Source of the DNA: an uncultured Acidobacteriota bacterium
GTDB lineage: Bacteria > Acidobacteriota > Thermoanaerobaculia > Multivoradales > UBA5704
Length of the DNA: 64,000 nucleotides
Direction: 5' to 3'
Assembly (NCBI GenBank): GCA_963752235.1
Contig: CAVVXL010000001.1
Location: 1,856,590-1,920,589, forward strand
This document shows positions 1 to 64,000 of this stretch, piece after piece; position 1 is the stretch's first letter, and each line of letters begins with the position of its first letter. Below the pieces are notes generated by a model that searched no databases, was not told the origin of the DNA, and saw nothing but the letters and a program-made list of their open reading frames with translations. A program made the translations under genes and the position numbers.

Positions 1-239
1 CCCACGCGGACGGCACCGGGCGCCTGCAGACCGTGTCGCGGCGGACCAACCCCCGCTACTGGGAGCTGATCGCCGCCTTCGAGCGGCTGACCGGCGTGCC
101 GATGCTGCTCAACACCTCGTTCAACGAGAACGAGCCGATCGTCAACACCCCCGCCGAGGCGCTCGACTGCTTCCTGCGCACCCGCATGGACCGGCTGGTG
201 ATGGGCGATCTGGTGATCAGCCGCCGGGAGAACGGGTGA
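1..239 (+). CDS. carbamoyltransferase (NodU/CmcH family), C-terminal fragment; 5' end lies outside the window
   Basis: The ORF is open from the window start. The translation ...LLNTSFNENEPIVNTPAEALDCF... matches the conserved C-terminal NTSFN-(x)-EPIV motif region of NodU/CmcH O-carbamoyltransferases. Confidence 0.6.
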   Translation, partial: HADGTGRLQTVSRRTNPRYWELIAAFERLTGVPMLLNTSFNENEPIVNTPAEALDCFLRTRMDRLVMGDLVISRRENG

Positions 240-1435
240 CGACGACCCGCGAGGATCGCCAGGCCGGCGCGCGCGAGCTGCTGGCGATCGCCCTGCTCGC
301 CGTCGGGCTGCGGGTGGTTCTGTTCGCGGTGGCGTCGGCGATCCGGCATACGACCTTCACCGACTTCGCCGGCACGGCGGACGGCTATCAATACCTCGCT
401 TACGCCCGCGCCTGGCTCGGTCCGGACGCCGAGTTCGCCGCCCATCCCCACTTCGGCCGCTTCTTTCCCGGCTATCCCCTGATGATCGCCGGCCTCCACT
501 TCCTCGGTGTGCCGTGGGCGGCGGCGGCGCTGCTCCCCTCCTGGCTCGCCGCCGGCGCCGTGGCGGTCCTCTGCGCGCTCTACTTCGGCGATCGCCGCAT
601 CGGCTGGGCGATGGCTGCCCTCACCCCTTCCTACGTGTTCAGCGGCTCGCTGATCTGCTCCGAGGCGATGTGCCTGCTCTTCTCGATGGTGGGGCTCGCC
701 CTCGCCCGGCGGGAACGCCAGTTGAGCGCCGGGGTAGCGTTCGGCCTCGGCGGCCTGTTCCGCCCGGTGGCGGTGTTCGCGCTGCTCGGCTTGGTCGCGG
801 CGGACCTGCGGGAGCGGAGGATTCGCCGTCCTCTCCTGGCAACGGCCGTCTCCGGCCTCGTCGTGGCCGCCGGGCTGGCGGCGGTCCACTGGCGTTTCGG
901 CGACGCCCTGATGGGCCTGCGGCACTATCGGGACCAAGCCGCTTACGGCGACCAGATCCTCACCTGGCCGCTGCGAGCGCTGATCACCATTCCACTCACC
1001 ACGCAGGTGCCGGCCTGGAAGCTGGCGTTCGTCGGCGTCCACCTCGCGGCGGTGCTCGGAGGGTGCGTGCTGGCGGTCCGCGAGTGGCGGCAGGCGGCGG
1101 ACGGCCCCGAACGCCGGCTCGCCACCCTCGCCGGCGTCTGGCTCCTCGCCAACACCCTTTACGTGGTGTCGATCGGCGGCTTCTGGGGGTTCCACGACTT
1201 CCCCCGTTTCCTGGTCCCGGCGCTGCCGCCGCTGTTCTTCGTCTATCGCCGGTTCCTCCCCGTCCGCCGCTGGGTCTGGCTCCCCGTCGGCGCGCTCTCG
1301 GTGATCCTGTCGATCGAGCCGACGACCCGGCGGCTCACCCCCGCTCCGGCCGCCGCTCCGACCGCCGCTTCGACCGTCAACCATTCCACCGAGGCGACAT
1401 GGCAGACTCCTGGCGTCAGGCCCTCCGCATCCTGA
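236..1435 (+). CDS. polytopic membrane protein, possibly a GT-C/ArnT-like glycosyltransferase; function uncertain
   Basis: 399-aa ORF with many hydrophobic helices (LLAIALLAVGLRVVLFAV, AVAVLCALYFG, VWLLANTLYVVSIGGFWGF). GTG start overlaps the upstream stop (GTGA). The low-complexity C-terminus may be run-on. Confidence 0.45.
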   Translation: MTTTREDRQAGARELLAIALLAVGLRVVLFAVASAIRHTTFTDFAGTADGYQYLAYARAWLGPDAEFAAHPHFGRFFPGYPLMIAGLHFLGVPWAAAALLPSWLAAGAVAVLCALYFGDRRIGWAMAALTPSYVFSGSLICSEAMCLLFSMVGLALARRERQLSAGVAFGLGGLFRPVAVFALLGLVAADLRERRIRRPLLATAVSGLVVAAGLAAVHWRFGDALMGLRHYRDQAAYGDQILTWPLRALITIPLTTQVPAWKLAFVGVHLAAVLGGCVLAVREWRQAADGPERRLATLAGVWLLANTLYVVSIGGFWGFHDFPRFLVPALPPLFFVYRRFLPVRRWVWLPVGALSVILSIEPTTRRLTPAPAAAPTAASTVNHSTEATWQTPGVRPSAS

Positions 1436-2166
1436 GGTCCAACGGACCCGGCTACTTCGTCCGTTTCCTGGGCTCCCGGGTGGCGACGACAGCGAGCCTG
1501 TGGCGCCGGCTGCGGAACCTCCCGCCCACGGAGGACTTCGGCGAGATGATCGACCTGATGGTCGACCGCCCGCTCGGCGCCGGACAGCCGGTCTTCGCCA
1601 TGCAGCGCAAGAGCGAGATCGCCGGCTTCCTGGCCCGCATGTCCGCCGTGCGTCCCCAGCGCCCACAGGTCGTGGTGGAGATCGGCACCGCCTCGGGGGG
1701 GACCCTCTTCCTCCTCTCCCGCGCCGCGGCCTCGAACGCCCTCCTGGTGAGCCTCGACCTGCCGGGCGGCTCCTTCGGCGGCGGCTACCAGGCCTGGCGC
1801 AAGCCGCTCTACCGCTCCTTCGCCCAGGCGGAGCAGCGGATCGTCCTGCTGCGCGGCGACTCCCACGCTCCGGAGATGGCGGCGCGGCTGCGCGGCGTCC
1901 TCGCCGGCCGCCCGATCGACGTGCTGTTCATCGACGGCGACCATCGCTACGCCGGGGTGAAGGCGGATTTCGAGGCCTACTCGCCCCTCGTGCGCCCCGG
2001 CGGCCTCGTCGCCTTCCACGACATCGTCCCCGACCCCGGGCAGGAGGGGATGGAGGTGAGCCGCTTCTGGCGCGAGGTCTCGGCGCGCTTTCCCGCCACC
2101 GAGCTGATCGAGCGGCCGGACCAGCCGGGCTACGGCATCGGCGTGCTCACCCTCCCTGATACCTGA
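1399..2166 (+). CDS. class I SAM-dependent methyltransferase (CmcI/TylF-like fold)
   Basis: Downstream part of ORF 514..2166, starting at the ATG for MADSWRQAL. Motifs VVVEIGTASGGT (SAM-binding Gly-rich loop) and LFIDGDHRYAGVKADFEAY. Upstream ORF residues 514-1398 are Arg/Gly-rich junk. Confidence 0.7.
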   Translation: MADSWRQALRILRSNGPGYFVRFLGSRVATTASLWRRLRNLPPTEDFGEMIDLMVDRPLGAGQPVFAMQRKSEIAGFLARMSAVRPQRPQVVVEIGTASGGTLFLLSRAAASNALLVSLDLPGGSFGGGYQAWRKPLYRSFAQAEQRIVLLRGDSHAPEMAARLRGVLAGRPIDVLFIDGDHRYAGVKADFEAYSPLVRPGGLVAFHDIVPDPGQEGMEVSRFWREVSARFPATELIERPDQPGYGIGVLTLPDT

Positions 2167-2189
2167 GACAGCCTTGAGATGAGCCGGAG

Positions 2190-2981
2190 ATGAGAGAGCG
2201 CCTCGACCTCGGCGGCGTGACCCTGCTGCTGACGGCGACCGTCCGGGTCAACCGCGGCGTGGCCGGCGTGACCGCCCCCGCCGCCGAGGCGCGGGAAACG
2301 GATTACCAGGAGAACCTGCGCTACCAGCTCCACCATCACCCGCGGATCCGCCGGATCGTCTTCGCCGAGAACTCCGGCTGGCCGCTCGACCGCTTCGCCC
2401 AGGCGATCGCCGACAACCCGCTGGGCAAGGAGGTCGAGCTGCTGCAGCTCGACTGCAACGACTTCCCCGGGCATCTCGGCAAGGGCTACGGCGAAGCGCT
2501 GCTGATCGATCGCGCCCTCGCCGCCTCGCGGCTCGTCGCCGAGTCCAGTCACGTGGCCAAGCTCACCGGCCGGCAGCGCATCCTGAACCTCACCCCGCTA
2601 CTGGCGGGCACCCCGGCCGACGCCAGCTTGCTCTGCGACCTGCGCGACCACGGCTTCTACGAGCGCTTCGGCCTCCCCGCCGCCGGCCGCTACTGCGATA
2701 CGCGTTTCTTCCTCTTCGAGCGCTCCTTTTTCGACGCCCACCTGCGCCGGCTCTACCAGGCGGCCGAGAGCGGCGAGGAGGAGCACAACCTGGAAGCTGC
2801 CTATTACGACGCCGTCAAAGCGGTGGAGCGAGAGCCCGGGGTCCTCCCCCGCTTCCGCGTCGAGCCGCGCTACCGCGGCCAAGCGGGGCACTGGAACAAG
2901 GACTACGGCGGCGCCAGAGAGCGGATCAAGCAGACGGTGCGCGCCGCGGCGCGGCGGCTGTTCCCAAAGGCGCGCTTCTGA
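2190..2981 (+). CDS. hypothetical protein
   Basis: 263-aa ORF with non-repetitive, protein-like composition and no recognisable motif. Its 3' end overlaps the convergent SGNH gene by about 56 nt. Confidence 0.35.
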   Translation: MRERLDLGGVTLLLTATVRVNRGVAGVTAPAAEARETDYQENLRYQLHHHPRIRRIVFAENSGWPLDRFAQAIADNPLGKEVELLQLDCNDFPGHLGKGYGEALLIDRALAASRLVAESSHVAKLTGRQRILNLTPLLAGTPADASLLCDLRDHGFYERFGLPAAGRYCDTRFFLFERSFFDAHLRRLYQAAESGEEEHNLEAAYYDAVKAVEREPGVLPRFRVEPRYRGQAGHWNKDYGGARERIKQTVRAAARRLFPKARF

Positions 2982-4149
2982 GCAGGCCGGACGAGGCCAG
3001 GAAGCGGGCGAGCGCCTCGGCGGTCACCTCGTAGCCCACGGGGTTGCAGTGCGGGTCCCGGGGCAGGAGGTGGAAGGGTCCCCGCGCCGCGTTGGCCCGG
3101 AAGGTCTCGATCAGCGGGCAGTAGGGGACGCCCGTCGCCGCGGCCGTCCGCTCCAGGCGCCGCTCGAGGGCGAAGCGGTCGTAGCGCCCCGGCGGCAGAC
3201 GGAGCTTCTTCTCGGTGTCCCGGATATAGGGATCCCAGACCTCCGCGATCGCGGGATGGGAGTAGAAGAAGAAGCGCGCCCCCCCCTGCCGGGCGCTGGC
3301 GTCCATGGCCCTCAGCAGGGCGGTGAACAGCTTCCAGTCGATCGCCTCCAGCCGCTCGGGAACGTAATAGAGGTCGGGCGCGATCCCCAGCAGGTTGCGC
3401 CCCTGCCAGCCGCCGAGGCGAGCCCGCAGCACCAGGAGCCGCGGCTGCAAGAGGCGGTAGAGGGCGGAGCCCTGCAGCCACTGCCGGGGACCGCTTCCGG
3501 AGCTTCCCGTCGGGGACGGCATCGCTCCGGGGGGCGAAACGTAGGTCAGCGCACCGTCCGCCGCGAGCACGAAGCGCGGCTTCGGCAGGCCGTAGGCCTC
3601 CCGCGACTCGTTGCCGCCGAAATCATTGTCGCAGAGGGCATAGGCGACGATGTCCGGATTGTAGAGGGGGATCAGGCGGCGCATCAGGAGGAGCTCCTGA
3701 TCGGTCGAATATCCCTCGACCCCCGCGTTCAGCACCTCGACCCGCTTCCCAGCTCTCCGTAGCAGGCGCTCGAGATCGGCGTGGACCGTGCGGTCCGGCG
3801 GCACGCCGCGGCCGACGACCGTCGAGTCCCCGAACAGCAGGATGCGGACGACCCCGGGCGGCTTGGGCCGGCGCGCGTCGGCGGGGGTCAGGCCGTCCGG
3901 GTTCGTCCGGTAGCGGACGGTCCAACCCTGCTCGGTCCGCGTCGTGACGTCGAGGTCCGGCCGCTGCACCCAGGCGATCTCGGGGTCGGGGTGCCAGTCG
4001 TCGCTGGCATCCCGCTGCCGCCAGAGGTGCGCGGGAACCAGCAGCCGGACCGCCGCCTCGAGCAGCCCGAGGGTCAGCAGGCAGGAGATCAGGACGACCG
4101 CGCTCGCCGTAACGGCGCGGCGCAGGCGGGAGCCCGATCGTGTCTTCAT
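2926..4149 (-). CDS. SGNH/GDSL-family hydrolase with N-terminal membrane anchor
   Basis: N-terminal signal-anchor (AVVLISCLLTLGLLEAAV). ILLFGDSTVVG is a block-I GDS(L) motif. About 400 aa, typical of AlgX/DltD-like SGNH acyl-esterases found in glycan loci. Confidence 0.6.
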   Translation of the reverse strand: MKTRSGSRLRRAVTASAVVLISCLLTLGLLEAAVRLLVPAHLWRQRDASDDWHPDPEIAWVQRPDLDVTTRTEQGWTVRYRTNPDGLTPADARRPKPPGVVRILLFGDSTVVGRGVPPDRTVHADLERLLRRAGKRVEVLNAGVEGYSTDQELLLMRRLIPLYNPDIVAYALCDNDFGGNESREAYGLPKPRFVLAADGALTYVSPPGAMPSPTGSSGSGPRQWLQGSALYRLLQPRLLVLRARLGGWQGRNLLGIAPDLYYVPERLEAIDWKLFTALLRAMDASARQGGARFFFYSHPAIAEVWDPYIRDTEKKLRLPPGRYDRFALERRLERTAAATGVPYCPLIETFRANAARGPFHLLPRDPHCNPVGYEVTAEALARFLASSGLLRSAPLGTAAAPRRAPSA

Positions 4150-4178
4150 ACCTGGAATGCTCTCCCGCTCAATGCAAA

Positions 4179-4198
4179 GGCGGCCCTATAGGGCCGCC
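4179..4198 (-). terminator. putative intrinsic terminator hairpin downstream of the OMP gene
   Basis: Perfect palindrome GGCGGCCC-TATA-GGGCCGCC, followed on the minus strand by TTTGCATT. The U-tract is weak. Confidence 0.35.
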
Positions 4199-4226
4199 CG
4201 AGGAAACCCTTCCCGATCCGGAACGA

Positions 4227-4841
4227 CTAGAAGCGGCCGCGCAGCCCGAGATACACCTTGCTCTGGATGCGGTCTTCCGACCCCTGGACGAGGTCGAAGC
4301 GACCGACGCCGAAGGCGCTCAGCTTGCGAGTGAGGTAGATGTCGACCCCGAACTGCGCGTTGGCGCCGAACTTCGACTGGGTGCCGGACACGCCGACGCC
4401 CGGGTTGCTGGTGAGCAGCGTGGCGTCGATCGAGTGCACCCCGGCTCCCACGCCGAGGAAGGTGTCGACCCCGCCGAGCGGGATGACGCCGACCAGGTTG
4501 ATGCCGAGGAGCAGGTCGCTCCCCTTCCCCGTGTGGCCGCTGCTCGGCTTCCAGTAGCCGACCTCCGGCTCGATGTAGCCGAAGATCCCGTCCTCGCTCG
4601 CCGACCGCCGGTCGTCGTCGCTTCGGCCATGGACGCGGATACGGAGCGAGGCCATCTCGTAGGTCTCCACCTTGCTCAGGGGCTCGACGAGGCCGATTCC
4701 CACCCCCAGGGCGAAGCGGTCGCCGTGCCGGTCACTCCGGTCGTCGTCGCGGTCGCGGTCGTTGGAGCTCTGGGCCTGAGCCCGGCCGGCGGAGACCAGG
4801 GTCGCCGCCGCCAGCAGGCCGACTATCATCCAGCGTTTCAT
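4227..4841 (-). CDS. outer-membrane beta-barrel protein (OmpA/OmpW-like small porin family)
   Basis: Signal peptide MKRWMIVGLLAAATLVSAGRAQA. Alternating amphipathic strands. C-terminal ...LGLRGRF ends with the aromatic residue typical of OMP beta-signals. Confidence 0.6.
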   Translation of the reverse strand: MKRWMIVGLLAAATLVSAGRAQAQSSNDRDRDDDRSDRHGDRFALGVGIGLVEPLSKVETYEMASLRIRVHGRSDDDRRSASEDGIFGYIEPEVGYWKPSSGHTGKGSDLLLGINLVGVIPLGGVDTFLGVGAGVHSIDATLLTSNPGVGVSGTQSKFGANAQFGVDIYLTRKLSAFGVGRFDLVQGSEDRIQSKVYLGLRGRF

Positions 4842-4896
4842 CTCATTCCTCTCCTTCCCAGAACGTGCAATGGAGTCAACTAGCTGTCACGCAACT

Positions 4897-5910
4897 TTAC
4901 CACGAGCCGAGGAGGGCTTCGGCGACCTCCGGCAGGCGCGCGAAACCGGAAGGATAGCTGAGGCGGCGCACCGGCACCTGGCGCACCAGCCGGCTCAGGC
5001 GGTCAAGGCGCGAAGGCTGCAGGCCGGCCGCCTCGACGAGGCGCGGCGAGAACGAGTGGCGGACCAGCTCGATCAGCGCCTCGCCCCGGGAAACCGGCTG
5101 GATCTCGACGCCGCCCTCCGCCTCCGGCCGGCGGGAGGCCAGATAGATACAGGCGAGCGGGACGGGCGCATCCTGAAACGAGCCGAAGCCGCCGGTGCCG
5201 ACGGCGACGCTCCGCTTTTCCGAATCCTGCTGAACGAGTGGGAGGTCGACAAAATGCCCCAGGAAGTATTCGGTCTCGTCGGGCCACATCCGCATGTGAG
5301 GATAGGAAGGACAGGCCTGCCAGCGCTCTCCCACTTCCTCTACGACGAGCAGGTCGTCGGTCAGCAGCGATGCGCCGGTCCGCATCATGGCCGCGGCGAG
5401 ACCCGTCTTACCACCGCCGTGACGGGAGACGAAGGCCCATGCATGGCCGTTTAAATCCACCGCCGAGGCATGGAGGGTGGGCAGGCCGCGACGTTCGAAC
5501 CAGTAGGAAAAAACGGGGCCGAGGAGCCGTAGCTCTGCCAGACCGCTCTCCGGATCAGGGACGTAGCCTTCAATCTGATGGGGGTGGAGGTGAAAATCGC
5601 CAGCGCCCGGAAAATGGAGGACCTCTCCTTCGGGATTACGATAAAGGCTCCCCAGGCTCGCGCCGGTTCGGTCCTGGAATGCGCTGATATAGACAGGAGG
5701 GGAAGGGAATGGCTTCAGTGGCCTGCCGGATGAAAAGATGAAGGAGAACTCGGAGGGACCGCACCCTGACGGTAATACAAGGCGAAAGGGGAAGTCGCTG
5801 GAGATCGTCAATCCGAAAAGGCGAAGACGACGACATACCAGCGCTACCGCTCCAGGAAGATCTGATCCGTCCTCTTCAAACGCCCGTACTGCCGCCATTA
5901 AAATCGGCAT
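4897..5910 (-). CDS. HPr-kinase/phosphorylase-like kinase (lasso-peptide-associated HprK-related kinase)
   Basis: P-loop region HASAVDLNGHAWAFVSRHGGGKTGLAAAM resembles the HprK C-terminal Walker-A segment. Directly downstream of the precursor gene on the same strand. The start is uncertain: the track ORF begins with GTG at 5934, and in-frame ATGs lie at 5910 and 5898. Confidence 0.6.
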   Translation of the reverse strand: MPILMAAVRAFEEDGSDLPGAVALVCRRLRLFGLTISSDFPFRLVLPSGCGPSEFSFIFSSGRPLKPFPSPPVYISAFQDRTGASLGSLYRNPEGEVLHFPGAGDFHLHPHQIEGYVPDPESGLAELRLLGPVFSYWFERRGLPTLHASAVDLNGHAWAFVSRHGGGKTGLAAAMMRTGASLLTDDLLVVEEVGERWQACPSYPHMRMWPDETEYFLGHFVDLPLVQQDSEKRSVAVGTGGFGSFQDAPVPLACIYLASRRPEAEGGVEIQPVSRGEALIELVRHSFSPRLVEAAGLQPSRLDRLSRLVRQVPVRRLSYPSGFARLPEVAEALLGSW

Positions 5911-6061
5911 CCGTGAGGTCGGACAAGAGACCACCGGTCAAGTCTATGATTGATCCCCATTCCTGTAATCGAGGGCTTTCGTAGCGTTTCCGTAGAGGAG
6001 CATGCTCAACTGGAGAAGGGCTCGAGCGCGCCGCCGGAATCATCTCAGTATCCTTGTCCAT
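5876..6061 (-). CDS. lasso peptide precursor (A). Predicted 43-aa leader plus 18-aa core GLLSDLTDADFNGGSTGV
   Basis: 61-aa ORF between the cyclase and the kinase. The leader ...RYESPRLQEWGSIIDLTG matches YxxPxLx3Gx5Tx exactly, with Thr at -2. The core starts with Gly1 and has Asp8 (8-residue macrolactam). GGAAAGG RBS upstream. Local GC is lower than the surroundings. Confidence 0.65.
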   Translation of the reverse strand: MDKDTEMIPAARSSPSPVEHAPLRKRYESPRLQEWGSIIDLTGGLLSDLTDADFNGGSTGV

Positions 6062-6106
6062 CGCAAAGTACCTTTCCTGGAGAGTCTGAGACCTAGCGCT
6101 CCCTAC

Positions 6107-8008
6107 TCATGCTGCCGACCAACTAACTAGGGCTTCCCGCCGCCGGTTGCGGATCGCTTCGTAGCGTCTCAACCAGATCTCAAGTGTAATGGCGTACCAC
6201 AAGGAACGCCTCGACTCGTCGGTTCCACCAACAAGAAAGGCTCCATAAGCAGCTTGAAAGCGCTCTCCGTCCAAAACTCCAAGTTCGGCCGCGAGAGGAG
6301 CTCGCACGAGCTCTCTAATTTCGCCGGATGCCCGCTCCCGGACTCTCGAATCCAGGAACGCAGTGAAACGGGTCTTACCCACCCGAAGCCGGATTCTATC
6401 CGGAAGGATTCCCGTCATGGATCGCCGCAAGAGATTCTTAGACGAACCGAGCCGGAAGAGCTGCTCCCCCGGTATCGCCAGAACATACTCCAAGAGTCGC
6501 CGGTCCAGAAAGGGGTGCCGCACCTCAATGCCGAAGGATGCGGCGCTACGGTCATACCAATTCGCGAGCCGCCAGTACCAGGGTACGCCCACCAAGTTCG
6601 CGTAGATCTGCTGCCGTGCCGGATTTTCGAACATCCGCGGGACCTGGAGGGCCTCCTTAGAGCCTAAGAGGCCGGTCCGGCTAGCGAAGTCGGGTTGGAG
6701 CAGTGAACGCAGGGGCGCCCCTTGCCTTGGATTTAGCGTCGATCGCAGCAAGCGGTCGGCGGCAGCCGGCAGGTGAGGTCGGCCGAAGTGGCGATAGAAG
6801 ACCCGGAGAAGTGACTCATTCCGGCTCTTCGCGTGTCTCGCCACCTCAAGGACCGCGCGAAGGTCGCCTCTCCGCAGCCGTTCCGCATAGACAAGAGAGC
6901 TGCCGCCGAGCAGATCGTCCCCTCCGTGTCCCATCAGCAGCACGAAGGAACCCTGCTTCACCATCCGGCAAAAAATCTCCTGGTGGCAGGTGCGCCAGCC
7001 GATAAAAGGTGTATCAGGGCTGAGGGGAAGGGAGCGCTGTGACTCGAGGCTCCAGAGGCTCTCGGCCTTGATGGGCTCGACCTCCAGGCCGAGCTCCTCC
7101 GTCATCGCCCGGCTGTAGCTCCGCTCATCGCACTCCGTCAGGCGATCGAAGACGAACGTGTAGGCGCGGACCCTGGCGCCGGAAGATCGCTGCGCGAGCG
7201 CCGCCACCGCGGTCGAGTCGAGCCCGCCGCTCATCGCGACCGCCACGAAGCTTCCCGCACCACGGAGACGGTCGGTCACGGAGCGCTGAAAGAGGTCGCG
7301 GAAGTGAGCCGCATAATCCTCATCCCGCGAGTAGCGAACCTCGGCCGGGCGCGGATACCAGTACCGCTCCACCCGTATGCCCTCTGGATTGGCAGTCAAC
7401 CGCTGGCCTGGCCCCAGTTTGTGAACAGCCGCGAAAAAGCTCCGTTCCGGATCCTCGCATTGGCTGGTCAAGTAGGCGGCGATCTCGCGTTCGTTGTAGC
7501 CGTCGGGGACCGACGGATGGGCGAGGACCTGCACGGCGTCCGAGGCGAAGCAGACGAGGGAGCCGACGCGGGCATAGTGCAGTGGCTTGATGCCAAGAGG
7601 ATCGACGGCGCAGAAAAGGAGCCGACGGGCGGCGTCCCACACGGCGAGAGCGAAGTCACCGAGGAGGTGGTCCGTGCAAGCTTCTCCCCATTCTAGATAG
7701 GCCGCCAGGAGCAAAGCGGCATCCGAAGCGTCGGCGCCTCCCCGAGGCGCGAGCCGGGCGATCAGGTCAGGGCGATTGTCGAGGCGGCCGTCGAACAGGG
7801 CGCAGACCTGCCGTTGGGGATCGAGGAGAGGCTGTTCCAGGCCGCCTTCTTCTGGGTGGAGAGCGAGGAACGCCAGTCCTGCTTCGCCGAGAAACCGGTA
7901 ACCGATCCCGCCGGGAGCCCGATACGCTGCCGACTCCGCCATCCGACGAAAGGCCTCGGGCTCGATCCGGAGAGCCGCGAAGTCGACGATGCCGAAGACG
8001 CCGCTCAT
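6107..8008 (-). CDS. lasso peptide cyclase (C), an asparagine-synthetase-B homolog
   Basis: The AsnB C-terminal adenylation domain is present: SGGLDSTAVAAL is the PP-loop SGGxDS. The N-terminus MSGVFGI has Ser in place of the Ntn Cys, typical of an inactive glutaminase domain in lasso cyclases. The start ATG overlaps the PqqD stop (ATGA). Confidence 0.7.
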   Translation of the reverse strand: MSGVFGIVDFAALRIEPEAFRRMAESAAYRAPGGIGYRFLGEAGLAFLALHPEEGGLEQPLLDPQRQVCALFDGRLDNRPDLIARLAPRGGADASDAALLLAAYLEWGEACTDHLLGDFALAVWDAARRLLFCAVDPLGIKPLHYARVGSLVCFASDAVQVLAHPSVPDGYNEREIAAYLTSQCEDPERSFFAAVHKLGPGQRLTANPEGIRVERYWYPRPAEVRYSRDEDYAAHFRDLFQRSVTDRLRGAGSFVAVAMSGGLDSTAVAALAQRSSGARVRAYTFVFDRLTECDERSYSRAMTEELGLEVEPIKAESLWSLESQRSLPLSPDTPFIGWRTCHQEIFCRMVKQGSFVLLMGHGGDDLLGGSSLVYAERLRRGDLRAVLEVARHAKSRNESLLRVFYRHFGRPHLPAAADRLLRSTLNPRQGAPLRSLLQPDFASRTGLLGSKEALQVPRMFENPARQQIYANLVGVPWYWRLANWYDRSAASFGIEVRHPFLDRRLLEYVLAIPGEQLFRLGSSKNLLRRSMTGILPDRIRLRVGKTRFTAFLDSRVRERASGEIRELVRAPLAAELGVLDGERFQAAYGAFLVGGTDESRRSLWYAITLEIWLRRYEAIRNRRREALVSWSAA

Positions 8009-8292
8009 CCTGTGACTGCAGGTACTTGAAGCAGACCACGAGCGGCCAGCGCGCCGATGAGCTGGGCGAGATCTTCGCGCAGCCGCGCCTCGGGCACGTC
8101 GTACTCCGCGCAGAGGGCGTGGCAGACCGCTTCGGCATCGCCGTGGAGTTGAAGTAAAGACCACATCCGGGTTCCCACCTCGTCGAGTCCGTAGTACCGG
8201 CCGGTTACGGTTTCGAGGAGGACCGCCTCGCCGTCGAGATCCCGGAACAGCACGGATTCCGAGACGGTGATGCGAGGCGCAGAGTCAGTCAT
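8005..8292 (-). CDS. PqqD-family RiPP recognition element protein (lasso B1)
   Basis: 95 aa. ...FRDLDGEAVLLETVTGRYYGLDEVGTRMWSLL... has the PqqD/RRE fold signature. Translationally coupled to the cyclase. Confidence 0.75.
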   Translation of the reverse strand: MTDSAPRITVSESVLFRDLDGEAVLLETVTGRYYGLDEVGTRMWSLLQLHGDAEAVCHALCAEYDVPEARLREDLAQLIGALAARGLLQVPAVTG

Positions 8293-8337
8293 GATTTATA
8301 CAAGAACCGTTCCAGTATACCAGGGGGGTAGTCTTAC

Positions 8338-8375
8338 GCAAAAAAACAGGGAGGGCCGGGTGACCGGCCCTCCCT
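8338..8375 (-). terminator. rho-independent terminator of the giant repeat-protein gene
   Basis: On the minus strand: 12-bp perfect stem AGGGAGGGCCGG / CCGGCCCTCCCT with a 4-nt loop, then TTTTTTT. It lies 23 nt after the stop at 8398 and precedes the lasso B1 gene. Confidence 0.75.
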
Positions 8376-8397
8376 AAAGAGTCTCCTGCGAAGAGGC

Positions 8398-11300
8398 TTA
8401 GCTCCCGCAGTGATACCCGAAATCAACATCAGTCCGACTGGCCGTGAGGCTGAACGTGGCCTGGTTGGCGGTCGAAAGGCCATCGAGGTCGAACGTCTCG
8501 GTCCAATGAGCCGGCAGGGTGCTGGTGACGATTTTCACCGTGTAGGTGCCGGCCGCCAGGTTGCCGAAGCTATAGCTGCCGCTGCTGTTGGTCGTGGTGG
8601 TGGCGATGACCGTGCCGCTGCTGTTGAGCAGTTGGACGGTCACTCCGCTGATGCCCGCCTCGCCGGAGTCGAGGTGGCCGTTGCTGTTGGTGTCGTTCCA
8701 GACCTTGTCGCCGATCGTGAGGCTGCCGCGGTAGCCGAAGTCGACGTCGGTGCGGCTCTGGCCGGCCGTGAGGGCGAAGGTGGCCTTGCCGGCCGTGGAG
8801 ACGCCGTCGAGGTCGTACGTCGCGGTCACACCGGCGGGCAGGGTGCTGGTGACGATCTTCACCGAGTAGGTGCCGGCCGTCAGGCCCCCAAAGCTGTAGT
8901 TGCCGTCGGTCGCGGTGACAGCCGAGGCGATGGCGAGACCGGTGCTGTCGAGGAGCTGGACGGTGACGCCGTTGATGCCGGTCTCACCGGAGTCCTGGAC
9001 GCCGTTGCCGTTGGTGTCGGTCCACACCCGGTTACCCACGGAGCCGAGGGTGCCGCAGTCGTCCAGGTCGATGTTGATGTCGCCCTGGCCGGTGGTCTGG
9101 AAGCTGGAGCCGGTGGTCGGCTGATGCGTCACCGTCCACAGGTACCAGCCGGAGCCGCCGAAGTTGAGGTTCTTGCCGTTGGCGCCGAAGCCGACCTGGA
9201 ACGCCGGTCCGGTGTTGTGAATGGTGACCACCGCACCCGCGTAGCTGCCGGTGCCGGTCAGCGTGCCGGTGTAGCTCGTGAAGTAATACCAGCTGGCCGT
9301 GTTGATCGGGCCGCCGTTCTCGCTGTAGGCCGTGGACTTCAGCTCCTTCTTCGGGCTACCGGAGCCGATGGCGGTGGTCAAGCCGCTGAAGGTGACGTCC
9401 ACCGTGAAGCTCCTGGTGGGGTCGGAGACGCTCCGCAGCGTGCCCGTCAGGTGGGCGGTGTAGTCGGAGTTGACCACGAAGCTGCCCGGGTTCGGCGTGA
9501 ACACCAGGTCGGTGACGATGCCGGGGAACCAGAAGGCCTGGCCGCCGGAGGAGGGACCGTAGGTGGCGTCGAGGGCGGCGGCGAGGGCGCAGCCGTTGAC
9601 CTTGTAGCCAAAGTCCACGTCGGTGCGGGTCTGGCCGCCGGTGAGGGTGAAAGCGGCGACGTTGGCGGTCGCGATGCCGTCGAGGTCGTAGCTCGGGCTG
9701 AGCGCGCCGCCCAGCGGCAGGGTGCTCGTCACCACGCGGACGGAGTAGCTGCCGGCCACGAGGTTGGAGAAGTTGTAGAGGCCGCCACCCGAGGTGGTGG
9801 TGGTGGCAACGACGGTGCCGCCCGAGTTGAGGAGCTGGACGGTGACGCCGTCGAGGCCGGACTCGCCGGAGTCGAGGACGCCGTTGCCGTTCAAGTCGAA
9901 CCAGACCAGGTCACCGACCGAAGCGCTGGTGCGGTAACCGAAGTCGACGTCGGTGCGGCTGGCCCCGGCGGCGAGGGTGACGGTGGCCGCGTTGGCCGTC
10001 GCCAGACCGTCGAGGTCGTAGGTCTGCGCCGCCCCGCCGGGGATGGTGGAGGCGACCACCTTCACCGTGTAGGTGCCGGCCACCAGGTTGCTGAACGTGT
10101 AGTTGCCGTCGCCGCTCGTGGTGGCGGTCGCGATGACAGTGCCGCCGCTGTTGACCAGCTGGACGGTGACGCCGTTGATCCCGGCCTCGCCGGAATCCTG
10201 GACGCCGTTGCCGTTGGTGTCGAGCCAGACCCGGTCACCGATCGAGCCGGCGTTCTTGTAGCCGAAGTCGACGTCGGTGCGGTCCTGGGCCGCGGCGAGG
10301 GTGAAGGTGGCCTTGTTGGCCGTGGCGACGCCGTCGAGGTCGAAGCTCGGCGTCACACCGGCGGGCAGGGCGGTGGTGATGACCTTCACCGAGTAGGTGC
10401 CGGCGGGAATCCCGTCGAAGGTGTAGCTGCCGTCCCCCGCGGTGATCGCGGAGGCGAAGGCGACGCCGTTGTTGTCGAGGATCTGCACGGTGACGCCGTT
10501 GATGCCGGCCTCGCCGGAATCCTGGACGCCGTTGCCGTTGGTGTCGAGCCAGACCCGGTCACCGACCGAGCCGAGGGTCGAGCAGTCGTCCAGGTCGATG
10601 TTGATGTCGCCCTGGCCGGTCGTCGTGAAGCTCGAGCCGGAGGTGGGCTGGTGCGTCACCGTCCAGAGGAACCAGCCGGAGCCGCCGAAGCGGACGTTCT
10701 TGCCGTTGGCGCCGATGCCGGTCTGGAAGGCCGGGCCGGTGCGGGCGATGGTGATCACCGCCCCCGCATAGCTGCCGGTGCCGGTCAGAGTGCCGGTGTA
10801 TGTCGTGTAGTACGACCAGGTGGCGGTGTTGACCGGGCCGCCGTTTTCGGAGTAGGCCGAGGCCTGCAGCTCCTTCTTCGGGCTGCCGCTCCCCACGGTG
10901 TTGGTCAGGCCGCTGAAGGCGACGTCCACCGTGAAGCTCTTGGTGGGGTCGGAGACGCTGCGCAGCGTGCCGGTCAGGTGGGCGGTGCCGTCACCGTTGG
11001 CGACGAAGCCTCCCGGGTTGGGCGTGAAGACGAGGTCAGTGACGATGCCCGGGAACCAGAAGGCCTGGCCACCCGAGGAGGGGCCGTAGACGGTATCGAG
11101 CGGGGCGCCGACGGCGCAGCCGTTCGTCTTGTAGCCGAAGTCGACGTCGGTCCGGTTCTGGCCAGCGGCCAGAGTGAAGCTGGCGAAGTTGGCCGTGGCG
11201 ATCCCGTCGAGATCGAAGCTCGGAACCACACCGGCCGGCAGGCTGCTGGTCACCACGCGGACGGAGTAGGAGCCGGCCGCGAGGTTGCCGAAGGTGTAGT

Positions 11301-14300
11301 TGCCGTCGCCGCTGGTGGTGGTCGTCGCGACCACGTTGTTGGCGGAGTCGAGGAGCTGGACGGTGACGCCGTTGATGCCGGTCTCACCCGCGTCCTGGAC
11401 GCCGTTGCCGTTGCTGTCCATCCAGACACGGTCGCCGACCGAGCCGGTGAGGCGGTAACCGAAGTCGACGTCGGTGCGGTTCTGACCCGCGGTCAGGGTG
11501 ACCGCCGCCTGGTTCGCCGTCGCGGTCCCGTCGAGGTCGTAGGTCGCCGCGACCCCAGCGGGGAGCGAGGCGGGGACGATCTTGACGGTGTAGCTGCCGG
11601 CCGCCAGGTTGCTGAACGTGTAGTTGCCGTCGCCGGCCGTCGTGGTGGTCGCGATGACGGTACCGCCGCTGTTCACCAACTGGACGGTGACGCCGTTGAT
11701 CCCGGCCTCGCCGGAATCCTGGACGCCGTTGCCATTGGTGTCCGTCCAGACGCGGTCGCCGATCGAGCCGGTGTTCTTGTAGCCGAAGTCGACGTCGGTG
11801 CGGCTGGCACCGGCGGCGAGGGTGAGGGTGGCCTGGTTGGCCGTCGCCACGCCGTCGAGGTCGAAGGTCTCCGCCGTGCCGGCCGGCAGACCCGAGACCT
11901 TGACCGTGTAGGTACCGGCCGCCAGGTTGCTGAACGTGTAGTTGCCGTCACCGGCCGTCGTGGTCGTCGCCACCACGTTGTTCGAGGCGTCGAGCAGCTG
12001 GACGGTGACGCCGTTGATGCCCGTCTCGCCGGAATCCTGGACGCCGTTGCCGTTGCTGTCGAGCCAGACCCGGTCGCCGACCGAGCCGGTGTTCTTGTAA
12101 CCGAAGTCGACGTCGGTCCGGTTCTGGCCCGCCGTCAGGGTGAAGGTCGCCTGGTTGGCCGTCGCCACGCCGTCGAGGTCGAAGGTCTCCGCCGTACCGG
12201 CCGGCAGACCCGAGACCTTGACCGTGTAGGTACCGGCCGCCAGGTTGCTGAACGTGTAGTTGCCGTCACCGGCCGTCGTGATCGTCGCCACCACGTTGTT
12301 CGAGGCGTCGACGAGCTGAACGGTGACGCCGTTGATGCCGGTCTCGCCGGAATCCTGCACGCCGTTGCCGTTGGCGTCGAGCCAGACCCGGTCGCCGACC
12401 GAGCCGGTGTTCTTGTAGCCGAAGTCGACGTCGGTCCGGTTCTGGCCCGCCGTCAGGGTGAAGGTCGCCTGGTTGGCCGTCGCCACGCCGTCGAGGTCGA
12501 AGGTCTCCGCCGTACCGGCCGGCAGACCCGAGACCTTGACCGTGTAGCTGCCGGCGGCCAGGTTGCTGAACGTGTAGTTGCCATCGCCGGCCGTCGTCGT
12601 GGTCGCCACCACGTTGTTCGAGCTGTCGAGCAGCTGGACGGTGACGCCGTTGATGCCGGTTTCGCCGGAATCCTGAGCGCCGTTGCCGTTGGCATCGAGC
12701 CAGACGCGGTCGCCGATCGAACCCGTGTTCTTGTAGCCGAAGTCGACGTCGGTCCGGTTCTGGCCCGCCGTCAAGGTGACCGCCGCCTGGTTCGCCGTCG
12801 CAATCCCGTCGAGGTCGAAGGTAGGCGCCGTACCGGCCGGCAGACCCGAGACCTTGACCGTGTAGCTACCGGCCGCCAGGTTGCTGAACGTGTAGTTGCC
12901 GTCGCCGGCCGTCGTGGTAGTCGCGATCACGGTGCCGCCGCTGTTCACCAGCTGGACGGTGACCCCGTTGATCCCGTTCTCGCCGGAATCCTGAGCGCCG
13001 TTGGCGTTGGTGTCGAGCCAGACACGGTCACCGATCGAGCCCGTGTTCTTGTAACCGAAGTCGACGTCGGTCCGGTTCTGACCCGCCGTCAGGGTGAAGG
13101 TCGCCTGGTTGGCCGTCGCGATCCCGTCGAGGTCGAAGGTCGGCGCCGTACCGGCCGGCAGACCCGAGACCTTGACGGTGTAGCTGCCAGCCGCCAGGTT
13201 GCTGAACGTGTAGTTGCCGTCGCCCGCCGTCGTCGTGGTCGCCACCACGTTGTTCGAGCTGTCGAGCAGTTGGACGGTGACGCCGTTGATGCCGGTCTCG
13301 CCGGAATCCTGAGCGCCGTTGCCGTTGGCATCGAGCCAGACGCGGTCGCCGATCGAACCCGTGTTCTTGTAGCCGAAGTCGACGTCGGTCCGGTTCTGGC
13401 CCGCCGTCAAGGTGACCGCCGCCTGGTTCCCCGTCGCGATCCCGTCGAGGTCGTAGGTCGCCGTCACGCCAGCCGGGAGCGAGGCGGCAACAATCTTGAC
13501 GGTGTAGCTGCCGGCCGCCAGGTTGCCGAACGTGTAGTTGCCGTCGCCAGCGGTCGTCGTCGTCGCGAGGACGGTGCCGCCGCTGTTCACCAGCTGGACG
13601 GTGACGCCGTTGATGCCGGTCTCGCCGACGTCCTGAGCGCCGTTGCCGTTGCTGTCGAGCCAGACCCGGTCGCCGACCGAGCCGGTGTTCTTGTAGCCAA
13701 AGTCGACGTCGGTCCGGTTGGCACCGGCGGCGAGGGTGAAGGTCGCTTGGTTGGCCGTCGCGATCCCGTCGAGGTCGTAGGTCGCCGCGGTCCCAGCGGG
13801 GAGCGAGGCGGCAACGATCTTGACGGTGTAGGTGCCGGCCGCCAGGTTATTGAATGTGTAGTTGCCGTCGCCACCAGTCGTGGTGGTCGCCACCACGTTG
13901 TTCGCGGCGTCGAGCAGCTGGACGGTGACGCCGTTGATGCCGGTCTCACCGGAATCCTGGATGCCGTTGCCGTTGGCGTCGAGCCAGACGCGGTCGCCGA
14001 CCGAGCCCGTGTTCTTGTAGCCGAAGTCGACGTCGGTGCGGCTGGCGCCGGCGGCGAGGGTGAAGGTCGCCTGGTTGGCCGTTGCGATCCCGTCGAGGTC
14101 GTAGGTCGCCGCGACTCCAGCCGGGAGCGAGGTCGCCACGATCTTGACCGTGTAGCTGCCGGCCGCCAGGTTGTTGAACGTGTAGTTGCCGTCACCCGCG
14201 GTCGTCGTGGTCGCTACCAAGTTGTTCGAGGCGTCGAGCAGTTGGACGGTGACGCCGTTGATGCCGGTCTCGCCGGCGTCCTGCACGCCGTTGCCGTTGC

Positions 14301-17300
14301 TGTCGAGCCAGACCCGGTCGCCGACCGAGCCGGTGTTCTTGTAGCCGAAGTCGACGTCGGTCCGGTTCTGACCGGCGGTGAGGGTGAAGGTCGCCTGGTT
14401 GGCCGTCGCGATCCCGTCGAGGTCGAAGGTCGCCGCGGTCCCAGCGGGGAGCGAAGCGGGGACGATCTTGACGGTGTAGCTGCCGGCCGCCAGGTTGCCG
14501 AACGTGTAGTTGCCGTCGCCGGCGGTCGTCGTCGTCGCGACCACGGTGCCGCCGCTGTTCACCAGTTGGACGGTGACGCCGTTGATGCCGGTCTCGCCGG
14601 CGTCCTGAGCGCCGTTGCCGTTGGCGTCGAGCCAGACCCGGTCGCCGACCGAGCCGGTGTTCTTGTAGCCGAAGTCGACGTCGGTCCGGTTGGCGCCGGC
14701 GGCGAGCGTGAAGGTCGCCTGGTTGGCCGTCGCGATCCCGTCGAGGTCGTAGGTCGCCGCGGTCCCAGCGGGGAGCGAGGCGGCAACGATCTTGACGGTG
14801 TAGGTGCCGGCCGCCAGGTTGTTGAATGTGTAGTTGCCGTCGCCACCGGTCGTGGTGGTCGCCACCACGTTGTTCGCGGCATCGAGCAGCTGGACGGTGA
14901 CGCCGTTGATGCCGGTCTCGCCGGAATCCTGGATGCCGTTGCCGTTGGCGTCGAGCCAGACGCGGTCGCCGACCGAGCCCGTGTTCTTGTAGCCGAAGTC
15001 GACGTCGGTGCGGCTGGCGCCGGCGGCGAGCGTGAAGGTCGCCTGGTTGGCCGTTGCGATCCCGTCGAGGTCGTAGGTCGCCGCAGTCCCAGCCGGGAGC
15101 GAGGCGGCAACGATCTTGACCGTGTAGCTGCCGGCGGCCAGGTTGCTGAACGTGTAGTTGCCGTCGCCCGCGGTCGTCGTGGTCGCCACCAGGTTGTTCG
15201 AGGCGTCGAGCAGCTGGACGGTGACGCCGTTGATGCCGGTCTCGCCGGAATCCTGGACACCGTTGCCATTCGCGTCGAGCCAGACCCGGTCGCCGACCGA
15301 GCCCGTGTTCTTGTAGCCGAAGTCGACGTCGGTGCGGCTGGCGCCGGCGGCGAGCGTGAAGCTGGCCGTGTTGGCGGTGGCGACGCCGTCGAGGTCGTAG
15401 GTCGGCGTCACCCCCGGCGGGAGCGAGGCGGCCACGATCTTGACGGTGTAGCTGCCGGCCACCAAGTTGTCGAACGTGTAGTTGCCGTCGCCGCTCGTGG
15501 TGGTGGTGGCCACCACGGTGTTCGCGGCATCGAGCAGTTGGACGGTGACGCCGTTGATGCCGGCCTCACCGGCGTCCTGGGTGCCGTTGCCGTTGCTGTC
15601 GAGCCAGACGCGGTCGCCGACCGAGCCCTTGTTCTTGTAGCCGAAGTCGACGTCGGTGCGGGTGGCGCCGGCGGCGAGGGTGAAGCTGGCGGCGTTCGCC
15701 GTGGCGATGCCGTCGAGGTCGTAGGTCGGGGTCATGCCGGCCGGCAGGGTGCTGGGCACCACGCGGACGGTGTAGTTGCCGGCGGTGGCCGGGAAGGCGT
15801 AGTTGCCGTCGCCGCTGGTGATCGTCGCCGCGACGACGTTGCCGCCGGCGTCGACGAGCTGGACGGTGACGCCGTTGATGCCGGCCTCGCCGGAATCCTG
15901 AACGCCGTTGCCGTTGGCATCGAGCCAGATGCGGTCACCGACCGAGCCGACCGTCGAGCAGCCGTCGAGGTCGACGTTGATGTCGCCCTGGCCGGTCGAC
16001 TGCAGGTTGGCGCCGGCGGTGGGCTGGCTGGTGACGTTCCACACGTACCAGCCGGAGCCGCCGAAGTTGCCGTTCTTGCCGTTGGCGCCGGCACCCACCT
16101 GGAAGGCCGGGCCGGTCTGGTCGATCCGGATCACCGCCCCCGCGTAGTTGCCGATCCCCGTCAGGGTGCCGGTGTACGAGGTGTAGTAGTACCAGGTCGC
16201 CGGATCGATCGAGCCGCCGTTGGCCACGTAGGCCGAGGCGAAGAGCTCTTCCTTCGGGCTGCCGGCCGGCGGCGTCGACTGATAGCCGCTGAACTGCACG
16301 TCGACCGTGAAGGCGTTGTTCGGATCCGACTTGCTGCGCACGGTCCCGGTCAGGTGAGCGGTGCCGTCGGTGTTCGAGGTGAAGCCACCGGCCGTCGGGA
16401 CGAAGACGAAGTCCGTGCCGATGCCGGGCAGGTAGAACGAGTGGCCGTTCGGACCGTTGTTGAGAGCCGGGTCCGAGATGGACGGCATGGCGCAGGAGCT
16501 GCCACCCGGAGGGGGCGTCCAGTAGCCGAAGTCGACGTCGGTGCGGTTGGCGCCGGCGGCAAGGGCGAAGGAAGCCGTGTTGGCCGTGCCGAGGCCGTCG
16601 AGGTCGTAGGTCTCGGCCAAGCCGGCCGGAAGCGTGGCGGTGACCACCCGGACGCTGTAGGAGCCGCCCGCGAGGTTGCCGAAGAGGTAGTTGCCGTCGC
16701 CGGCCGTGACTGTCGAGGCGATCACGTTCGAGCCGCTGTCGAGCAGCTGAACGGTCACCCCGTTGATGCCGGCCTCGCTGGAGTCCTGGACGCCGTTGCC
16801 GTTGCTGTCGAGCCAGACGCGGTCGCCGACCGAGCCGTTGGCGCGGTAGCCGAAGTCGACGTCGGTGCGGTTGGTGCCGGCGGCGAGAGTGAACGTGGCC
16901 TGGTTGGCCGAGGCGACGCCGTCGAGGTCGTAGGTCTCGGCGACTCCGGCCGGTAGCGAAGAGACGCGGACGGTGTAGGTGCCGGCCGCCAGGTTGTTGA
17001 ACGTGTAGTTGCCGTCACCCGCCGTGGTGGTGGTCGCCACGACGTTGTTCGAGCCATCGAGGAGCTGGACGGTGACGCCGTTGATGCCGGCCTCACCCGC
17101 GTCCTGGACGCCGTTGCCGTTGCCGTCGAACCAGACGCGGTCGCCGACCGAGCCGGTGTTCTTGTAGCCGAAGTCGACGTCGGTGCGGGTGGCACCGGCG
17201 GCGAGGGTGAAGGTCGCCTGGTTGGCGCTCGCGACGCCGTCGAGGTCGTAGGTCTCGGCGACCCCGGCCGGCAGCGAAGAGACGCGGACGGTGTAGGTGC

Positions 17301-20300
17301 CGGCCGCCAGGTTGTTGAACGTGTAGTTGCCGTCGCCCGCGGTCACCGTGGTGCCCACCACGTTGTTGGCGCCGTCGAGCAGTTGGACGGTGACGCCGTT
17401 GAGGCCGGCCTCGCCCGCATCCTGCGCGCCGTTGCCGTTGCCGTCGAGCCAGACGCGGTCGCCGACCGAGCCGGTGTTCCGGTAGCCGAAGTCGACGTCG
17501 GTGCGGGTGGCACCGGCGGCGAGGGTGAAGGTCGCCTGGTTGGCGCTCGCGATGCCGTCGAGGTCGTAGGTCTCCGCGACCCCGGCCGGCAGCGACGAGA
17601 CGCGCACCGTGTAGGTGCCCCCCGCCAGGTTGTTGAACGTGTAGTTGCCGTCGCCCGCGGTCACCGTAGTGCCGACCACGTTGTTGGCGCCGTCGAGCAG
17701 CTGGACGGTGACGCCGTTGATGCCGGCCTCGCCCGCATCCTGCGCGCCGTTGCCGTTGCCGTCGAGCCAGACGCGGTCGCCGACCGAGCCGGTATTCCGG
17801 TAGCCGAAGTCGACGTCGGTGCGGTTGGCGCCGGCGGCGAGGGTGAAGGTCGCCTGGTTGGCCGTCGCGATGCCGTCGAGGTCGTAGGTCTCCGCGACCC
17901 CGGCCGGCAGCGACGAGACGCGCACCGTGTAGGTGCCCCCCGCCAGGTTGTTGAACGTGTAGTTGCCGTCGCCGGACGTGGCCGTGGTAGCCACGACGTT
18001 GGCGCTGGCGTCGAGGAGCTGAACGGTGACGCCGTTGAGGCCGGCCTCACCCGCGTCCTGGACACCGTTGCCGTTGCTGTCGAGCCAGACGCGATCACCG
18101 ACCGAGCCGGTGGCCCGGTACCCGAAGTCGACATCGGTCCGATGGTCACCGGCGGCGATCGTCAGGGTGGCGGTATTGGCCGTGGCGATCCCGTCGAGGT
18201 CGTAGGTCGGCGCGACTCCCGGGGGGAGCGAGCCGGCGACGACGCGGACCGTGTAGGTGCCGCTGTTGAGGTTGTCGAAGGTGTAGTTGCCGTCACCGCT
18301 GGTGGTCGCGGTGGCGACGACGTTGCTCGCGCCGTCGAGGAGCTGGACGGTGACGCCGTTGATGCCGGCCTCACCCGCGTCCTGGACGCCGTTGCCGTTG
18401 CTGTCGGTCCACACGCGGTCGCCGATCGAGCCGGTGCCGCGATAGCCGAAGTCGACGTCGGTGCGGTGGGCACCGGTCGCCAGGCTGAACGAGGCGCTGT
18501 TGGCCGAGGCGACACCGTCGAGGTCGTAGGTCTCCGCAACTCCCGCGGGGAGCGTGGCGGCGTCGACCTGGACGGTGTAGTTGCCGGCGATCAGAGTGTC
18601 GAAGGTGTAGTTGCCGTCACCGCTGGTCGTGGTGGTCGCGACCAGGACGCCGTACGCGTCGAGCAGCTTGATGGTCACGCCGTTGATGCCGGTCTCGCCG
18701 GCGTCCTGGACGCCGTTGCCGTTGGTGTCGAGCCAGACCCGGTCACCGACCGAGGCCGTGGCCGGCGGGCAGTCGCCGAGGTCGATGTTGATGTCGCCCT
18801 GACCGGTCGGCAGCAGGTTGGCACCGACGGTGGGCTGGCTGGTGACGTTCCAGATGAACCAGCCCGAGGCGCCAAAATGAGTGTTCTTGCCGTTGGCGCC
18901 GGCTCCCACCTCGAAGGCCGGACCCGTCTGCGTCATGTCGATGATGGCGCCGGCGTAGTTGCCGATCCCCGTCAGGGTGCCGGTGAAACCGGTGTAGTAG
19001 AACCAGGTCGAGGGATCGACCGGACCGCCGTTCTCGACGTACGCGGGGGGGAGGAGCTCCTTCTTCGGGCTCCCCGCCGGCGGGCTCGCCGAGTAGCCGG
19101 TGAAGTGCACCACCACGGTGAACGCGTTGTTCGGGTTCGAGGCGCTGCGCAGAAGGCCCGTGAGCTGAGCGGTGCCGTCGGCGTTCGCCACGAAGCTGCC
19201 GGGGATCGGCGTGAAGATGAAGTCGGTGCCGATGCCGGGCAGATAGAAGGAATGGCCGGACGGGAACTGGTTGTAGGCCGGGTCGCCGGCCGCGCCGGTC
19301 GCGCAATCCGTGAAGACCGGCGGCGGCGTGCGGTAGCCGAAGTCGACGTCGGTGCGGTTGGCGCCGGGGGCGAGACTGACGGTGGCCTGGTTGGCCGTGG
19401 CGACGCCGTCGACGTCATAGGTCTCCGCGACTCCGGCCGGAAGCGTCGAGGTGACGATGCGGACCGTGTAGGTGCCGCCGGCGAGGCCGGTGAAGGTGTA
19501 GTTGCCGTCGCCCGCCGTGGTGGCCGTGGCGATGACGTTCGAGCCGGCGTCGAGGAGCTGCACGGTGACGCCGTTGATCCCGGCCTCGCCGGCATCCTGG
19601 ACGCCGTCGCCGTTGCCGTCGAGCCAGACCCGGTCACCGATCGAGCCGTTGAGGCGGTAGCCGAAGTCGACGTCGGTGCGGTTGGCGCCGGCGGCGAGAG
19701 TGAAGGTCGCCTGGTTGGCCGTCGCGACGCCGTCGAGGTCGTAGGTCTCCGCCACTCCAGGCGGAAGCGTGGCGGCGACGACACGGACGGTATAGGTGCC
19801 ACCGGCCAGGTTGTTGAACGTGTAGTTGCCGTCGCCCGCCGTGGTCGTCGTACCCACCACGTTGTTCGAAGCGTCGAGCAGCTGGACGGTGACGCCGTTG
19901 ATCCCGGCCTCACCCGCGTCCTGGACGCCGTTGCCGTTCGAATCGAGCCAGACGCGGTCGCCGACCGAGCCGTTGTAGCGATAGCCGAAGTCGACGTCGG
20001 TGCGGTTGGCGCCGGCGGCGAGAGTGAAGGTCGCCTGGTTGGCCGTCGCGACGCCGTCGAGGTCGTAGGTCTCGGTGACCCCCGCCGGCAGCGACGAGAC
20101 ACGCACCGTGTAGGTGCCCCCCGCCAGGTTGTTGAACGTGTAGTTGCCATCGCCCGACGTGGTCGTCGTGCCCACCACGTTGTTCGAAGCGTCGAGCAAC
20201 TGGACGGTGACGCCGTTGATCCCGGCCTCACCGGCGTCCTGGACGCCGTTGCCGTTGCTGTCGAGCCAGACCCGGTCGCCGACCGAGCCGGTGTAGCGGT

Positions 20301-23300
20301 AGCCGAAGTCGACGTCGGTGCGGTTCGCGCCGGCGGCGAGGGTGAAGGTCGCCTGGTTGGCCGTCGCGACGCCGTCGAGGTCGTAGGTCTCGGTGACCCC
20401 CGCCGGCAGCGACGAGACGCGCACCGTGTAGGTGCCGCCCGCCAGGTTGTTGAACGTGTAGTTGCCGTCGCCCGACGTGGTCGTCGTGCCCACCACGTTG
20501 TTCGAAGCGTCGAGCAACTGGACGGTGACGCCGTTGATCCCGGCCTCACCGGCGTCCTGGACGCCGTTGCCGTTGCTGTCGAGCCAGACCCGGTCGCCGA
20601 CCGAGCCGGTGTAGCGGTAGCCGAAGTCGACGTCGGTGCGATTGGCGCCGGCGGCGAGGGTGAAGGTCGCCTGGTTGGCCGTCGCGACGCCGTCGAGGTC
20701 GTAGGTCTCGGTGACCCCCGCCGGCAACGACGAGACGCGCACCGTGTAGGTGCCGCCCGCCAGGTTGTTGAACGTGTAGTTGCCGTCGCCCGACGTGGTC
20801 GTCGTGCCCACCACGTTGTTCGAAGCATCGAGCAACTGGACGGTGACGCCGTTGATCCCGGCTTCGCCGGCATTCTGGACGCCGTTGCCGTTGCTGTCGA
20901 GCCAGACCCGGTCGCCGACCGAGCCGTTGTAGCGATAGCCGAAGTCGACGTCGGTGCGGTTGGCGCCGGCGGCGAGGGTAAAGGTCGCCTGGTTGGCCGT
21001 CGCGATGCCGTCGAGGTCGTAGGTCTCCGCGACCCCGGCCGGCAGCGACGAGACGCGCACCGTGTAGGTGCCGCCCGCCAGGTTGTTGAACGTGTAGTTG
21101 CCGTCACCCGCCGTAGTGGTGGTGCCGACGATGTTGTTCGCGCCGTCGAGGAGCTGGACGGTGACGCCGTTGATCCCGGCCTCGCCCGCGTCCTGGACGC
21201 CGTTGCCGTTGCTGTCGAGCCAGACGCGGTCGCCGACCGAGCCGGTGTAGCGGTAGCCGAAGTCGACGTCGGTGCGGTTCGCGCCGGCGGCGAGGGTGAA
21301 GGTCGCCTGGTTGGCCGAGGCGACGCCGTCGAGGTCGTAGGTCTCGGTGACCCCCGCCGGCAGCGACGAGACGCGCACCGTGTAGGTGCCCCCCGCCAGG
21401 TTGTTGAACGTGTAGTTGCCATCGCCCGCCGTGGTGGTGGTGCCGACGACGTTGTTCGCGCCGTCGAGGAGCTGGACGGTCACGCCGTTGATCCCGGCCT
21501 CGCCCGCATCCTGGACGCCGTTGCCGTTGGCGTCGAGCCAGACGCGGTCGCCGACCGAGCCCGTGTAGCGATAGCCGAAGTCGACGTCGGTGCGGTTCGC
21601 GCCAGCGGCGAGGGTGAAGGTCGCCTGGTTGGCCGTCGCGATGCCGTCGAGGTCGTAGGTCTCCGCGACCCCCGCCGGCAGCGACGAGACGCGCACCGTG
21701 TAGGTGCCCCCCGCCAGGTTGTTGAACGTGTAGTTGCCGTCACCCGCCGTAGTGGTGGTCCCCACGACGTTGTTCGCGCCGTCGAGCAGTTGCACCGTCA
21801 CGCCGTTGATCCCGGCCTCGCCGGCATCCTGGATGCCGTCGCCGTTGGCGTCGAGCCAGACGCGGTCGCCGACCGAGCCCGTGTAGCGATAGCCGAAGTC
21901 GACGTCGGTGCGGTTGGCGCCGGCGGCGAGGGTGAAGGTCGCCTGGTTGGCCGAGGCGACGCCGTCGAGGTCGTAGGTCTCGGTGACCCCGGCAGACAGC
22001 GACGAGACACGCACCGTGTAGGTGCCCGGCGCCAGGTTGTTGAACGTGTAGTTGCCGTCGCCGGACGTGGTGGTGGTGCCGACGACGTTGTTCGCGCCGT
22101 CGAGCAGTTGCACCGTCACGCCGTTGATCCCGGCCTCGCCGGCATCCTGGACGCCGTCGCCGTTGCTGTCGAGCCAGACGCGGTCGCCGACCGAGCCGGT
22201 GTAGCGATAGCCGAAGTCGACGTCGGTGCGGTCCATACCAGCGGCGAGGGTGAAGGTCGCCTGGTTGGCCGAGGCGACGCCGTCGAGGTCGTAGGTCTCG
22301 GTGATCCCCGCCGGCAGCGACGAGACGCGCACCGTGTAGGTGCCGCCCGCCAGGTTGCTGAACGTGTAGTTGCCGTCGCCGGCCGTGGTGGTGGTGCCGA
22401 CAACGTTGTTCGCGCCGTCAAGCAGCTGCACCGTCACGCCGTTGATCCCGGCCTCGCCGGCGTCCTGGACGCCGTTGCCGTTGCTGTCGAGCCAGACCCG
22501 GTCGCCGACCGAGGCGGAGCCGCGATAGCCGAAGTCGACGTCGGTCCGCGTCTGGCCGCTGGTCAGGGTGACCGTGGCGGCGTTGGGAGTGCCCACGCCG
22601 TCGAGGTCGTAGGTCGGCGTCGTCACCCCGGCCGGCAGCGTCGCGGGGACGACCCGGACCGTGTAGGTATCGGCCGCGAGGCTGTTGAAGGTGTAGTTGC
22701 CGTCGCCGCTCGTGGTGGCGGTACCCACCAGGTTGTTAGACGAGTCGAACAGCTGCACCGTGACGCCGTTGATGCCGGCCTCGCCCGCGTCCTGGATGCC
22801 GTTGCCGTTGGCATCGTTCCAGACGCGGTCGCCGAGCGCAGCCGTCGCCGTCACCGGAGCGTGATAACCGAAGTCGATGTCGGTCTCAACGGTGCCGGCG
22901 GGAGCGGGGACGGTGGCCGCGTCGGGGGTGTCGATGCCGTCGAGGTCGTAGGTCTCGACCGAGCCCGCGGGGAGCGTCGTGGTGTCGACCTGGATGGTGT
23001 ACGTCCCCTCGGCCAGGTGGTCGAAGGAGTAGTGGCCATCCGCGCCGGTCACCGTGCTCTCCAGCGGGTTCCCGGAGTCGTCGTACAGGTTGACCGTGAC
23101 GCCGACGAAGCCGGGCTCATCGGGATCCTGGACGCCGTCGCTGTTGACGTCGTTCCAGACCCGGTCGCCGAGCGAGACGTTGCCCTGGTAGCCGAAGTCG
23201 TAGTCGGTGCGGATCTCGCCGCCGACGATGGTGAGCGCCGCCTGGTTGGGCGTCGCGACCCCGTCCTCGTCGAAGGTCGGCGTCAGGCCGCCCGGCAGCG

Positions 23301-25026
23301 TCGTGTCATCCACCCGCACCGTGTAGTTGCCGGCGGGGATGTTGGTGATCATGTAGTTGCCGTCACCGTTGGTCGTGTCCTGCGCGATGACGTTGCCGCC
23401 GCTGTCGAGCAACTGCACGACGACGTTGTTGATGCCCGGCTCGCCCGGGTCCTGCACGCCGTTGCCGTTGTAGTCGTTCCAGATGCGGTTGCCGACCGCG
23501 CCGGGCTTCTTGAAGCCGAAATCGCAGGTCAGCACGTTGTTGTTGGTGATCGTCGCCTGGCACTGCTCGGGAGTCGTCGGCGTGTAGCCCGAAAGGGTAC
23601 CGCCGCTCTCACCGTTGAAGTTGCTGGGCGCGATCTTGACCGTGTACGGGAACGCCTCGACCTCGAAGGAGTAGTGGCCGTCGGCGTCCGTATGAGTGGT
23701 CGCGACGAGCGCGTCGTTCTCGTCGAAGAGCTGCATCTCGACGCCGCCGATGCCGGGCTCTCCCGGGTCCTGGACGCCGTTGTTGTTCTCGTCGACGAAG
23801 ACCGTGTCGCCGAGCAGGTAGGGGTGCAAAGGCGCACAGGGGATCCCGGCCTGGCTCACGCAGAGCGCGCGGCCCGGCAGCAGCAGGGCGTTGAGGTTCT
23901 GCATGTCGACCCCCTGAATCCGCAGCAGGAAGATGCCGGGAGGGATCAGGTCGTCGGTGTGATAGTCCATCTGACTGCGATCGAAAGGATCGGTCGAAAT
24001 CTTGAACTGCTCCCACTCCTGGTTGCCCGAGGGGTTGTCGTTGGCGAAGGTGCGGCCGTCCGGGAAGATCAGGTCGTAGCGGATGGCCGGCGGCTTGGAA
24101 AGGTAGATCCCGGTGCCCGCCGGGCTGCGGTCGTCCGGAGGATTGCCGGTCGTGCCGCCGGAGCCCATGGCAACCCCTTCGGAAACCGTATCGCTGGTCG
24201 CCCAGACCGGCTTGAACGGCGCGTTGGGCGTATCCGGATCGTCGGTATCCTGGTTCGTGCCGTCGTAGCTGCCGTGATCGAAGTCGCCATCCCAAATGGT
24301 GATCGAACGCTGGCTCACCGCCTGTTCGAAATAGAAGTTGAAGTAGCCGTCGTACGTCGTCGGCGTGGCCGACGGAAAGCTCGGATAGACGATCTTGAGA
24401 TCGGAGTTTCCCGTCACGTTCGCGATATATGAAAACGGCTCGGGGGAAGGGAACAGGGAGGACCCGCCCACGTTGGCTCCACTCGTACGGAGCTTGAAGG
24501 CATTGAGGGTCACCGCCGGAGCTGTCAGCTTAATGCGCAGGAGATAGAAATAGTTGCCGCTCGGGGCCTTGGCCGACGGATCAGTATTGACGGTGTAGTC
24601 GATCCATGCGTTGTCCGGCATCGTAGTGGAGAGCTGGACCGACTGGCCGGAGAGCGGAGCGACCGTCGCCGCCGCGTGGTCGCGGTTCGGATCGGCATAC
24701 AGGGTGTAGCTGAAGACGGCGGGAGAACCCGTATCCCAATGGGAGAGAAGGGAGCTGTCGACTCCCTTGGCGTCGCCGTCGAAGATACCGACCGTGAAGG
24801 TCGCCGTCCCCTTGGGCACCGCGATCTCGAGATCTAGCGTCGGCTGGCTCAGGGTGACCAGGCCGGCGCCGTTGGCGATCGCGAGGAACCGCGCGTCCGT
24901 CGGATCACAACTCGGCAGGCAGTTGTAGGTGACCTGGGCCTGGACGGATACCGCCGCCAGGAACAGGAAGGCGATCAGCGCACCAAACTTCCATCGTAAA
25001 GACAGCATAAAAGAGCCTCCTCTCAT
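8398..25026 (-). CDS. giant secreted repeat protein (5,542 aa) made of tandem SdrD-B-like / Cna-B-type Ca-binding domains; putative adhesin/surface protein
   Basis: Single uninterrupted ORF. Signal peptide MLSLRWKFGALIAFLFLAAVSVQA; the probable true start is Met7 at 25008, preceded by GGAGG. About 38 repeats of ~115 aa (VGDRVWLDSNGNGVQDAGEAGINGVTVQLLD...GDGNYTF.NL..GTYTV...DFGY). Four ~175-aa insert domains. No recognisable C-terminal sorting signal. Confidence 0.85.
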   Translation of the reverse strand: MRGGSFMLSLRWKFGALIAFLFLAAVSVQAQVTYNCLPSCDPTDARFLAIANGAGLVTLSQPTLDLEIAVPKGTATFTVGIFDGDAKGVDSSLLSHWDTGSPAVFSYTLYADPNRDHAAATVAPLSGQSVQLSTTMPDNAWIDYTVNTDPSAKAPSGNYFYLLRIKLTAPAVTLNAFKLRTSGANVGGSSLFPSPEPFSYIANVTGNSDLKIVYPSFPSATPTTYDGYFNFYFEQAVSQRSITIWDGDFDHGSYDGTNQDTDDPDTPNAPFKPVWATSDTVSEGVAMGSGGTTGNPPDDRSPAGTGIYLSKPPAIRYDLIFPDGRTFANDNPSGNQEWEQFKISTDPFDRSQMDYHTDDLIPPGIFLLRIQGVDMQNLNALLLPGRALCVSQAGIPCAPLHPYLLGDTVFVDENNNGVQDPGEPGIGGVEMQLFDENDALVATTHTDADGHYSFEVEAFPYTVKIAPSNFNGESGGTLSGYTPTTPEQCQATITNNNVLTCDFGFKKPGAVGNRIWNDYNGNGVQDPGEPGINNVVVQLLDSGGNVIAQDTTNGDGNYMITNIPAGNYTVRVDDTTLPGGLTPTFDEDGVATPNQAALTIVGGEIRTDYDFGYQGNVSLGDRVWNDVNSDGVQDPDEPGFVGVTVNLYDDSGNPLESTVTGADGHYSFDHLAEGTYTIQVDTTTLPAGSVETYDLDGIDTPDAATVPAPAGTVETDIDFGYHAPVTATAALGDRVWNDANGNGIQDAGEAGINGVTVQLFDSSNNLVGTATTSGDGNYTFNSLAADTYTVRVVPATLPAGVTTPTYDLDGVGTPNAATVTLTSGQTRTDVDFGYRGSASVGDRVWLDSNGNGVQDAGEAGINGVTVQLLDGANNVVGTTTTAGDGNYTFSNLAGGTYTVRVSSLPAGITETYDLDGVASANQATFTLAAGMDRTDVDFGYRYTGSVGDRVWLDSNGDGVQDAGEAGINGVTVQLLDGANNVVGTTTTSGDGNYTFNNLAPGTYTVRVSSLSAGVTETYDLDGVASANQATFTLAAGANRTDVDFGYRYTGSVGDRVWLDANGDGIQDAGEAGINGVTVQLLDGANNVVGTTTTAGDGNYTFNNLAGGTYTVRVSSLPAGVAETYDLDGIATANQATFTLAAGANRTDVDFGYRYTGSVGDRVWLDANGNGVQDAGEAGINGVTVQLLDGANNVVGTTTTAGDGNYTFNNLAGGTYTVRVSSLPAGVTETYDLDGVASANQATFTLAAGANRTDVDFGYRYTGSVGDRVWLDSNGNGVQDAGEAGINGVTVQLLDGANNIVGTTTTAGDGNYTFNNLAGGTYTVRVSSLPAGVAETYDLDGIATANQATFTLAAGANRTDVDFGYRYNGSVGDRVWLDSNGNGVQNAGEAGINGVTVQLLDASNNVVGTTTTSGDGNYTFNNLAGGTYTVRVSSLPAGVTETYDLDGVATANQATFTLAAGANRTDVDFGYRYTGSVGDRVWLDSNGNGVQDAGEAGINGVTVQLLDASNNVVGTTTTSGDGNYTFNNLAGGTYTVRVSSLPAGVTETYDLDGVATANQATFTLAAGANRTDVDFGYRYTGSVGDRVWLDSNGNGVQDAGEAGINGVTVQLLDASNNVVGTTTTSGDGNYTFNNLAGGTYTVRVSSLPAGVTETYDLDGVATANQATFTLAAGANRTDVDFGYRYNGSVGDRVWLDSNGNGVQDAGEAGINGVTVQLLDASNNVVGTTTTAGDGNYTFNNLAGGTYTVRVVAATLPPGVAETYDLDGVATANQATFTLAAGANRTDVDFGYRLNGSIGDRVWLDGNGDGVQDAGEAGINGVTVQLLDAGSNVIATATTAGDGNYTFTGLAGGTYTVRIVTSTLPAGVAETYDVDGVATANQATVSLAPGANRTDVDFGYRTPPPVFTDCATGAAGDPAYNQFPSGHSFYLPGIGTDFIFTPIPGSFVANADGTAQLTGLLRSASNPNNAFTVVVHFTGYSASPPAGSPKKELLPPAYVENGGPVDPSTWFYYTGFTGTLTGIGNYAGAIIDMTQTGPAFEVGAGANGKNTHFGASGWFIWNVTSQPTVGANLLPTGQGDINIDLGDCPPATASVGDRVWLDTNGNGVQDAGETGINGVTIKLLDAYGVLVATTTTSGDGNYTFDTLIAGNYTVQVDAATLPAGVAETYDLDGVASANSASFSLATGAHRTDVDFGYRGTGSIGDRVWTDSNGNGVQDAGEAGINGVTVQLLDGASNVVATATTSGDGNYTFDNLNSGTYTVRVVAGSLPPGVAPTYDLDGIATANTATLTIAAGDHRTDVDFGYRATGSVGDRVWLDSNGNGVQDAGEAGLNGVTVQLLDASANVVATTATSGDGNYTFNNLAGGTYTVRVSSLPAGVAETYDLDGIATANQATFTLAAGANRTDVDFGYRNTGSVGDRVWLDGNGNGAQDAGEAGINGVTVQLLDGANNVVGTTVTAGDGNYTFNNLAGGTYTVRVSSLPAGVAETYDLDGIASANQATFTLAAGATRTDVDFGYRNTGSVGDRVWLDGNGNGAQDAGEAGLNGVTVQLLDGANNVVGTTVTAGDGNYTFNNLAAGTYTVRVSSLPAGVAETYDLDGVASANQATFTLAAGATRTDVDFGYKNTGSVGDRVWFDGNGNGVQDAGEAGINGVTVQLLDGSNNVVATTTTAGDGNYTFNNLAAGTYTVRVSSLPAGVAETYDLDGVASANQATFTLAAGTNRTDVDFGYRANGSVGDRVWLDSNGNGVQDSSEAGINGVTVQLLDSGSNVIASTVTAGDGNYLFGNLAGGSYSVRVVTATLPAGLAETYDLDGLGTANTASFALAAGANRTDVDFGYWTPPPGGSSCAMPSISDPALNNGPNGHSFYLPGIGTDFVFVPTAGGFTSNTDGTAHLTGTVRSKSDPNNAFTVDVQFSGYQSTPPAGSPKEELFASAYVANGGSIDPATWYYYTSYTGTLTGIGNYAGAVIRIDQTGPAFQVGAGANGKNGNFGGSGWYVWNVTSQPTAGANLQSTGQGDINVDLDGCSTVGSVGDRIWLDANGNGVQDSGEAGINGVTVQLVDAGGNVVAATITSGDGNYAFPATAGNYTVRVVPSTLPAGMTPTYDLDGIATANAASFTLAAGATRTDVDFGYKNKGSVGDRVWLDSNGNGTQDAGEAGINGVTVQLLDAANTVVATTTTSGDGNYTFDNLVAGSYTVKIVAASLPPGVTPTYDLDGVATANTASFTLAAGASRTDVDFGYKNTGSVGDRVWLDANGNGVQDSGETGINGVTVQLLDASNNLVATTTTAGDGNYTFSNLAAGSYTVKIVAASLPAGTAATYDLDGIATANQATFTLAAGASRTDVDFGYKNTGSVGDRVWLDANGNGIQDSGETGINGVTVQLLDAANNVVATTTTGGDGNYTFNNLAAGTYTVKIVAASLPAGTAATYDLDGIATANQATFTLAAGANRTDVDFGYKNTGSVGDRVWLDANGNGAQDAGETGINGVTVQLVNSGGTVVATTTTAGDGNYTFGNLAAGSYTVKIVPASLPAGTAATFDLDGIATANQATFTLTAGQNRTDVDFGYKNTGSVGDRVWLDSNGNGVQDAGETGINGVTVQLLDASNNLVATTTTAGDGNYTFNNLAAGSYTVKIVATSLPAGVAATYDLDGIATANQATFTLAAGASRTDVDFGYKNTGSVGDRVWLDANGNGIQDSGETGINGVTVQLLDAANNVVATTTTGGDGNYTFNNLAAGTYTVKIVAASLPAGTAATYDLDGIATANQATFTLAAGANRTDVDFGYKNTGSVGDRVWLDSNGNGAQDVGETGINGVTVQLVNSGGTVLATTTTAGDGNYTFGNLAAGSYTVKIVAASLPAGVTATYDLDGIATGNQAAVTLTAGQNRTDVDFGYKNTGSIGDRVWLDANGNGAQDSGETGINGVTVQLLDSSNNVVATTTTAGDGNYTFSNLAAGSYTVKVSGLPAGTAPTFDLDGIATANQATFTLTAGQNRTDVDFGYKNTGSIGDRVWLDTNANGAQDSGENGINGVTVQLVNSGGTVIATTTTAGDGNYTFSNLAAGSYTVKVSGLPAGTAPTFDLDGIATANQAAVTLTAGQNRTDVDFGYKNTGSIGDRVWLDANGNGAQDSGETGINGVTVQLLDSSNNVVATTTTAGDGNYTFSNLAAGSYTVKVSGLPAGTAETFDLDGVATANQATFTLTAGQNRTDVDFGYKNTGSVGDRVWLDANGNGVQDSGETGINGVTVQLVDASNNVVATITTAGDGNYTFSNLAAGTYTVKVSGLPAGTAETFDLDGVATANQATFTLTAGQNRTDVDFGYKNTGSVGDRVWLDSNGNGVQDSGETGINGVTVQLLDASNNVVATTTTAGDGNYTFSNLAAGTYTVKVSGLPAGTAETFDLDGVATANQATLTLAAGASRTDVDFGYKNTGSIGDRVWTDTNGNGVQDSGEAGINGVTVQLVNSGGTVIATTTTAGDGNYTFSNLAAGSYTVKIVPASLPAGVAATYDLDGTATANQAAVTLTAGQNRTDVDFGYRLTGSVGDRVWMDSNGNGVQDAGETGINGVTVQLLDSANNVVATTTTSGDGNYTFGNLAAGSYSVRVVTSSLPAGVVPSFDLDGIATANFASFTLAAGQNRTDVDFGYKTNGCAVGAPLDTVYGPSSGGQAFWFPGIVTDLVFTPNPGGFVANGDGTAHLTGTLRSVSDPTKSFTVDVAFSGLTNTVGSGSPKKELQASAYSENGGPVNTATWSYYTTYTGTLTGTGSYAGAVITIARTGPAFQTGIGANGKNVRFGGSGWFLWTVTHQPTSGSSFTTTGQGDINIDLDDCSTLGSVGDRVWLDTNGNGVQDSGEAGINGVTVQILDNNGVAFASAITAGDGSYTFDGIPAGTYSVKVITTALPAGVTPSFDLDGVATANKATFTLAAAQDRTDVDFGYKNAGSIGDRVWLDTNGNGVQDSGEAGINGVTVQLVNSGGTVIATATTSGDGNYTFSNLVAGTYTVKVVASTIPGGAAQTYDLDGLATANAATVTLAAGASRTDVDFGYRTSASVGDLVWFDLNGNGVLDSGESGLDGVTVQLLNSGGTVVATTTTSGGGLYNFSNLVAGSYSVRVVTSTLPLGGALSPSYDLDGIATANVAAFTLTGGQTRTDVDFGYKVNGCALAAALDATYGPSSGGQAFWFPGIVTDLVFTPNPGSFVVNSDYTAHLTGTLRSVSDPTRSFTVDVTFSGLTTAIGSGSPKKELKSTAYSENGGPINTASWYYFTSYTGTLTGTGSYAGAVVTIHNTGPAFQVGFGANGKNLNFGGSGWYLWTVTHQPTTGSSFQTTGQGDINIDLDDCGTLGSVGNRVWTDTNGNGVQDSGETGINGVTVQLLDSTGLAIASAVTATDGNYSFGGLTAGTYSVKIVTSTLPAGVTATYDLDGVSTAGKATFALTAGQSRTDVDFGYRGSLTIGDKVWNDTNSNGHLDSGEAGISGVTVQLLNSSGTVIATTTTNSSGSYSFGNLAAGTYTVKIVTSTLPAHWTETFDLDGLSTANQATFSLTASRTDVDFGYHCGS
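8401..23750. repeat. about 345-bp near-identical tandem coding repeats (with four ~525-bp interspersed insert units) inside the giant gene
   Basis: The same ~345-nt unit recurs dozens of times at high identity. It generates two giant spurious antisense ORFs (8410..16956, 17383..24432). Insert units lie at about 9050-9600, 10570-11120, 15950-16510 and 18770-19330. Confidence 0.8.
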
Positions 25027-25119
25027 CTCTCCAGACCCTAACCCGCGGGGCAGGTAGGGGATCTCAAAGCATGAATCGTAAAAGCAAAGGTAGTTTTACA
25101 GCCTGGCGTCAGGAACTCG

Positions 25120-25362
25120 TCAGCCGCCGGACCGTGGATTCTTCTTTTGTGGGGTCTCGTCAGCCCTTCCCTCCAGCACCGGCCGGCTGACCAGCTCGCC
25201 CAGCTCGCGCGGATCGCTCAGGTAGCGCTCCTCGCCCGTCTTCAGGTCGCGCACCATGTAGCGGAGAATCGGTTCGTCAGGGGGTTGCTCGCGAGGCTCC
25301 TCCCAGCAGCGGACCAGCCAGGACATCGTCAGACTTCCTGTTTTCGCTCTTCCTTCGCTCAC
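25120..25362 (-). CDS. small hypothetical protein (80 aa), uncertain
   Basis: ORF in the divergent intergenic region between the giant gene and the regulator. Composition is charged and non-repetitive (MSWLVRCWEEPREQ...LRYMVRDLKTGEERYLSD). No motif recognised. Confidence 0.25.
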   Translation of the reverse strand: MSEGRAKTGSLTMSWLVRCWEEPREQPPDEPILRYMVRDLKTGEERYLSDPRELGELVSRPVLEGRADETPQKKNPRSGG

Positions 25363-25546
25363 GGGGCATCCACCTCTTGGGCTGGTGAAGGTTTTAGGGA
25401 TGACTACGGTACGGACCAGTCTGAGCAGCGAGCGTCAGGGAAGCGTCAGGAGCCCGTCCATCGATGGGATACAATGGGATCCAGGCATTGCATGTCAGTT
25501 CGGTATTCGGAGTCCGGTCGAGGACCTTGCGCGAGGGAGTTTCATC

Positions 25547-27847
25547 GTGAGCCAGATCCGAGTGCGCCTCCTGGGGGGGTTCGAAGTCTGGGCGGGAGAC
25601 CGTCAGGTCGGGGGGTTCGAGTCGCAGAAGGTGAGGGCCCTGCTGACCTATCTGGTCTGTCACCGCCGGCGGTCGTTCAGCCGGGACCATCTCGCCGACC
25701 TGCTGTGGCCTGAACGCGGGGGGGACGGCTCCCGTCATGCCCTGCGTCAGGCGATGTACAACCTGCGCGTCAAGCTTCCCGCCGGGGAGCCGCTGCTGCG
25801 CAGCAGCCATCTCGAGATCGGCCTCCATCCGGAAGCGGACTGCTGGGTGGACGTCGAGGCCTTCGAGGAGGCCCTGCGCCTGGGCACCGAGAGGGCGGTC
25901 GATCCGCAGCACCTGTCGGCGGCCGTCCAGCTCTACCGGGGGGAGTTCCTGGCCGGTTTCTTCGTCAGGGACAGCCCGGCCTTTGAGGACTGGCTGCTCA
26001 CCGAGCAGGTCCGCCTGCGCGACTCGGTCGTCGAGGTGCTGCACCGGCTGATCGACAGCTACCGACGGCGCGGCGAATACCGGTTCGGGGTCCACTACGC
26101 CCGCCGGCTGGTGGCCCTCGAGCCGCTCTCCGAGGAGGCGCACCGGGAGCTTATGCGCCTCTGCTCGCTCGCCGGCCAGCGCAACCGGGCGCTCGCCCAG
26201 TACGAGGAGCTGATCAACGTCCTGCGCGACGAGCTGGGGGTCGAGCCGCTCGCCGAGACGCGGGCGCTCTACGAGTCGATCCTCTCCGAGGCGGTGCGCG
26301 AGGAGAACGTGGAAGGCCAGGAGGAGCCGATCGGTCCGCTCATCCCCCTGGCCGGCCGCGGCGGCGCCTTCAACGCCCTGCGGGAGGGGTGGTCCCGCGC
26401 GCTCGCCGGCACGGTCCACCTCACCCTGGTCACCGGCGAACACGGGATCGGCAAGACCCGGCTGATCAAGTCGTTCCTCGACACCACGACCTCGAAGCGG
26501 AGCTACCGGGTGCTCAAAGGGCAGTGCTACGAGCTGAGCTCGCTGCTCCCCTACCGGCCGTTCATCGAGGTGCTGCGGGGCGCCCTAATGGAAGAGGACG
26601 AGATCTCCGGACAGCTCCTCGCGGCCGTGCCGCCGGAGGTGCTGGGAGACCTCCTCCGCCTGGTTCCTGAGCTGAGCGAGTTGCGGCCGGATCTCCCGGC
26701 GCCGGCGCCCCTCGCGAGCCCGGAGGAGCGCCGCCGGCTGTTCGCCTCGGCCGGGCGCTTCCTCGAAGGTCTGTGCAGCGGCGGCAACCCGCTGATCCTG
26801 TTCCTCGACGACCTCCACCTGGCGGACCCCGACACGCTCGACCTGCTGGGGTTCCTCCTCGCCAAGCTCGAGGGTCCGATCTGGTTTCTCGCCGCCTGCC
26901 GCCCCGAGGAGCTCGACTGGGAACATCCGCTCAATCAGATCTTCCGCCGCGGCGAAAAGGAGGGGCGGGCGACGCGCCTGGAGCCGGACCGGCTGGAGAC
27001 CGCGGCGCTCCTCGAGATTGCCGAATCGCTGCTCGGCGAGCCGCGGGCGGCCGAGCTCGCCGCCTTCCTCGAAGCGCAGAGCTCCGGCCTGCCGCTGGCC
27101 GTCTCGGAGCTGGTCAACTATCTCTGGGACGAAGGGCGCCTGGCACCCCGCGAGATGGGGATCTGGGATCTGGTGGGCCCGCTCGGCGACCTCACGGTGC
27201 CGGCGGACCTCGACGAGCTGATCCGGCTGCGCATCCGCCGCCTGCCCAACTCGACGCGGCGGCTGGCGACCCTGGCGGCGATGATCGGCCAGAGCTTCGA
27301 CGTCCACCTCCTCCAGGAGGCGGCCGACGAGCACTCCCTGGTCGTGGAGATCGGGCTCGAGATCCTCCTCAAGCGCTGGCTGATCCGGCAGTTCGCCTAC
27401 TTCTGGACCGCCGGCCGGAACGAGGCGGACCTCCTGTCGTCGTGGACCCGGGGCGCCCGCCGGGGGAGCTTCGAGTTCTCGCACACCCGCGTCAGGAGCG
27501 CCATCTATCGCGACTTGAACCCGCTGCGCCGGCAGGCGATGCACGCCCAGGTGGCCGCGGCGCTCGAGAACCTGCGGGGAGGGCGGGATTGCGAGACCCT
27601 GGCCTACCATTGGACCGCCGCGGGGCAGTGGGAGAAAGCGCTCCCTTTCCTCGAACGCGCGCTCGAGCGGGCGCAGGCGGTGGGGGCGGTGGACGCCGCC
27701 CGCCGTTACTGCGACCAGGCGATCGAGGGCTTGAGCCGGCTCGCCGCCGGCGCCCGCAGCGAGGCGCAGGCCGAGCGGTGGCGCGGGGAGCGGGAAGTGA
27801 TGCGGGAAAAGATCCGGTCGACCTGGGGAAGCGGCGTCAGCGGCTAG
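25547..27847 (+). CDS. SARP/AfsR-family transcriptional regulator (OmpR-type winged-helix DNA-binding domain + BTAD + AAA/NB-ARC ATPase + TPR-like C-terminus)
   Basis: VSQIRVRLLGGFEVWAGDRQV...KVRALLTYLV...LWPE is a SARP DNA-binding/BTAD signature. LTLVTGEHGIGKTRL is a P-loop. The helical C-terminus is TPR-like. Probable GTG start at 25547 with GAGGGAG SD; the track ORF starts at 25385. Confidence 0.7.
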   Translation: MSQIRVRLLGGFEVWAGDRQVGGFESQKVRALLTYLVCHRRRSFSRDHLADLLWPERGGDGSRHALRQAMYNLRVKLPAGEPLLRSSHLEIGLHPEADCWVDVEAFEEALRLGTERAVDPQHLSAAVQLYRGEFLAGFFVRDSPAFEDWLLTEQVRLRDSVVEVLHRLIDSYRRRGEYRFGVHYARRLVALEPLSEEAHRELMRLCSLAGQRNRALAQYEELINVLRDELGVEPLAETRALYESILSEAVREENVEGQEEPIGPLIPLAGRGGAFNALREGWSRALAGTVHLTLVTGEHGIGKTRLIKSFLDTTTSKRSYRVLKGQCYELSSLLPYRPFIEVLRGALMEEDEISGQLLAAVPPEVLGDLLRLVPELSELRPDLPAPAPLASPEERRRLFASAGRFLEGLCSGGNPLILFLDDLHLADPDTLDLLGFLLAKLEGPIWFLAACRPEELDWEHPLNQIFRRGEKEGRATRLEPDRLETAALLEIAESLLGEPRAAELAAFLEAQSSGLPLAVSELVNYLWDEGRLAPREMGIWDLVGPLGDLTVPADLDELIRLRIRRLPNSTRRLATLAAMIGQSFDVHLLQEAADEHSLVVEIGLEILLKRWLIRQFAYFWTAGRNEADLLSSWTRGARRGSFEFSHTRVRSAIYRDLNPLRRQAMHAQVAAALENLRGGRDCETLAYHWTAAGQWEKALPFLERALERAQAVGAVDAARRYCDQAIEGLSRLAAGARSEAQAERWRGEREVMREKIRSTWGSGVSG

Positions 27848-27865
27848 CGGCTAGCTGTTTAGCGG

Positions 27866-29047
27866 TTACCGGTTGATGCGCCGGACGCCGGCGACCCGCC
27901 CCTCCGCCGCCAGGTTGTGCCCCAGCACCTCGGCCTTGACCTCCTCCCGCTGCAGGCGGGCCAGGCGGCGGGCCTCCATCGCCATCCCCATCTGGCGCAT
28001 GCCGAGGATGACCGCGAACTCGAGGAGCACCAGCACCACGCCGAGGGTGGTCTCGCCGGTCACCGCGACCACCAGCGCCAGGGCGCAGAAGGAGAGGACG
28101 ACGGCGTAGATCAGGGCGACGATCCGCGAGCGGGCGCCGCCGAAATGGGCGAGGAGATGGTGGAGGTGCTTGCGGTCGGCGTGGAACATGCGCAGGAAGC
28201 GGCCGGTCAGCGCCCCCTTGGGGCGGTCGAGGAAACGGACCGCCATCACCAGCAGGGTGTCCATCACCGGCACGCCGAGCGCGAGAATGGGGACCAGGAT
28301 CGCTACCGCCGCCGGCGCCTTGAGGGAGGAGTGGACGGAGGTGGCGGCGAGCAGGAAGCCCAGCGTCAGGGAGCCCGAATCCCCCATGAAGACGCGCGCC
28401 GGCTCCCAGTTGTGACGCAGGAACCCGACGCAGGAGCCGGCGATGGCGGCCATCAGGATCACGGTGCCGGGATTACCCTGGAGCACGGCGTAGCCGAGGA
28501 AGCTCACCGCGATGATGGTGACGACGCCGCTCGCCAGCCCGTCGAGCCCGTCGAGCAGATTGATCGCGTTGGTGACGCCCACGATCCAGAGCAGCGAGAC
28601 GAGCCCCCCGAACAGGCCGAGGTGGATCTCGCCGACGATCGGCAGGCGCAGCACCTCGAACGCCCAGCCGGCCTGCACCAGAGGATACGCCGCCACCAGT
28701 TGGAGGAGCAGCTTCTTGCCGGCCGAGACACCCACCAAGTCGTCGACGGCGCCGACCAGGAAGACCAGCAGGGTGCCGAACCCCAGAGCCAGCAGCTCGT
28801 TGCGGCCGATCGAAGTCCCCAGCCTCCCCCACAGCGAGACCGCCGCGACGCCGCCGCCGAGCGCCAAGCCGATGGCGATGGCGGCCCCGCCCAGCCGCGG
28901 CACGGCGCCGGTCTGGAGCTTGCGGTCTCCGGGGTGATCGAGGGCGCGCAGCATGATCGCCAGGCGCGCGACCGGCGGCACCATCAGATTGGTCGCGAGG
29001 GCGGCGACGAAAGCGGCGCCGAGAGCGTACGAAAGGATTCCGTCCAT
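27866..29047 (-). CDS. undecaprenyl-phosphate sugar-1-phosphate transferase (MraY/WecA/TagO family, glycosyltransferase family 4)
   Basis: VGAVDDLVGVS and VTNAINLLDGLDGLASG are MraY/WecA signature motifs. Polytopic membrane protein. Confidence 0.8.
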   Translation of the reverse strand: MDGILSYALGAAFVAALATNLMVPPVARLAIMLRALDHPGDRKLQTGAVPRLGGAAIAIGLALGGGVAAVSLWGRLGTSIGRNELLALGFGTLLVFLVGAVDDLVGVSAGKKLLLQLVAAYPLVQAGWAFEVLRLPIVGEIHLGLFGGLVSLLWIVGVTNAINLLDGLDGLASGVVTIIAVSFLGYAVLQGNPGTVILMAAIAGSCVGFLRHNWEPARVFMGDSGSLTLGFLLAATSVHSSLKAPAAVAILVPILALGVPVMDTLLVMAVRFLDRPKGALTGRFLRMFHADRKHLHHLLAHFGGARSRIVALIYAVVLSFCALALVVAVTGETTLGVVLVLLEFAVILGMRQMGMAMEARRLARLQREEVKAEVLGHNLAAEGRVAGVRRINR

Positions 29048-29141
29048 CCAGCTACTTTCTGAGCGATCTATGCTGTAATAGTTTATTAACTTTACTCTTG
29101 ATCGCTTGCTGTGGATCTATTTTACCGCAGAACGCCGGGAT

Positions 29142-30002
29142 TTACGTCGCCGGCCGACAGATCAACCGGGAGACGGCGCGCCGCGTCGCGAAGCGTGCCG
29201 GGGAGAGAGGCCGGCCGCGCAGATCGAAGATTCCGTAGCCGAGCCCGGTGAGCAGGCCCGCGATCTCCGCCAGCGAGCCGCCGAGCTCGGCGATTCGCTG
29301 CGGGTGGATCTCGAGGAAGAGGACGGGCCGACTTCCGGCGAAGAGCCGGTGGGCCCCGCGCAGCACCGCGAGCTCATACCCCTCGACGTCGATCTTCACC
29401 AGGTCGGGATGAAAACCCAGCTCTTCGCACAGCAGGTCGAGGGTGTGCAAGGGGACCTGGACGGCCGACGGATCTCCCGCGGCTTCGGGGGAGGCCTCGA
29501 GGTGGTGCCACGAGTAACGCATGGTGAGGGTGCCGGGGGCGGCACCCACGGCCGCCTGGACCGGCCTGATGCGAGCGCCGGCGTTCAAGCGCAGGCTGCT
29601 CGCGAGCACCTCCCAGGCGAGGGGGGAGGGCTCGACGGCCACCGCTTCGGCGTCCGGCCGGCCGTGGGTGAAGGCGAGGGAGAAGAGGCCGTGGCAGGCG
29701 CCGACGTCGAGAAAGCGCTGGCGGTCCCGGGAGCCCGCGAGGAAGGCGTCGAGCTCGTCGGTCATCTCGAGGGAGCGATGGCAGAACCACTCGAACGACT
29801 CGCGCGCCTGCGCGTCGACGGCCAGCCGCAGCCCCGGGCGGAGGGTCATCTCGCCGCCGGCGGCGCCCCGGTTGAGGCGCTGGAAGCGCCGCCGCCGGAG
29901 CAGCCGGCGAGGGTCGAGAGCCTGCGCGCGGTGCCAGAGAGCGCGCAGGGTGTTGACCGAGCGCGCGGGAAGCAGGGCGGTCGCGAGCCGCCTGGCGTTC
30001 AT
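29142..30002 (-). CDS. FkbM-family methyltransferase
   Basis: LVKIDVEGYELAVLRGA is the FkbM-domain hallmark; FLDVGACHG is the SAM-binding loop. Real start is the ATG for MNARRLATALL; the upstream track ORF is run-on. The start overlaps the GT4 stop (ATGA). Confidence 0.7.
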   Translation of the reverse strand: MNARRLATALLPARSVNTLRALWHRAQALDPRRLLRRRRFQRLNRGAAGGEMTLRPGLRLAVDAQARESFEWFCHRSLEMTDELDAFLAGSRDRQRFLDVGACHGLFSLAFTHGRPDAEAVAVEPSPLAWEVLASSLRLNAGARIRPVQAAVGAAPGTLTMRYSWHHLEASPEAAGDPSAVQVPLHTLDLLCEELGFHPDLVKIDVEGYELAVLRGAHRLFAGSRPVLFLEIHPQRIAELGGSLAEIAGLLTGLGYGIFDLRGRPLSPARFATRRAVSRLICRPAT

Positions 30003-31225
30003 GCGGAGATCTCCTCCGGTATCTCCAGCATCTCCAGCGCGTGGGCGACGCCGGCCGGATCGCCCACGTCGACGCGCCGGTAGCGCCCCGCCGGCAGGTC
30101 CCGCGAGCAGAGGAGGTGGACGTCCGAGCCGCCGCTCCCCACGTAGAGCACCCCTTTCCCCGAGCGGATGCAGCCGTAGACCTTGGAGGGGAGCACGTAG
30201 CCCACGAAGCCGTCGCGCAGGGTGATCAGGTGGGCGTCCGGCGTCACCAGAAGGCGCGGCAGCAGCGCGAGCGGCACGGGGCGGCTGCGGTGGACGGGCA
30301 AGCCCTCGCGGCGCAGGATCTCCTCGACCCGGTCCGCCTTCGCCCCGGTGGCGTTGAGCCACAGCGCCACCCGTCCGGACCCCTCGCGATGGTGGCGGCG
30401 GTACCCCTCGACGAACGTCTCGTGGTCGTGGGCGACGCCGAAGTTGCCGGAATAGAGGAGGACCGTCCGGCCGCGCAGCGCCTCCGGCCTTTCGAGCGGC
30501 TCGGTGCCCGCCGGGATCTCGACCGGCGAGGCGTCGCGCCGGAGCACGATCCGCTCCGGCGGGATGCCGATCTCGAGCAGGCGCCGCCGCTGGTCCTCGC
30601 CGAGCACCTCGAAGCCGTCCACCCGCTGGCGCAGCGCGACCGTCCAGCGATGGAAGAGCCGCAGCGGCGCCGGCACGCGCTCCATCCCGGCCATCAGGCA
30701 CTCGGGATGAAAGTCGGTGATGCGGTAGGTCAGGCGTTTGCCGGGGCCAATGCCGAACAGCCGCCTGAGCGGCACCAGAAGCTGGATCAGGAACGGCGGG
30801 CTGCCGGTGAACAGGACCTCGTCCGCCGCGCGCAGCTCGCGCCGCAGCCGCCAGACCAGCCGGAGGTCGGTCCGCGCCGTCCACAGCGCCCGGGTGCGGA
30901 AGTCGGCCCGGTCGTAGGGGGAGGCCCGCAGGCGGACGACCCGCAGCCGTCCGGCCCCGGCCGGTTCCTCGACGAGCGAATCGGCGGTCGAGGAGAGCCC
31001 GGCCAGCACCACGTCCTCCCCGGCCGCGGCGCGCTGGCGCGCGCAGAGCAGGGCGTACTGGCCGACGGCGCCGAAATCCGGCGGCAGCCAGTCGCAGAGG
31101 TAGACCAGCCTGTGGGGCGGCTTACGCAGCGAAGTACTGGGTGGAGTGACGTCCAAACCGTGCTCTACTTTGCCTCTCCTCCGCGAGAAGGCCGACGGGC
31201 CGGGCTGTTCGGGAGGATCGGGCAA
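29999..31225 (-). CDS. glycosyltransferase family 4 (GT-B fold)
   Basis: RLVYLCDWLPPDFGAVGQYA is a GT4 N-terminal domain; LLYSGNFGVAHDHETFVEG is the C-terminal donor-binding region. The N-terminal start is ambiguous (TTG at 31225 or ATG at 31357); the track ORF's first 120 aa are junk. Confidence 0.6.
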   Translation of the reverse strand: MPDPPEQPGPSAFSRRRGKVEHGLDVTPPSTSLRKPPHRLVYLCDWLPPDFGAVGQYALLCARQRAAAGEDVVLAGLSSTADSLVEEPAGAGRLRVVRLRASPYDRADFRTRALWTARTDLRLVWRLRRELRAADEVLFTGSPPFLIQLLVPLRRLFGIGPGKRLTYRITDFHPECLMAGMERVPAPLRLFHRWTVALRQRVDGFEVLGEDQRRRLLEIGIPPERIVLRRDASPVEIPAGTEPLERPEALRGRTVLLYSGNFGVAHDHETFVEGYRRHHREGSGRVALWLNATGAKADRVEEILRREGLPVHRSRPVPLALLPRLLVTPDAHLITLRDGFVGYVLPSKVYGCIRSGKGVLYVGSGGSDVHLLCSRDLPAGRYRRVDVGDPAGVAHALEMLEIPEEISA

Positions 31226-31244
31226 GTCTAAACGGAAGAGGAGA

Positions 31245-32120
31245 ATGCGCAAAACGATCGCGGTCGCGACGCTGCTGGGCCACGCCCACGTCGAGATGGC
31301 TCTCGCGTGCCTGGGGAGCCTGCTGCGCCACTCCGCCGAGCCGCTGCGGCTGCGCATCCACGAGGACGGCTCCCTCCTCGCGGCGGACCGCGAGCGGCTG
31401 ACGGCCGGGCTGGGGAATCCCGAATTCGTCACGCGCGCCGAGGCGGACGACCGGGTGGCGGCGGCGCTCACGGGCCGCCCCGCCCTCCGCGCTTTCCGCC
31501 GCGGCAATCCCCTGGCGCTCAAGCTGATCGACATCCCCCTGCTCGCCGGCAATTCCGGAGACGACCTGGCCTACTGCGACTCGGACGTCCTCTTCCTGCG
31601 CCCGTTCTCCGGCCTCTTCGCGGACCCGGGGCCGGAGACCGGCGCCGTCTTCATGAGCGACCGCCAGAACGCCTACTCCGTCCGCTCCTGGCACCTGTTG
31701 ACCGAGCCGCGGCTGGCGCTCCCGGCCCGGGTCAACTCGGGGGTCCTCCGCTTCCGCACCCGCCTCTTCGATCCCGACCTCCTCGAGTGGTACCTCGCGC
31801 GCCCGGAGTACGGCTTCGCGCCGGTATGGAGCGAGCAGACCGCCTGGGCGCTGCTCGCGGGACGGGCCGGGTGCCGCCTGTGGGACCCGCGCCTCCTCCG
31901 CTTCCCCGATCCCGCGCGGATGCCGGACGAGGAGGTGGTGGCCCTCCACTTCGTCAGCCCCCTGCGCGCGCTCTTCCCCCGGCATCTCGAGCTTTACCTC
32001 AAACAAGCCCGCGACCGGACCGGCGAGGCGCCGGCGCACGTCGGCACCATCCCCGCGCGCCGCTGCCGCCCCTGGGACCTCGCCTGGACCGAGGCGCGCC
32101 GGCGCCTTCGCTTCCGATGA
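31245..32120 (+). CDS. putative nucleotide-diphospho-sugar transferase (GT-A-like), uncertain
   Basis: Starts at MRKTIAVATLLGHAHVE with GGAAGAGGAG RBS. Contains a DxD-like LAYCDSDVLFLRP. Divergent from the GT4 operon. Confidence 0.4.
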   Translation: MRKTIAVATLLGHAHVEMALACLGSLLRHSAEPLRLRIHEDGSLLAADRERLTAGLGNPEFVTRAEADDRVAAALTGRPALRAFRRGNPLALKLIDIPLLAGNSGDDLAYCDSDVLFLRPFSGLFADPGPETGAVFMSDRQNAYSVRSWHLLTEPRLALPARVNSGVLRFRTRLFDPDLLEWYLARPEYGFAPVWSEQTAWALLAGRAGCRLWDPRLLRFPDPARMPDEEVVALHFVSPLRALFPRHLELYLKQARDRTGEAPAHVGTIPARRCRPWDLAWTEARRRLRFR

Positions 32121-32122
32121 CA

Positions 32123-32201
32123 AAAGGCCGGCCCGCTCGCGCGGACCGGCCTTGGAACTGCCTTACGAACCTATAACCAACCGGCGGCGCGGTGCCGCCG
32201 G
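32123..32201. terminator. hairpin-rich convergent terminator region between the putative transferase (+) and groEL (-)
   Basis: AAGGCCGGCCCGC-tc-GCGCGGACCGGCCTT and CCGGCGGC-gcggt-GCCGCCGG stems. Only short U-tracts. Confidence 0.35.
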
Positions 32202-32211
32202 GAATCCGGCT

Positions 32212-33882
<1,671 letters not shown>

Positions 33883-33933
33883 CTATAGCTTGAAAGTCTT
33901 GATGAAGGTCGCTGGTCGCTTGGAGCGCGGGGA

Positions 33934-34236
33934 TCACTTGCTGCCGTTCGAACCGACGATGGCCAGGATCTCTTCCTCGCGGAGGATCACGTAGTCATTG
34001 CCGTCGAGCTTGATCTCGCTGCCGGAGTACTTGCCCATGAGGACGCGGTCGCCCTCCTTGACGTCCATCGGCGCGCGCTTGCCCTCGTCGTTGAGCTTGC
34101 CCGGGCCGACCGCGACCACCTCGGCCTCCTGCGGCTTCTCTTTGGCGCTGTCCGGAATGATGATGCCCCCCCGGACCTGCTCTTCCTGCTCAATGCGCTT
34201 CACCAGGACACGATCGTGCAAAGGACGAATATTCAT
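33934..34236 (-). CDS. groES: co-chaperonin GroES (10 kDa)
   Basis: [46 protein letters not shown]...; AAGGAGGT RBS. The track ORF (to 34446) is an upstream run-on. Confidence 0.95.
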
Positions 34237-34295
34237 AGTGCTTACCTCCTTGGAGACTAGGTTGGAGCGGAGATTGGGTTCATTGCGGCCGGCTG

Positions 34296-34322
34296 TCAGC
34301 ACTCGCCCGCATTGACTGCTAA
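34296..34322. promoter_or_regulatory. CIRCE-like HrcA operator upstream of groES
   Basis: TCAGCACTC-N9-GACTGCTAA versus consensus TTAGCACTC-N9-GAGTGCTAA (one mismatch per arm), about 60-85 nt upstream of the groES ATG. Confidence 0.6.
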
Positions 34323-34475
34323 CAGCATAGTCAGACAGAAAATGCCTGTCAAGGGTTTGAGGGGGCTCTTCGTGCCCGAGCTTGGCCCGCGCAGCCGACT
34401 GGCAGCGAGCGAAGCGAGCGCACACGAAGGAGGCGAGCAGGGCCAAGCTCGGGCACGAAGAGCCCCCTCGGGCGA

Positions 34476-34898
34476 TCAGGCGGTGCCGAGGGGGGCGAAG
34501 CGCTCCTCGATGCCGGCGGGCTCGCCGATCGCCCGCCCGTCGCGCTCGACCCAGGCGTGAGCGGCGAGCGTGCCCCCCTGGCGGAGGACGCCGATCTTCA
34601 GCTCGCTCGGGATGCCGTGCCGCCCGAGCAGCCAGCGCAGGGTGAGCGCCCGGGGGACGCAGCGCATCGGATAGAGATGATGGCGCGCCGCCGCCGCCGC
34701 CGCCCAGACGAGCCGGCCGACCGCTTCCTCACCAGAGGCCCTGCCGGCCGGCGCGGGGGCGAGCCAGCGCTCCAGCCGGGCGAAGGAGAGCGCGCGCAGC
34801 CCCAGATCGGCGGCGAGGAGGATCCCCCAGGCGCGAGCGAAGGCCCAGAGGTCCGCCGGGCTCCTGCCCTTCCGCCGATTGAGATCTCGAACCGCCAT
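34476..34898 (-). CDS. transglutaminase-like cysteine protease, lasso-peptide B2 (leader peptidase) homolog; orphan
   Basis: 140 aa. ...[29 protein letters not shown]...[17 protein letters not shown] has the Cys...His(AHAWVE)...Asp arrangement and spacing of PF13471/lasso B2 proteins. Confidence 0.6.
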
Positions 34899-35198
34899 AG
34901 CCGATTATCCTCCCGATCCCAGCCGATCTGAGCCCCGGCGGCTCAGAAAATCGGCTGTGCTAAAATCACCCGGCTTGAACGACGACCCTCCGAAACGACC
35001 CATCGCCCTCGCTCCCCCCGGCCTCCCGAACCCGCGGTCCCCAGGCTCAGCGGGTGAGCTGCGCCCGCACGGCCCTCGCGATCGGCGCGATCGCGAGGAG
35101 GGGCCCGGTTGAGCTTCTTCCTGCTCGCCGCCGCCCTTCCCGCCGCCGTGCCGGTTTCCCCGGCGCCGTCGGGCTTCGCAGCCCATCCCGGCTGGGGG

Positions 35199-36488
35199 AT
35201 GGTCCTCGGGCTCGTCCTGGTGGTCCTCAACGGCTTCTTCGTGGCCGCCGAGTTCGCCCTGGTCCGCATCCGGCCGACCCAGCTCGAGCCCTACGTCGCC
35301 GACGGGGTCCGCCGCGCCCGGCTGGCGCGGCACATGACCCGCCACCTCGACGCCTATCTCTCCGCCACCCAGCTCGGCATCACCCTCGCGAGCCTGGCGC
35401 TCGGCTGGGTCGGCGAGCCGGCGTTCTCTTGGCTGGTCCGGCCGCTGATCACCCCGCTGACCGCCAATCCCGACCTCGTGCACTCGATCAGCCTGGGCCT
35501 CTCCTTCCTCGTCATCACCATCCTGCACATCGTGCTCGGCGAGCTGGCTCCGAAGTCGATCGCGATCCGCAAGACCGAGGGGACGGCGCTGCTGATCTCC
35601 TTCCCCCTCTTCTTCTTCTTCAAGCTCACCTACCCGGCGATCTGGCTGCTCAACCACACCGCCAACCGCCTGCTCAAGCTGATCGGCATCCCGCCGGCGG
35701 CCGAGGGGGAGCTGGCGCATGACGAAGAAGAGCTGCGGCTGCTGCTCTCCTCCTCCAAGGACAGCCAGATCTCGCTGCAGAAGCGCGAGCTGCTCGACAA
35801 TATCTTCGAGCTGTCGCACCGCATCGCCCGGCAGATCATGCTCCCCCGCCAGGACGTGGTCTACCTGTCGACCGAGCGGCCGCTGGCCGAAAACCTGCGC
35901 ATCGCTCGCCGCAGCGGTCATACCCGCTTCCCGCTCTGCGACGGCGACCTCGACCACGTCATCGGCCTGCTCCACATCAAGGACATCTTCCACCGCGAGC
36001 GCCCGTTGACCGCGCTCACCGAGGTGGCCCGCGAGATCGCCTTCGTCCCCGAGACGCTCGAGCTCGACCGCCTGCTCAAACGGATGCGCACCGAGCGCTT
36101 CCACCTGGCGGCGGTGATCGACGAATACGGCGGCGTCTCCGGCATCGTCACCCTCGAGGACGTCATCGAGGAGATCGTCGGCTCGATCCAGGACGAGTTC
36201 GACGTCGAGCGCCCCGAGCTGGTCGAGAAGGGGGAAGGGGTCTGGGTGGTCTCCGGCGGCATGCTGGTCGAGGACCTCGAAGAGGCGCTGGGGATCGAGA
36301 TCTCCGAGCGCGACGACGACACCATCGGTGGCGTCGTCTTCTCCGAGCTGGGGAGGAACCCCGCCGTCGGCGACCAGGTGGAGCTGGGGCCGGCGACCGT
36401 CGAGGTCCTCGAGGTGCAGCTCAACCGGGTGGCGACGCTGCGGGTGGTGGTACACCCGCGGGAGACGGTGCCGCAGGACGAGGATTAG
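35199..36488 (+). CDS. CorC/HlyC (TlyC) family transporter-associated protein (DUF21 membrane domain + CBS pair + CorC_HlyC)
   Basis: N-terminal DUF21 helices (MVLGLVLVVLNGFFVAAEFAL). CBS pair region. C-terminal ...VEVLEVQLNRVATLRVVVHP transporter-associated domain. Track ORF starts at 35109 (TTG); ATG at 35199 preferred. Confidence 0.75.
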   Translation: MVLGLVLVVLNGFFVAAEFALVRIRPTQLEPYVADGVRRARLARHMTRHLDAYLSATQLGITLASLALGWVGEPAFSWLVRPLITPLTANPDLVHSISLGLSFLVITILHIVLGELAPKSIAIRKTEGTALLISFPLFFFFKLTYPAIWLLNHTANRLLKLIGIPPAAEGELAHDEEELRLLLSSSKDSQISLQKRELLDNIFELSHRIARQIMLPRQDVVYLSTERPLAENLRIARRSGHTRFPLCDGDLDHVIGLLHIKDIFHRERPLTALTEVAREIAFVPETLELDRLLKRMRTERFHLAAVIDEYGGVSGIVTLEDVIEEIVGSIQDEFDVERPELVEKGEGVWVVSGGMLVEDLEEALGIEISERDDDTIGGVVFSELGRNPAVGDQVELGPATVEVLEVQLNRVATLRVVVHPRETVPQDED

Positions 36489-37884
36489 CGCCGATCGCCT
36501 TGAGGTCGACCGGCCGGTTGGCCGGCGGCTCGGCGGTGGCGGCGGCCAGTCTGGCGCGCAGGGCCGCCCAGCGCTCGGGGGGCAGGCTGCCCTGGCTCCA
36601 GTGAGCGGCCACCACCCGCCGCGGACCGGCGGGCTCGACCCGCCAGCCGGGCAACCCGGCGAGCGCGCTCCTGAACTCCCCCGCGTCGGCGTCGGTGTCC
36701 CAGACGCTGACCCAGAGGAGCAGCCGGCCGCCGGCCTTCTCCGGAGTCTCATAGACCGCGAAGCGGTCGCCCCCCCAGCCGGCCGCCGCCGCGGCGGCCC
36801 GGTCGATGCTCTCGAGCCCCTCGCGCAGATAGATGCGGATCCCCAGCTCCCCCAGCTCCCCCTCGGCCGCCCGGGCGTATCCCGGCAGCTCCGCCGCGAG
36901 GTCGGGGAGGTGGACGACGACGGGATCGTCCCGCCGGCCATACCACTTCTCGGGGTGCAGGATCTGCTCGGTCGAGCGCGGCGGATCGGTGGTGAAGGCG
37001 TAGTCGAGCAGCTTCTGCCCTCCCTGCCGCCGCACCTCCAGGCAGAAGGCGGCCCCCTGGAGATAGCTGAACAGGAGGGTGTCGCGGAACCAGGCCGGCG
37101 CGGCGAGCATCTCCCGGGTGCCAGGGAGGTCGGGAGACGCCGCGATCGTCTTCCTGGAATCGCGCATCATGCCGCTCAGCACCCCCGCCATGCCGGGTGT
37201 CGTCTCGAGGTGCGTCCGCGCTTCGTAGTCGAGCATGGTCAGGGTGGCGTCCCCCTCGACCAGCGCCTCGCCGGCGGTCCCCGCGTCGGAGAGCGGATCG
37301 GGATTCTCGAAGCGGTCGAGGTCGAAGCTCTGGTCCTGGAGGGCGTGGGTCAGCTCGTGGACCAGCGTCATGTCCTGATCGACGTCCGGCTTCGCCGGCT
37401 GTCCCTGCCCTCCCTTGGACGCCGAGGACGCCGGCAGGTCGACCAGGGCCAGGTACTTGCGGTCCGGATCGTAGAAGCCGGCCACCTGGCTGCTCAGCAA
37501 CTCGGGGAGATAGGCGCGCAGGTCCATCGCCTCGGGGATCAGCCCGAACGCCTTGAGGCTCGCCGCGAAGGCGCGCAGCCGCTCCGGCGGATAGTCCTTC
37601 GCCATCGCCTCCACCACCTTCTCCTTCAGCGCCCGGGTTCCCAGCGAGCCCGCGGGGACCGGCCGCCGCGCCTTGAGGCCGCGGTAGGTCTCCGCCCCGC
37701 GCAGCAGCGCGGCGAGATGCTTCGCGCCCTCCGCCGGCAGAGGGGTGACGCCGGCGGGCAGCTTTGGATCTGGAGCGGGGGCGGCCGCCTCGGGCGTCGC
37801 CGGCACCGCCGCGGCCGGCCGTCCGGCGAGGAGCAGGAGGAGCGCGCAGCAGGGCGCGAGCCCGGAGGAGCTTCGACCCGGCAT
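36421..37884 (-). CDS. secreted putative zinc metallopeptidase (HExxH), paralog 1
   Basis: Signal peptide MPGRSSSGLAPCCALLLLLAG. LVHELTHALQDQ is an HExxH. Downstream EGDATL is a possible third-ligand Glu. Real start at 37884; the 831-aa track ORF is run-on. Confidence 0.55.
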   Translation of the reverse strand: MPGRSSSGLAPCCALLLLLAGRPAAAVPATPEAAAPAPDPKLPAGVTPLPAEGAKHLAALLRGAETYRGLKARRPVPAGSLGTRALKEKVVEAMAKDYPPERLRAFAASLKAFGLIPEAMDLRAYLPELLSSQVAGFYDPDRKYLALVDLPASSASKGGQGQPAKPDVDQDMTLVHELTHALQDQSFDLDRFENPDPLSDAGTAGEALVEGDATLTMLDYEARTHLETTPGMAGVLSGMMRDSRKTIAASPDLPGTREMLAAPAWFRDTLLFSYLQGAAFCLEVRRQGGQKLLDYAFTTDPPRSTEQILHPEKWYGRRDDPVVVHLPDLAAELPGYARAAEGELGELGIRIYLREGLESIDRAAAAAAGWGGDRFAVYETPEKAGGRLLLWVSVWDTDADAGEFRSALAGLPGWRVEPAGPRRVVAAHWSQGSLPPERWAALRARLAAATAEPPANRPVDLKAIGANPRPAAPSPAGVPPPAASPPG

Positions 37885-37886
37885 CG

Positions 37887-39869
37887 CTAGGGAGCGCTCT
37901 TGGCGCCCAGCCGGAAGGAGTTGAGCACCCGCAGCGCCGTCGCCTGCTCGCGGGGCCAGGATGCGGAGGGGCCGAGGGCGGTGAGGAAGAAGAAGTCCGA
38001 GTCGCGCGCCAGCGTCCGCAGCTCGCCGCGCACCTGCTGCCCCTTGAGCAGAGCCACGAAGCTGATCTCGCGCATCTTGATCACCGCCTGATCGTGCTCC
38101 AGCTCGTCCAGCCGGTGGAACTCGGTCATCGTGCTCTTCACCGCCCGCTCCACCATGCGGCTCATCAGGGAGGAGGCCGTATCCGCCGGCCGGATCTGGT
38201 AGCCGACGCCGATGCGGACCTCCCCGTCGGGGCTGGACATCGTCACCAGCAGCTGGGGATCGACCGGGTCCCGCGCGAGCCGCCACCCCTGGAGCGAGTC
38301 CGGCAGGCGGATCGAGATCCCCAGCGCCGGATTGAGATAGGAGCGCCCGTCCGCGCTCACCCTCCCGGCCGGGGCCCCGTCGGGGAGGAACTTCCGGACC
38401 TCGTCGAGCATCGCGATCCCGCCCCGCAGGTTGGCGAACGCCCTCGGGTCGGGCGGTTGCGGGGTGGCGCCGAGCGCCGCCAGGTTGAGGCTGCGGTTCG
38501 CCGGCCGGTCGGCCACCACCTCCTTGAAGCGCGCCCGCAGCTTGAGGAACGACGCCTCCGGCAGGGGACCCCGGCTGTCGCGGACCGCCAGCACCTGGAG
38601 CGGACCGAACGTCGACGTCCGCCAGCCTCCCACCGAGTCCAGCGCGTGCCTGAACTGCCCGGCCTCGAGCCCGTTGTCCCATTCGGACATCCAGAAGACC
38701 CGCCGCGCGCCCCCCTTCTGGTAGACCACGAAACGGTCGCCCGTCCACCCCGCCGCCGCGTCGGCGGCCCAGGCGGCGTCGTGAAGGCCCGCGCGCAAGT
38801 AGATCCGCAGGCTGAGCTCGCCCAGCGTCCCCTCGGCGGTCTTGCGGTACCCCGGCAGGTCGGCGCCGAGGTCCGGGAGATGAAGGACGACGGGGTCGCT
38901 GCGCCGGCCGTACCACTTCTCGGGGTGCAGGATCTGCGCGGTCGAGCGCGGCGGATCGGTGGCGAACGCGTAGTCGAGCAGGGTCTGGCCGCCCTGCCGC
39001 CTCACCTCCATGCAGAACGCGGCCCCCTGGAGATAGCTGAACAGCAGGGTGTCCCGGATCCAGGCCGGCGCCGCCATCATCTGCCGGACGCCGGGGAGGT
39101 CGGGGCTCCGCTCGATCAGCTTCTGCGGCTCCGCCGTCAGCCCGGCCAGGATCTCGCCGAGGCCGGGGAGCGTTTCGAGCCCCATCCGGAAGTTGTAGTC
39201 GAGCTCGGTCAGCGTGGCGTCCCCCTCGACCAGAGCCTTGCGGGACATCCGGACGTCGGACATCAGGTCGTGATCGGAGAGCAGGCGGCGCAGGTCGAAG
39301 CTCTGGTCCTGGAGCGCGTGGGTCAGCTCGTGAACCATGGTGCGGTTGCGCTCGAGCTTGCGCTCCCCTTCGCCCGCGTCTCCGCCCTTCTCTTCCTCCT
39401 TACCTTCTTTACCTTTTTTTTCGTTCTTCTCTTCCTTCGCGGGCTCCGCGGGGGGCGGATCGACCAGCGCCAGGTACTTCCGGTTGGGGTCGTAGTAACC
39501 CGCCACCTGGGTGCTCATCAGCTCGGGGAGATAGCGGCCGAGGTCCATCGTCTCGGGGATCAGGTCGAACGCCTTCAGACCGGCCTCGAGCACCGGCAGA
39601 TTCAGGGCCGAAGCATCCTTCCCGGCCGGCGCCGTGATCTGCGTCATCTGAGTGTTGAGCGCCGCGAGGCTGAGGGAGCCGGCGGTGACCGGCCCCTTCG
39701 CCTTCAGGCCGCGGTACTCTTCCGCCGCGCGCAGCAGCTCCGCGAAGTGCTTCGCCTCCTCCGCGGGGAGAGGAGACACACCTGCCGCCGGGGCGGCCGG
39801 CTCCGCCCGTCCCGCGACCAGCGGGAGCGCGCAGAACAGGGCCACGAACCGGAACCTTCGACTCGACAT
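37887..39869 (-). CDS. secreted putative zinc metallopeptidase (HExxH), paralog 2 with extra C-terminal domain
   Basis: About 55% identical to paralog 1 over the shared region (MVHELTHALQDQSFDL..., LFSYLQGAAFC..EVRRQGGQ.LLDYAF.TDPPRST.QILHPEKWYGRR). Lys/Glu-rich low-complexity insert before the HExxH. Ends 2 nt upstream of the paralog 1 start. Probable start at MSSRRFRFVALF. Confidence 0.55.
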   Translation of the reverse strand: MSSRRFRFVALFCALPLVAGRAEPAAPAAGVSPLPAEEAKHFAELLRAAEEYRGLKAKGPVTAGSLSLAALNTQMTQITAPAGKDASALNLPVLEAGLKAFDLIPETMDLGRYLPELMSTQVAGYYDPNRKYLALVDPPPAEPAKEEKNEKKGKEGKEEEKGGDAGEGERKLERNRTMVHELTHALQDQSFDLRRLLSDHDLMSDVRMSRKALVEGDATLTELDYNFRMGLETLPGLGEILAGLTAEPQKLIERSPDLPGVRQMMAAPAWIRDTLLFSYLQGAAFCMEVRRQGGQTLLDYAFATDPPRSTAQILHPEKWYGRRSDPVVLHLPDLGADLPGYRKTAEGTLGELSLRIYLRAGLHDAAWAADAAAGWTGDRFVVYQKGGARRVFWMSEWDNGLEAGQFRHALDSVGGWRTSTFGPLQVLAVRDSRGPLPEASFLKLRARFKEVVADRPANRSLNLAALGATPQPPDPRAFANLRGGIAMLDEVRKFLPDGAPAGRVSADGRSYLNPALGISIRLPDSLQGWRLARDPVDPQLLVTMSSPDGEVRIGVGYQIRPADTASSLMSRMVERAVKSTMTEFHRLDELEHDQAVIKMREISFVALLKGQQVRGELRTLARDSDFFFLTALGPSASWPREQATALRVLNSFRLGAKSAP

Positions 39870-39971
39870 ACGATCTCCTGCACCGACGATCTCCCGCACC
39901 GTAAGGCCAGCGTTCGGACTCAAGGGCCGGAAGCGGCATTATAGAAGCGAAACTGAGGCAAAATACGTTTC

Positions 39972-41252
39972 ATGCCGACCTCCTGGAAACCGCTGCTCGC
40001 CGGTCCCCTCGCCGAACAGGCCGCCCAGTCCGTGCGCGAGATCGCCGCCGCCCTCCCCGCGCTCGACGCCCCGGAAGGCTGGTCCGCCTCGCTGGCCGGC
40101 GGCCAGGCCGGGCAGTCGCTGTTCTACGCCTACCTCGCCCTCCACACCGCCGAGCCGGCGGCGGCCGACCGCGCGGCGGATCTCCTCGAGGCCGCCGCGG
40201 ACACCCTCGCCAGCGTCCCCCTCCCCCCCTCGCTCTACGCCGGCTTTCCGGGGGTCGCCTGGACGATGGAGCACCTGCGCGGGCGGCTGTTCGAAGAGGA
40301 CGAGGAGGGCGAGGACGGGGAGGACCCGCTCCAGGAGATCGACGACGCCCTGCTCGGCGCCGTCGGCCGCTCGCCCTGGCAGGGGGAGTACGACCTCATC
40401 GGGGGGCTCGCCGGCCTCGGCGTCTACGCCCTCGAGCGGCTCCCGCACGACTCCGCCGCCGCCCTGCTCGAGCAGGTGGTGGAGCGCCTGGCCGAGCTCG
40501 CCAAGCCCTTCGACGAGGGGGTTTCCTGGTTCACCCCGCCCGGGCACCTCCCCGATTGGCAGCGCGAGATCCATCCCGACGGCTACTACAACCTGGGCCT
40601 CGCCCACGGGATGCCCGCCGTGGTGGCCGTGCTCGCCGGGGCCGCCGCCGCCGGGGTGGCCGCCGCCAAGGCCCGGCCGCTGCTCGACGGCGCGGTCGCC
40701 TGGCTGCTCGCCCGGCGTTACGCCCCGGGGAGCGGCTCCTGCTTCGGCACCTCCTACAACCCGGGGGAGGCGCCGGTCCCCTCGCGGCTCGCCTGGTGCT
40801 ACGGCGACGCCGGGGTCGCCGCCGCCCTCCTCGCCGCGGCGCGCGCCGTGGGGGAGCCCAAGTGGGAGCGCCAGGCGATCGAGGTCGCCCTGGCCGCCGC
40901 GGCGCGCGACCCAAAGAGCGCGCACATCAACGACGCCGGCCTCTGCCACGGCGCCGCCGGCCTCGGCCACCTGTTCAATCGCATGTACCAGACGACCGGC
41001 GAGGAGCGGCTGGCCACCGCCGCCCGCTCCTGGTTCGCAACCGCCCTCGCCCTGCGGACGCCCGGGGAACCGGTCGCCGGCTACCGGGCCTACGAGTTCG
41101 AGCCCGGCGGCGAGACCAAGTGGCGGCCGGACCCCGGCTTCCTCGAAGGCGCCACCGGGGTGGGCCTCGCCCTGCTCGGCGCCGTCTCCGCCGTCGAGCC
41201 GGCCTGGGACCGGATTCTGCTCGTCTCGTTGCCGCCGGTCCCGGGAGACTGA
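39972..41252 (+). CDS. LanC-like (lanthionine synthetase C family) protein, standalone
   Basis: GLAHGMPAVVAVLA (GxAHG), WCYGDAGV (WCxG) and CHGAAGLGHLF (CHG) are the three zinc-ligand motifs of LanC cyclases. Confidence 0.8.
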   Translation: MPTSWKPLLAGPLAEQAAQSVREIAAALPALDAPEGWSASLAGGQAGQSLFYAYLALHTAEPAAADRAADLLEAAADTLASVPLPPSLYAGFPGVAWTMEHLRGRLFEEDEEGEDGEDPLQEIDDALLGAVGRSPWQGEYDLIGGLAGLGVYALERLPHDSAAALLEQVVERLAELAKPFDEGVSWFTPPGHLPDWQREIHPDGYYNLGLAHGMPAVVAVLAGAAAAGVAAAKARPLLDGAVAWLLARRYAPGSGSCFGTSYNPGEAPVPSRLAWCYGDAGVAAALLAAARAVGEPKWERQAIEVALAAAARDPKSAHINDAGLCHGAAGLGHLFNRMYQTTGEERLATAARSWFATALALRTPGEPVAGYRAYEFEPGGETKWRPDPGFLEGATGVGLALLGAVSAVEPAWDRILLVSLPPVPGD

Positions 41253-41275
41253 CGGCTCTCCAGGTACCCCCAGCC

Positions 41276-42142
41276 GTGGACGCGGAGCTCGGACCCAGGC
41301 ACCGGAGGATCGCCACCAACGGCATCCATCTGCATGCCGTCGAAGCCGGCCCTGAAGACGGACCGCTGCTGATCCTCCTCCATGGCTTTCCGGAGCCCTG
41401 GTTCGCCTGGCGGCATCAGATCGCGCCGCTCGCCGCCGCCGGCTTTCACGTCGTCGCCCCCGACCAGCGGGGATACAACCTCAGCGACAAGCCGGCGCGG
41501 ATCGCGGACTACAACCTGGAGACCCTGGCGCGCGACGTCGTGGGGCTGATCGACGAGGCGGGAGAGGAGAGGGCCTGCGTCGCCGGTCACGACTGGGGGG
41601 GCGCGGTCGGCTGGTGGCTGGGGGTCCGCCACCCGGAGCGGCTCCACAAGCTCGCCCTGCTCAACATCCCGCATCCGCGGGTTTTGGAGCGCGCCCTGCG
41701 CACCCGCTCCGCGCAACGCCGGAAGAGCTCCTACATGTTCTTCTTCCAGCTCCCCTGGCTCCCCGAGCGGAGCTTCCGGGCCGGCCGCTTCGCCCTCGCC
41801 GTGAAGTCCCTCCAGGGGAGCAGCCGGCCCGGCACCTTCAGCGACCCGGACCTCGAGCGCTACCGGCAGGCCTGGTCGCAGCCGGGCGCGGTCCGTTCGA
41901 TGATCCACTGGTACCGCGCCGCCCTGCGCGCGCGCCCCGAGTGGCCGGCCTCGCCCCGCGTCCGCGTCCCCACCCTGCTGCTCTGGGGCCGCAAGGACCG
42001 CTTCCTCGGCGAGGAGATGGCCCGGCCCAGCGTCGATCTCTGCGACGAGGGACGCCTCGAGCTCTTCGACGAGGCGACCCACTGGCTCCAGCACGAAGAG
42101 CCAGAGCGGGTGAACCGGCGGCTCCTCGCGCACTTCGCCTGA
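41276..42142 (+). CDS. alpha/beta-fold hydrolase (epoxide-hydrolase/haloalkane-dehalogenase-like)
   Basis: LLILLHGFPEPWFAWRHQ (HGxP oxyanion-hole motif). VAGHDWGGAVGW is a nucleophile elbow with Asp, typical of epoxide hydrolases. C-terminal His region. GTG start; the track ORF's earlier part overlaps LanC in another frame. Confidence 0.75.
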   Translation: MDAELGPRHRRIATNGIHLHAVEAGPEDGPLLILLHGFPEPWFAWRHQIAPLAAAGFHVVAPDQRGYNLSDKPARIADYNLETLARDVVGLIDEAGEERACVAGHDWGGAVGWWLGVRHPERLHKLALLNIPHPRVLERALRTRSAQRRKSSYMFFFQLPWLPERSFRAGRFALAVKSLQGSSRPGTFSDPDLERYRQAWSQPGAVRSMIHWYRAALRARPEWPASPRVRVPTLLLWGRKDRFLGEEMARPSVDLCDEGRLELFDEATHWLQHEEPERVNRRLLAHFA

Positions 42143-42172
42143 CGCCCCCCGAAGCCCTGCGCGCCCGCGCCG

Positions 42173-42560
42173 CGGCAGGCGACATCGGCGTACGGCAGCC
42201 GACAATCTCCCGCGGCAGGCGACCGCGGAAAATTGTCGGCTGACATTTCTCTACGGCAGGCGGCAATTCTCTACGGCAGCAGACCTTGTCTTATGGCAGG
42301 CGACATTGCGGCGCGGCAGCCGGCAATGCGTCACGGCAGTCGACCCTGAGCCAGGGAAGCTGACAACGCGCCACGGCAGGCGACGATCTCCCACGGCAGC
42401 GTACCGAATCAAATTGTCGGCAGACATTTCGCCACGGCAGCCGACATTCTCTTGCGGCAGCCCGACTTTTCCCAGAGCAGGCGACATTTCGCCAGGGCAG
42501 CCGCCAACCCGCCACGGCGGCTTGCCGAACCGCACTGTCGGCTGACATTTCACCGAATCG
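42173..42560. repeat. non-coding array of about 19 degenerate 20-bp direct repeats (core CGGCAG[GC]CGACA[AT]T...)
   Basis: Units of 17-26 nt each starting CGGCAG/CGGCTG recur head-to-tail. The sub-motif TGTCGGC(T/A)GACATTTC recurs three times (about 42233, 42413, 42534). The only ORFs here are repeat-driven. Confidence 0.6.
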
Positions 42561-42765
42561 GGGGATCGCGGCCCTCTTACAGGCGGCTACCTCATCATGG
42601 GACAATCCAAGGAAGGACGACTCCTCATCGTCTCCTACACGGAGCGATCCGGGCGCGTTCGCCTGATCAGCGCCCGACCCGCGACACGCCCCAAGCGGAA
42701 AACCTATGAAGAAGAAATCTAAGAGCGAGCTCGAAGCGCCGCGCCTTCGCGAGACGCCCGGCCGC

Positions 42766-43674
42766 CTAGATCTGCTGAATGGAATGACCCGTCCGGCGCA
42801 TCTTCGTCGCGTCGCGCAGGGGCGGGTCGCCGAACATGCGTGAATATTCGCGGCTGAACTGGGATGCGCTCCTGTACCCCACCCGGAAGGCCGCGCTCTC
42901 GGCCGTCTCGCCTTCCTCGGTCATCAGGCGCCGCGCCTCCAGCAGGCGGAGGCGCTTCTGGTACTGGATGGGGCTCACCGCGGTCACTTCCTTGAAGTGC
43001 TTGAAGAACGCCGAGCGGCTCATGTTCGCCGCCGTGGCCAGAGCCGCGACGTCGACCTCCTGGGCGAGCTCGGACTTCAGGCTGTAGATCGCCTGCGAGA
43101 TCCGGTGCATCCGGCTGCCGGAACGCACGAACTGCTGGATCGCCGGGCCGTCGGCCCCCTTCAGCAGGTGATACAGGATCTCGCGGACGACCAGCGGGCC
43201 GAGCACCGGCGCGTCCTCGGGGTTCTGGAAGAGATGCCCCAGCCGGACCGCGGCCTCCAGCATCGGATCGCTCGCCTTCCCGATGAACACCGCGCGGAGC
43301 GGAGTCTCCACCTCCTGAGGAAAGCCGTTCTCCAGCGCCGCCGCGACCTCGCTCAGAGCCAGCGCATCGAAGCCGATTTTCAGGCACAGAAACGGGCGCT
43401 CGGGCGTCGCCGAAAAGAGGCGGCTGGTCACCGGCAGATCGATCGGAGCCGCGATGTACTGCGCGCCCTCGCAGCGGTAGACCTCGCTCCCCAGCAGGAT
43501 CTCCTTGCACCCCTGGACGACGATGCTCAGCGCCGCGCGCCAATGCCGCTTCGTGCGCCGGTCGGGATGCGAGAACTTTATGCAATGGGTACCTGGAACG
43601 GGCGACTCGTGCAATCCCTCTCCGGGAGAGCCCAGATCCACGAGTCTCGCCAATTCGGAGCGCAGGTCCCGCAT
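42766..43674 (-). CDS. AraC-family transcriptional regulator
   Basis: C-terminal AraC-type double HTH (LATAANMSRSAFFKHFKEVTAVSPIQYQKRLRLLEARRLM...GYRSASQFSREYSRMFG) plus an N-terminal ligand-binding domain. Confidence 0.8.
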   Translation of the reverse strand: MRDLRSELARLVDLGSPGEGLHESPVPGTHCIKFSHPDRRTKRHWRAALSIVVQGCKEILLGSEVYRCEGAQYIAAPIDLPVTSRLFSATPERPFLCLKIGFDALALSEVAAALENGFPQEVETPLRAVFIGKASDPMLEAAVRLGHLFQNPEDAPVLGPLVVREILYHLLKGADGPAIQQFVRSGSRMHRISQAIYSLKSELAQEVDVAALATAANMSRSAFFKHFKEVTAVSPIQYQKRLRLLEARRLMTEEGETAESAAFRVGYRSASQFSREYSRMFGDPPLRDATKMRRTGHSIQQI

Positions 43675-43824
43675 CGATGTATCCTAAATCAGATTGGACG
43701 ATCAGGCAAGAAGCGTGGACTTTTGGGAATTTACCGCCCGCGGCCGCGACGGCATACTGATCCGCGAAGACAATCTGGCGGGTCACCCGGCCAGAACCAA
43801 GAAGCAGGAAGAAGGAGAGAGCCA

Positions 43825-44754
43825 ATGAAGATCTTTGTCACTGGAGCGACGGGGTATATCGGCCGCGTGGTCACGGAGCGGGCGCTCGCCGCGGGTCATA
43901 CCGTTCACGGATTGTCGCGGAGCGACGAAGGCGACGCAAGGTTGCAGGCGCTGGGCGCGACGGTGGTGCGCGGCGAGCTGGCCGGCCTGGAGGTGCTGCG
44001 GGAAGAGAGCGCCCAGGCGGACGCCGTGTTGCACCTCGGATTCATCCACGATTTCACCATGGACTACGAGGAGGTGCTGCGCGTCGACGCCGCGGCGGTC
44101 GATGCCCTGGCCGAGCCGTTGCGCGGCACCGGCAAGCCGCTGGTGATCACCTCCGGCACGGCCGTGGTCGAGCCCGATCCGGCGGGAGGCGAGACCAGGG
44201 AGGATTCGCCGCTGGCGCAGAGCTTCGTGTTGAGGCACCGCATCCGGTCCGAGCGTCATGCCTTGGACTGGAGCGAGCGCGGCGTCCGGGTGAGCGCCAT
44301 CCGCCTGCCGCCCTATGTCTACGGGCGCGGCGGCAGCTATTTCCTCCCCCTCCTGATGCGGAACGCCGCCGAGGCCGGCGAGTCCGTCTACGTCGGGGAC
44401 GGCAGCCTGCGCACGGTGGGGGTGCACGTGGACGACGCGGCGGAGCTCTACCTCCTCGCCACGGACCGGGCGAAAGCCGGGGAGGTCTTCAACGGCAGCG
44501 GGGAGATCGTCACCCTGCGGCAGATGGCCGAGGCAATCGGAGAGACGCTCCAGGTTCCCGTGCGCTCCGTCGGCCGCGACGAGGCGGCGGCGGTCTGGGG
44601 GGACTTCCTGGCGGCGTTCGTGCTGTTCGAGAACCAGCCTTCGAACCGCAAGGCGATCGAGCAGCTCGGCTGGCAGCCGACAGGGGTCGACATGCTCACC
44701 GACGTCGTGTCCGGGTCCTATCGCGAGCTGGCGGAGAAGCTCCGGCAAGGCTGA
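43825..44754 (+). CDS. NAD(P)-dependent oxidoreductase (atypical SDR / NmrA-like epimerase fold)
   Basis: MKIFVTGATGYIGRVVTE is a Rossmann GxxGxxG. GGAAGGAGAG RBS. Divergent from the AraC gene. Confidence 0.75.
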   Translation: MKIFVTGATGYIGRVVTERALAAGHTVHGLSRSDEGDARLQALGATVVRGELAGLEVLREESAQADAVLHLGFIHDFTMDYEEVLRVDAAAVDALAEPLRGTGKPLVITSGTAVVEPDPAGGETREDSPLAQSFVLRHRIRSERHALDWSERGVRVSAIRLPPYVYGRGGSYFLPLLMRNAAEAGESVYVGDGSLRTVGVHVDDAAELYLLATDRAKAGEVFNGSGEIVTLRQMAEAIGETLQVPVRSVGRDEAAAVWGDFLAAFVLFENQPSNRKAIEQLGWQPTGVDMLTDVVSGSYRELAEKLRQG

Positions 44755-44765
44755 CGCCGAAGTCC

Positions 44766-46058
44766 TCAGAATCCCATCCGGAACTCCGCCCCGCCTCCCT
44801 CGGCAGGCCCCAGGCTGAACGCGAAGCCGTGGGCGGAGAGGATCTCCTGCACCAGGGTCAGGCCGAGGCCGCGGCCGTTCCGCTTGGTCGAGAAGAAGGG
44901 GGTGAAGAGGAGGGCGCGGACGTCGTCCGGAATCCCCGTCCCGGAGTCGCGGAGAGTGAGCGCGGCGCGGTCGAGGCGGAGGGCGATCGTGCCGTCCTCG
45001 CCGATCGACTCCATGGCGTTCTTGAGGACGTTCATCAGCACCTGCTCGATCTGATTGCGGTCGAGGGAGAGGGCCGGCATATCCGCCACCGCCTCCCACT
45101 CGACCCGGATGCGCCGCCGGTCGAGCTCCGGGCGCAGCAGGATCAGGATCTCGTCGACCAGGCGCGCGAGGTCGGTCGGGCGGCGCTCCGGGGGCGGCAG
45201 GCGGACGACGTCGGCGAAGCCGTTCATGAACGCCTGCAGGTTTTCGAGGCGGGTGATGGCGACCGCGATCCCTTGCAGGTAGTCCTCGCGGTCCTCGGTC
45301 CTCAGATCGGGGGCGTAGCCGCGGAAGGAGTCGAGGAGCGAGCCGACCGCCCCCACCGAGTTGTTGATCTCGTGGGACATCATGCGGATCAGCTTGCCGT
45401 AGGCCGCCTTCTCCGAGGCCCGCAGCTCCTCCGTCAGCTCCTCGAGGAGCAGGAAGCCGCGCGGAAAGCCACGGTCGAAGAGCTCCGCCCGGGTCGCCTT
45501 GAGCCGCCGCCCGCCGGGGAGCGCGAGGACCTCGGAGCCTCCCTTGGGGACCGCTTGCAGAGCGACCCCAAGCGGCTCGGGAAGCGCCCCGATCTCCAGG
45601 CCGAGCACCGCCGGGCCCGAGACCTGGAGCAGCGCCTCGGCCGCCGGATTGAGCGAGGAGATCCGGCCGTCGAAATCGAGCGTCGCGATCCCCGCCGGCG
45701 AGGCGGCGAGGATCTTCTCGAGGAAGAAATGCTGCTCCTGGAGCTTCAGGCGCTCCTCGCGGAGACGGTCGATCATCCGGTTGTAGATCCGGATCAGGGC
45801 GTCCATCTCCGGCTGCCCCACCTCGCGGAACTGCGAGGTGAAGTCGCGCTCGCCGATCAGCTCGGCGCCGGTGCGGATGAGGTCGAGCGGCACGAAGAAG
45901 GTGCGCACCAGCGCCACGCCGAAGCCGATCGAGAGCACGAACAGCCCTTCGACCGCGAGCAGCCAGACGCGGTCCTCGCGCAGCACGACGAACGAGATCC
46001 CCGCGAGCACCGCGTGGATCAGCACCAGATAGACGATGATCTTGGCCCGCAGCGTCAT
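44766..46058 (-). CDS. sensor histidine kinase (NtrB-like; TM + PAS + HisKA + HATPase_c)
   Basis: Two N-terminal TM helices. MSHEINNSVGAV is an H-box. GTGIPDDV...FFSTKRNGRGLGLTLVQ are G1/G2 boxes. Confidence 0.8.
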   Translation of the reverse strand: MTLRAKIIVYLVLIHAVLAGISFVVLREDRVWLLAVEGLFVLSIGFGVALVRTFFVPLDLIRTGAELIGERDFTSQFREVGQPEMDALIRIYNRMIDRLREERLKLQEQHFFLEKILAASPAGIATLDFDGRISSLNPAAEALLQVSGPAVLGLEIGALPEPLGVALQAVPKGGSEVLALPGGRRLKATRAELFDRGFPRGFLLLEELTEELRASEKAAYGKLIRMMSHEINNSVGAVGSLLDSFRGYAPDLRTEDREDYLQGIAVAITRLENLQAFMNGFADVVRLPPPERRPTDLARLVDEILILLRPELDRRRIRVEWEAVADMPALSLDRNQIEQVLMNVLKNAMESIGEDGTIALRLDRAALTLRDSGTGIPDDVRALLFTPFFSTKRNGRGLGLTLVQEILSAHGFAFSLGPAEGGGAEFRMGF

Positions 46059-46080
46059 GGCGGGAGATACCGCGAAGCGA

Positions 46081-47478
46081 TCAATGCGATTCGAGCCCGT
46101 ACTTTTCGAAGCGCCGGTAGAGAGCCGCCCGCGAGAGCCCCAGCGCCTCGGCCACCCGCGTCACGTTCCCTTCATAATGACGCAGGCATTTGACGATCAT
46201 CGCCTTTTCCATCTCGTCGAGGGTCATCGTGCCGGGGCTGGGCAGCGGGGTGCCCGCGCCGCGCGGCCCGTCCCGTTCGTCGAGCCCTGACAGGGCCACC
46301 AGGTCCGCGGCGTCGAGGCGGTCGCCGTCGACCACCAGCACGGCGCGCTCGAGGGTCTGCTTGAGCTGGCGGATGTTCCCCGGCCAGGGCTGGTCCTGGA
46401 GCCAGCCGAGGGCGCGGTCGGTGAGCGCGATCGGCGAGCGGCGGTAGGTGCGGGCCGAGAGGTCGAGGAAGTGGCGGGCGAGGAGCGGCACGTCGCCGCG
46501 CCGCTCGCGCAGCGCCGGCAGGCGCAGGGCGATCAGGTTCAGCCGGTAGAGGAGATCCTCGCGGAACTGCCCCTGCGCCACCATCTCCCCGAGGTCGCGG
46601 TTGGTGGCCGCGACCACCCGCACGTCGACGGTGCGGGGGGTGCTCGAGCCCAGCACCTCGTAGGAGCGGTCCTGGAGCACGCGCAGCAGCTTCACCTGCG
46701 AGGAGGGGTCCACCTCGCCGATCTCGTCGAGGAAGATCGAGCCGCGGTCGGCCAGCTCGAAACGCCCCTTGCGGTCCGCCCGCGCGTCGGTGAAGGCGCC
46801 TTTGACGTGACCGAACATCTCGCTTTCGAACAGCGTCGACGAGATGCCGCCCAGATTCACCTTGACGAACGGCCCCTCACGCCGCCGGCTGTTGCGGTGG
46901 ATCGCCTCGGCCGCCAGCTCCTTGCCGGTGCCGCTCTCCCCCGTGATCAGCACCGAGGCGTCGGTCGGCGCCACGCGGCCGATCAGCTCGAGGAGCTTGA
47001 GGAAACGCGGCTCGGCGCCGATCATGCCGCGGAAATCGAACCGCCGGTCGAGCTCCTCGCGGTTCGCCGGAGCGCCTTTCCCTTCGGCACCGTCGCCGGC
47101 GTCCCCCTGCCGCGCGAGGGACAGCGCGGTCTCGACCGTCTGCAGGAGCTGCGCGTTCGACCACGGCTTGGTGACGAAGTCCGCGGCTCCCGCCTTCATC
47201 CCCTCGACCGCCAGGGCGATCGATCCCCAGGCGGTGATCAGGATCACCGGCAGCCGCGGGCGCAGCCGGCGCGTCTCGGCGAGGAGCGCGAGCCCCTCCT
47301 CCCCCGTGGTGACGCGGGAGAAGTTCATGTCCTGGAGCACCAGGTCGACGTCCTGCTCGCGCAGCACCGCCAGCGCCTCCTCCCGCGAGCGGGCCGCCCG
47401 CGTGGGATGGCCGTGCCGTTTGAGCAGGAGGCTCAAGGAAGCCGTGACGGACGGGTCGTCGTCGACGATCAGGATCAT
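46081..47478 (-). CDS. sigma-54-dependent response regulator (NtrC family: REC + AAA + Fis-HTH)
   Basis: MILIVDDDPSV...D...K receiver. GESGTGKELAAEAIH is a Walker A. GAFTDA-type region and ESELFGH are sigma-54 interaction signatures. C-terminal HTH. Confidence 0.9.
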   Translation of the reverse strand: MILIVDDDPSVTASLSLLLKRHGHPTRAARSREEALAVLREQDVDLVLQDMNFSRVTTGEEGLALLAETRRLRPRLPVILITAWGSIALAVEGMKAGAADFVTKPWSNAQLLQTVETALSLARQGDAGDGAEGKGAPANREELDRRFDFRGMIGAEPRFLKLLELIGRVAPTDASVLITGESGTGKELAAEAIHRNSRRREGPFVKVNLGGISSTLFESEMFGHVKGAFTDARADRKGRFELADRGSIFLDEIGEVDPSSQVKLLRVLQDRSYEVLGSSTPRTVDVRVVAATNRDLGEMVAQGQFREDLLYRLNLIALRLPALRERRGDVPLLARHFLDLSARTYRRSPIALTDRALGWLQDQPWPGNIRQLKQTLERAVLVVDGDRLDAADLVALSGLDERDGPRGAGTPLPSPGTMTLDEMEKAMIVKCLRHYEGNVTRVAEALGLSRAALYRRFEKYGLESH

Positions 47479-47505
47479 TGGGGGAATCGATTTCTCATTT
47501 TTCTA

Positions 47506-48708
47506 TCATTCGTAGCGCAAGGCCTCGGCCGGCTGCACCCGGGACGCCAGTGTGCTGGGGTAGAGGGCGCAGACGACGGAGATCAGATACATCGTGGCGA
47601 CCGCGAACGCCAGCCCCGCCGCGAAAACCTGGCGGGAAAGGACGCCGATCAGGTCGAGGACGGGAATCTGGATCACCAGCAGGACGCCGATCAGGACGCC
47701 CAGGCTGGTGACCACCAGCTGCTCGAGCAGCACCTGGCGGTGCACCGCCGAGCGCGAGGCGCCGGCGGCCCGCCGCAGACCGATCTCGCGGGTGCGCTGG
47801 AGGAGATTCTGCCACAGCACCCCGATCAGCCCGAGGCCGACCATCAGCAGGAGGAAGAAGGCGAGCGTGCCGGCGACGATCAGCGGGGTCAGGAAGAAGC
47901 GGAACGCCGTCTTGCGCACCTGCGCGAGCGGGCGCACCTCGAACGACCAGTCGGGGGCCACGGCCTGCATCCGGCGGACCAGCTCCTCCTCGAACGCCGG
48001 CGGCGTGCCGGGGCGGACGCGGACCACCAAGCTGCGCATCAGCTCGCCTTCCGGGTGGTCGACCGAGGAGAAACGGAAGAGGAAGTTGCCGTTGGGCATC
48101 AGCTCCCCCGTCTTGCGGAACTCCTTCACCACACCGACGACGCGGGACGGGCGCTCGCCGGGGTTGCTCTCGCGGAACGTCCGGCCGATCGGGTTTTCGG
48201 CTCCGAAGGCGGCGCGCGCCAGGTCGCGATCGATCACCACCGGCAGCCAGGCGAGTGTCGCGTCCGCCTCCTCGAACCAGCGGCCGGCCACCAGCTCGAG
48301 CCCCATCGCCTTGTCGAAGCCCACCGTCGCGCGGTCGGCCTCCGTCACCAACGTCCTCCCTCCGGTCTCGACGGAAGTCCCCCATCCCCCCTGGTCGAAG
48401 GGGACGACCCACGTCCCCGCCGCCGCCTCCACGGCAGGAAGCGCCCGCACCTCCTGGAGCAGCCGCGCGAAGGTGGCCTGCTGCGCGGGGGTCGCGGCAG
48501 GGAGGCTCGCCTCGCTCTGGCCGAGGCCGATGCGGACGTTCCAGACGGGCTTCCAGTCGTAGCCGAGCGGCACCCGGTAGTTGGCGAGGAAGAAGAGCCC
48601 GAGCGTCGCCACCCCGAAGACCACCAGGAAGGAAACGCAGGTCTCGAGGATCATCAGCGCGTTCGAGCGCTTGCGGTTCCAGACCAGCTTCAACAGATGA
48701 CGGATCAT
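47506..48708 (-). CDS. ABC transporter permease, FtsX/MacB-like
   Basis: N-terminal TM, large periplasmic domain, and C-terminal FtsX 3-TM bundle (LLMVGLGLIGVLWQNLLQRTREIGLRRAAGAS). Confidence 0.75.
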   Translation of the reverse strand: MIRHLLKLVWNRKRSNALMILETCVSFLVVFGVATLGLFFLANYRVPLGYDWKPVWNVRIGLGQSEASLPAATPAQQATFARLLQEVRALPAVEAAAGTWVVPFDQGGWGTSVETGGRTLVTEADRATVGFDKAMGLELVAGRWFEEADATLAWLPVVIDRDLARAAFGAENPIGRTFRESNPGERPSRVVGVVKEFRKTGELMPNGNFLFRFSSVDHPEGELMRSLVVRVRPGTPPAFEEELVRRMQAVAPDWSFEVRPLAQVRKTAFRFFLTPLIVAGTLAFFLLLMVGLGLIGVLWQNLLQRTREIGLRRAAGASRSAVHRQVLLEQLVVTSLGVLIGVLLVIQIPVLDLIGVLSRQVFAAGLAFAVATMYLISVVCALYPSTLASRVQPAEALRYE

Positions 48709-49961
48709 GCGGACCTCCCGCGTAGCGCCTGGACGGGGTGGAGCTTCGACATCCGCCAGGCCGGATAGACCCCCGAGAAGAGACCGAAGAAGGCGGCGAT
48801 GGCGAGACCCTCGAAGAAAATCCGGACATTGAGCCCGAGTTGCGTGTGGGCGATCAGACCGCTGACGTTGAACGCCCGCAGCACACCGGCCGCGAGCACC
48901 AGGCCGATCGCCGCGCCGATCAGCGTCAGCACCAGGTTCTCGATCAGGAACTGGCCGGAGAGGGTGCGCGAGGAGGCGCCGAAGGCCCGGCGGACGCCGA
49001 TCTCCGAGGCGCGGTCGAGGATGCGGCTGAGATTGATGTTCACCAGGTTGATGGTGGGGAGGAGCATGAAGCCGAGCATCAGGGCGAGCAGCGCCGCGCG
49101 CAGCCGCCTCCCCGGATTCGCCACCGGCGTGCCGGGCAGGAACATGCGGGCCGCCCCCTCGAACAGGTCGTCCGCGCCGGCGATCAGGATCTTGTAGCTC
49201 TTCGGATCGGGGAGGTGCTTCTCCGCCTCGCGCAGCGCGGCCTGGAATTCGGCCTTGACCTGCGGCACGTCGGCCGGGCGGCGGGCGAGGATCAGCGCGG
49301 TGAATTCGCCCATCCAGTCCTGCTGGTAGGCGGTGGTCTTGGCGGAGGTGATCGGCACCCAGAGGTCGGCCGTGGAGCTGTAGCGGAGGATCGGCACGTC
49401 GCGCACCACCCCCACCACGCGGAAATTCTGGCCGTCCGCCTCGAGCGTCTTGCCGAGGGCCGGCGCGGAGCCGAAGAAGCGCTCGCGGGTCGACTCGCTG
49501 ATCACCGCCACCCGGCGCCCGCCGGCGTCGTCGTCCGCCGTGAACGGGCCCCCCTCCACGAAGTCGAAGCCGAGGACCTTCCAGAAGTCGCTGTCCGCCC
49601 GCCGCAGCGACGACTCGATCTTGCGGCCGTTCCAGTACGAGACCGCCGTCCGCGCCTCGGTGACGAAGGAGATCCGCTCGACGCTCGGCAGCTTCGTCAT
49701 CGGCCGCACGTAGCGCTGGAGGAACGCATAGCCGGGCTCCGAGGACTGCTGATCGTCCGGACCCTGCATCGACAGCCGGTAGACGCCGAGCATGCGGTCG
49801 GCGTGGATCTCCGGCGTCCGCGCCGCGAAGACGTAATCGAGCAGCGCCGTCGCGACCAGCAGGACCAGCAGCGTGACGCTGATCCCGAACAGGCTGATGA
49901 AAGTGAAGAACTTCCGCCGCCCGAGGACCTTGAGCGCGACCTTCAGATAGTTTTTGAGCAT
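48705..49961 (-). CDS. ABC transporter permease, FtsX/MacB-like (second copy)
   Basis: Same architecture (RASEIGVRRAFGAS). The start overlaps the downstream permease by 4 nt. Confidence 0.75.
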   Translation of the reverse strand: MLKNYLKVALKVLGRRKFFTFISLFGISVTLLVLLVATALLDYVFAARTPEIHADRMLGVYRLSMQGPDDQQSSEPGYAFLQRYVRPMTKLPSVERISFVTEARTAVSYWNGRKIESSLRRADSDFWKVLGFDFVEGGPFTADDDAGGRRVAVISESTRERFFGSAPALGKTLEADGQNFRVVGVVRDVPILRYSSTADLWVPITSAKTTAYQQDWMGEFTALILARRPADVPQVKAEFQAALREAEKHLPDPKSYKILIAGADDLFEGAARMFLPGTPVANPGRRLRAALLALMLGFMLLPTINLVNINLSRILDRASEIGVRRAFGASSRTLSGQFLIENLVLTLIGAAIGLVLAAGVLRAFNVSGLIAHTQLGLNVRIFFEGLAIAAFFGLFSGVYPAWRMSKLHPVQALRGRSA

Positions 49962-49972
49962 CGCCGTCTCCC

Positions 49973-50638
<666 letters not shown>

Positions 50639-50664
50639 AAAGAAAGCCTCCTCGGCTGGATTTC

Positions 50665-51909
50665 TCATTTCAGGTTCACCCGTTCCAGGTGCGCGTAATC
50701 CTTCATGTCGGAGAGGATCACCTCCTCCCCTGGCGCGAGCCCGGAGAGGACCTCGAAGCGGTCGTACCCCGCCAGGCCCAGGCGCACCTGGCGGCGGACG
50801 GCGTGGTCTCCCGCCACCACGAAGACGGCCTCGGTCACGCCGCCTTGCGCGAACGGCCCCTTGGGGACCCGCACCGCGTCGCCCCGCGCCGCGGTCACCA
50901 CCAGCACGTCGACGCGGAGGGCGTTGCGCAGCTTGGGATGGCGCGGATTTTCGAGGTCGACCTTGAACCTGACAGCGCCGCTCTCGATCGTCGGATCGAT
51001 CGCCGTCAGGCGGCCGTCGAGCGTCTGGTCGTCGAGCTTCACCCGCACGGCCTGGCCGACGTGCAGGCTCGCCGAGTGGACGTCCGAGACGGCGGCGTCG
51101 ACGCGGAACGAATCGAGGTCCGCGATGCGCGCGATCACATCGCCGCGGCGGACCGTCGTCCCTTCCTGGAGCACCACCCAGGTGAGCACCCCGGCGCGGT
51201 CCGAGCGGGTGGTGGCGCGGTCGAGCAGGCGCGCCGCATCCTCGCGCTCCTTGCGCAGCGTGGCGAGGTCGAGCTCGACCCCTTGCAGCTGGGCGGCGGT
51301 CGAGCGCTCGGCGTTGCCGATCGAGGCCTGGAGCTGCGCCAGCTCGATCGCGGCCTTCTTCGCCTCGACCTCGGCCGCCTTGAACGTCTGTTCCGAGACC
51401 AGCCCGTCGGCGCGCAGCTTGCGGTTCTGCTCGGCGCGATAGCCGAGCGCCTCGACGTCGAGCTTCTGCGCCTCGATCTTGCCGCGCAGCTCGCCGAGGC
51501 TCTTGTCGAGCGTCAGCCGGAGCTGCTGCTCCTCGTTGGCCTTCCTGGCGAGCTGGTCCTCGATCTTGCCGAGGTCGAGCCGGGCGGACGAGGTGTCGAG
51601 CCGCAGGATCTCGTCCCCCGCGCGCACCAGGTCGCCCGGCCGCTTGAGCACCTTCTCCACCCGCGCCTCGACCGGGCTCGAGATCACCCCCTCGAACGCC
51701 GGCGCCACCGTCCCCGAAGCCTCCACGATCCCCTCGACCGGCCCGCGGTCCACCCGCCCCGTCCGCACCTCCGCGCGAGCCACCGCCGGCCGCAGCCACC
51801 CCGGCAACAGGATCAAAACCGCGATCGCGAGCCCCACGGCTCCCACGCCCACGATCGCCCGGCGTCCCAGGCGGCGATATCGATAGCTGCTCTCCAGCTC
51901 ACGGTCCAT
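50665..51909 (-). CDS. HlyD/MacA-family periplasmic adaptor subunit
   Basis: N-terminal TM anchor. Long coiled-coil (ELAQLQASIGNAE..., LQ..LDKSLGELRGKIEAQKL). Beta-barrel/lipoyl hallmark regions. Confidence 0.8.
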   Translation of the reverse strand: MDRELESSYRYRRLGRRAIVGVGAVGLAIAVLILLPGWLRPAVARAEVRTGRVDRGPVEGIVEASGTVAPAFEGVISSPVEARVEKVLKRPGDLVRAGDEILRLDTSSARLDLGKIEDQLARKANEEQQLRLTLDKSLGELRGKIEAQKLDVEALGYRAEQNRKLRADGLVSEQTFKAAEVEAKKAAIELAQLQASIGNAERSTAAQLQGVELDLATLRKEREDAARLLDRATTRSDRAGVLTWVVLQEGTTVRRGDVIARIADLDSFRVDAAVSDVHSASLHVGQAVRVKLDDQTLDGRLTAIDPTIESGAVRFKVDLENPRHPKLRNALRVDVLVVTAARGDAVRVPKGPFAQGGVTEAVFVVAGDHAVRRQVRLGLAGYDRFEVLSGLAPGEEVILSDMKDYAHLERVNLK

Positions 51910-51935
51910 GTTCGCTCGTCTCCTCCGTTCTGAGG

Positions 51936-51952
51936 GCGGAGAGTGCGAGCGG
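51936..51952 (-). promoter_or_regulatory. sigma-54 (-24/-12) promoter for the macA-like operon
   Basis: Minus strand CTGGCAC-ACCGC-TCGCA versus consensus TGGCAC-N5-TTGCA. The -12 GC lies about 30 nt upstream of the macA start at 51909. Confidence 0.5.
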
Positions 51953-52060
51953 TGTGCCAGTGGTAAGTCGTTGATTTATCTAGGATTGTCGCGGATGTGG
52001 AGACGCCGGGAGCGTTCGGGGATGGACGGGGGCGTCCGGAAACGGACGGTCGATCCGCTC

Positions 52061-52148
52061 CACGGCAACCGTCCCGTAGAGACGCTCCCAGCGCATAACG
52101 AGAACCTAGGTAGGCCACGGGGACGGCGGGACGTCTCTCGAAGGCAAC
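52061..52148. repeat. REP-like palindromic element, copy 1 (reverse orientation)
   Basis: CACGGCAACCGTCCCGTAGAGACGCTCCCAGCGCATAACGAGAACC..GGCCACGGGGACGGCGGGACGTCTCTCGAAGG; the internal dyad is AGAGACG..CGTCTCT. Confidence 0.6.
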
Positions 52149-52221
52149 GTCCTTCCATAGACCGCGACCGCAAGAAGGCCACCACCGCCTTCTTCAAGGA
52201 TGCCAAACCGGAAAGACCTAC

Positions 52222-52296
52222 CCTTCGAAGAGACGTCCCGCCGTCCCCGTGGCCTGCACAGGTTCTCGTTATGCGCTGGGAACGTCTCTACGGACA
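52222..52296. repeat. REP-like element, copy 2 (forward orientation)
   Basis: CTTCGAAGAGACGTCCCGCCGTCCCCGTGGCCTGCACAGGTTCTCGTTATGCGCTGGGAACGTCTCTACGG, the reverse complement of copy 1. Lies immediately 5' of the RAYT gene. Confidence 0.6.
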
Positions 52297-52335
52297 CGTT
52301 TTTGTGAATCAGGGGGTTCCGCATGGGGACGATTC

Positions 52336-52854
52336 GTGGAGAATTTCCGCGTGACCGACGATCTGTTGTTCCGGAAGCGATACCGGATTCCTTCGGCCCG
52401 TTACCCGGGGTGGGACTATCGATGGGCCGGTGCCTACAGCGTGACGATCTGCACCCGTGGGCGGGTGCGCTGCCTGGGGAGCGTCGAGGACGGAGAGGCG
52501 ATCCTCTCGCTGGCAGGAAAGATCGTCGCCGAGGAATGGTTGAAGATTCCAGGGAGCCATCCGCGCGCGACTCTGGACGCATGGGTCGTGATGCCGGACC
52601 ACATGCATGGGATCCTGATCTTCCAAGGCGACCCGGAGGACCGATCCCGGGATTCGAAATACCTGCAATCCCAATCCTTGGGCACCGTGGTTGGACGATT
52701 CAAAGCCGAGGCCACGAAACGGATCCGGGGGCCTCTGAGGCAATCCGATTTCGCTTGGCAGCCGAGATTCCACGACGTCGTCCTGAGAACACCCGCGGAC
52801 CTCGAACGCGTCCGGGCCTATATTCGCGACAATCCCAAGAACTGGGTTCCCTGA
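52336..52854 (+). mobile_element. REP-associated tyrosine transposase (RAYT, IS200/IS605-like HuH TnpA)
   Basis: LDAWVVMPDHMHGILIF is an HuH motif. WQPRFHDVVLR and YIRDNPKNW (catalytic Tyr) align with E. coli RAYT (INAWVVLPEHMHCIW / WQPRFWEH / YIYINP). Flanked by inverted REP copies. Start ambiguous (GTG 52336 or 52351). Confidence 0.75.
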
Positions 52855-52921
52855 GACTCCGGTAAAAAGACATCACAGGTCGGTGGCCTTCGCGATCGCC
52901 TTGCCAACCGGCAAGACCTGG

Positions 52922-52996
52922 CCTTCGAAGAGACGTCCCGCCGTCCCCGTGGCCTGCACAGGTTCTCGTTATGCGCTGGGAGCGTCTCTACGGGCA
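52922..52996. repeat. REP-like element, copy 3 (forward)
   Basis: Near-identical to copy 2. Followed at about 53000-53050 by a ~70%-identical remnant of the RAYT 5' end. Confidence 0.6.
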
Positions 52997-53063
52997 CGTC
53001 ATCGTCAACCCGCCGATTCCGCATGGAGAACGATCTTGTGGAAACACGCCGGCGCTCCGGCCC

Positions 53064-53152
53064 TCGGCAACCGTCCCGTAGAGACGCTCCCAGCCCGTCC
53101 ACGACACCGATCGCAGGCCACGGGGACGGCGGGACGTCTCTCGAAGGCAATA
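53064..53152. repeat. REP-like element, copy 4 (reverse; divergent central segment)
   Basis: CGGCAACCGTCCCGTAGAGACGCTCCCAG....GGCCACGGGGACGGCGGGACGTCTCTCGAAGG. Confidence 0.55.
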
Positions 53153-53248
53153 TCCTACCCTTCACCCCGCCCGTAAGAAGGTCACCGTCGCCCAGCGCAA
53201 CACCAAGGCACAAGGCCGCCGCCCTCGCCTGTGAAAGGATTCCCGACC

Positions 53249-55016
53249 ATGTGCGGCATCTTCGGCTTCACCGGCCCTCCAGACCCCGAGCGTCTCGCCC
53301 TGCTGCGGGAGGCCCTGCGCCATCGTGGGCCGGACGGCTCGGGCGAGCTCGTGCGGCCGGCGGTCTCGATGGGGTGCGACCGGCTGGCGATCGTCGGGCG
53401 CGGCAACGGCGCCCAGCCTCTGGCGAGCGAGGACGGCCGGGTGCAGCTCGTCTTGAACGGCGAGATCTACAACCATCTCGCGTTGCGGCGGGAGCTCGAA
53501 CGGCGGGGGCACCGCTTCGCCACCGATTCGGACGCCGAGGTGGTAGTCCATGCCTATGAGGACGAAGGGGAGGCCGCGTTCGGCCGGCTGCAGGGGATGT
53601 TCGCCCTGGCGCTGTGGGACGAGGCCGCCGGGCGGCTGCTGCTGGCGCGCGATCCGGCGGGGATGAAGCCGCTGTTCTTCCTGCTCGATCGGGAGCGCTT
53701 CTGGTTCGCCTCCGAGGCCAAGGCGTTGCTCCTCGCCTCCGGCATTGAACGGCGGCTCGACCGTCGGGCGCTCGACGGCCTGCTGCGGCTGGGGTTCGTG
53801 CCCGGCCCGCGCACCCTGTTCGACGGCATCTCCCGCCTTCCCGCCGGACGCCGGCTGACGGTGGAGCGCTCGGGGGACTTTCGGATCGAGCCGTTCGCGA
53901 CCGTGCGCGCGACGGCCGCCGGCGAGGTCTCCGCGGGCGAGCTGCGGCGGTGCCTCGGCGCGGCGGTCGACAGCCATCTGGCGGCGGAGGTTCCCGTCGG
54001 CGCCTCGCTCTCGGGGGGGCTCGACTCGAGCTTCCTGGTCGGTCTGATGGCGGAGCGGCTCGGCGCCGGGGTGAAGACCTTCGCCATCGGCTCCCCCGGC
54101 GATCAGGACGAGCGCCCCTTCGCGCGCATCGTCGCCGAGCGCTTCCGCACCGACCATCGGGAGATCACGGTGAGCCCGGACGACCTGTGGCCCCGCCTGC
54201 CGCAGGTGATCTGGCAGGCCGAGGAGCCGCGCAGCGGCCCGCTGGTGCCCAACAGCCTCCTCTTCGCGCGCGCCGCCGAGGAGGTGCGCGTGCTCCTCCT
54301 CGGCGAGGGGGCCGACGAGCTGTTCGGCGGCTATCTCCGCTTCAAGACGGCCCTGCCGCCGCTCGGCTACCTGCCGGCGCGCATGGGCGCCGCCCTCTAC
54401 GGCACGCGCAAGCTGGGAGCGGCGCGGGACTTCTACGCTCCGGCTCTCGCAGCCGCGCGGGCGCAGGAGGACCCGCTCGCGACCTACCTCGGGCCGGCGC
54501 TCGCCCGGCGCGGCGCGCGGCGGCTCGCCGCCCTGCTCGACTTCGAGCGCCGCGTCGCAGCTCCCCAACGCCCACCTGCCGCGGGTCGACCTGCTCTCGA
54601 TGGCGCACGCGCTCGAGGTCCGCCTCCCGTTCCTCGACGCCGGCGTGGTGAGCTTGAGCGAACGGGTGCCGCTCGCCGCCAAGGTGGGGTGGCGCGACGA
54701 GAAGATGATCCTGCGCGAGGCGGCGCGCGGCCTGCTGCCGCCGGAGATCCTCGGCCGCCGCAAGCAGGGGCAAGCGAACCCGCTGCGCCTCTGGGAGGCC
54801 GCCGGGCTGCTCGATCATGCGGCCGACCTTCTCGCGGCGCCGGCGGTGCGCGCCCGCGGCCTCTTCCAGCCGGCAGCCGTCGACCGGCTGCTCGCCCGCC
54901 TGCGGCGCGGGCGGGGCGCCCCTTTCGACCGCAACCGCCTGCACTTCCTGGTGCTGATCGAGATCTGGCATCGCGTCTTCCTCGATCCGACGCGCCTGTC
55001 CGCACCGCCGGCATGA
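53249..55016 (+). pseudogene. asparagine synthetase (glutamine-hydrolysing, AsnB family) with an apparent frameshift near 54545-54600
   Basis: MCGIFGF Ntn-Cys, HRGPDGSG, NGEIYNH, TDSDAEVVVHAY and SGGLDSS are all in the frame of ORF 53231. The C-terminal ...LPRVDLLSMAHALEVRLPFLD... motif continues in the frame of ORF 54600..55016. AAAGGA RBS. The stop overlaps the next start (ATGA). Confidence 0.6.
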
Positions 55017-56321
55017 TCCATCAGCCCAAGCCCAAGCCGCCCTGGCGCCGGTGGCTCGACCGGATCTGGGGGATGGCGCGCTTCCGCACCCGGACCTTCC
55101 TCGGCGCCCTGGCCTGGCCGCTCCTCTTTCCGGCCGCCTGGCTCTGGCGGCGCACCGGGCTGCGCGGCACGCGGCTGGTCGCGGTGACCGGCTCGCTCGG
55201 CAAGACCAGCACCACCGCGGCGGTGGCGGCCGTGCTCGGCGCGGCGGCGAATCCCGATGCCCGCAACTTCGGGAGCTTCCTCGCCCTGGCCGTCCTGCGC
55301 CATGGTTTTCGGGGTCCACAGAGCCGGCCGCTGGTGGTCGAGGTGGGGATCTCGCGCCGCGGGCAGATGGAGCGCTACGCCCGGATGCTGCGCCCCGACG
55401 TCGTCCTGCTGACGGCGGTGACCGAGGATCATGGCCGCGCGCTGGGCGGGATCGAAGGGGTCGCCGCCGAGAAATCCAAGCTGGCCCACGCCCTCCGCCC
55501 CGGCGGGCTGCTGGTGGTCAACGGGGACGATCCGCGCTGCCGCGCGGTCGCAGACACCACCCGCGCGCGGACCCTGAAGGTGGGCTTCGCCGCGGATTGC
55601 GACTGGCGGATCGGCTCCGTGCGGGTCGATTTCCCGCGCGGCACCGAGGTGCGGCTCGCCGGCCCGGACGGCGGTCCGGGAGCTGGCGTCGCCCTGGATC
55701 GGCACGAGCTGGCGCGCTGCCACCGCCCTGGCGGCGGCCCTCGGCACCGATTCCGGGCTCGGGTGCGATAGAGTCCGCGACGGTCTGGCGGCCTTGCGTC
55801 CAATTCCGGAACGGCTGGAGGCCGTGCCGCTCCCTTCCGGCGCCTGGCTGCTCTGCGACTCCTGGAGATCGACCCCTGAAACGATCGAATCCGCGCTTTC
55901 CGAGCTGGGCCGCCTCACCGGCTGGCGGCGGATCGCCGTGCTCGGCAACCTCGACGAGCTCCCGGAGGGAACCCAGACCGCGGCGTACCTCCAGTACGCC
56001 CGGCGGGCGGCGGCGGTCACCGAGCGGATCCTCTATCTCGGCAACGGCTTCGAGAAATTCTCCCGCGGGACGCGGCAGTCGGGGCTGGCGCCGGGACGCG
56101 TCCAGAGCTGTCGCGACGTCCATCAGGCCGCCGCGGAGCTGGCGCCCGAGCTGGCGCCGGGGACCGTGATCCTGATCAAAGGGAGCCACCGGCAGAAGCT
56201 GGGCCGGATCCGGCTTCTCCTCGCAGGGGCCGCGGTGCGCTGCGACCTGCGCACCTGCCCGCGGACCGGCCTGAGCTGCCGGCTCTGCCCGAATCTCGAA
56301 AAGGTTTCTGAAGATTTCTGA
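55013..56321 (+). pseudogene. Mur-ligase-family protein (CapB/PgsB- or MurF-like; N-terminal TM + P-loop) with an apparent frameshift near 55700-55794
   Basis: VAVTGSLGKTSTT P-loop and VTEDH in frame 2. The C-terminal Mur-ligase domain (LLCDSWRSTPET, VILIKGSHRQ) is in the frame of ORF 55794..56321. Frame-0 reading back from 55794 gives NALAA-like ...WRAATALAAALG.... Confidence 0.5.
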
Positions 56322-56333
56322 AGGAGAATGTGA

Positions 56334-57194
56334 ATGAATCGAATCCGTCTGGCCCTGCTGCGCGGCGTCTGTCAGTTGCCCGCCTACGTCGCGATGGAGC
56401 GGGGGTTCTTCGCCGCCGAGGGCATCGAGGCGGAGCCCCAGGTGGCGCCGTCCGCCTGGACGGTGCCGGACCGGCTGCACTCGGGAGACGTCGATTTCGC
56501 CGTGATCCCCTGGACGCGGGTGGCGGCGGACGTGCCGCGCGACGGCAACCGCCTGGTGCTGATCGCCGGCTCCGGGGTCGAGGAGGCGGCGCTGGTGCTG
56601 CGCACCGGGCTCGCGCCGGAAGATGTGCGCAGCGTGGCGGTCCCCCACGAAGGGGGGATCAAGGACCTCACCGCCATGGCGCTGCTGCGGCGGCTCGGCT
56701 GGAAGGACGTCCGCCTGGTGCGCCAGCCCTCGGGCGACGGCGCCATCCTGAGCTTCGTCGGCCAGGGGGCGGACGCGGCGGCGATGGTGGAGCCCTACGC
56801 GGCCATGCTCGAGACTCTCGGCCTCGGACGGGTGCTGCTGCGCACGGGGGACGTCTGGCCGGGCGCCCCGGGGTGCTCGCTGACCACCAGCAGCGCGCGG
56901 ATCGAGCAGGATCCCGACCTCGTGCAGCGGGTGGTGCGGGCCTACGTGGCCGCCGCCCGCCACGTACTCGATTCGCCGGACGACGCCGCCCTGGCGGGTG
57001 AGATGTACATCGGCGTCAGCGCCGCGATCATCCGCCGCGCCCTGCTCGCCAACCGCCCCGATCCGCGGGCGATCCGCAACGACGAGGCGATGTCCGCGAT
57101 CCTCGTCCTGATGGCCGACCTCGGCTACGTGGAAGCTACGCCGTCGGCGCAGAGCTACCGCGACCTCCGCTTCCTCGACGCGCTCGGCCGCTGA
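56334..57194 (+). CDS. periplasmic substrate-binding protein, NMT1/SsuA/TauA-like (ABC-type nitrate/sulfonate/bicarbonate family)
   Basis: 286-aa ORF with the NMT1/THI5-like fold pattern (alternating beta-alpha, DFAVIPW...). No cognate permease/ATPase adjacent. Confidence 0.55.
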   Translation: MNRIRLALLRGVCQLPAYVAMERGFFAAEGIEAEPQVAPSAWTVPDRLHSGDVDFAVIPWTRVAADVPRDGNRLVLIAGSGVEEAALVLRTGLAPEDVRSVAVPHEGGIKDLTAMALLRRLGWKDVRLVRQPSGDGAILSFVGQGADAAAMVEPYAAMLETLGLGRVLLRTGDVWPGAPGCSLTTSSARIEQDPDLVQRVVRAYVAAARHVLDSPDDAALAGEMYIGVSAAIIRRALLANRPDPRAIRNDEAMSAILVLMADLGYVEATPSAQSYRDLRFLDALGR

Positions 57195-57338
57195 CGATGC
57201 TCGGGCGGGACGTCTTCGATCTCGCCCGCCGCGCGGTGGCGCTCCCCCGGTTCCTCCGCCGGCCGCTCGACCTCCCCGCCGCCACCGCGGCGGTCGCCGC
57301 CGGCGTGAGCCGGGCGCGAGGCGGCGTTCCTCACGGCC

Positions 57339-58772
57339 GTGGAGCAGCTCGTTTTCGGCGTCACGGGCGTCGCGGCGAGCCCGCTGCGGCGGCTTCTCGA
57401 GTGGGCGGGCTGCACCCCGGGCGATCTGCGGAAGCTGGCCGAAGCCGAGGGGGTGGAGGGTGCCCTGACGCACCTCCGCGCGGCCGGCGTCTTCGTGACC
57501 GCCGACGAATTCCGCGGCCGCGTTCCCCTCCGGCGCGCGGGTCTCGAGCTGGCGCTCGCGCCGCGCGACTTCGACAACCCGCGGATCCTGGGGGGCGTCG
57601 CCGGGGCGACCAGCGGCTCGACCGGCGGCAGCATCCCGGTGCGCTACGACTGGCCGTTCCTCGCCGCCGAGGCCGCCGAGGAGCTGCTGCTGCTGGCGAG
57701 CCACGGCCTGCGCGAGGCCCCGCTCGCCTTCTGGATGCCGGGACCGCCGGGGATCGCCGGCCTGCACAACCTCCTCGCCCACGCCAAGCTGGGGCGCCCC
57801 CCCGAGCGCTGGTTCTCGACCAGCCCGGCGCCCCGCCGGGGGGATGGCCTCGCCTTCGGGATCGACCGCGGCTGGCGCCTCGCCCGCCGCCTCCTCCCCG
57901 GCCTGGGCCCGGCGCCGGAGTGGGTGCCCGCGGAGCGCGCGGAGGAGGTCGCGCGCTGGCTCGCGGGCGCCTCGCAGCCGGCGGCGCTGAAGTGCTTCGC
58001 GAGCTCCGCGCTGCGGGTGGCGGGAGCGGCCGTCGCCGCCGGGCTCGATCTCTCGCGCAGCGTGGTGTTCGCCGGCGGCGAGCCGCTGACCGCGGCGCGG
58101 CGCGACTTCCTGGCCGCCTCCGGGCTGCGCGTCTACGCGCGCTACGCCGCCACCGAGGCCGGCTTCATCGCCGGCGCCTGTCCGCACGGCGAGGACGGCG
58201 GCGAGATGCACCTCTACGCCGATCGCCTGGCGGTGGTCGGCCCGGAGCCCGGCGGCGGCGAGGCAGCCACCGCCCCCTTCGCCTTCACCAGCCTGTCGCT
58301 CGCCGCCCCCAAGGTGCTGCTCAACGTCGAGCTGGGAGACCACGGGCGGCTCCGCCTGCGGGATTGCGGCTGCGCCCTCGGCCGCGCCGGGCTCGCCTGG
58401 CACCTGCGCGACGTGCACAGCCCGGCGAAGATCGCGCTCGAAGGGGTGAAGCTCGGCGAGCTCGACGTCACCCGACTGGCCGAGGAAGCGATGCGCGACC
58501 TCGGAGGGAACCCGGACGAGATGCAGCTCTGGCTCGGCACCGGCGCCGGCGGCGCCTCGCGGCTCACCCTGGTGCTGGCGCCGGGAGCGGCGATCGAGCC
58601 GGCGGCGCTGGAGCGCCGGCTGCGCGAGCGCCTGGCCGGCTTTCCCGGCGGCGGCGCCCTGGCCGCCCGGCTCTGGTTCGAGGGCGGCGCTCTCGCGATC
58701 GAACGGCGCCCATTGCGCCTGGGGCCGGGACAGAAGATGCAGCGGGTGATCAGAGAATCCGATGCGCTTTGA
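57339..58772 (+). CDS. PaaK-like adenylate-forming enzyme (phenylacetate-CoA ligase / coenzyme F390 synthetase family)
   Basis: ATSGSTGGSIPV is the AMP-binding core motif of the PaaK/F390 family; fold-typical C-terminus. GTG start. A protein-like N-terminal segment (MLGRDVFDLARRAVALPRFL, ORF 57197.. in another frame) suggests a possible further frameshift. Confidence 0.6.
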   Translation: MEQLVFGVTGVAASPLRRLLEWAGCTPGDLRKLAEAEGVEGALTHLRAAGVFVTADEFRGRVPLRRAGLELALAPRDFDNPRILGGVAGATSGSTGGSIPVRYDWPFLAAEAAEELLLLASHGLREAPLAFWMPGPPGIAGLHNLLAHAKLGRPPERWFSTSPAPRRGDGLAFGIDRGWRLARRLLPGLGPAPEWVPAERAEEVARWLAGASQPAALKCFASSALRVAGAAVAAGLDLSRSVVFAGGEPLTAARRDFLAASGLRVYARYAATEAGFIAGACPHGEDGGEMHLYADRLAVVGPEPGGGEAATAPFAFTSLSLAAPKVLLNVELGDHGRLRLRDCGCALGRAGLAWHLRDVHSPAKIALEGVKLGELDVTRLAEEAMRDLGGNPDEMQLWLGTGAGGASRLTLVLAPGAAIEPAALERRLRERLAGFPGGGALAARLWFEGGALAIERRPLRLGPGQKMQRVIRESDAL

Positions 58773-59475
58773 CCCGGACGACTGGGCGGGCGTCCACGAC
58801 GGCTACGAGCCCGGCATTTCGCCTTCCGGCGCGGCCTCGAGCTCTGCCTCGAACGCTGCGCGCCGCGCGTGCGCCCCGGCGATCTCTGGGTGGACGTCGG
58901 CGCGGGGACCGGCCATCTCTCTCACGCGCTCGCCGGGCGCGGCGCCCGGATCGCCGGCTTTGATCTCGATCCGGCGATGAGCGTTCTACGCGCGGCGGCG
59001 CTGGCCGCTGCCGTTCGCCGTGGCGGCGGCGCGCGCCCTGCCGCTGGCGGACGGCGCGGCTTCCGGGGTGGTCGCCGTCTCCCTGCTCGGCTGCCTGCCG
59101 GGGAGCGCGGAGCTCGCGGGCTTCCTGGGCGAAGCGGCGCGCGTGCTGGCCCCCGGCGGCACCCTGTGCCTGACCGCGATGAACCGCCAGAGCCGGCTGC
59201 TGGCGGCGGCCAAGCTCTGGAGCTGGCCGGCCCGGCTCCGGCGTGGAGGATACTCCGGCCGCTTCACCGCATACGATCCGGCGGCGCTGGCCGGCGCGCT
59301 CCAGCGCTCCGGGTTCGTCGTGGAGGAGCAGATCTTCTACGGCCACTTCCTGGCCGCCGGCCGCCTCGTCGTGCCGCGCCCCGGGACGGCCCGGCGGAGG
59401 GAGCGCTCGGCCCCTCCCGGCGCGCGCGATCCCTGGGCGCGGCAGATTCTCCTCGTGGCGCGGCGCGCGGCTTGA
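58762..59475 (+). pseudogene. class I SAM-dependent methyltransferase split over three reading frames (two apparent frameshifts)
   Basis: MRFDPDDWAGVHDGYEP (frame of 58762), then LWVDVGAGTGHLSHALAGRGARIAGFDLDPAM (frame of 58869), then ALPLADGAASGVVAVSLLGCLPG...LAPGGTLCLTAMN (frame of 59020, Methyltransf_11-like). Confidence 0.45.
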
Positions 59476-59498
59476 CCCCGCGGCGCTCGGGTACAATC

Positions 59499-61283
59499 CG
59501 GCCTTCTATGCACCACCGCCGACACCCCCGACTCCGCCCCCTCCTGCTGCTCGCCGCCCTCGCCCTCCTGACCCTGGCGCCGGCCTCCCGCGCCAACGAG
59601 ATCAAGGGGCCGTTCGGCGCCGCCCTCGACCGCTACGTGCGCGAGCTGGCGGGCTACGGCTACTCGGGCTCGGTGCTGGTGGCGCAGCACGGCGAGGTGG
59701 TCCTCGACCAGGGGTATGGCCTGGCGGACCGCGCCCACAACACGCCGTTCACCGCCGACACGCTGTTCGACATCGCCTCGATCAGCAAGCCGTTCACGGC
59801 GGCCGCGGTGCTGCGGCTCGAGATGCAGGGGAAGCTCAAGGTCGAGGACCGCCTCGGGCGTTTCTTCCCCGAGGCGCCGGCCGACAAGGCGGCGATCACC
59901 CTCCACCAGCTGCTGACCCACACCTCCGGCCTGCCGGAGAGCAGCGGCCTCGAGTCCGAGGCGCTGACGCGGAAGGCCTTCCTGCAACGGATCTTCGCGG
60001 CGAAGCTCCTGCATCCGCCGGGCAGCCGCTTCTCCTACTCGAACGCCGGCTACAGCCTGCTCGCGGCGGTGGCCGAGGTGGCGTCGGGGAAGCCTTTCGG
60101 CGAGCTCCTGCGCGACGAGATCTTCCGGCCGGCCGGCATGCGCCACAGCGGCTTCCTGCCCGAGCCCCAAGACCGCGCGCGCCTCGCCCACGGCTACACG
60201 GGGAACGGCGACTGGGGGACGTCGCTCGATCAGCCGCTGGCGCCCGACGGCCCATGGTGGAACCTGCGCGGCAACGGCGGCATCCTCACCACGACCGGGG
60301 ACCTCTTCCGCTGGCACGTGGCGCTCGTCGGCACCAAAGTTCTTTCCGCGGCCGAACGCGAGAAGTACGAGACCCCCAAGGTGCCGGAGGGGCGCGCGCC
60401 GTGGCCGCGCTACGCCTACGGCTGGTCGGTCTCGAAGAGCCCCTCCGGGCACCGGCAGCTCGCGCACGTCGGCGGCAACGGGGTGTTCCAGGCCGACTAC
60501 CGCCGCTATCCGGACGACGGCGCGATGATCGCCATCTCGTCGAACAACTCCGACTACTCGGCGATCGCGATCGCCGACGAGATCGAACGCCGCCTGTTCG
60601 GCCAGCCCCCCGCCGAGCCGCCGCAGCTCGCCCCCGTGACTCCCGCGACGGCCGAGGAGCTGCGGCGCTGCGCCGGCGTCTACGCGCTCCCAGCGGGCGA
60701 GGCGCTGGAGGTGGCGGCCGAGCCGGGGCGCCTGGTGGCCACCCCGGAGGGGCCCGAGGGGATGGCGCTCCTCGCCGGCCCGCTCGGCAAGGAGCGCCAG
60801 CGGCGCTTCGCCGAGCGCGACCGCCAGGTCGGCGCGGCGCTGACCGCCGCGCTCCACGGCGACCTGAAGCCGGTCGGCGAGATCCTCGTCGACTCCGAGG
60901 AGGGGGCGCGGCGCTGGCGGGCCGCCCTGGCTAAAACGGAAGCCACGCTCGGCGCCTGGAAGGGAGCTACGGTGCTCGGCACCCGCAGCCTCGGCGGCCT
61001 CGTGGTGACCCACGCGCGCCTCAGTTTCGGCAGCCTTGGCAGCGGGAAAAAGACCGGGACGCGCATCCTCGACGTGATCTGGGCGGGGCCGAACGCCGAT
61101 CACCTGTCGGTGGTCGGCAAGCTGCGGCCGGTGTTCTTCCTTCCCGAAGGGCCCTCCCGCTTCGTCACCTACGATGTCGGCACGGGGTCCGTCGTCCGCC
61201 TCTCCTGCGGGGGGAAGGCTCCGACGCTGCGCTTCGAGGGCGCGGGTGGCCCGGTCGAGGCGCGGCGCAAGAGCGGATCGTAG
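59499..61283 (+). CDS. serine hydrolase, beta-lactamase/transpeptidase-fold family (class-C/PBP4*-like) with signal peptide
   Basis: Signal peptide MHHRRHPRLRPLLLLAALALLTLAPASRA. FDIASISKPFTAAAV has the SxxK motif. YSNAGYSLL is a YxN motif. The real start is internal to track ORF 58869..61283. Confidence 0.75.
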   Translation, partial: RPSMHHRRHPRLRPLLLLAALALLTLAPASRANEIKGPFGAALDRYVRELAGYGYSGSVLVAQHGEVVLDQGYGLADRAHNTPFTADTLFDIASISKPFTAAAVLRLEMQGKLKVEDRLGRFFPEAPADKAAITLHQLLTHTSGLPESSGLESEALTRKAFLQRIFAAKLLHPPGSRFSYSNAGYSLLAAVAEVASGKPFGELLRDEIFRPAGMRHSGFLPEPQDRARLAHGYTGNGDWGTSLDQPLAPDGPWWNLRGNGGILTTTGDLFRWHVALVGTKVLSAAEREKYETPKVPEGRAPWPRYAYGWSVSKSPSGHRQLAHVGGNGVFQADYRRYPDDGAMIAISSNNSDYSAIAIADEIERRLFGQPPAEPPQLAPVTPATAEELRRCAGVYALPAGEALEVAAEPGRLVATPEGPEGMALLAGPLGKERQRRFAERDRQVGAALTAALHGDLKPVGEILVDSEEGARRWRAALAKTEATLGAWKGATVLGTRSLGGLVVTHARLSFGSLGSGKKTGTRILDVIWAGPNADHLSVVGKLRPVFFLPEGPSRFVTYDVGTGSVVRLSCGGKAPTLRFEGAGGPVEARRKSGS

Positions 61284-61303
61284 ATTGAACGGCGATCGGG
61301 CCC

Positions 61304-62053
61304 TCAGGGGCGCCGCGGAACCTGAGACGGCCGCCGTGCTCCGGCCCCCGGCCCGCGGTCCACGTTCGTCGTCCGCGGGTCGCGCGCCAGGCGGGCCATG
61401 AAGATGGCGTGGTTCTTCCCCTTGCCGCCGCCGCGGGCGGGGACGCGTTCGGTCCACGCCTCGAAGCCGGCGCGCCGCAGCCGCTTCTCGAAGGCCGGGG
61501 AGGGGGTGGTGGACCAGAAGGCGACGACCCCGCCGTCGGTCAGGCTGCGCGCCAGGCGGGCGAGCCCCTCGTCGGTGTAGAGGCCGTCGTTCGAGCGCAG
61601 GGTGAGCGCCTCGGGGCCGTTGTCGACGTCGAGGAGGATGGCGTCGAAGCGCTCCTGCCCGTCGAGATAAACGCGGACGTCGGCGAGCACCACCTTCACC
61701 CGGCGGTCGGCGAGCGGCCGGCCGGCGAGCTCCCCCAGCAGGTCGCGGTTCCATTCGAGCAGGGAGGCGAAGAGCTCGCAGACCACCACCTTCCCCTCCT
61801 TGGGAAGGTTGCCGAGCGCCGCCCGCAGCGTGTAGCCGAAGCCGAGGCCGCCGACCAGCACCCGCGGCGCCTTGGTGCGGTTGGCGATCGCCGCGATGGC
61901 GAGCCGCGCCAGGTCCTCCTCGGAACCGTGGACGCGGCTGGTCATCAGCTCCACGCCGTCGACGATCAGGTGATAGACGCCGTCCCGGCGGGTGAGCACC
62001 AGCTCATCCCCCTCGGGCGTGGTTTCGCGGGCCAGCGTCTCGATCGGCTTCAT
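61304..62053 (-). CDS. spermidine-synthase-like / polyamine aminopropyltransferase-fold protein
   Basis: VLVGGLGFGYTLRAAL is a Gly-rich MTase loop; ILLDVDNGP is a typical spermine/spermidine synthase family acidic motif. Confidence 0.55.
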   Translation of the reverse strand: MKPIETLARETTPEGDELVLTRRDGVYHLIVDGVELMTSRVHGSEEDLARLAIAAIANRTKAPRVLVGGLGFGYTLRAALGNLPKEGKVVVCELFASLLEWNRDLLGELAGRPLADRRVKVVLADVRVYLDGQERFDAILLDVDNGPEALTLRSNDGLYTDEGLARLARSLTDGGVVAFWSTTPSPAFEKRLRRAGFEAWTERVPARGGGKGKNHAIFMARLARDPRTTNVDRGPGAGARRPSQVPRRP

Positions 62054-62089
62054 GGCCGCGCCATTAGACCATGGCGCGGTCCCGCCTCG

Positions 62090-63610
62090 TCAGGCCTTGC
62101 CGATCACCATCCCCTCCACCACGGATTCCCGGCGGCCGCCCACCCAGTGGCGCAGCTGGAGCAGGGGGCCGGTCATGAAGGTGGTGACGAGGGCCATCAG
62201 GACCATCATGGTGAAGATCCGCGGCGACAGGATCCCCAGGTCGTAGCCCAGGTTGAGCACGATCAGCTCGACCAGGCCGCGGGTGTTCATCAGGACGCCG
62301 AGCGAGAAGGAGTCTCCCCAGCTCATGCCGGTGAAGCGCGCCGCCGACATGCTGCCGCCGAGCTTGCCGACGATCGCCACGACGATGAGGCCGCCGCAGA
62401 TCATCCACCCGCCCCAGTCGTTGAGCAGGCCGACCTGCGTGCGCAGCCCGGTGAAGGCGAAGAAGAGGGGGAGCAGCAGGACCGAGCTGAAGGTCTCGAG
62501 GCGCTCGCGCAGGAACTGGCGCAGCTCGGGGACCGGCGGCATGCAGACCCCGGCGAGGAAGGCGCCGAACAGGGCGTGGATGCCGATCAGCTCGGTGACG
62601 AACGCCGAGGCGAAGACGAAGGTGAAGATCGCGGCCAGGAACCAGACGCTGCCGGTCTGCTCCTGGGGGAGCCGGTCGACGATCCGGCCCAGCCAGGGCT
62701 TGACCACGAAGAGCATGAGGGAGATGAACAGCAGGGTGAGGACGATGGTCAGCACGGAGCCGGCGATGCCGGACGACTTGACGATCGCGACCACCACCGC
62801 GAGCAGGCACCAGGCGGTGACGTCGTCCACCGCCGCGCAGGCGAGCGAGGTGCTGCCGAGGTACGAGCGGGTCATCTGCCGGTCCTCGAGGATGCGCGCC
62901 AGCACCGGGAAGGCGGTGATGCTCATCGCCACCCCGATGAACAGGGCGAAGGCGCTGAACGGGATGCCGGCCGGCGCCAGCGTGCGGTAGATCAGCAGCG
63001 CCGAGCCGGTGCCGAGGCAGAACGGCACGATGATGCTGGCATGGCTGACCAGCACCGCGGCGTCCGCCTTGTGGCGCAGCTGGTCGACGTCGAGCTCGAT
63101 GCCGACCACGAACATGAAGAGGATCACCCCGACCTGGCTGAGCAGCTGGAGCGAGCCCATCGACGAGGCCGGGAACAGGAAGCCCTGCGTCTGCGGCGCC
63201 AGCATCCCCAGCAGGGAGGGGCCGAGGAGGATGCCGGCGATCATCTCGCCGATCACGGGAGGCTGCTTGATCTTACGGAACAGCGAGCCGAGGCCGCGGG
63301 CCGCCACCACGATGAGCACGATCTGCAGCAGCAGGGTGCTCAACGGGCTCTTGGCGTTCTGCAACAGGGCCCGCAGCATCCCTCCCACCGGGACGGCGCC
63401 CTTGACCGCAGCGGCGGCCTGCGGGACGACAGGGGCGAGACTCGAAGTGGCGGGGGCGGTGGCGGCGGGCGCCGCCGCGACGGCCGGAGCGGGCTCGAGC
63501 CGCGAGCCGAAGCTCAGGATCGTGTAGATCCCCGTGCCGAAAAGTGCCAGGACAGCGAGATAGAAGACGAAGTTCTTGGACATCCTCTTGGACATCGGTG
63601 CTCTCCCCAA
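62090..63610 (-). CDS. monovalent cation:proton antiporter (CPA2/Kef-type Na+/H+ exchanger family)
   Basis: About 12 TM helices. LLQIVLIVVAARGLGSLFRKIKQPPVIGEMIAGILLGPS matches the conserved CPA2 N-terminal region. Confidence 0.8.
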   Translation of the reverse strand: MGRAPMSKRMSKNFVFYLAVLALFGTGIYTILSFGSRLEPAPAVAAAPAATAPATSSLAPVVPQAAAAVKGAVPVGGMLRALLQNAKSPLSTLLLQIVLIVVAARGLGSLFRKIKQPPVIGEMIAGILLGPSLLGMLAPQTQGFLFPASSMGSLQLLSQVGVILFMFVVGIELDVDQLRHKADAAVLVSHASIIVPFCLGTGSALLIYRTLAPAGIPFSAFALFIGVAMSITAFPVLARILEDRQMTRSYLGSTSLACAAVDDVTAWCLLAVVVAIVKSSGIAGSVLTIVLTLLFISLMLFVVKPWLGRIVDRLPQEQTGSVWFLAAIFTFVFASAFVTELIGIHALFGAFLAGVCMPPVPELRQFLRERLETFSSVLLLPLFFAFTGLRTQVGLLNDWGGWMICGGLIVVAIVGKLGGSMSAARFTGMSWGDSFSLGVLMNTRGLVELIVLNLGYDLGILSPRIFTMMVLMALVTTFMTGPLLQLRHWVGGRRESVVEGMVIGKA

Positions 63611-63763
63611 AATCAGAATACGACATTAGAAGTACGGCAGCAAAGAAGGAGTGCCCCAAGAGCTGCCAGGAGGGACAGGCAAATTCGAGTGACACCCGGC
63701 GGCGAGGGGGGGTAGGATGAAGGTCATACGACCCCAATCCTCTCAAGGAGGCCCGCCGCGAAC

Positions 63764-64000
63764 ATGTGGAACCTTTCGGTCGCCTGGTGGGAGCTGATCG
63801 CCCGCTCCGTCCTGGTCTATGTCTTCCTGGTCGTCATCCTGCGGATCACCGGCAAGCGCCAGGTGGGACAGCTCGCGCCGTTCGACCTCGTGCTGCTGCT
63901 CGTCCTCTCGAACGCCGTCCAGAACTCGATGAACGGCGGCGACAACTCGCTGGTCGGCGGGCTGATCTCGGCGGCGACGCTGATCGCCGTCAACCTGGTG
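63764..64000 (+). CDS. DUF421 (YetF-like) membrane protein, 5' fragment running off the window end
   Basis: MWNLSVAWWELIARSVLVYVFLVVILRITGKRQVGQLAPFDLVLLLVLSNAVQNSM has the conserved GKRQ.GQL..FD.V motif of DUF421. No stop before the window end. Confidence 0.5.
   Translation, partial: MWNLSVAWWELIARSVLVYVFLVVILRITGKRQVGQLAPFDLVLLLVLSNAVQNSMNGGDNSLVGGLISAATLIAVNLV

Follow-up and report, generated by a model that had tools for sequence, protein, structure and literature searches.

Tandem repeats that lie between genes and vary from strain to strain are an already known kind of bacterial sequence. Variable-number tandem repeats (VNTRs) of the mycobacterial MIRU/ETR type consist of intergenic head-to-tail units of tens of base pairs, and strains differ in them by whole-unit copy number and by the presence or absence of the array. 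The classic minisatellites of eukaryotes carry a conserved core within variable units. Iteron-type origins are recognized by tandem direct repeats of 17–22 bp, often with partial inverted copies, together with an adjacent rep gene, an AT-rich unwinding element, and a plasmid or secondary-replicon context; iterons usually number 3–12. The oriV of RK2, for example, has 17-bp iterons separated by 5–6-bp spacers, and R6K, F, P1, and pPS10 are other iteron plasmids. Type II/Ib partition centromeres (parC of R1 and pSK41, pCXC100, and parH of TP228) are likewise uninterrupted arrays of short direct repeats, which are 20 bp long in ParR centromeres. Small dimeric DNA-binding proteins bind cooperatively to the uninterrupted short direct repeats of repeat-type centromeres (PMC3074162).

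Here, we describe an array of short direct repeats at positions 42173–42555 of a 64-kb window, i.e. the whole stretch of DNA that was analysed. The array is a lineage-specific, non-coding minisatellite in a hypervariable convergent gap of a Thermoanaerobaculia chromosome, and it evolves between strains by the gain and loss of whole units. It matches no described family, and its grammar, in which a conserved core is combined with inverted units, is mildly unusual. The arrangement of its units and its variation between strains are those of the MIRU/ETR-type VNTRs, but the units are much more degenerate, their 15-bp block being sharply conserved and their linker free, and the array has a 181-bp higher-order repeat, one inverted partial unit per block, and a single locus. 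With plasmid iterons and inverted-repeat operators it shares a conserved block followed by a short variable spacer, a period of ~20–22 bp, and a single orientation, and its partial inverted copies could serve as dimer sites; unlike plasmid iterons, it is chromosomal, lacks a Rep gene, an AT-rich unwinding element, and DnaA boxes, and comprises 16–26 units in the arrays compared. The uninterrupted run of short direct repeats recalls the type II/Ib centromeres, yet the array has no parA/parM or centromere-binding genes nearby and does not lie on a plasmid. The likeness to the Jeffreys-type minisatellites of eukaryotes (variable units with a short G-rich core; unequal exchange) crosses to another domain of life and another mechanism and is conceptual only. 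We tentatively read the array as a minisatellite whose units are constrained recognition sites, probably a landing pad that offers phased sites to a DNA-binding protein with its gene elsewhere, and hold this reading with less than even confidence; that the minisatellite is purely neutral or selfish has almost the same likelihood.

Units, composites, and the 181-bp block

The array consists of 13 plain 20-bp units (A) and three composite 41-bp units (A′B), all in a single orientation (+ strand) and co-directional with the upstream hydrolase gene. Plain units follow the consensus CGGCAG-S-CGACA-W-T-nnnn-CCA and are always exactly 20 bp long; each composite joins a 24-bp A′ element (CGGCAG...CCGnnnnAAATTGT) to a 17-bp B element (CGGCWGACATTTCnCnA). 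GGCAG-type anchors recur in exact 20-bp steps at 42174, 42194, and 42214, from 42255 to 42395 (eight units), and from 42436 to 42516 (five units). The two breaks in phase among these anchors amount to +21 bp each, and both coincide with the sub-motif TGTCGGCWGACATTTC, which occurs at 42234, 42415, and 42536 only, its last copy standing at the array end. Self-similarity reaches 0.53 at a lag of 20 and 0.63 at a lag of 181, compared with a maximum of 0.38 in 500 shuffles. The first-pass annotation had counted about 19 degenerate 20-bp units and remarked on a recurring longer sub-motif. The exact 20-bp anchors and the self-similarity above shuffles bear out the observation; its count is obtained when each of the three composites is counted as A′ and B beside the 13 plain units, and the sub-motif was correctly seen. 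The range of 17–26 nt then given for the unit length reflects the splitting of composites and does not fit the plain units.

The composites open a higher-order repeat of 181 bp, made of one composite and seven A units, which is itself duplicated and is present as one full copy, one shortened copy, and one lone composite. Two leading A units (42173–42212; starts 42173 and 42193) precede the full copy (42213–42393), in which the composite at 42213–42253 is followed by A units starting at 42254, 42274, 42294, 42314, 42334, 42354, and 42374. The shortened copy, of 121 bp (42394–42514), has its composite at 42394–42434 and four A units, starting at 42435, 42455, 42475, and 42495; the third composite (42515–42555) stands alone and closes the array. 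Tandem Repeats Finder reports periods of 20, 40, and 181, the 40-bp period arising because position 7 of the A unit tends to alternate between G and C. Units are mutually 67–77% alike, and their variable portion is just 5–8 bp. The 12-mer CGGCAGSCGACA, with at most one mismatch, has 11 matches in the window, where 2.4 are expected, and eight of them fall within the array. Head-to-tail units in the range of about 10–100 bp in non-coding DNA, as found here, are what defines a minisatellite.

Every composite is quasi-palindromic, because A′ carries at its 3′ side a stretch whose reverse complement reads as the tail of an A unit followed by the beginning of the next core. The quasi-palindrome spans ~34 bp, is centred on GGCW, and places an inverted partial unit against a direct one; such inverted partial units amount to roughly one per nine units. 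The B cores lie at 42234–42249 (TGTCGGCTGACATTTC, at the centre of the quasi-palindrome CCGCGGAAAATTGTC-GGCT-GACATTTCTCTACGG), at 42415–42430 (TGTCGGCAGACATTTC), and at 42536–42551 (again TGTCGGCTGACATTTC), all on the + strand. Written as site patterns, the array motifs are CCACGGCAGSCGACA and TGTCGGCWGACATTT.

Comparison with relatives sets the limits of the array block at 42160–42585 (+ strand), as homology to strain L194 ends at 42159 and homology to strain L196 reaches 42585. The right flank of the block (42556–42585) is not repetitive and is common to L196, with one difference in 30 positions. The identical array is also present in L001, a short-read assembly made independently for this strain (L193 is the same contig), and is therefore not an assembly artefact; the contig of a second such assembly (L002) ends inside the first unit. 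The sole difference of L001 and L002 from the window is a homopolymer run of G5 or G4 at 42556–42560.

A gene-content hotspot between convergent genes

The window is chromosomal, with genes for GroEL, asparagine synthase, a 5542-aa SdrD_B-repeat protein, and glycosyltransferases, and homologues of its hydrolase are annotated as Thermoanaerobaculia, phylum Acidobacteriota. Five related loci share a frame that runs CNNM – DUF8575 – LanC-like – hydrolase on the + strand, continues with a variable segment, and ends on the − strand with a histidine kinase, a sigma-54 response regulator, and MacB/FtsX. Because the hydrolase and the kinase operon converge, the array lies in a 3′-to-3′ gap, which is a gene-content hotspot. 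The alpha/beta-hydrolase gene (41276–42142, + strand, 288 aa) is the conserved left neighbour. Beyond it, the variable segment holds the array, a BrnT/BrnA remnant, an AraC gene, and an epimerase gene in the window; the array, hairpin repeats, and genes for two small Cys-rich secreted peptides in L196; an M23-peptidase remnant, the array, hairpin repeats, and a BrnA-like remnant in L200; an unrelated stretch of ~525 bp that contains an AT-rich palindromic motif, followed by the epimerase gene, in L194; and an intact M23 peptidase, a DUF433 pair, and intact BrnT/BrnA in L197. That this 3′-to-3′ gap also gathers toxin–antitoxin remnants, as a typical site for tolerated junk, is an observation counter to a landing pad.

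At the same locus, arrays collinear with that of the window are present in strains L196 and L200; they differ from it by insertions and deletions of whole units, i.e. by the unit-number polymorphism between related strains that characterizes minisatellites and VNTRs. L196 is without the three units at 42435–42494, which L200 keeps, and both strains have two more units at the left, beside the stop codon of the M23 peptidase gene or its remnant. The array of L200 has about 26 units and four composites in the same 181-bp layout, with an extra 61 bp. The array has persisted through deletions that took genes on both sides of it. A deletion junction is marked by a truncated BrnT toxin pseudogene (42586–42722, + strand) outside the array: homology to L197 and Pfam show that the BrnT-derived sequence from 42586 is the 3′ half of a BrnT gene, with profile positions 47–75 of 77 left.

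The array is absent from L194, although this strain is as close as L196 and L200 (hydrolase dS ~0.12; flank identity ~94%), and it is also absent from more distant relatives with 76–81% protein identity. Homology between the window and L194 restarts at 43750; the window segment 42160–43749, which includes the AraC gene, is strain-specific and has the unrelated ~525 bp as its L194 counterpart, the neighbouring epimerase being kept. Since so close a relative is entirely without it, the array is dispensable. For array-less L197, examined for a de novo origin of the array at this place, homology fades within ~15 nt of the M23 stop codon.

These comparisons suit a neutral or selfish minisatellite, a serious candidate even if not our first choice, which would have originated by slippage just past a stop codon in a tolerant convergent gap, would change by unequal exchange, and would have no cellular function. 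Units are gained and lost between strains, as the decayed minisatellite among the options of the first-pass annotation would lead one to expect; the array is confined to one narrow lineage and missing from L194 and the more distant relatives; its location is a hotspot full of pseudogene remnants; and no partner gene is adjacent, none of the three array-bearing strains having a candidate binding-protein gene beside the array.

The same annotation had placed the array between the alpha/beta-hydrolase gene and an AraC-family regulator, and hinted at a link with the latter. Both neighbours are confirmed, the BrnT remnant between the array and the regulator having been overlooked, whereas the link has fared badly. 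The AraC_N/HTH_18 regulator gene (42766–43674, − strand) adjoins the array in the window strain only. Binding sites of the AraC/MarA type have a footprint of ~20 bp, so that the unit has the typical size of an AraC-family site, and the gene lies about 200 bp from the array in the window. The array lies, however, beyond the 3′ end of the AraC gene and not at its promoter; the array block ends at 42585 and the BrnT/BrnA remnant comes in between; and the gene, situated within the strain-specific segment that is replaced in L194, is absent at this locus from L196 and L200 as well as from L194. Because the other array-bearing strains have no AraC gene here, the link is unsupported. The comparative data have largely refuted an operator array for the adjacent regulator, which we consider very improbable, and whatever else the array may be, a tempting but wrong association is removed.

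Equally remote is a replication origin with iterons, or a partition centromere, of an integrated plasmid or mobile element. Conserved blocks of 15–17 bp with ~5-bp spacers, the ~20-bp period, and the inverted partial repeats would all suit it, and tandem direct repeats of iteron size with partial inverted copies (three quasi-palindromes) are indeed present. Against it, none of the ORFs checked on both sides is a rep, par, integrase, or transposase gene; the array is flanked by genes conserved on the chromosome (GroEL, asparagine synthase, LanC-like, two-component system); the GC content of the array, at 62–64%, leaves no AT-rich unwinding region; and blastn of the array against 72,556 plasmids and 50,697 phages gave no match. 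Adjacent genes for an NTPase and a centromere-binding protein, the mark of a partition centromere, were found neither among the window ORFs tested nor among the genes called at the related loci. A chromosomal replication origin or terminus was also rejected, as GC skew gave no signal and no dnaA, rep, or par gene was found.

Repeat class, coding potential, and possible transcripts

The four longest ORFs within the array have a GC content of 0.58–0.69 at all three codon positions, compared with a GC3 of 0.88–0.96 in the real genes of this region, and no gene caller called an ORF in any of the three arrays. The array is not coding, because codon-position GC is flat and because no reading frame can persist through a 20-bp period. 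Clustered regularly interspaced repeats of the CRISPR type, i.e. near-identical 23–55-bp repeats alternating with unique spacers of similar length, are rejected in view of the 20-bp period, the degenerate units, and the lack of spacers. Membership in the REP/BIME group or another dispersed family is rejected too, as the units are direct rather than palindromic and further copies are lacking from the 64-kb window and from seven related loci. On all three points, and in finding no sign of a structured RNA (see below), the analysis agrees with the first-pass annotation. A Chi-like or otherwise over-represented oriented motif was likewise dismissed: outside the array, CGGCAG and ACGGCAG are neither enriched nor strand-skewed. 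Sigma-54 promoters require GG-N10-GC (TGGCAC-N5-TTGC), and the units, with GG-N11-GC, are one nucleotide too long; the best sigma-54-like units are TGGCAG-N6-TTGC at 42294 and CGGCAG-N6-ATGC at 42314. A scan of the array for promoter-like and terminator-like sites found none.

Possible roles at the RNA level would follow from the position of the array 10–45 nt past the stop codon of a co-directional gene in all three strains, with no terminator-like site in between; for the window, this interval is the one after the hydrolase stop codon. The array might then be transcribed as a 3′ untranslated region (UTR), ancestrally of the M23 peptidase and here of the hydrolase, in which the repeated units with ACGGCAG would serve as a multi-site sponge or platform for an RNA-binding protein, or the quasi-palindromes would form hairpins that stabilize or terminate the transcript. 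All units are oriented alike, as such a role would have it, and U-rich tracts follow the B elements, including a run of seven U in L200. There is also a strong local hairpin at 42196–42242 (+ strand), in which A unit 2 pairs with the inverted part of composite 1 through 20-nt arms that are 90% complementary (RNA free energy −30.9 kcal/mol, z = −4.6), and which shows one apparent compensatory change relative to L196 (CGCGG/CCGCG versus CACGG/CCGTG). This hairpin is strong in the window strain, yet L196 and L200 prefer other folds, and a conserved terminator hairpin is rejected for that reason. The whole array, moreover, folds no better than its shuffles do, whichever strand is taken (z = −1.4 and −1.6), Rfam yields no credible match for the array (best E at least 1, far below gathering scores), and the terminator scan was empty. 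We consider a role at the RNA level improbable.

Two described RNA classes invite comparison. CsrB and RsmZ resemble the array in length (~350–400 nt) and, in the case of CsrB, in having ~18–20 short repeated motifs, but they carry many GGA motifs, mostly in hairpin loops. The array has no GGA in loops and just two GGA motifs altogether (42227 and 42353), and is therefore not a CsrA/Rsm-type sponge. The repeat RNAs of type III toxin–antitoxin systems (ToxI-like) are near-identical repeats of 34–45 nt followed by a terminator and a ToxN-family toxin gene. They are alike in that tandem repeats lie upstream of a ribonuclease toxin gene, a ribonuclease-toxin remnant being found downstream of our array. 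This class is nonetheless rejected, since the 20-nt units are degenerate and not near-identical, and since what lies downstream is the remnant of a type II toxin, the truncated BrnT, which a deletion brought next to the array and which the other strains lack.

Constraint on the core and its possible causes

In a set of 32 plain units without redundancy, G3, A5, and G6 never vary and G2, C4, G9, C11, and A20 are conserved at 84–94%, compared with merely 41–62% for positions 13–17. The unit thus has a strongly conserved block of ~15 bp, CCA-CGGCAG-SCGACA, and a ~5-bp linker that varies freely, and its length is held at exactly 20 bp despite near-randomized linkers. Rates of change differ across unit positions (p = 0.002), and by parsimony (Fitch, on a UPGMA tree of units) only 5 of 89 changes fall in GGCAG, where ~22 are expected (p = 1.6e-6), it being understood that the units share ancestry, which qualifies such constraint statistics.

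Comparison between strains points the same way. In collinear segments of the window and L200, 4 of 63 core sites differ, against 51 of 183 other positions (p = 2e-4), a contrast that could partly be an alignment artefact if aligned units are paralogous. Overall, the two arrays diverge by 22%, at or above the synonymous rate, as a neutral array would. For the non-core positions in particular, a divergence from L200 at or above the synonymous rate is an observation counter to a landing pad. Between the window and L196, 12 of 323 sites differ (3.7%), none of the 12 in GGCAG or C11. The synonymous divergence of these two strains is 7.4% in the hydrolase alone (p = 0.07 versus the array) and becomes 10.7% when the LanC-like gene is added (p = 2e-4).

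Several of these values sit badly with neutrality: the ~4-fold deficit of changes in GGCAG, the slower divergence of the array than of synonymous sites between the window and L196, and the conserved A at positions 5 and 20, which opposes the GC-rich drift of the genome. Turnover of repeats alone does not predict the deficit, because duplication of whole units copies linkers as faithfully as cores. The conserved core could nevertheless reflect the mechanics of turnover, through slippage microhomology or short conversion tracts, with no factor recognizing it; gene conversion in short tracts seeded at the core could mimic selection. We give this explanation of the core the same standing as the neutral origin of the array as a whole, that of a real possibility falling well short of probable.

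The conserved ~15-bp block, the free ~5-bp linkers, and the fixed 20-bp period are most simply explained by sequence-specific recognition, and it is on this combination that our tentative preference for a landing pad is based. The conserved block would be the recognition site, and the array would present many such sites in phase to a DNA-binding protein that is sequence-specific and has its gene elsewhere in the genome. On the direct repeats, this protein would probably sit head to tail at intervals of two helical turns, and it would probably occupy the quasi-palindromes as a symmetric dimer; the bound complex might silence, insulate against convergent transcription, or organize the DNA. Direct repeats phased at about two helical turns, with occasional symmetric sites, match the grammar of plasmid iterons and ParR-type centromeres, minus the adjacent rep or par gene. 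The conserved core accordingly lends some support to the earlier suggestion of iterons or regulator half-sites, whose partner gene was not found beside the array; the landing pad is itself weakened because no such gene adjoins the array and because the close relative L194 is without it. More speculative, and in our estimation unlikely, is an orphan chromosomal loading platform, in which a protein filament or superhelical complex would nucleate on 16–26 phased 15-bp sites interspersed with dimer-type palindromes, or else a 3′ UTR that titrates an RNA-binding protein.

If the core is a recognition site, the locus would offer an easily testable, iteron-like, chromosomal multi-site array in a poorly studied phylum, and ~380 bp of DNA could serve as bait to capture the binding protein. 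A loading platform or 3′ UTR sponge, if real, would represent a regulatory or architectural element not described before, found in Acidobacteriota at the edge of a gene-content hotspot. As only a minisatellite, the array would still be of use as a strain-typing marker and as a marker of the recombination-prone hotspot between the hydrolase and the two-component operon, and would be a known source of assembly breaks, such as that of the short-read contig that stops in the first unit.

Searches for related arrays were made with several patterns. Four GGCAG anchors at 20-bp spacing retrieved microsatellites and chance matches from the genome collection, none related among the matches listed; on viral contigs, neither this pattern nor the B motif yielded anything beyond unrelated or chance-level matches; and the B motif followed by GGCAG found nothing in the metagenome scan. 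The lack of a second motif copy in the window or related loci, and of true relatives in the metagenome, plasmid, and phage searches, is a further observation counter to a landing pad. A looser metagenome pattern of three anchors returned 45 loci with zero true relatives. We treat five arrays (L253, L246, L258, L244, and L275) as selected by the search pattern: in L258, L244, and L275, the resemblance is limited to the positions that the pattern imposes, and L253 and L246 are 20-bp arrays with a GGCAGCCGRCA core in ORF-poor contigs of eukaryotic look.

Variable cargo between the hydrolase and histidine kinase genes

Set against five related loci (L194, L195, L196, L197, and L200), the gap between the alpha/beta-hydrolase and histidine kinase genes (window 42143-44765) is a gene-content hotspot, with cargo that differs in each strain examined, including that of the window. 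The cargo types comprise an M23 peptidase, a DUF433 pair, BrnTA, AraC, an epimerase, and small Cys-rich peptides. The last are found in L196, a locus that carries the array, where two small ORFs of 103 and 53 aa (L196:7508-7819 and 7969-8130), each with an N terminus resembling a signal peptide and a C terminus rich in Cys, occupy the place of BrnT, AraC, and the epimerase; no Pfam match is on record for either.

Beside the array, the window retains a truncated BrnT ribonuclease-toxin pseudogene on the forward strand (42586-42722), which matches positions 47-75 of 77 of Pfam BrnT_toxin and of which the C-terminal 41 aa are the sole surviving part. It is followed by the start of a BrnA-like antitoxin (approximately the first 10 codons; 42706-42736), and approximately 30 nt beyond this fragment, at 42766, lies the 3' end of AraC. 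The BrnT/BrnA pair is intact at the same position in L197, a locus without the array.

In related strains, variable cargo is bordered by a recurring element of approximately 80 bp, the long arms of which form an inverted repeat (GCCTTCGAGAGACG...CGTCTCTCGAAGGGCAGGACCT); it is present at L196:7315-7400 and 8160-8215, L200:7895-8140, and L194:7340-7400. The element resembles REP or MITE repeats; the 64-kb window holds no copy.

Other genes of the window

Two or three tandem paralogues of approximately 480-690 aa lie upstream of the LanC-like gene and point away from it (window 34905-39923, reverse strand; also in L194, L196, and L200); their copy number differs among these strains. They are labelled DUF8575 in the gene tables of related loci, and the two window copies tested (34905-36941 and 37887-39923) had no match in the Pfam set searched. 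A giant ORF of 5542 aa (8398-25026, reverse strand), composed of approximately 33 tandem repeats of 318-324 bp each, dominates the local GC skew; one segment matches SdrD_B/CarboxypepD_reg/SpaA-type Ig-like domains, and the protein is presumably a surface adhesin.

Observations on the array and on other repeats

Immediately to the right of the array, the window reads GGGGG (42556-42560), whereas two assemblies of this strain built from short reads have GGGG; either the homopolymer is truly polymorphic in length, or the source assembly contains a long-read error in this run.

At the locus of the array, L194, which lacks it, has an AT-rich palindrome, AAACA(TT/AA)TGTTT, repeated approximately seven times at a spacing of approximately 20-21 bp (L194:7085-7245), and two pairs of these copies form perfect hairpins of 13-17 bp. 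The grammar is similar to that of the array, in that direct copies precede an inverted copy, but the two are unrelated in sequence.

An intergenic architecture, likewise unrelated to the array, recurs in six diverse metagenome contigs (L267, L261, L248, L272, L282, and L284) returned by a loose three-anchor pattern scan: irregular 6-8-mers of the GGCAGG(A/C) type make up a purine-rich array, after which come a short AT-rich core, often resembling ATGACAAATGATAAATG, and the array in reverse complement, the two arrays together constituting very long imperfect inverted repeats.
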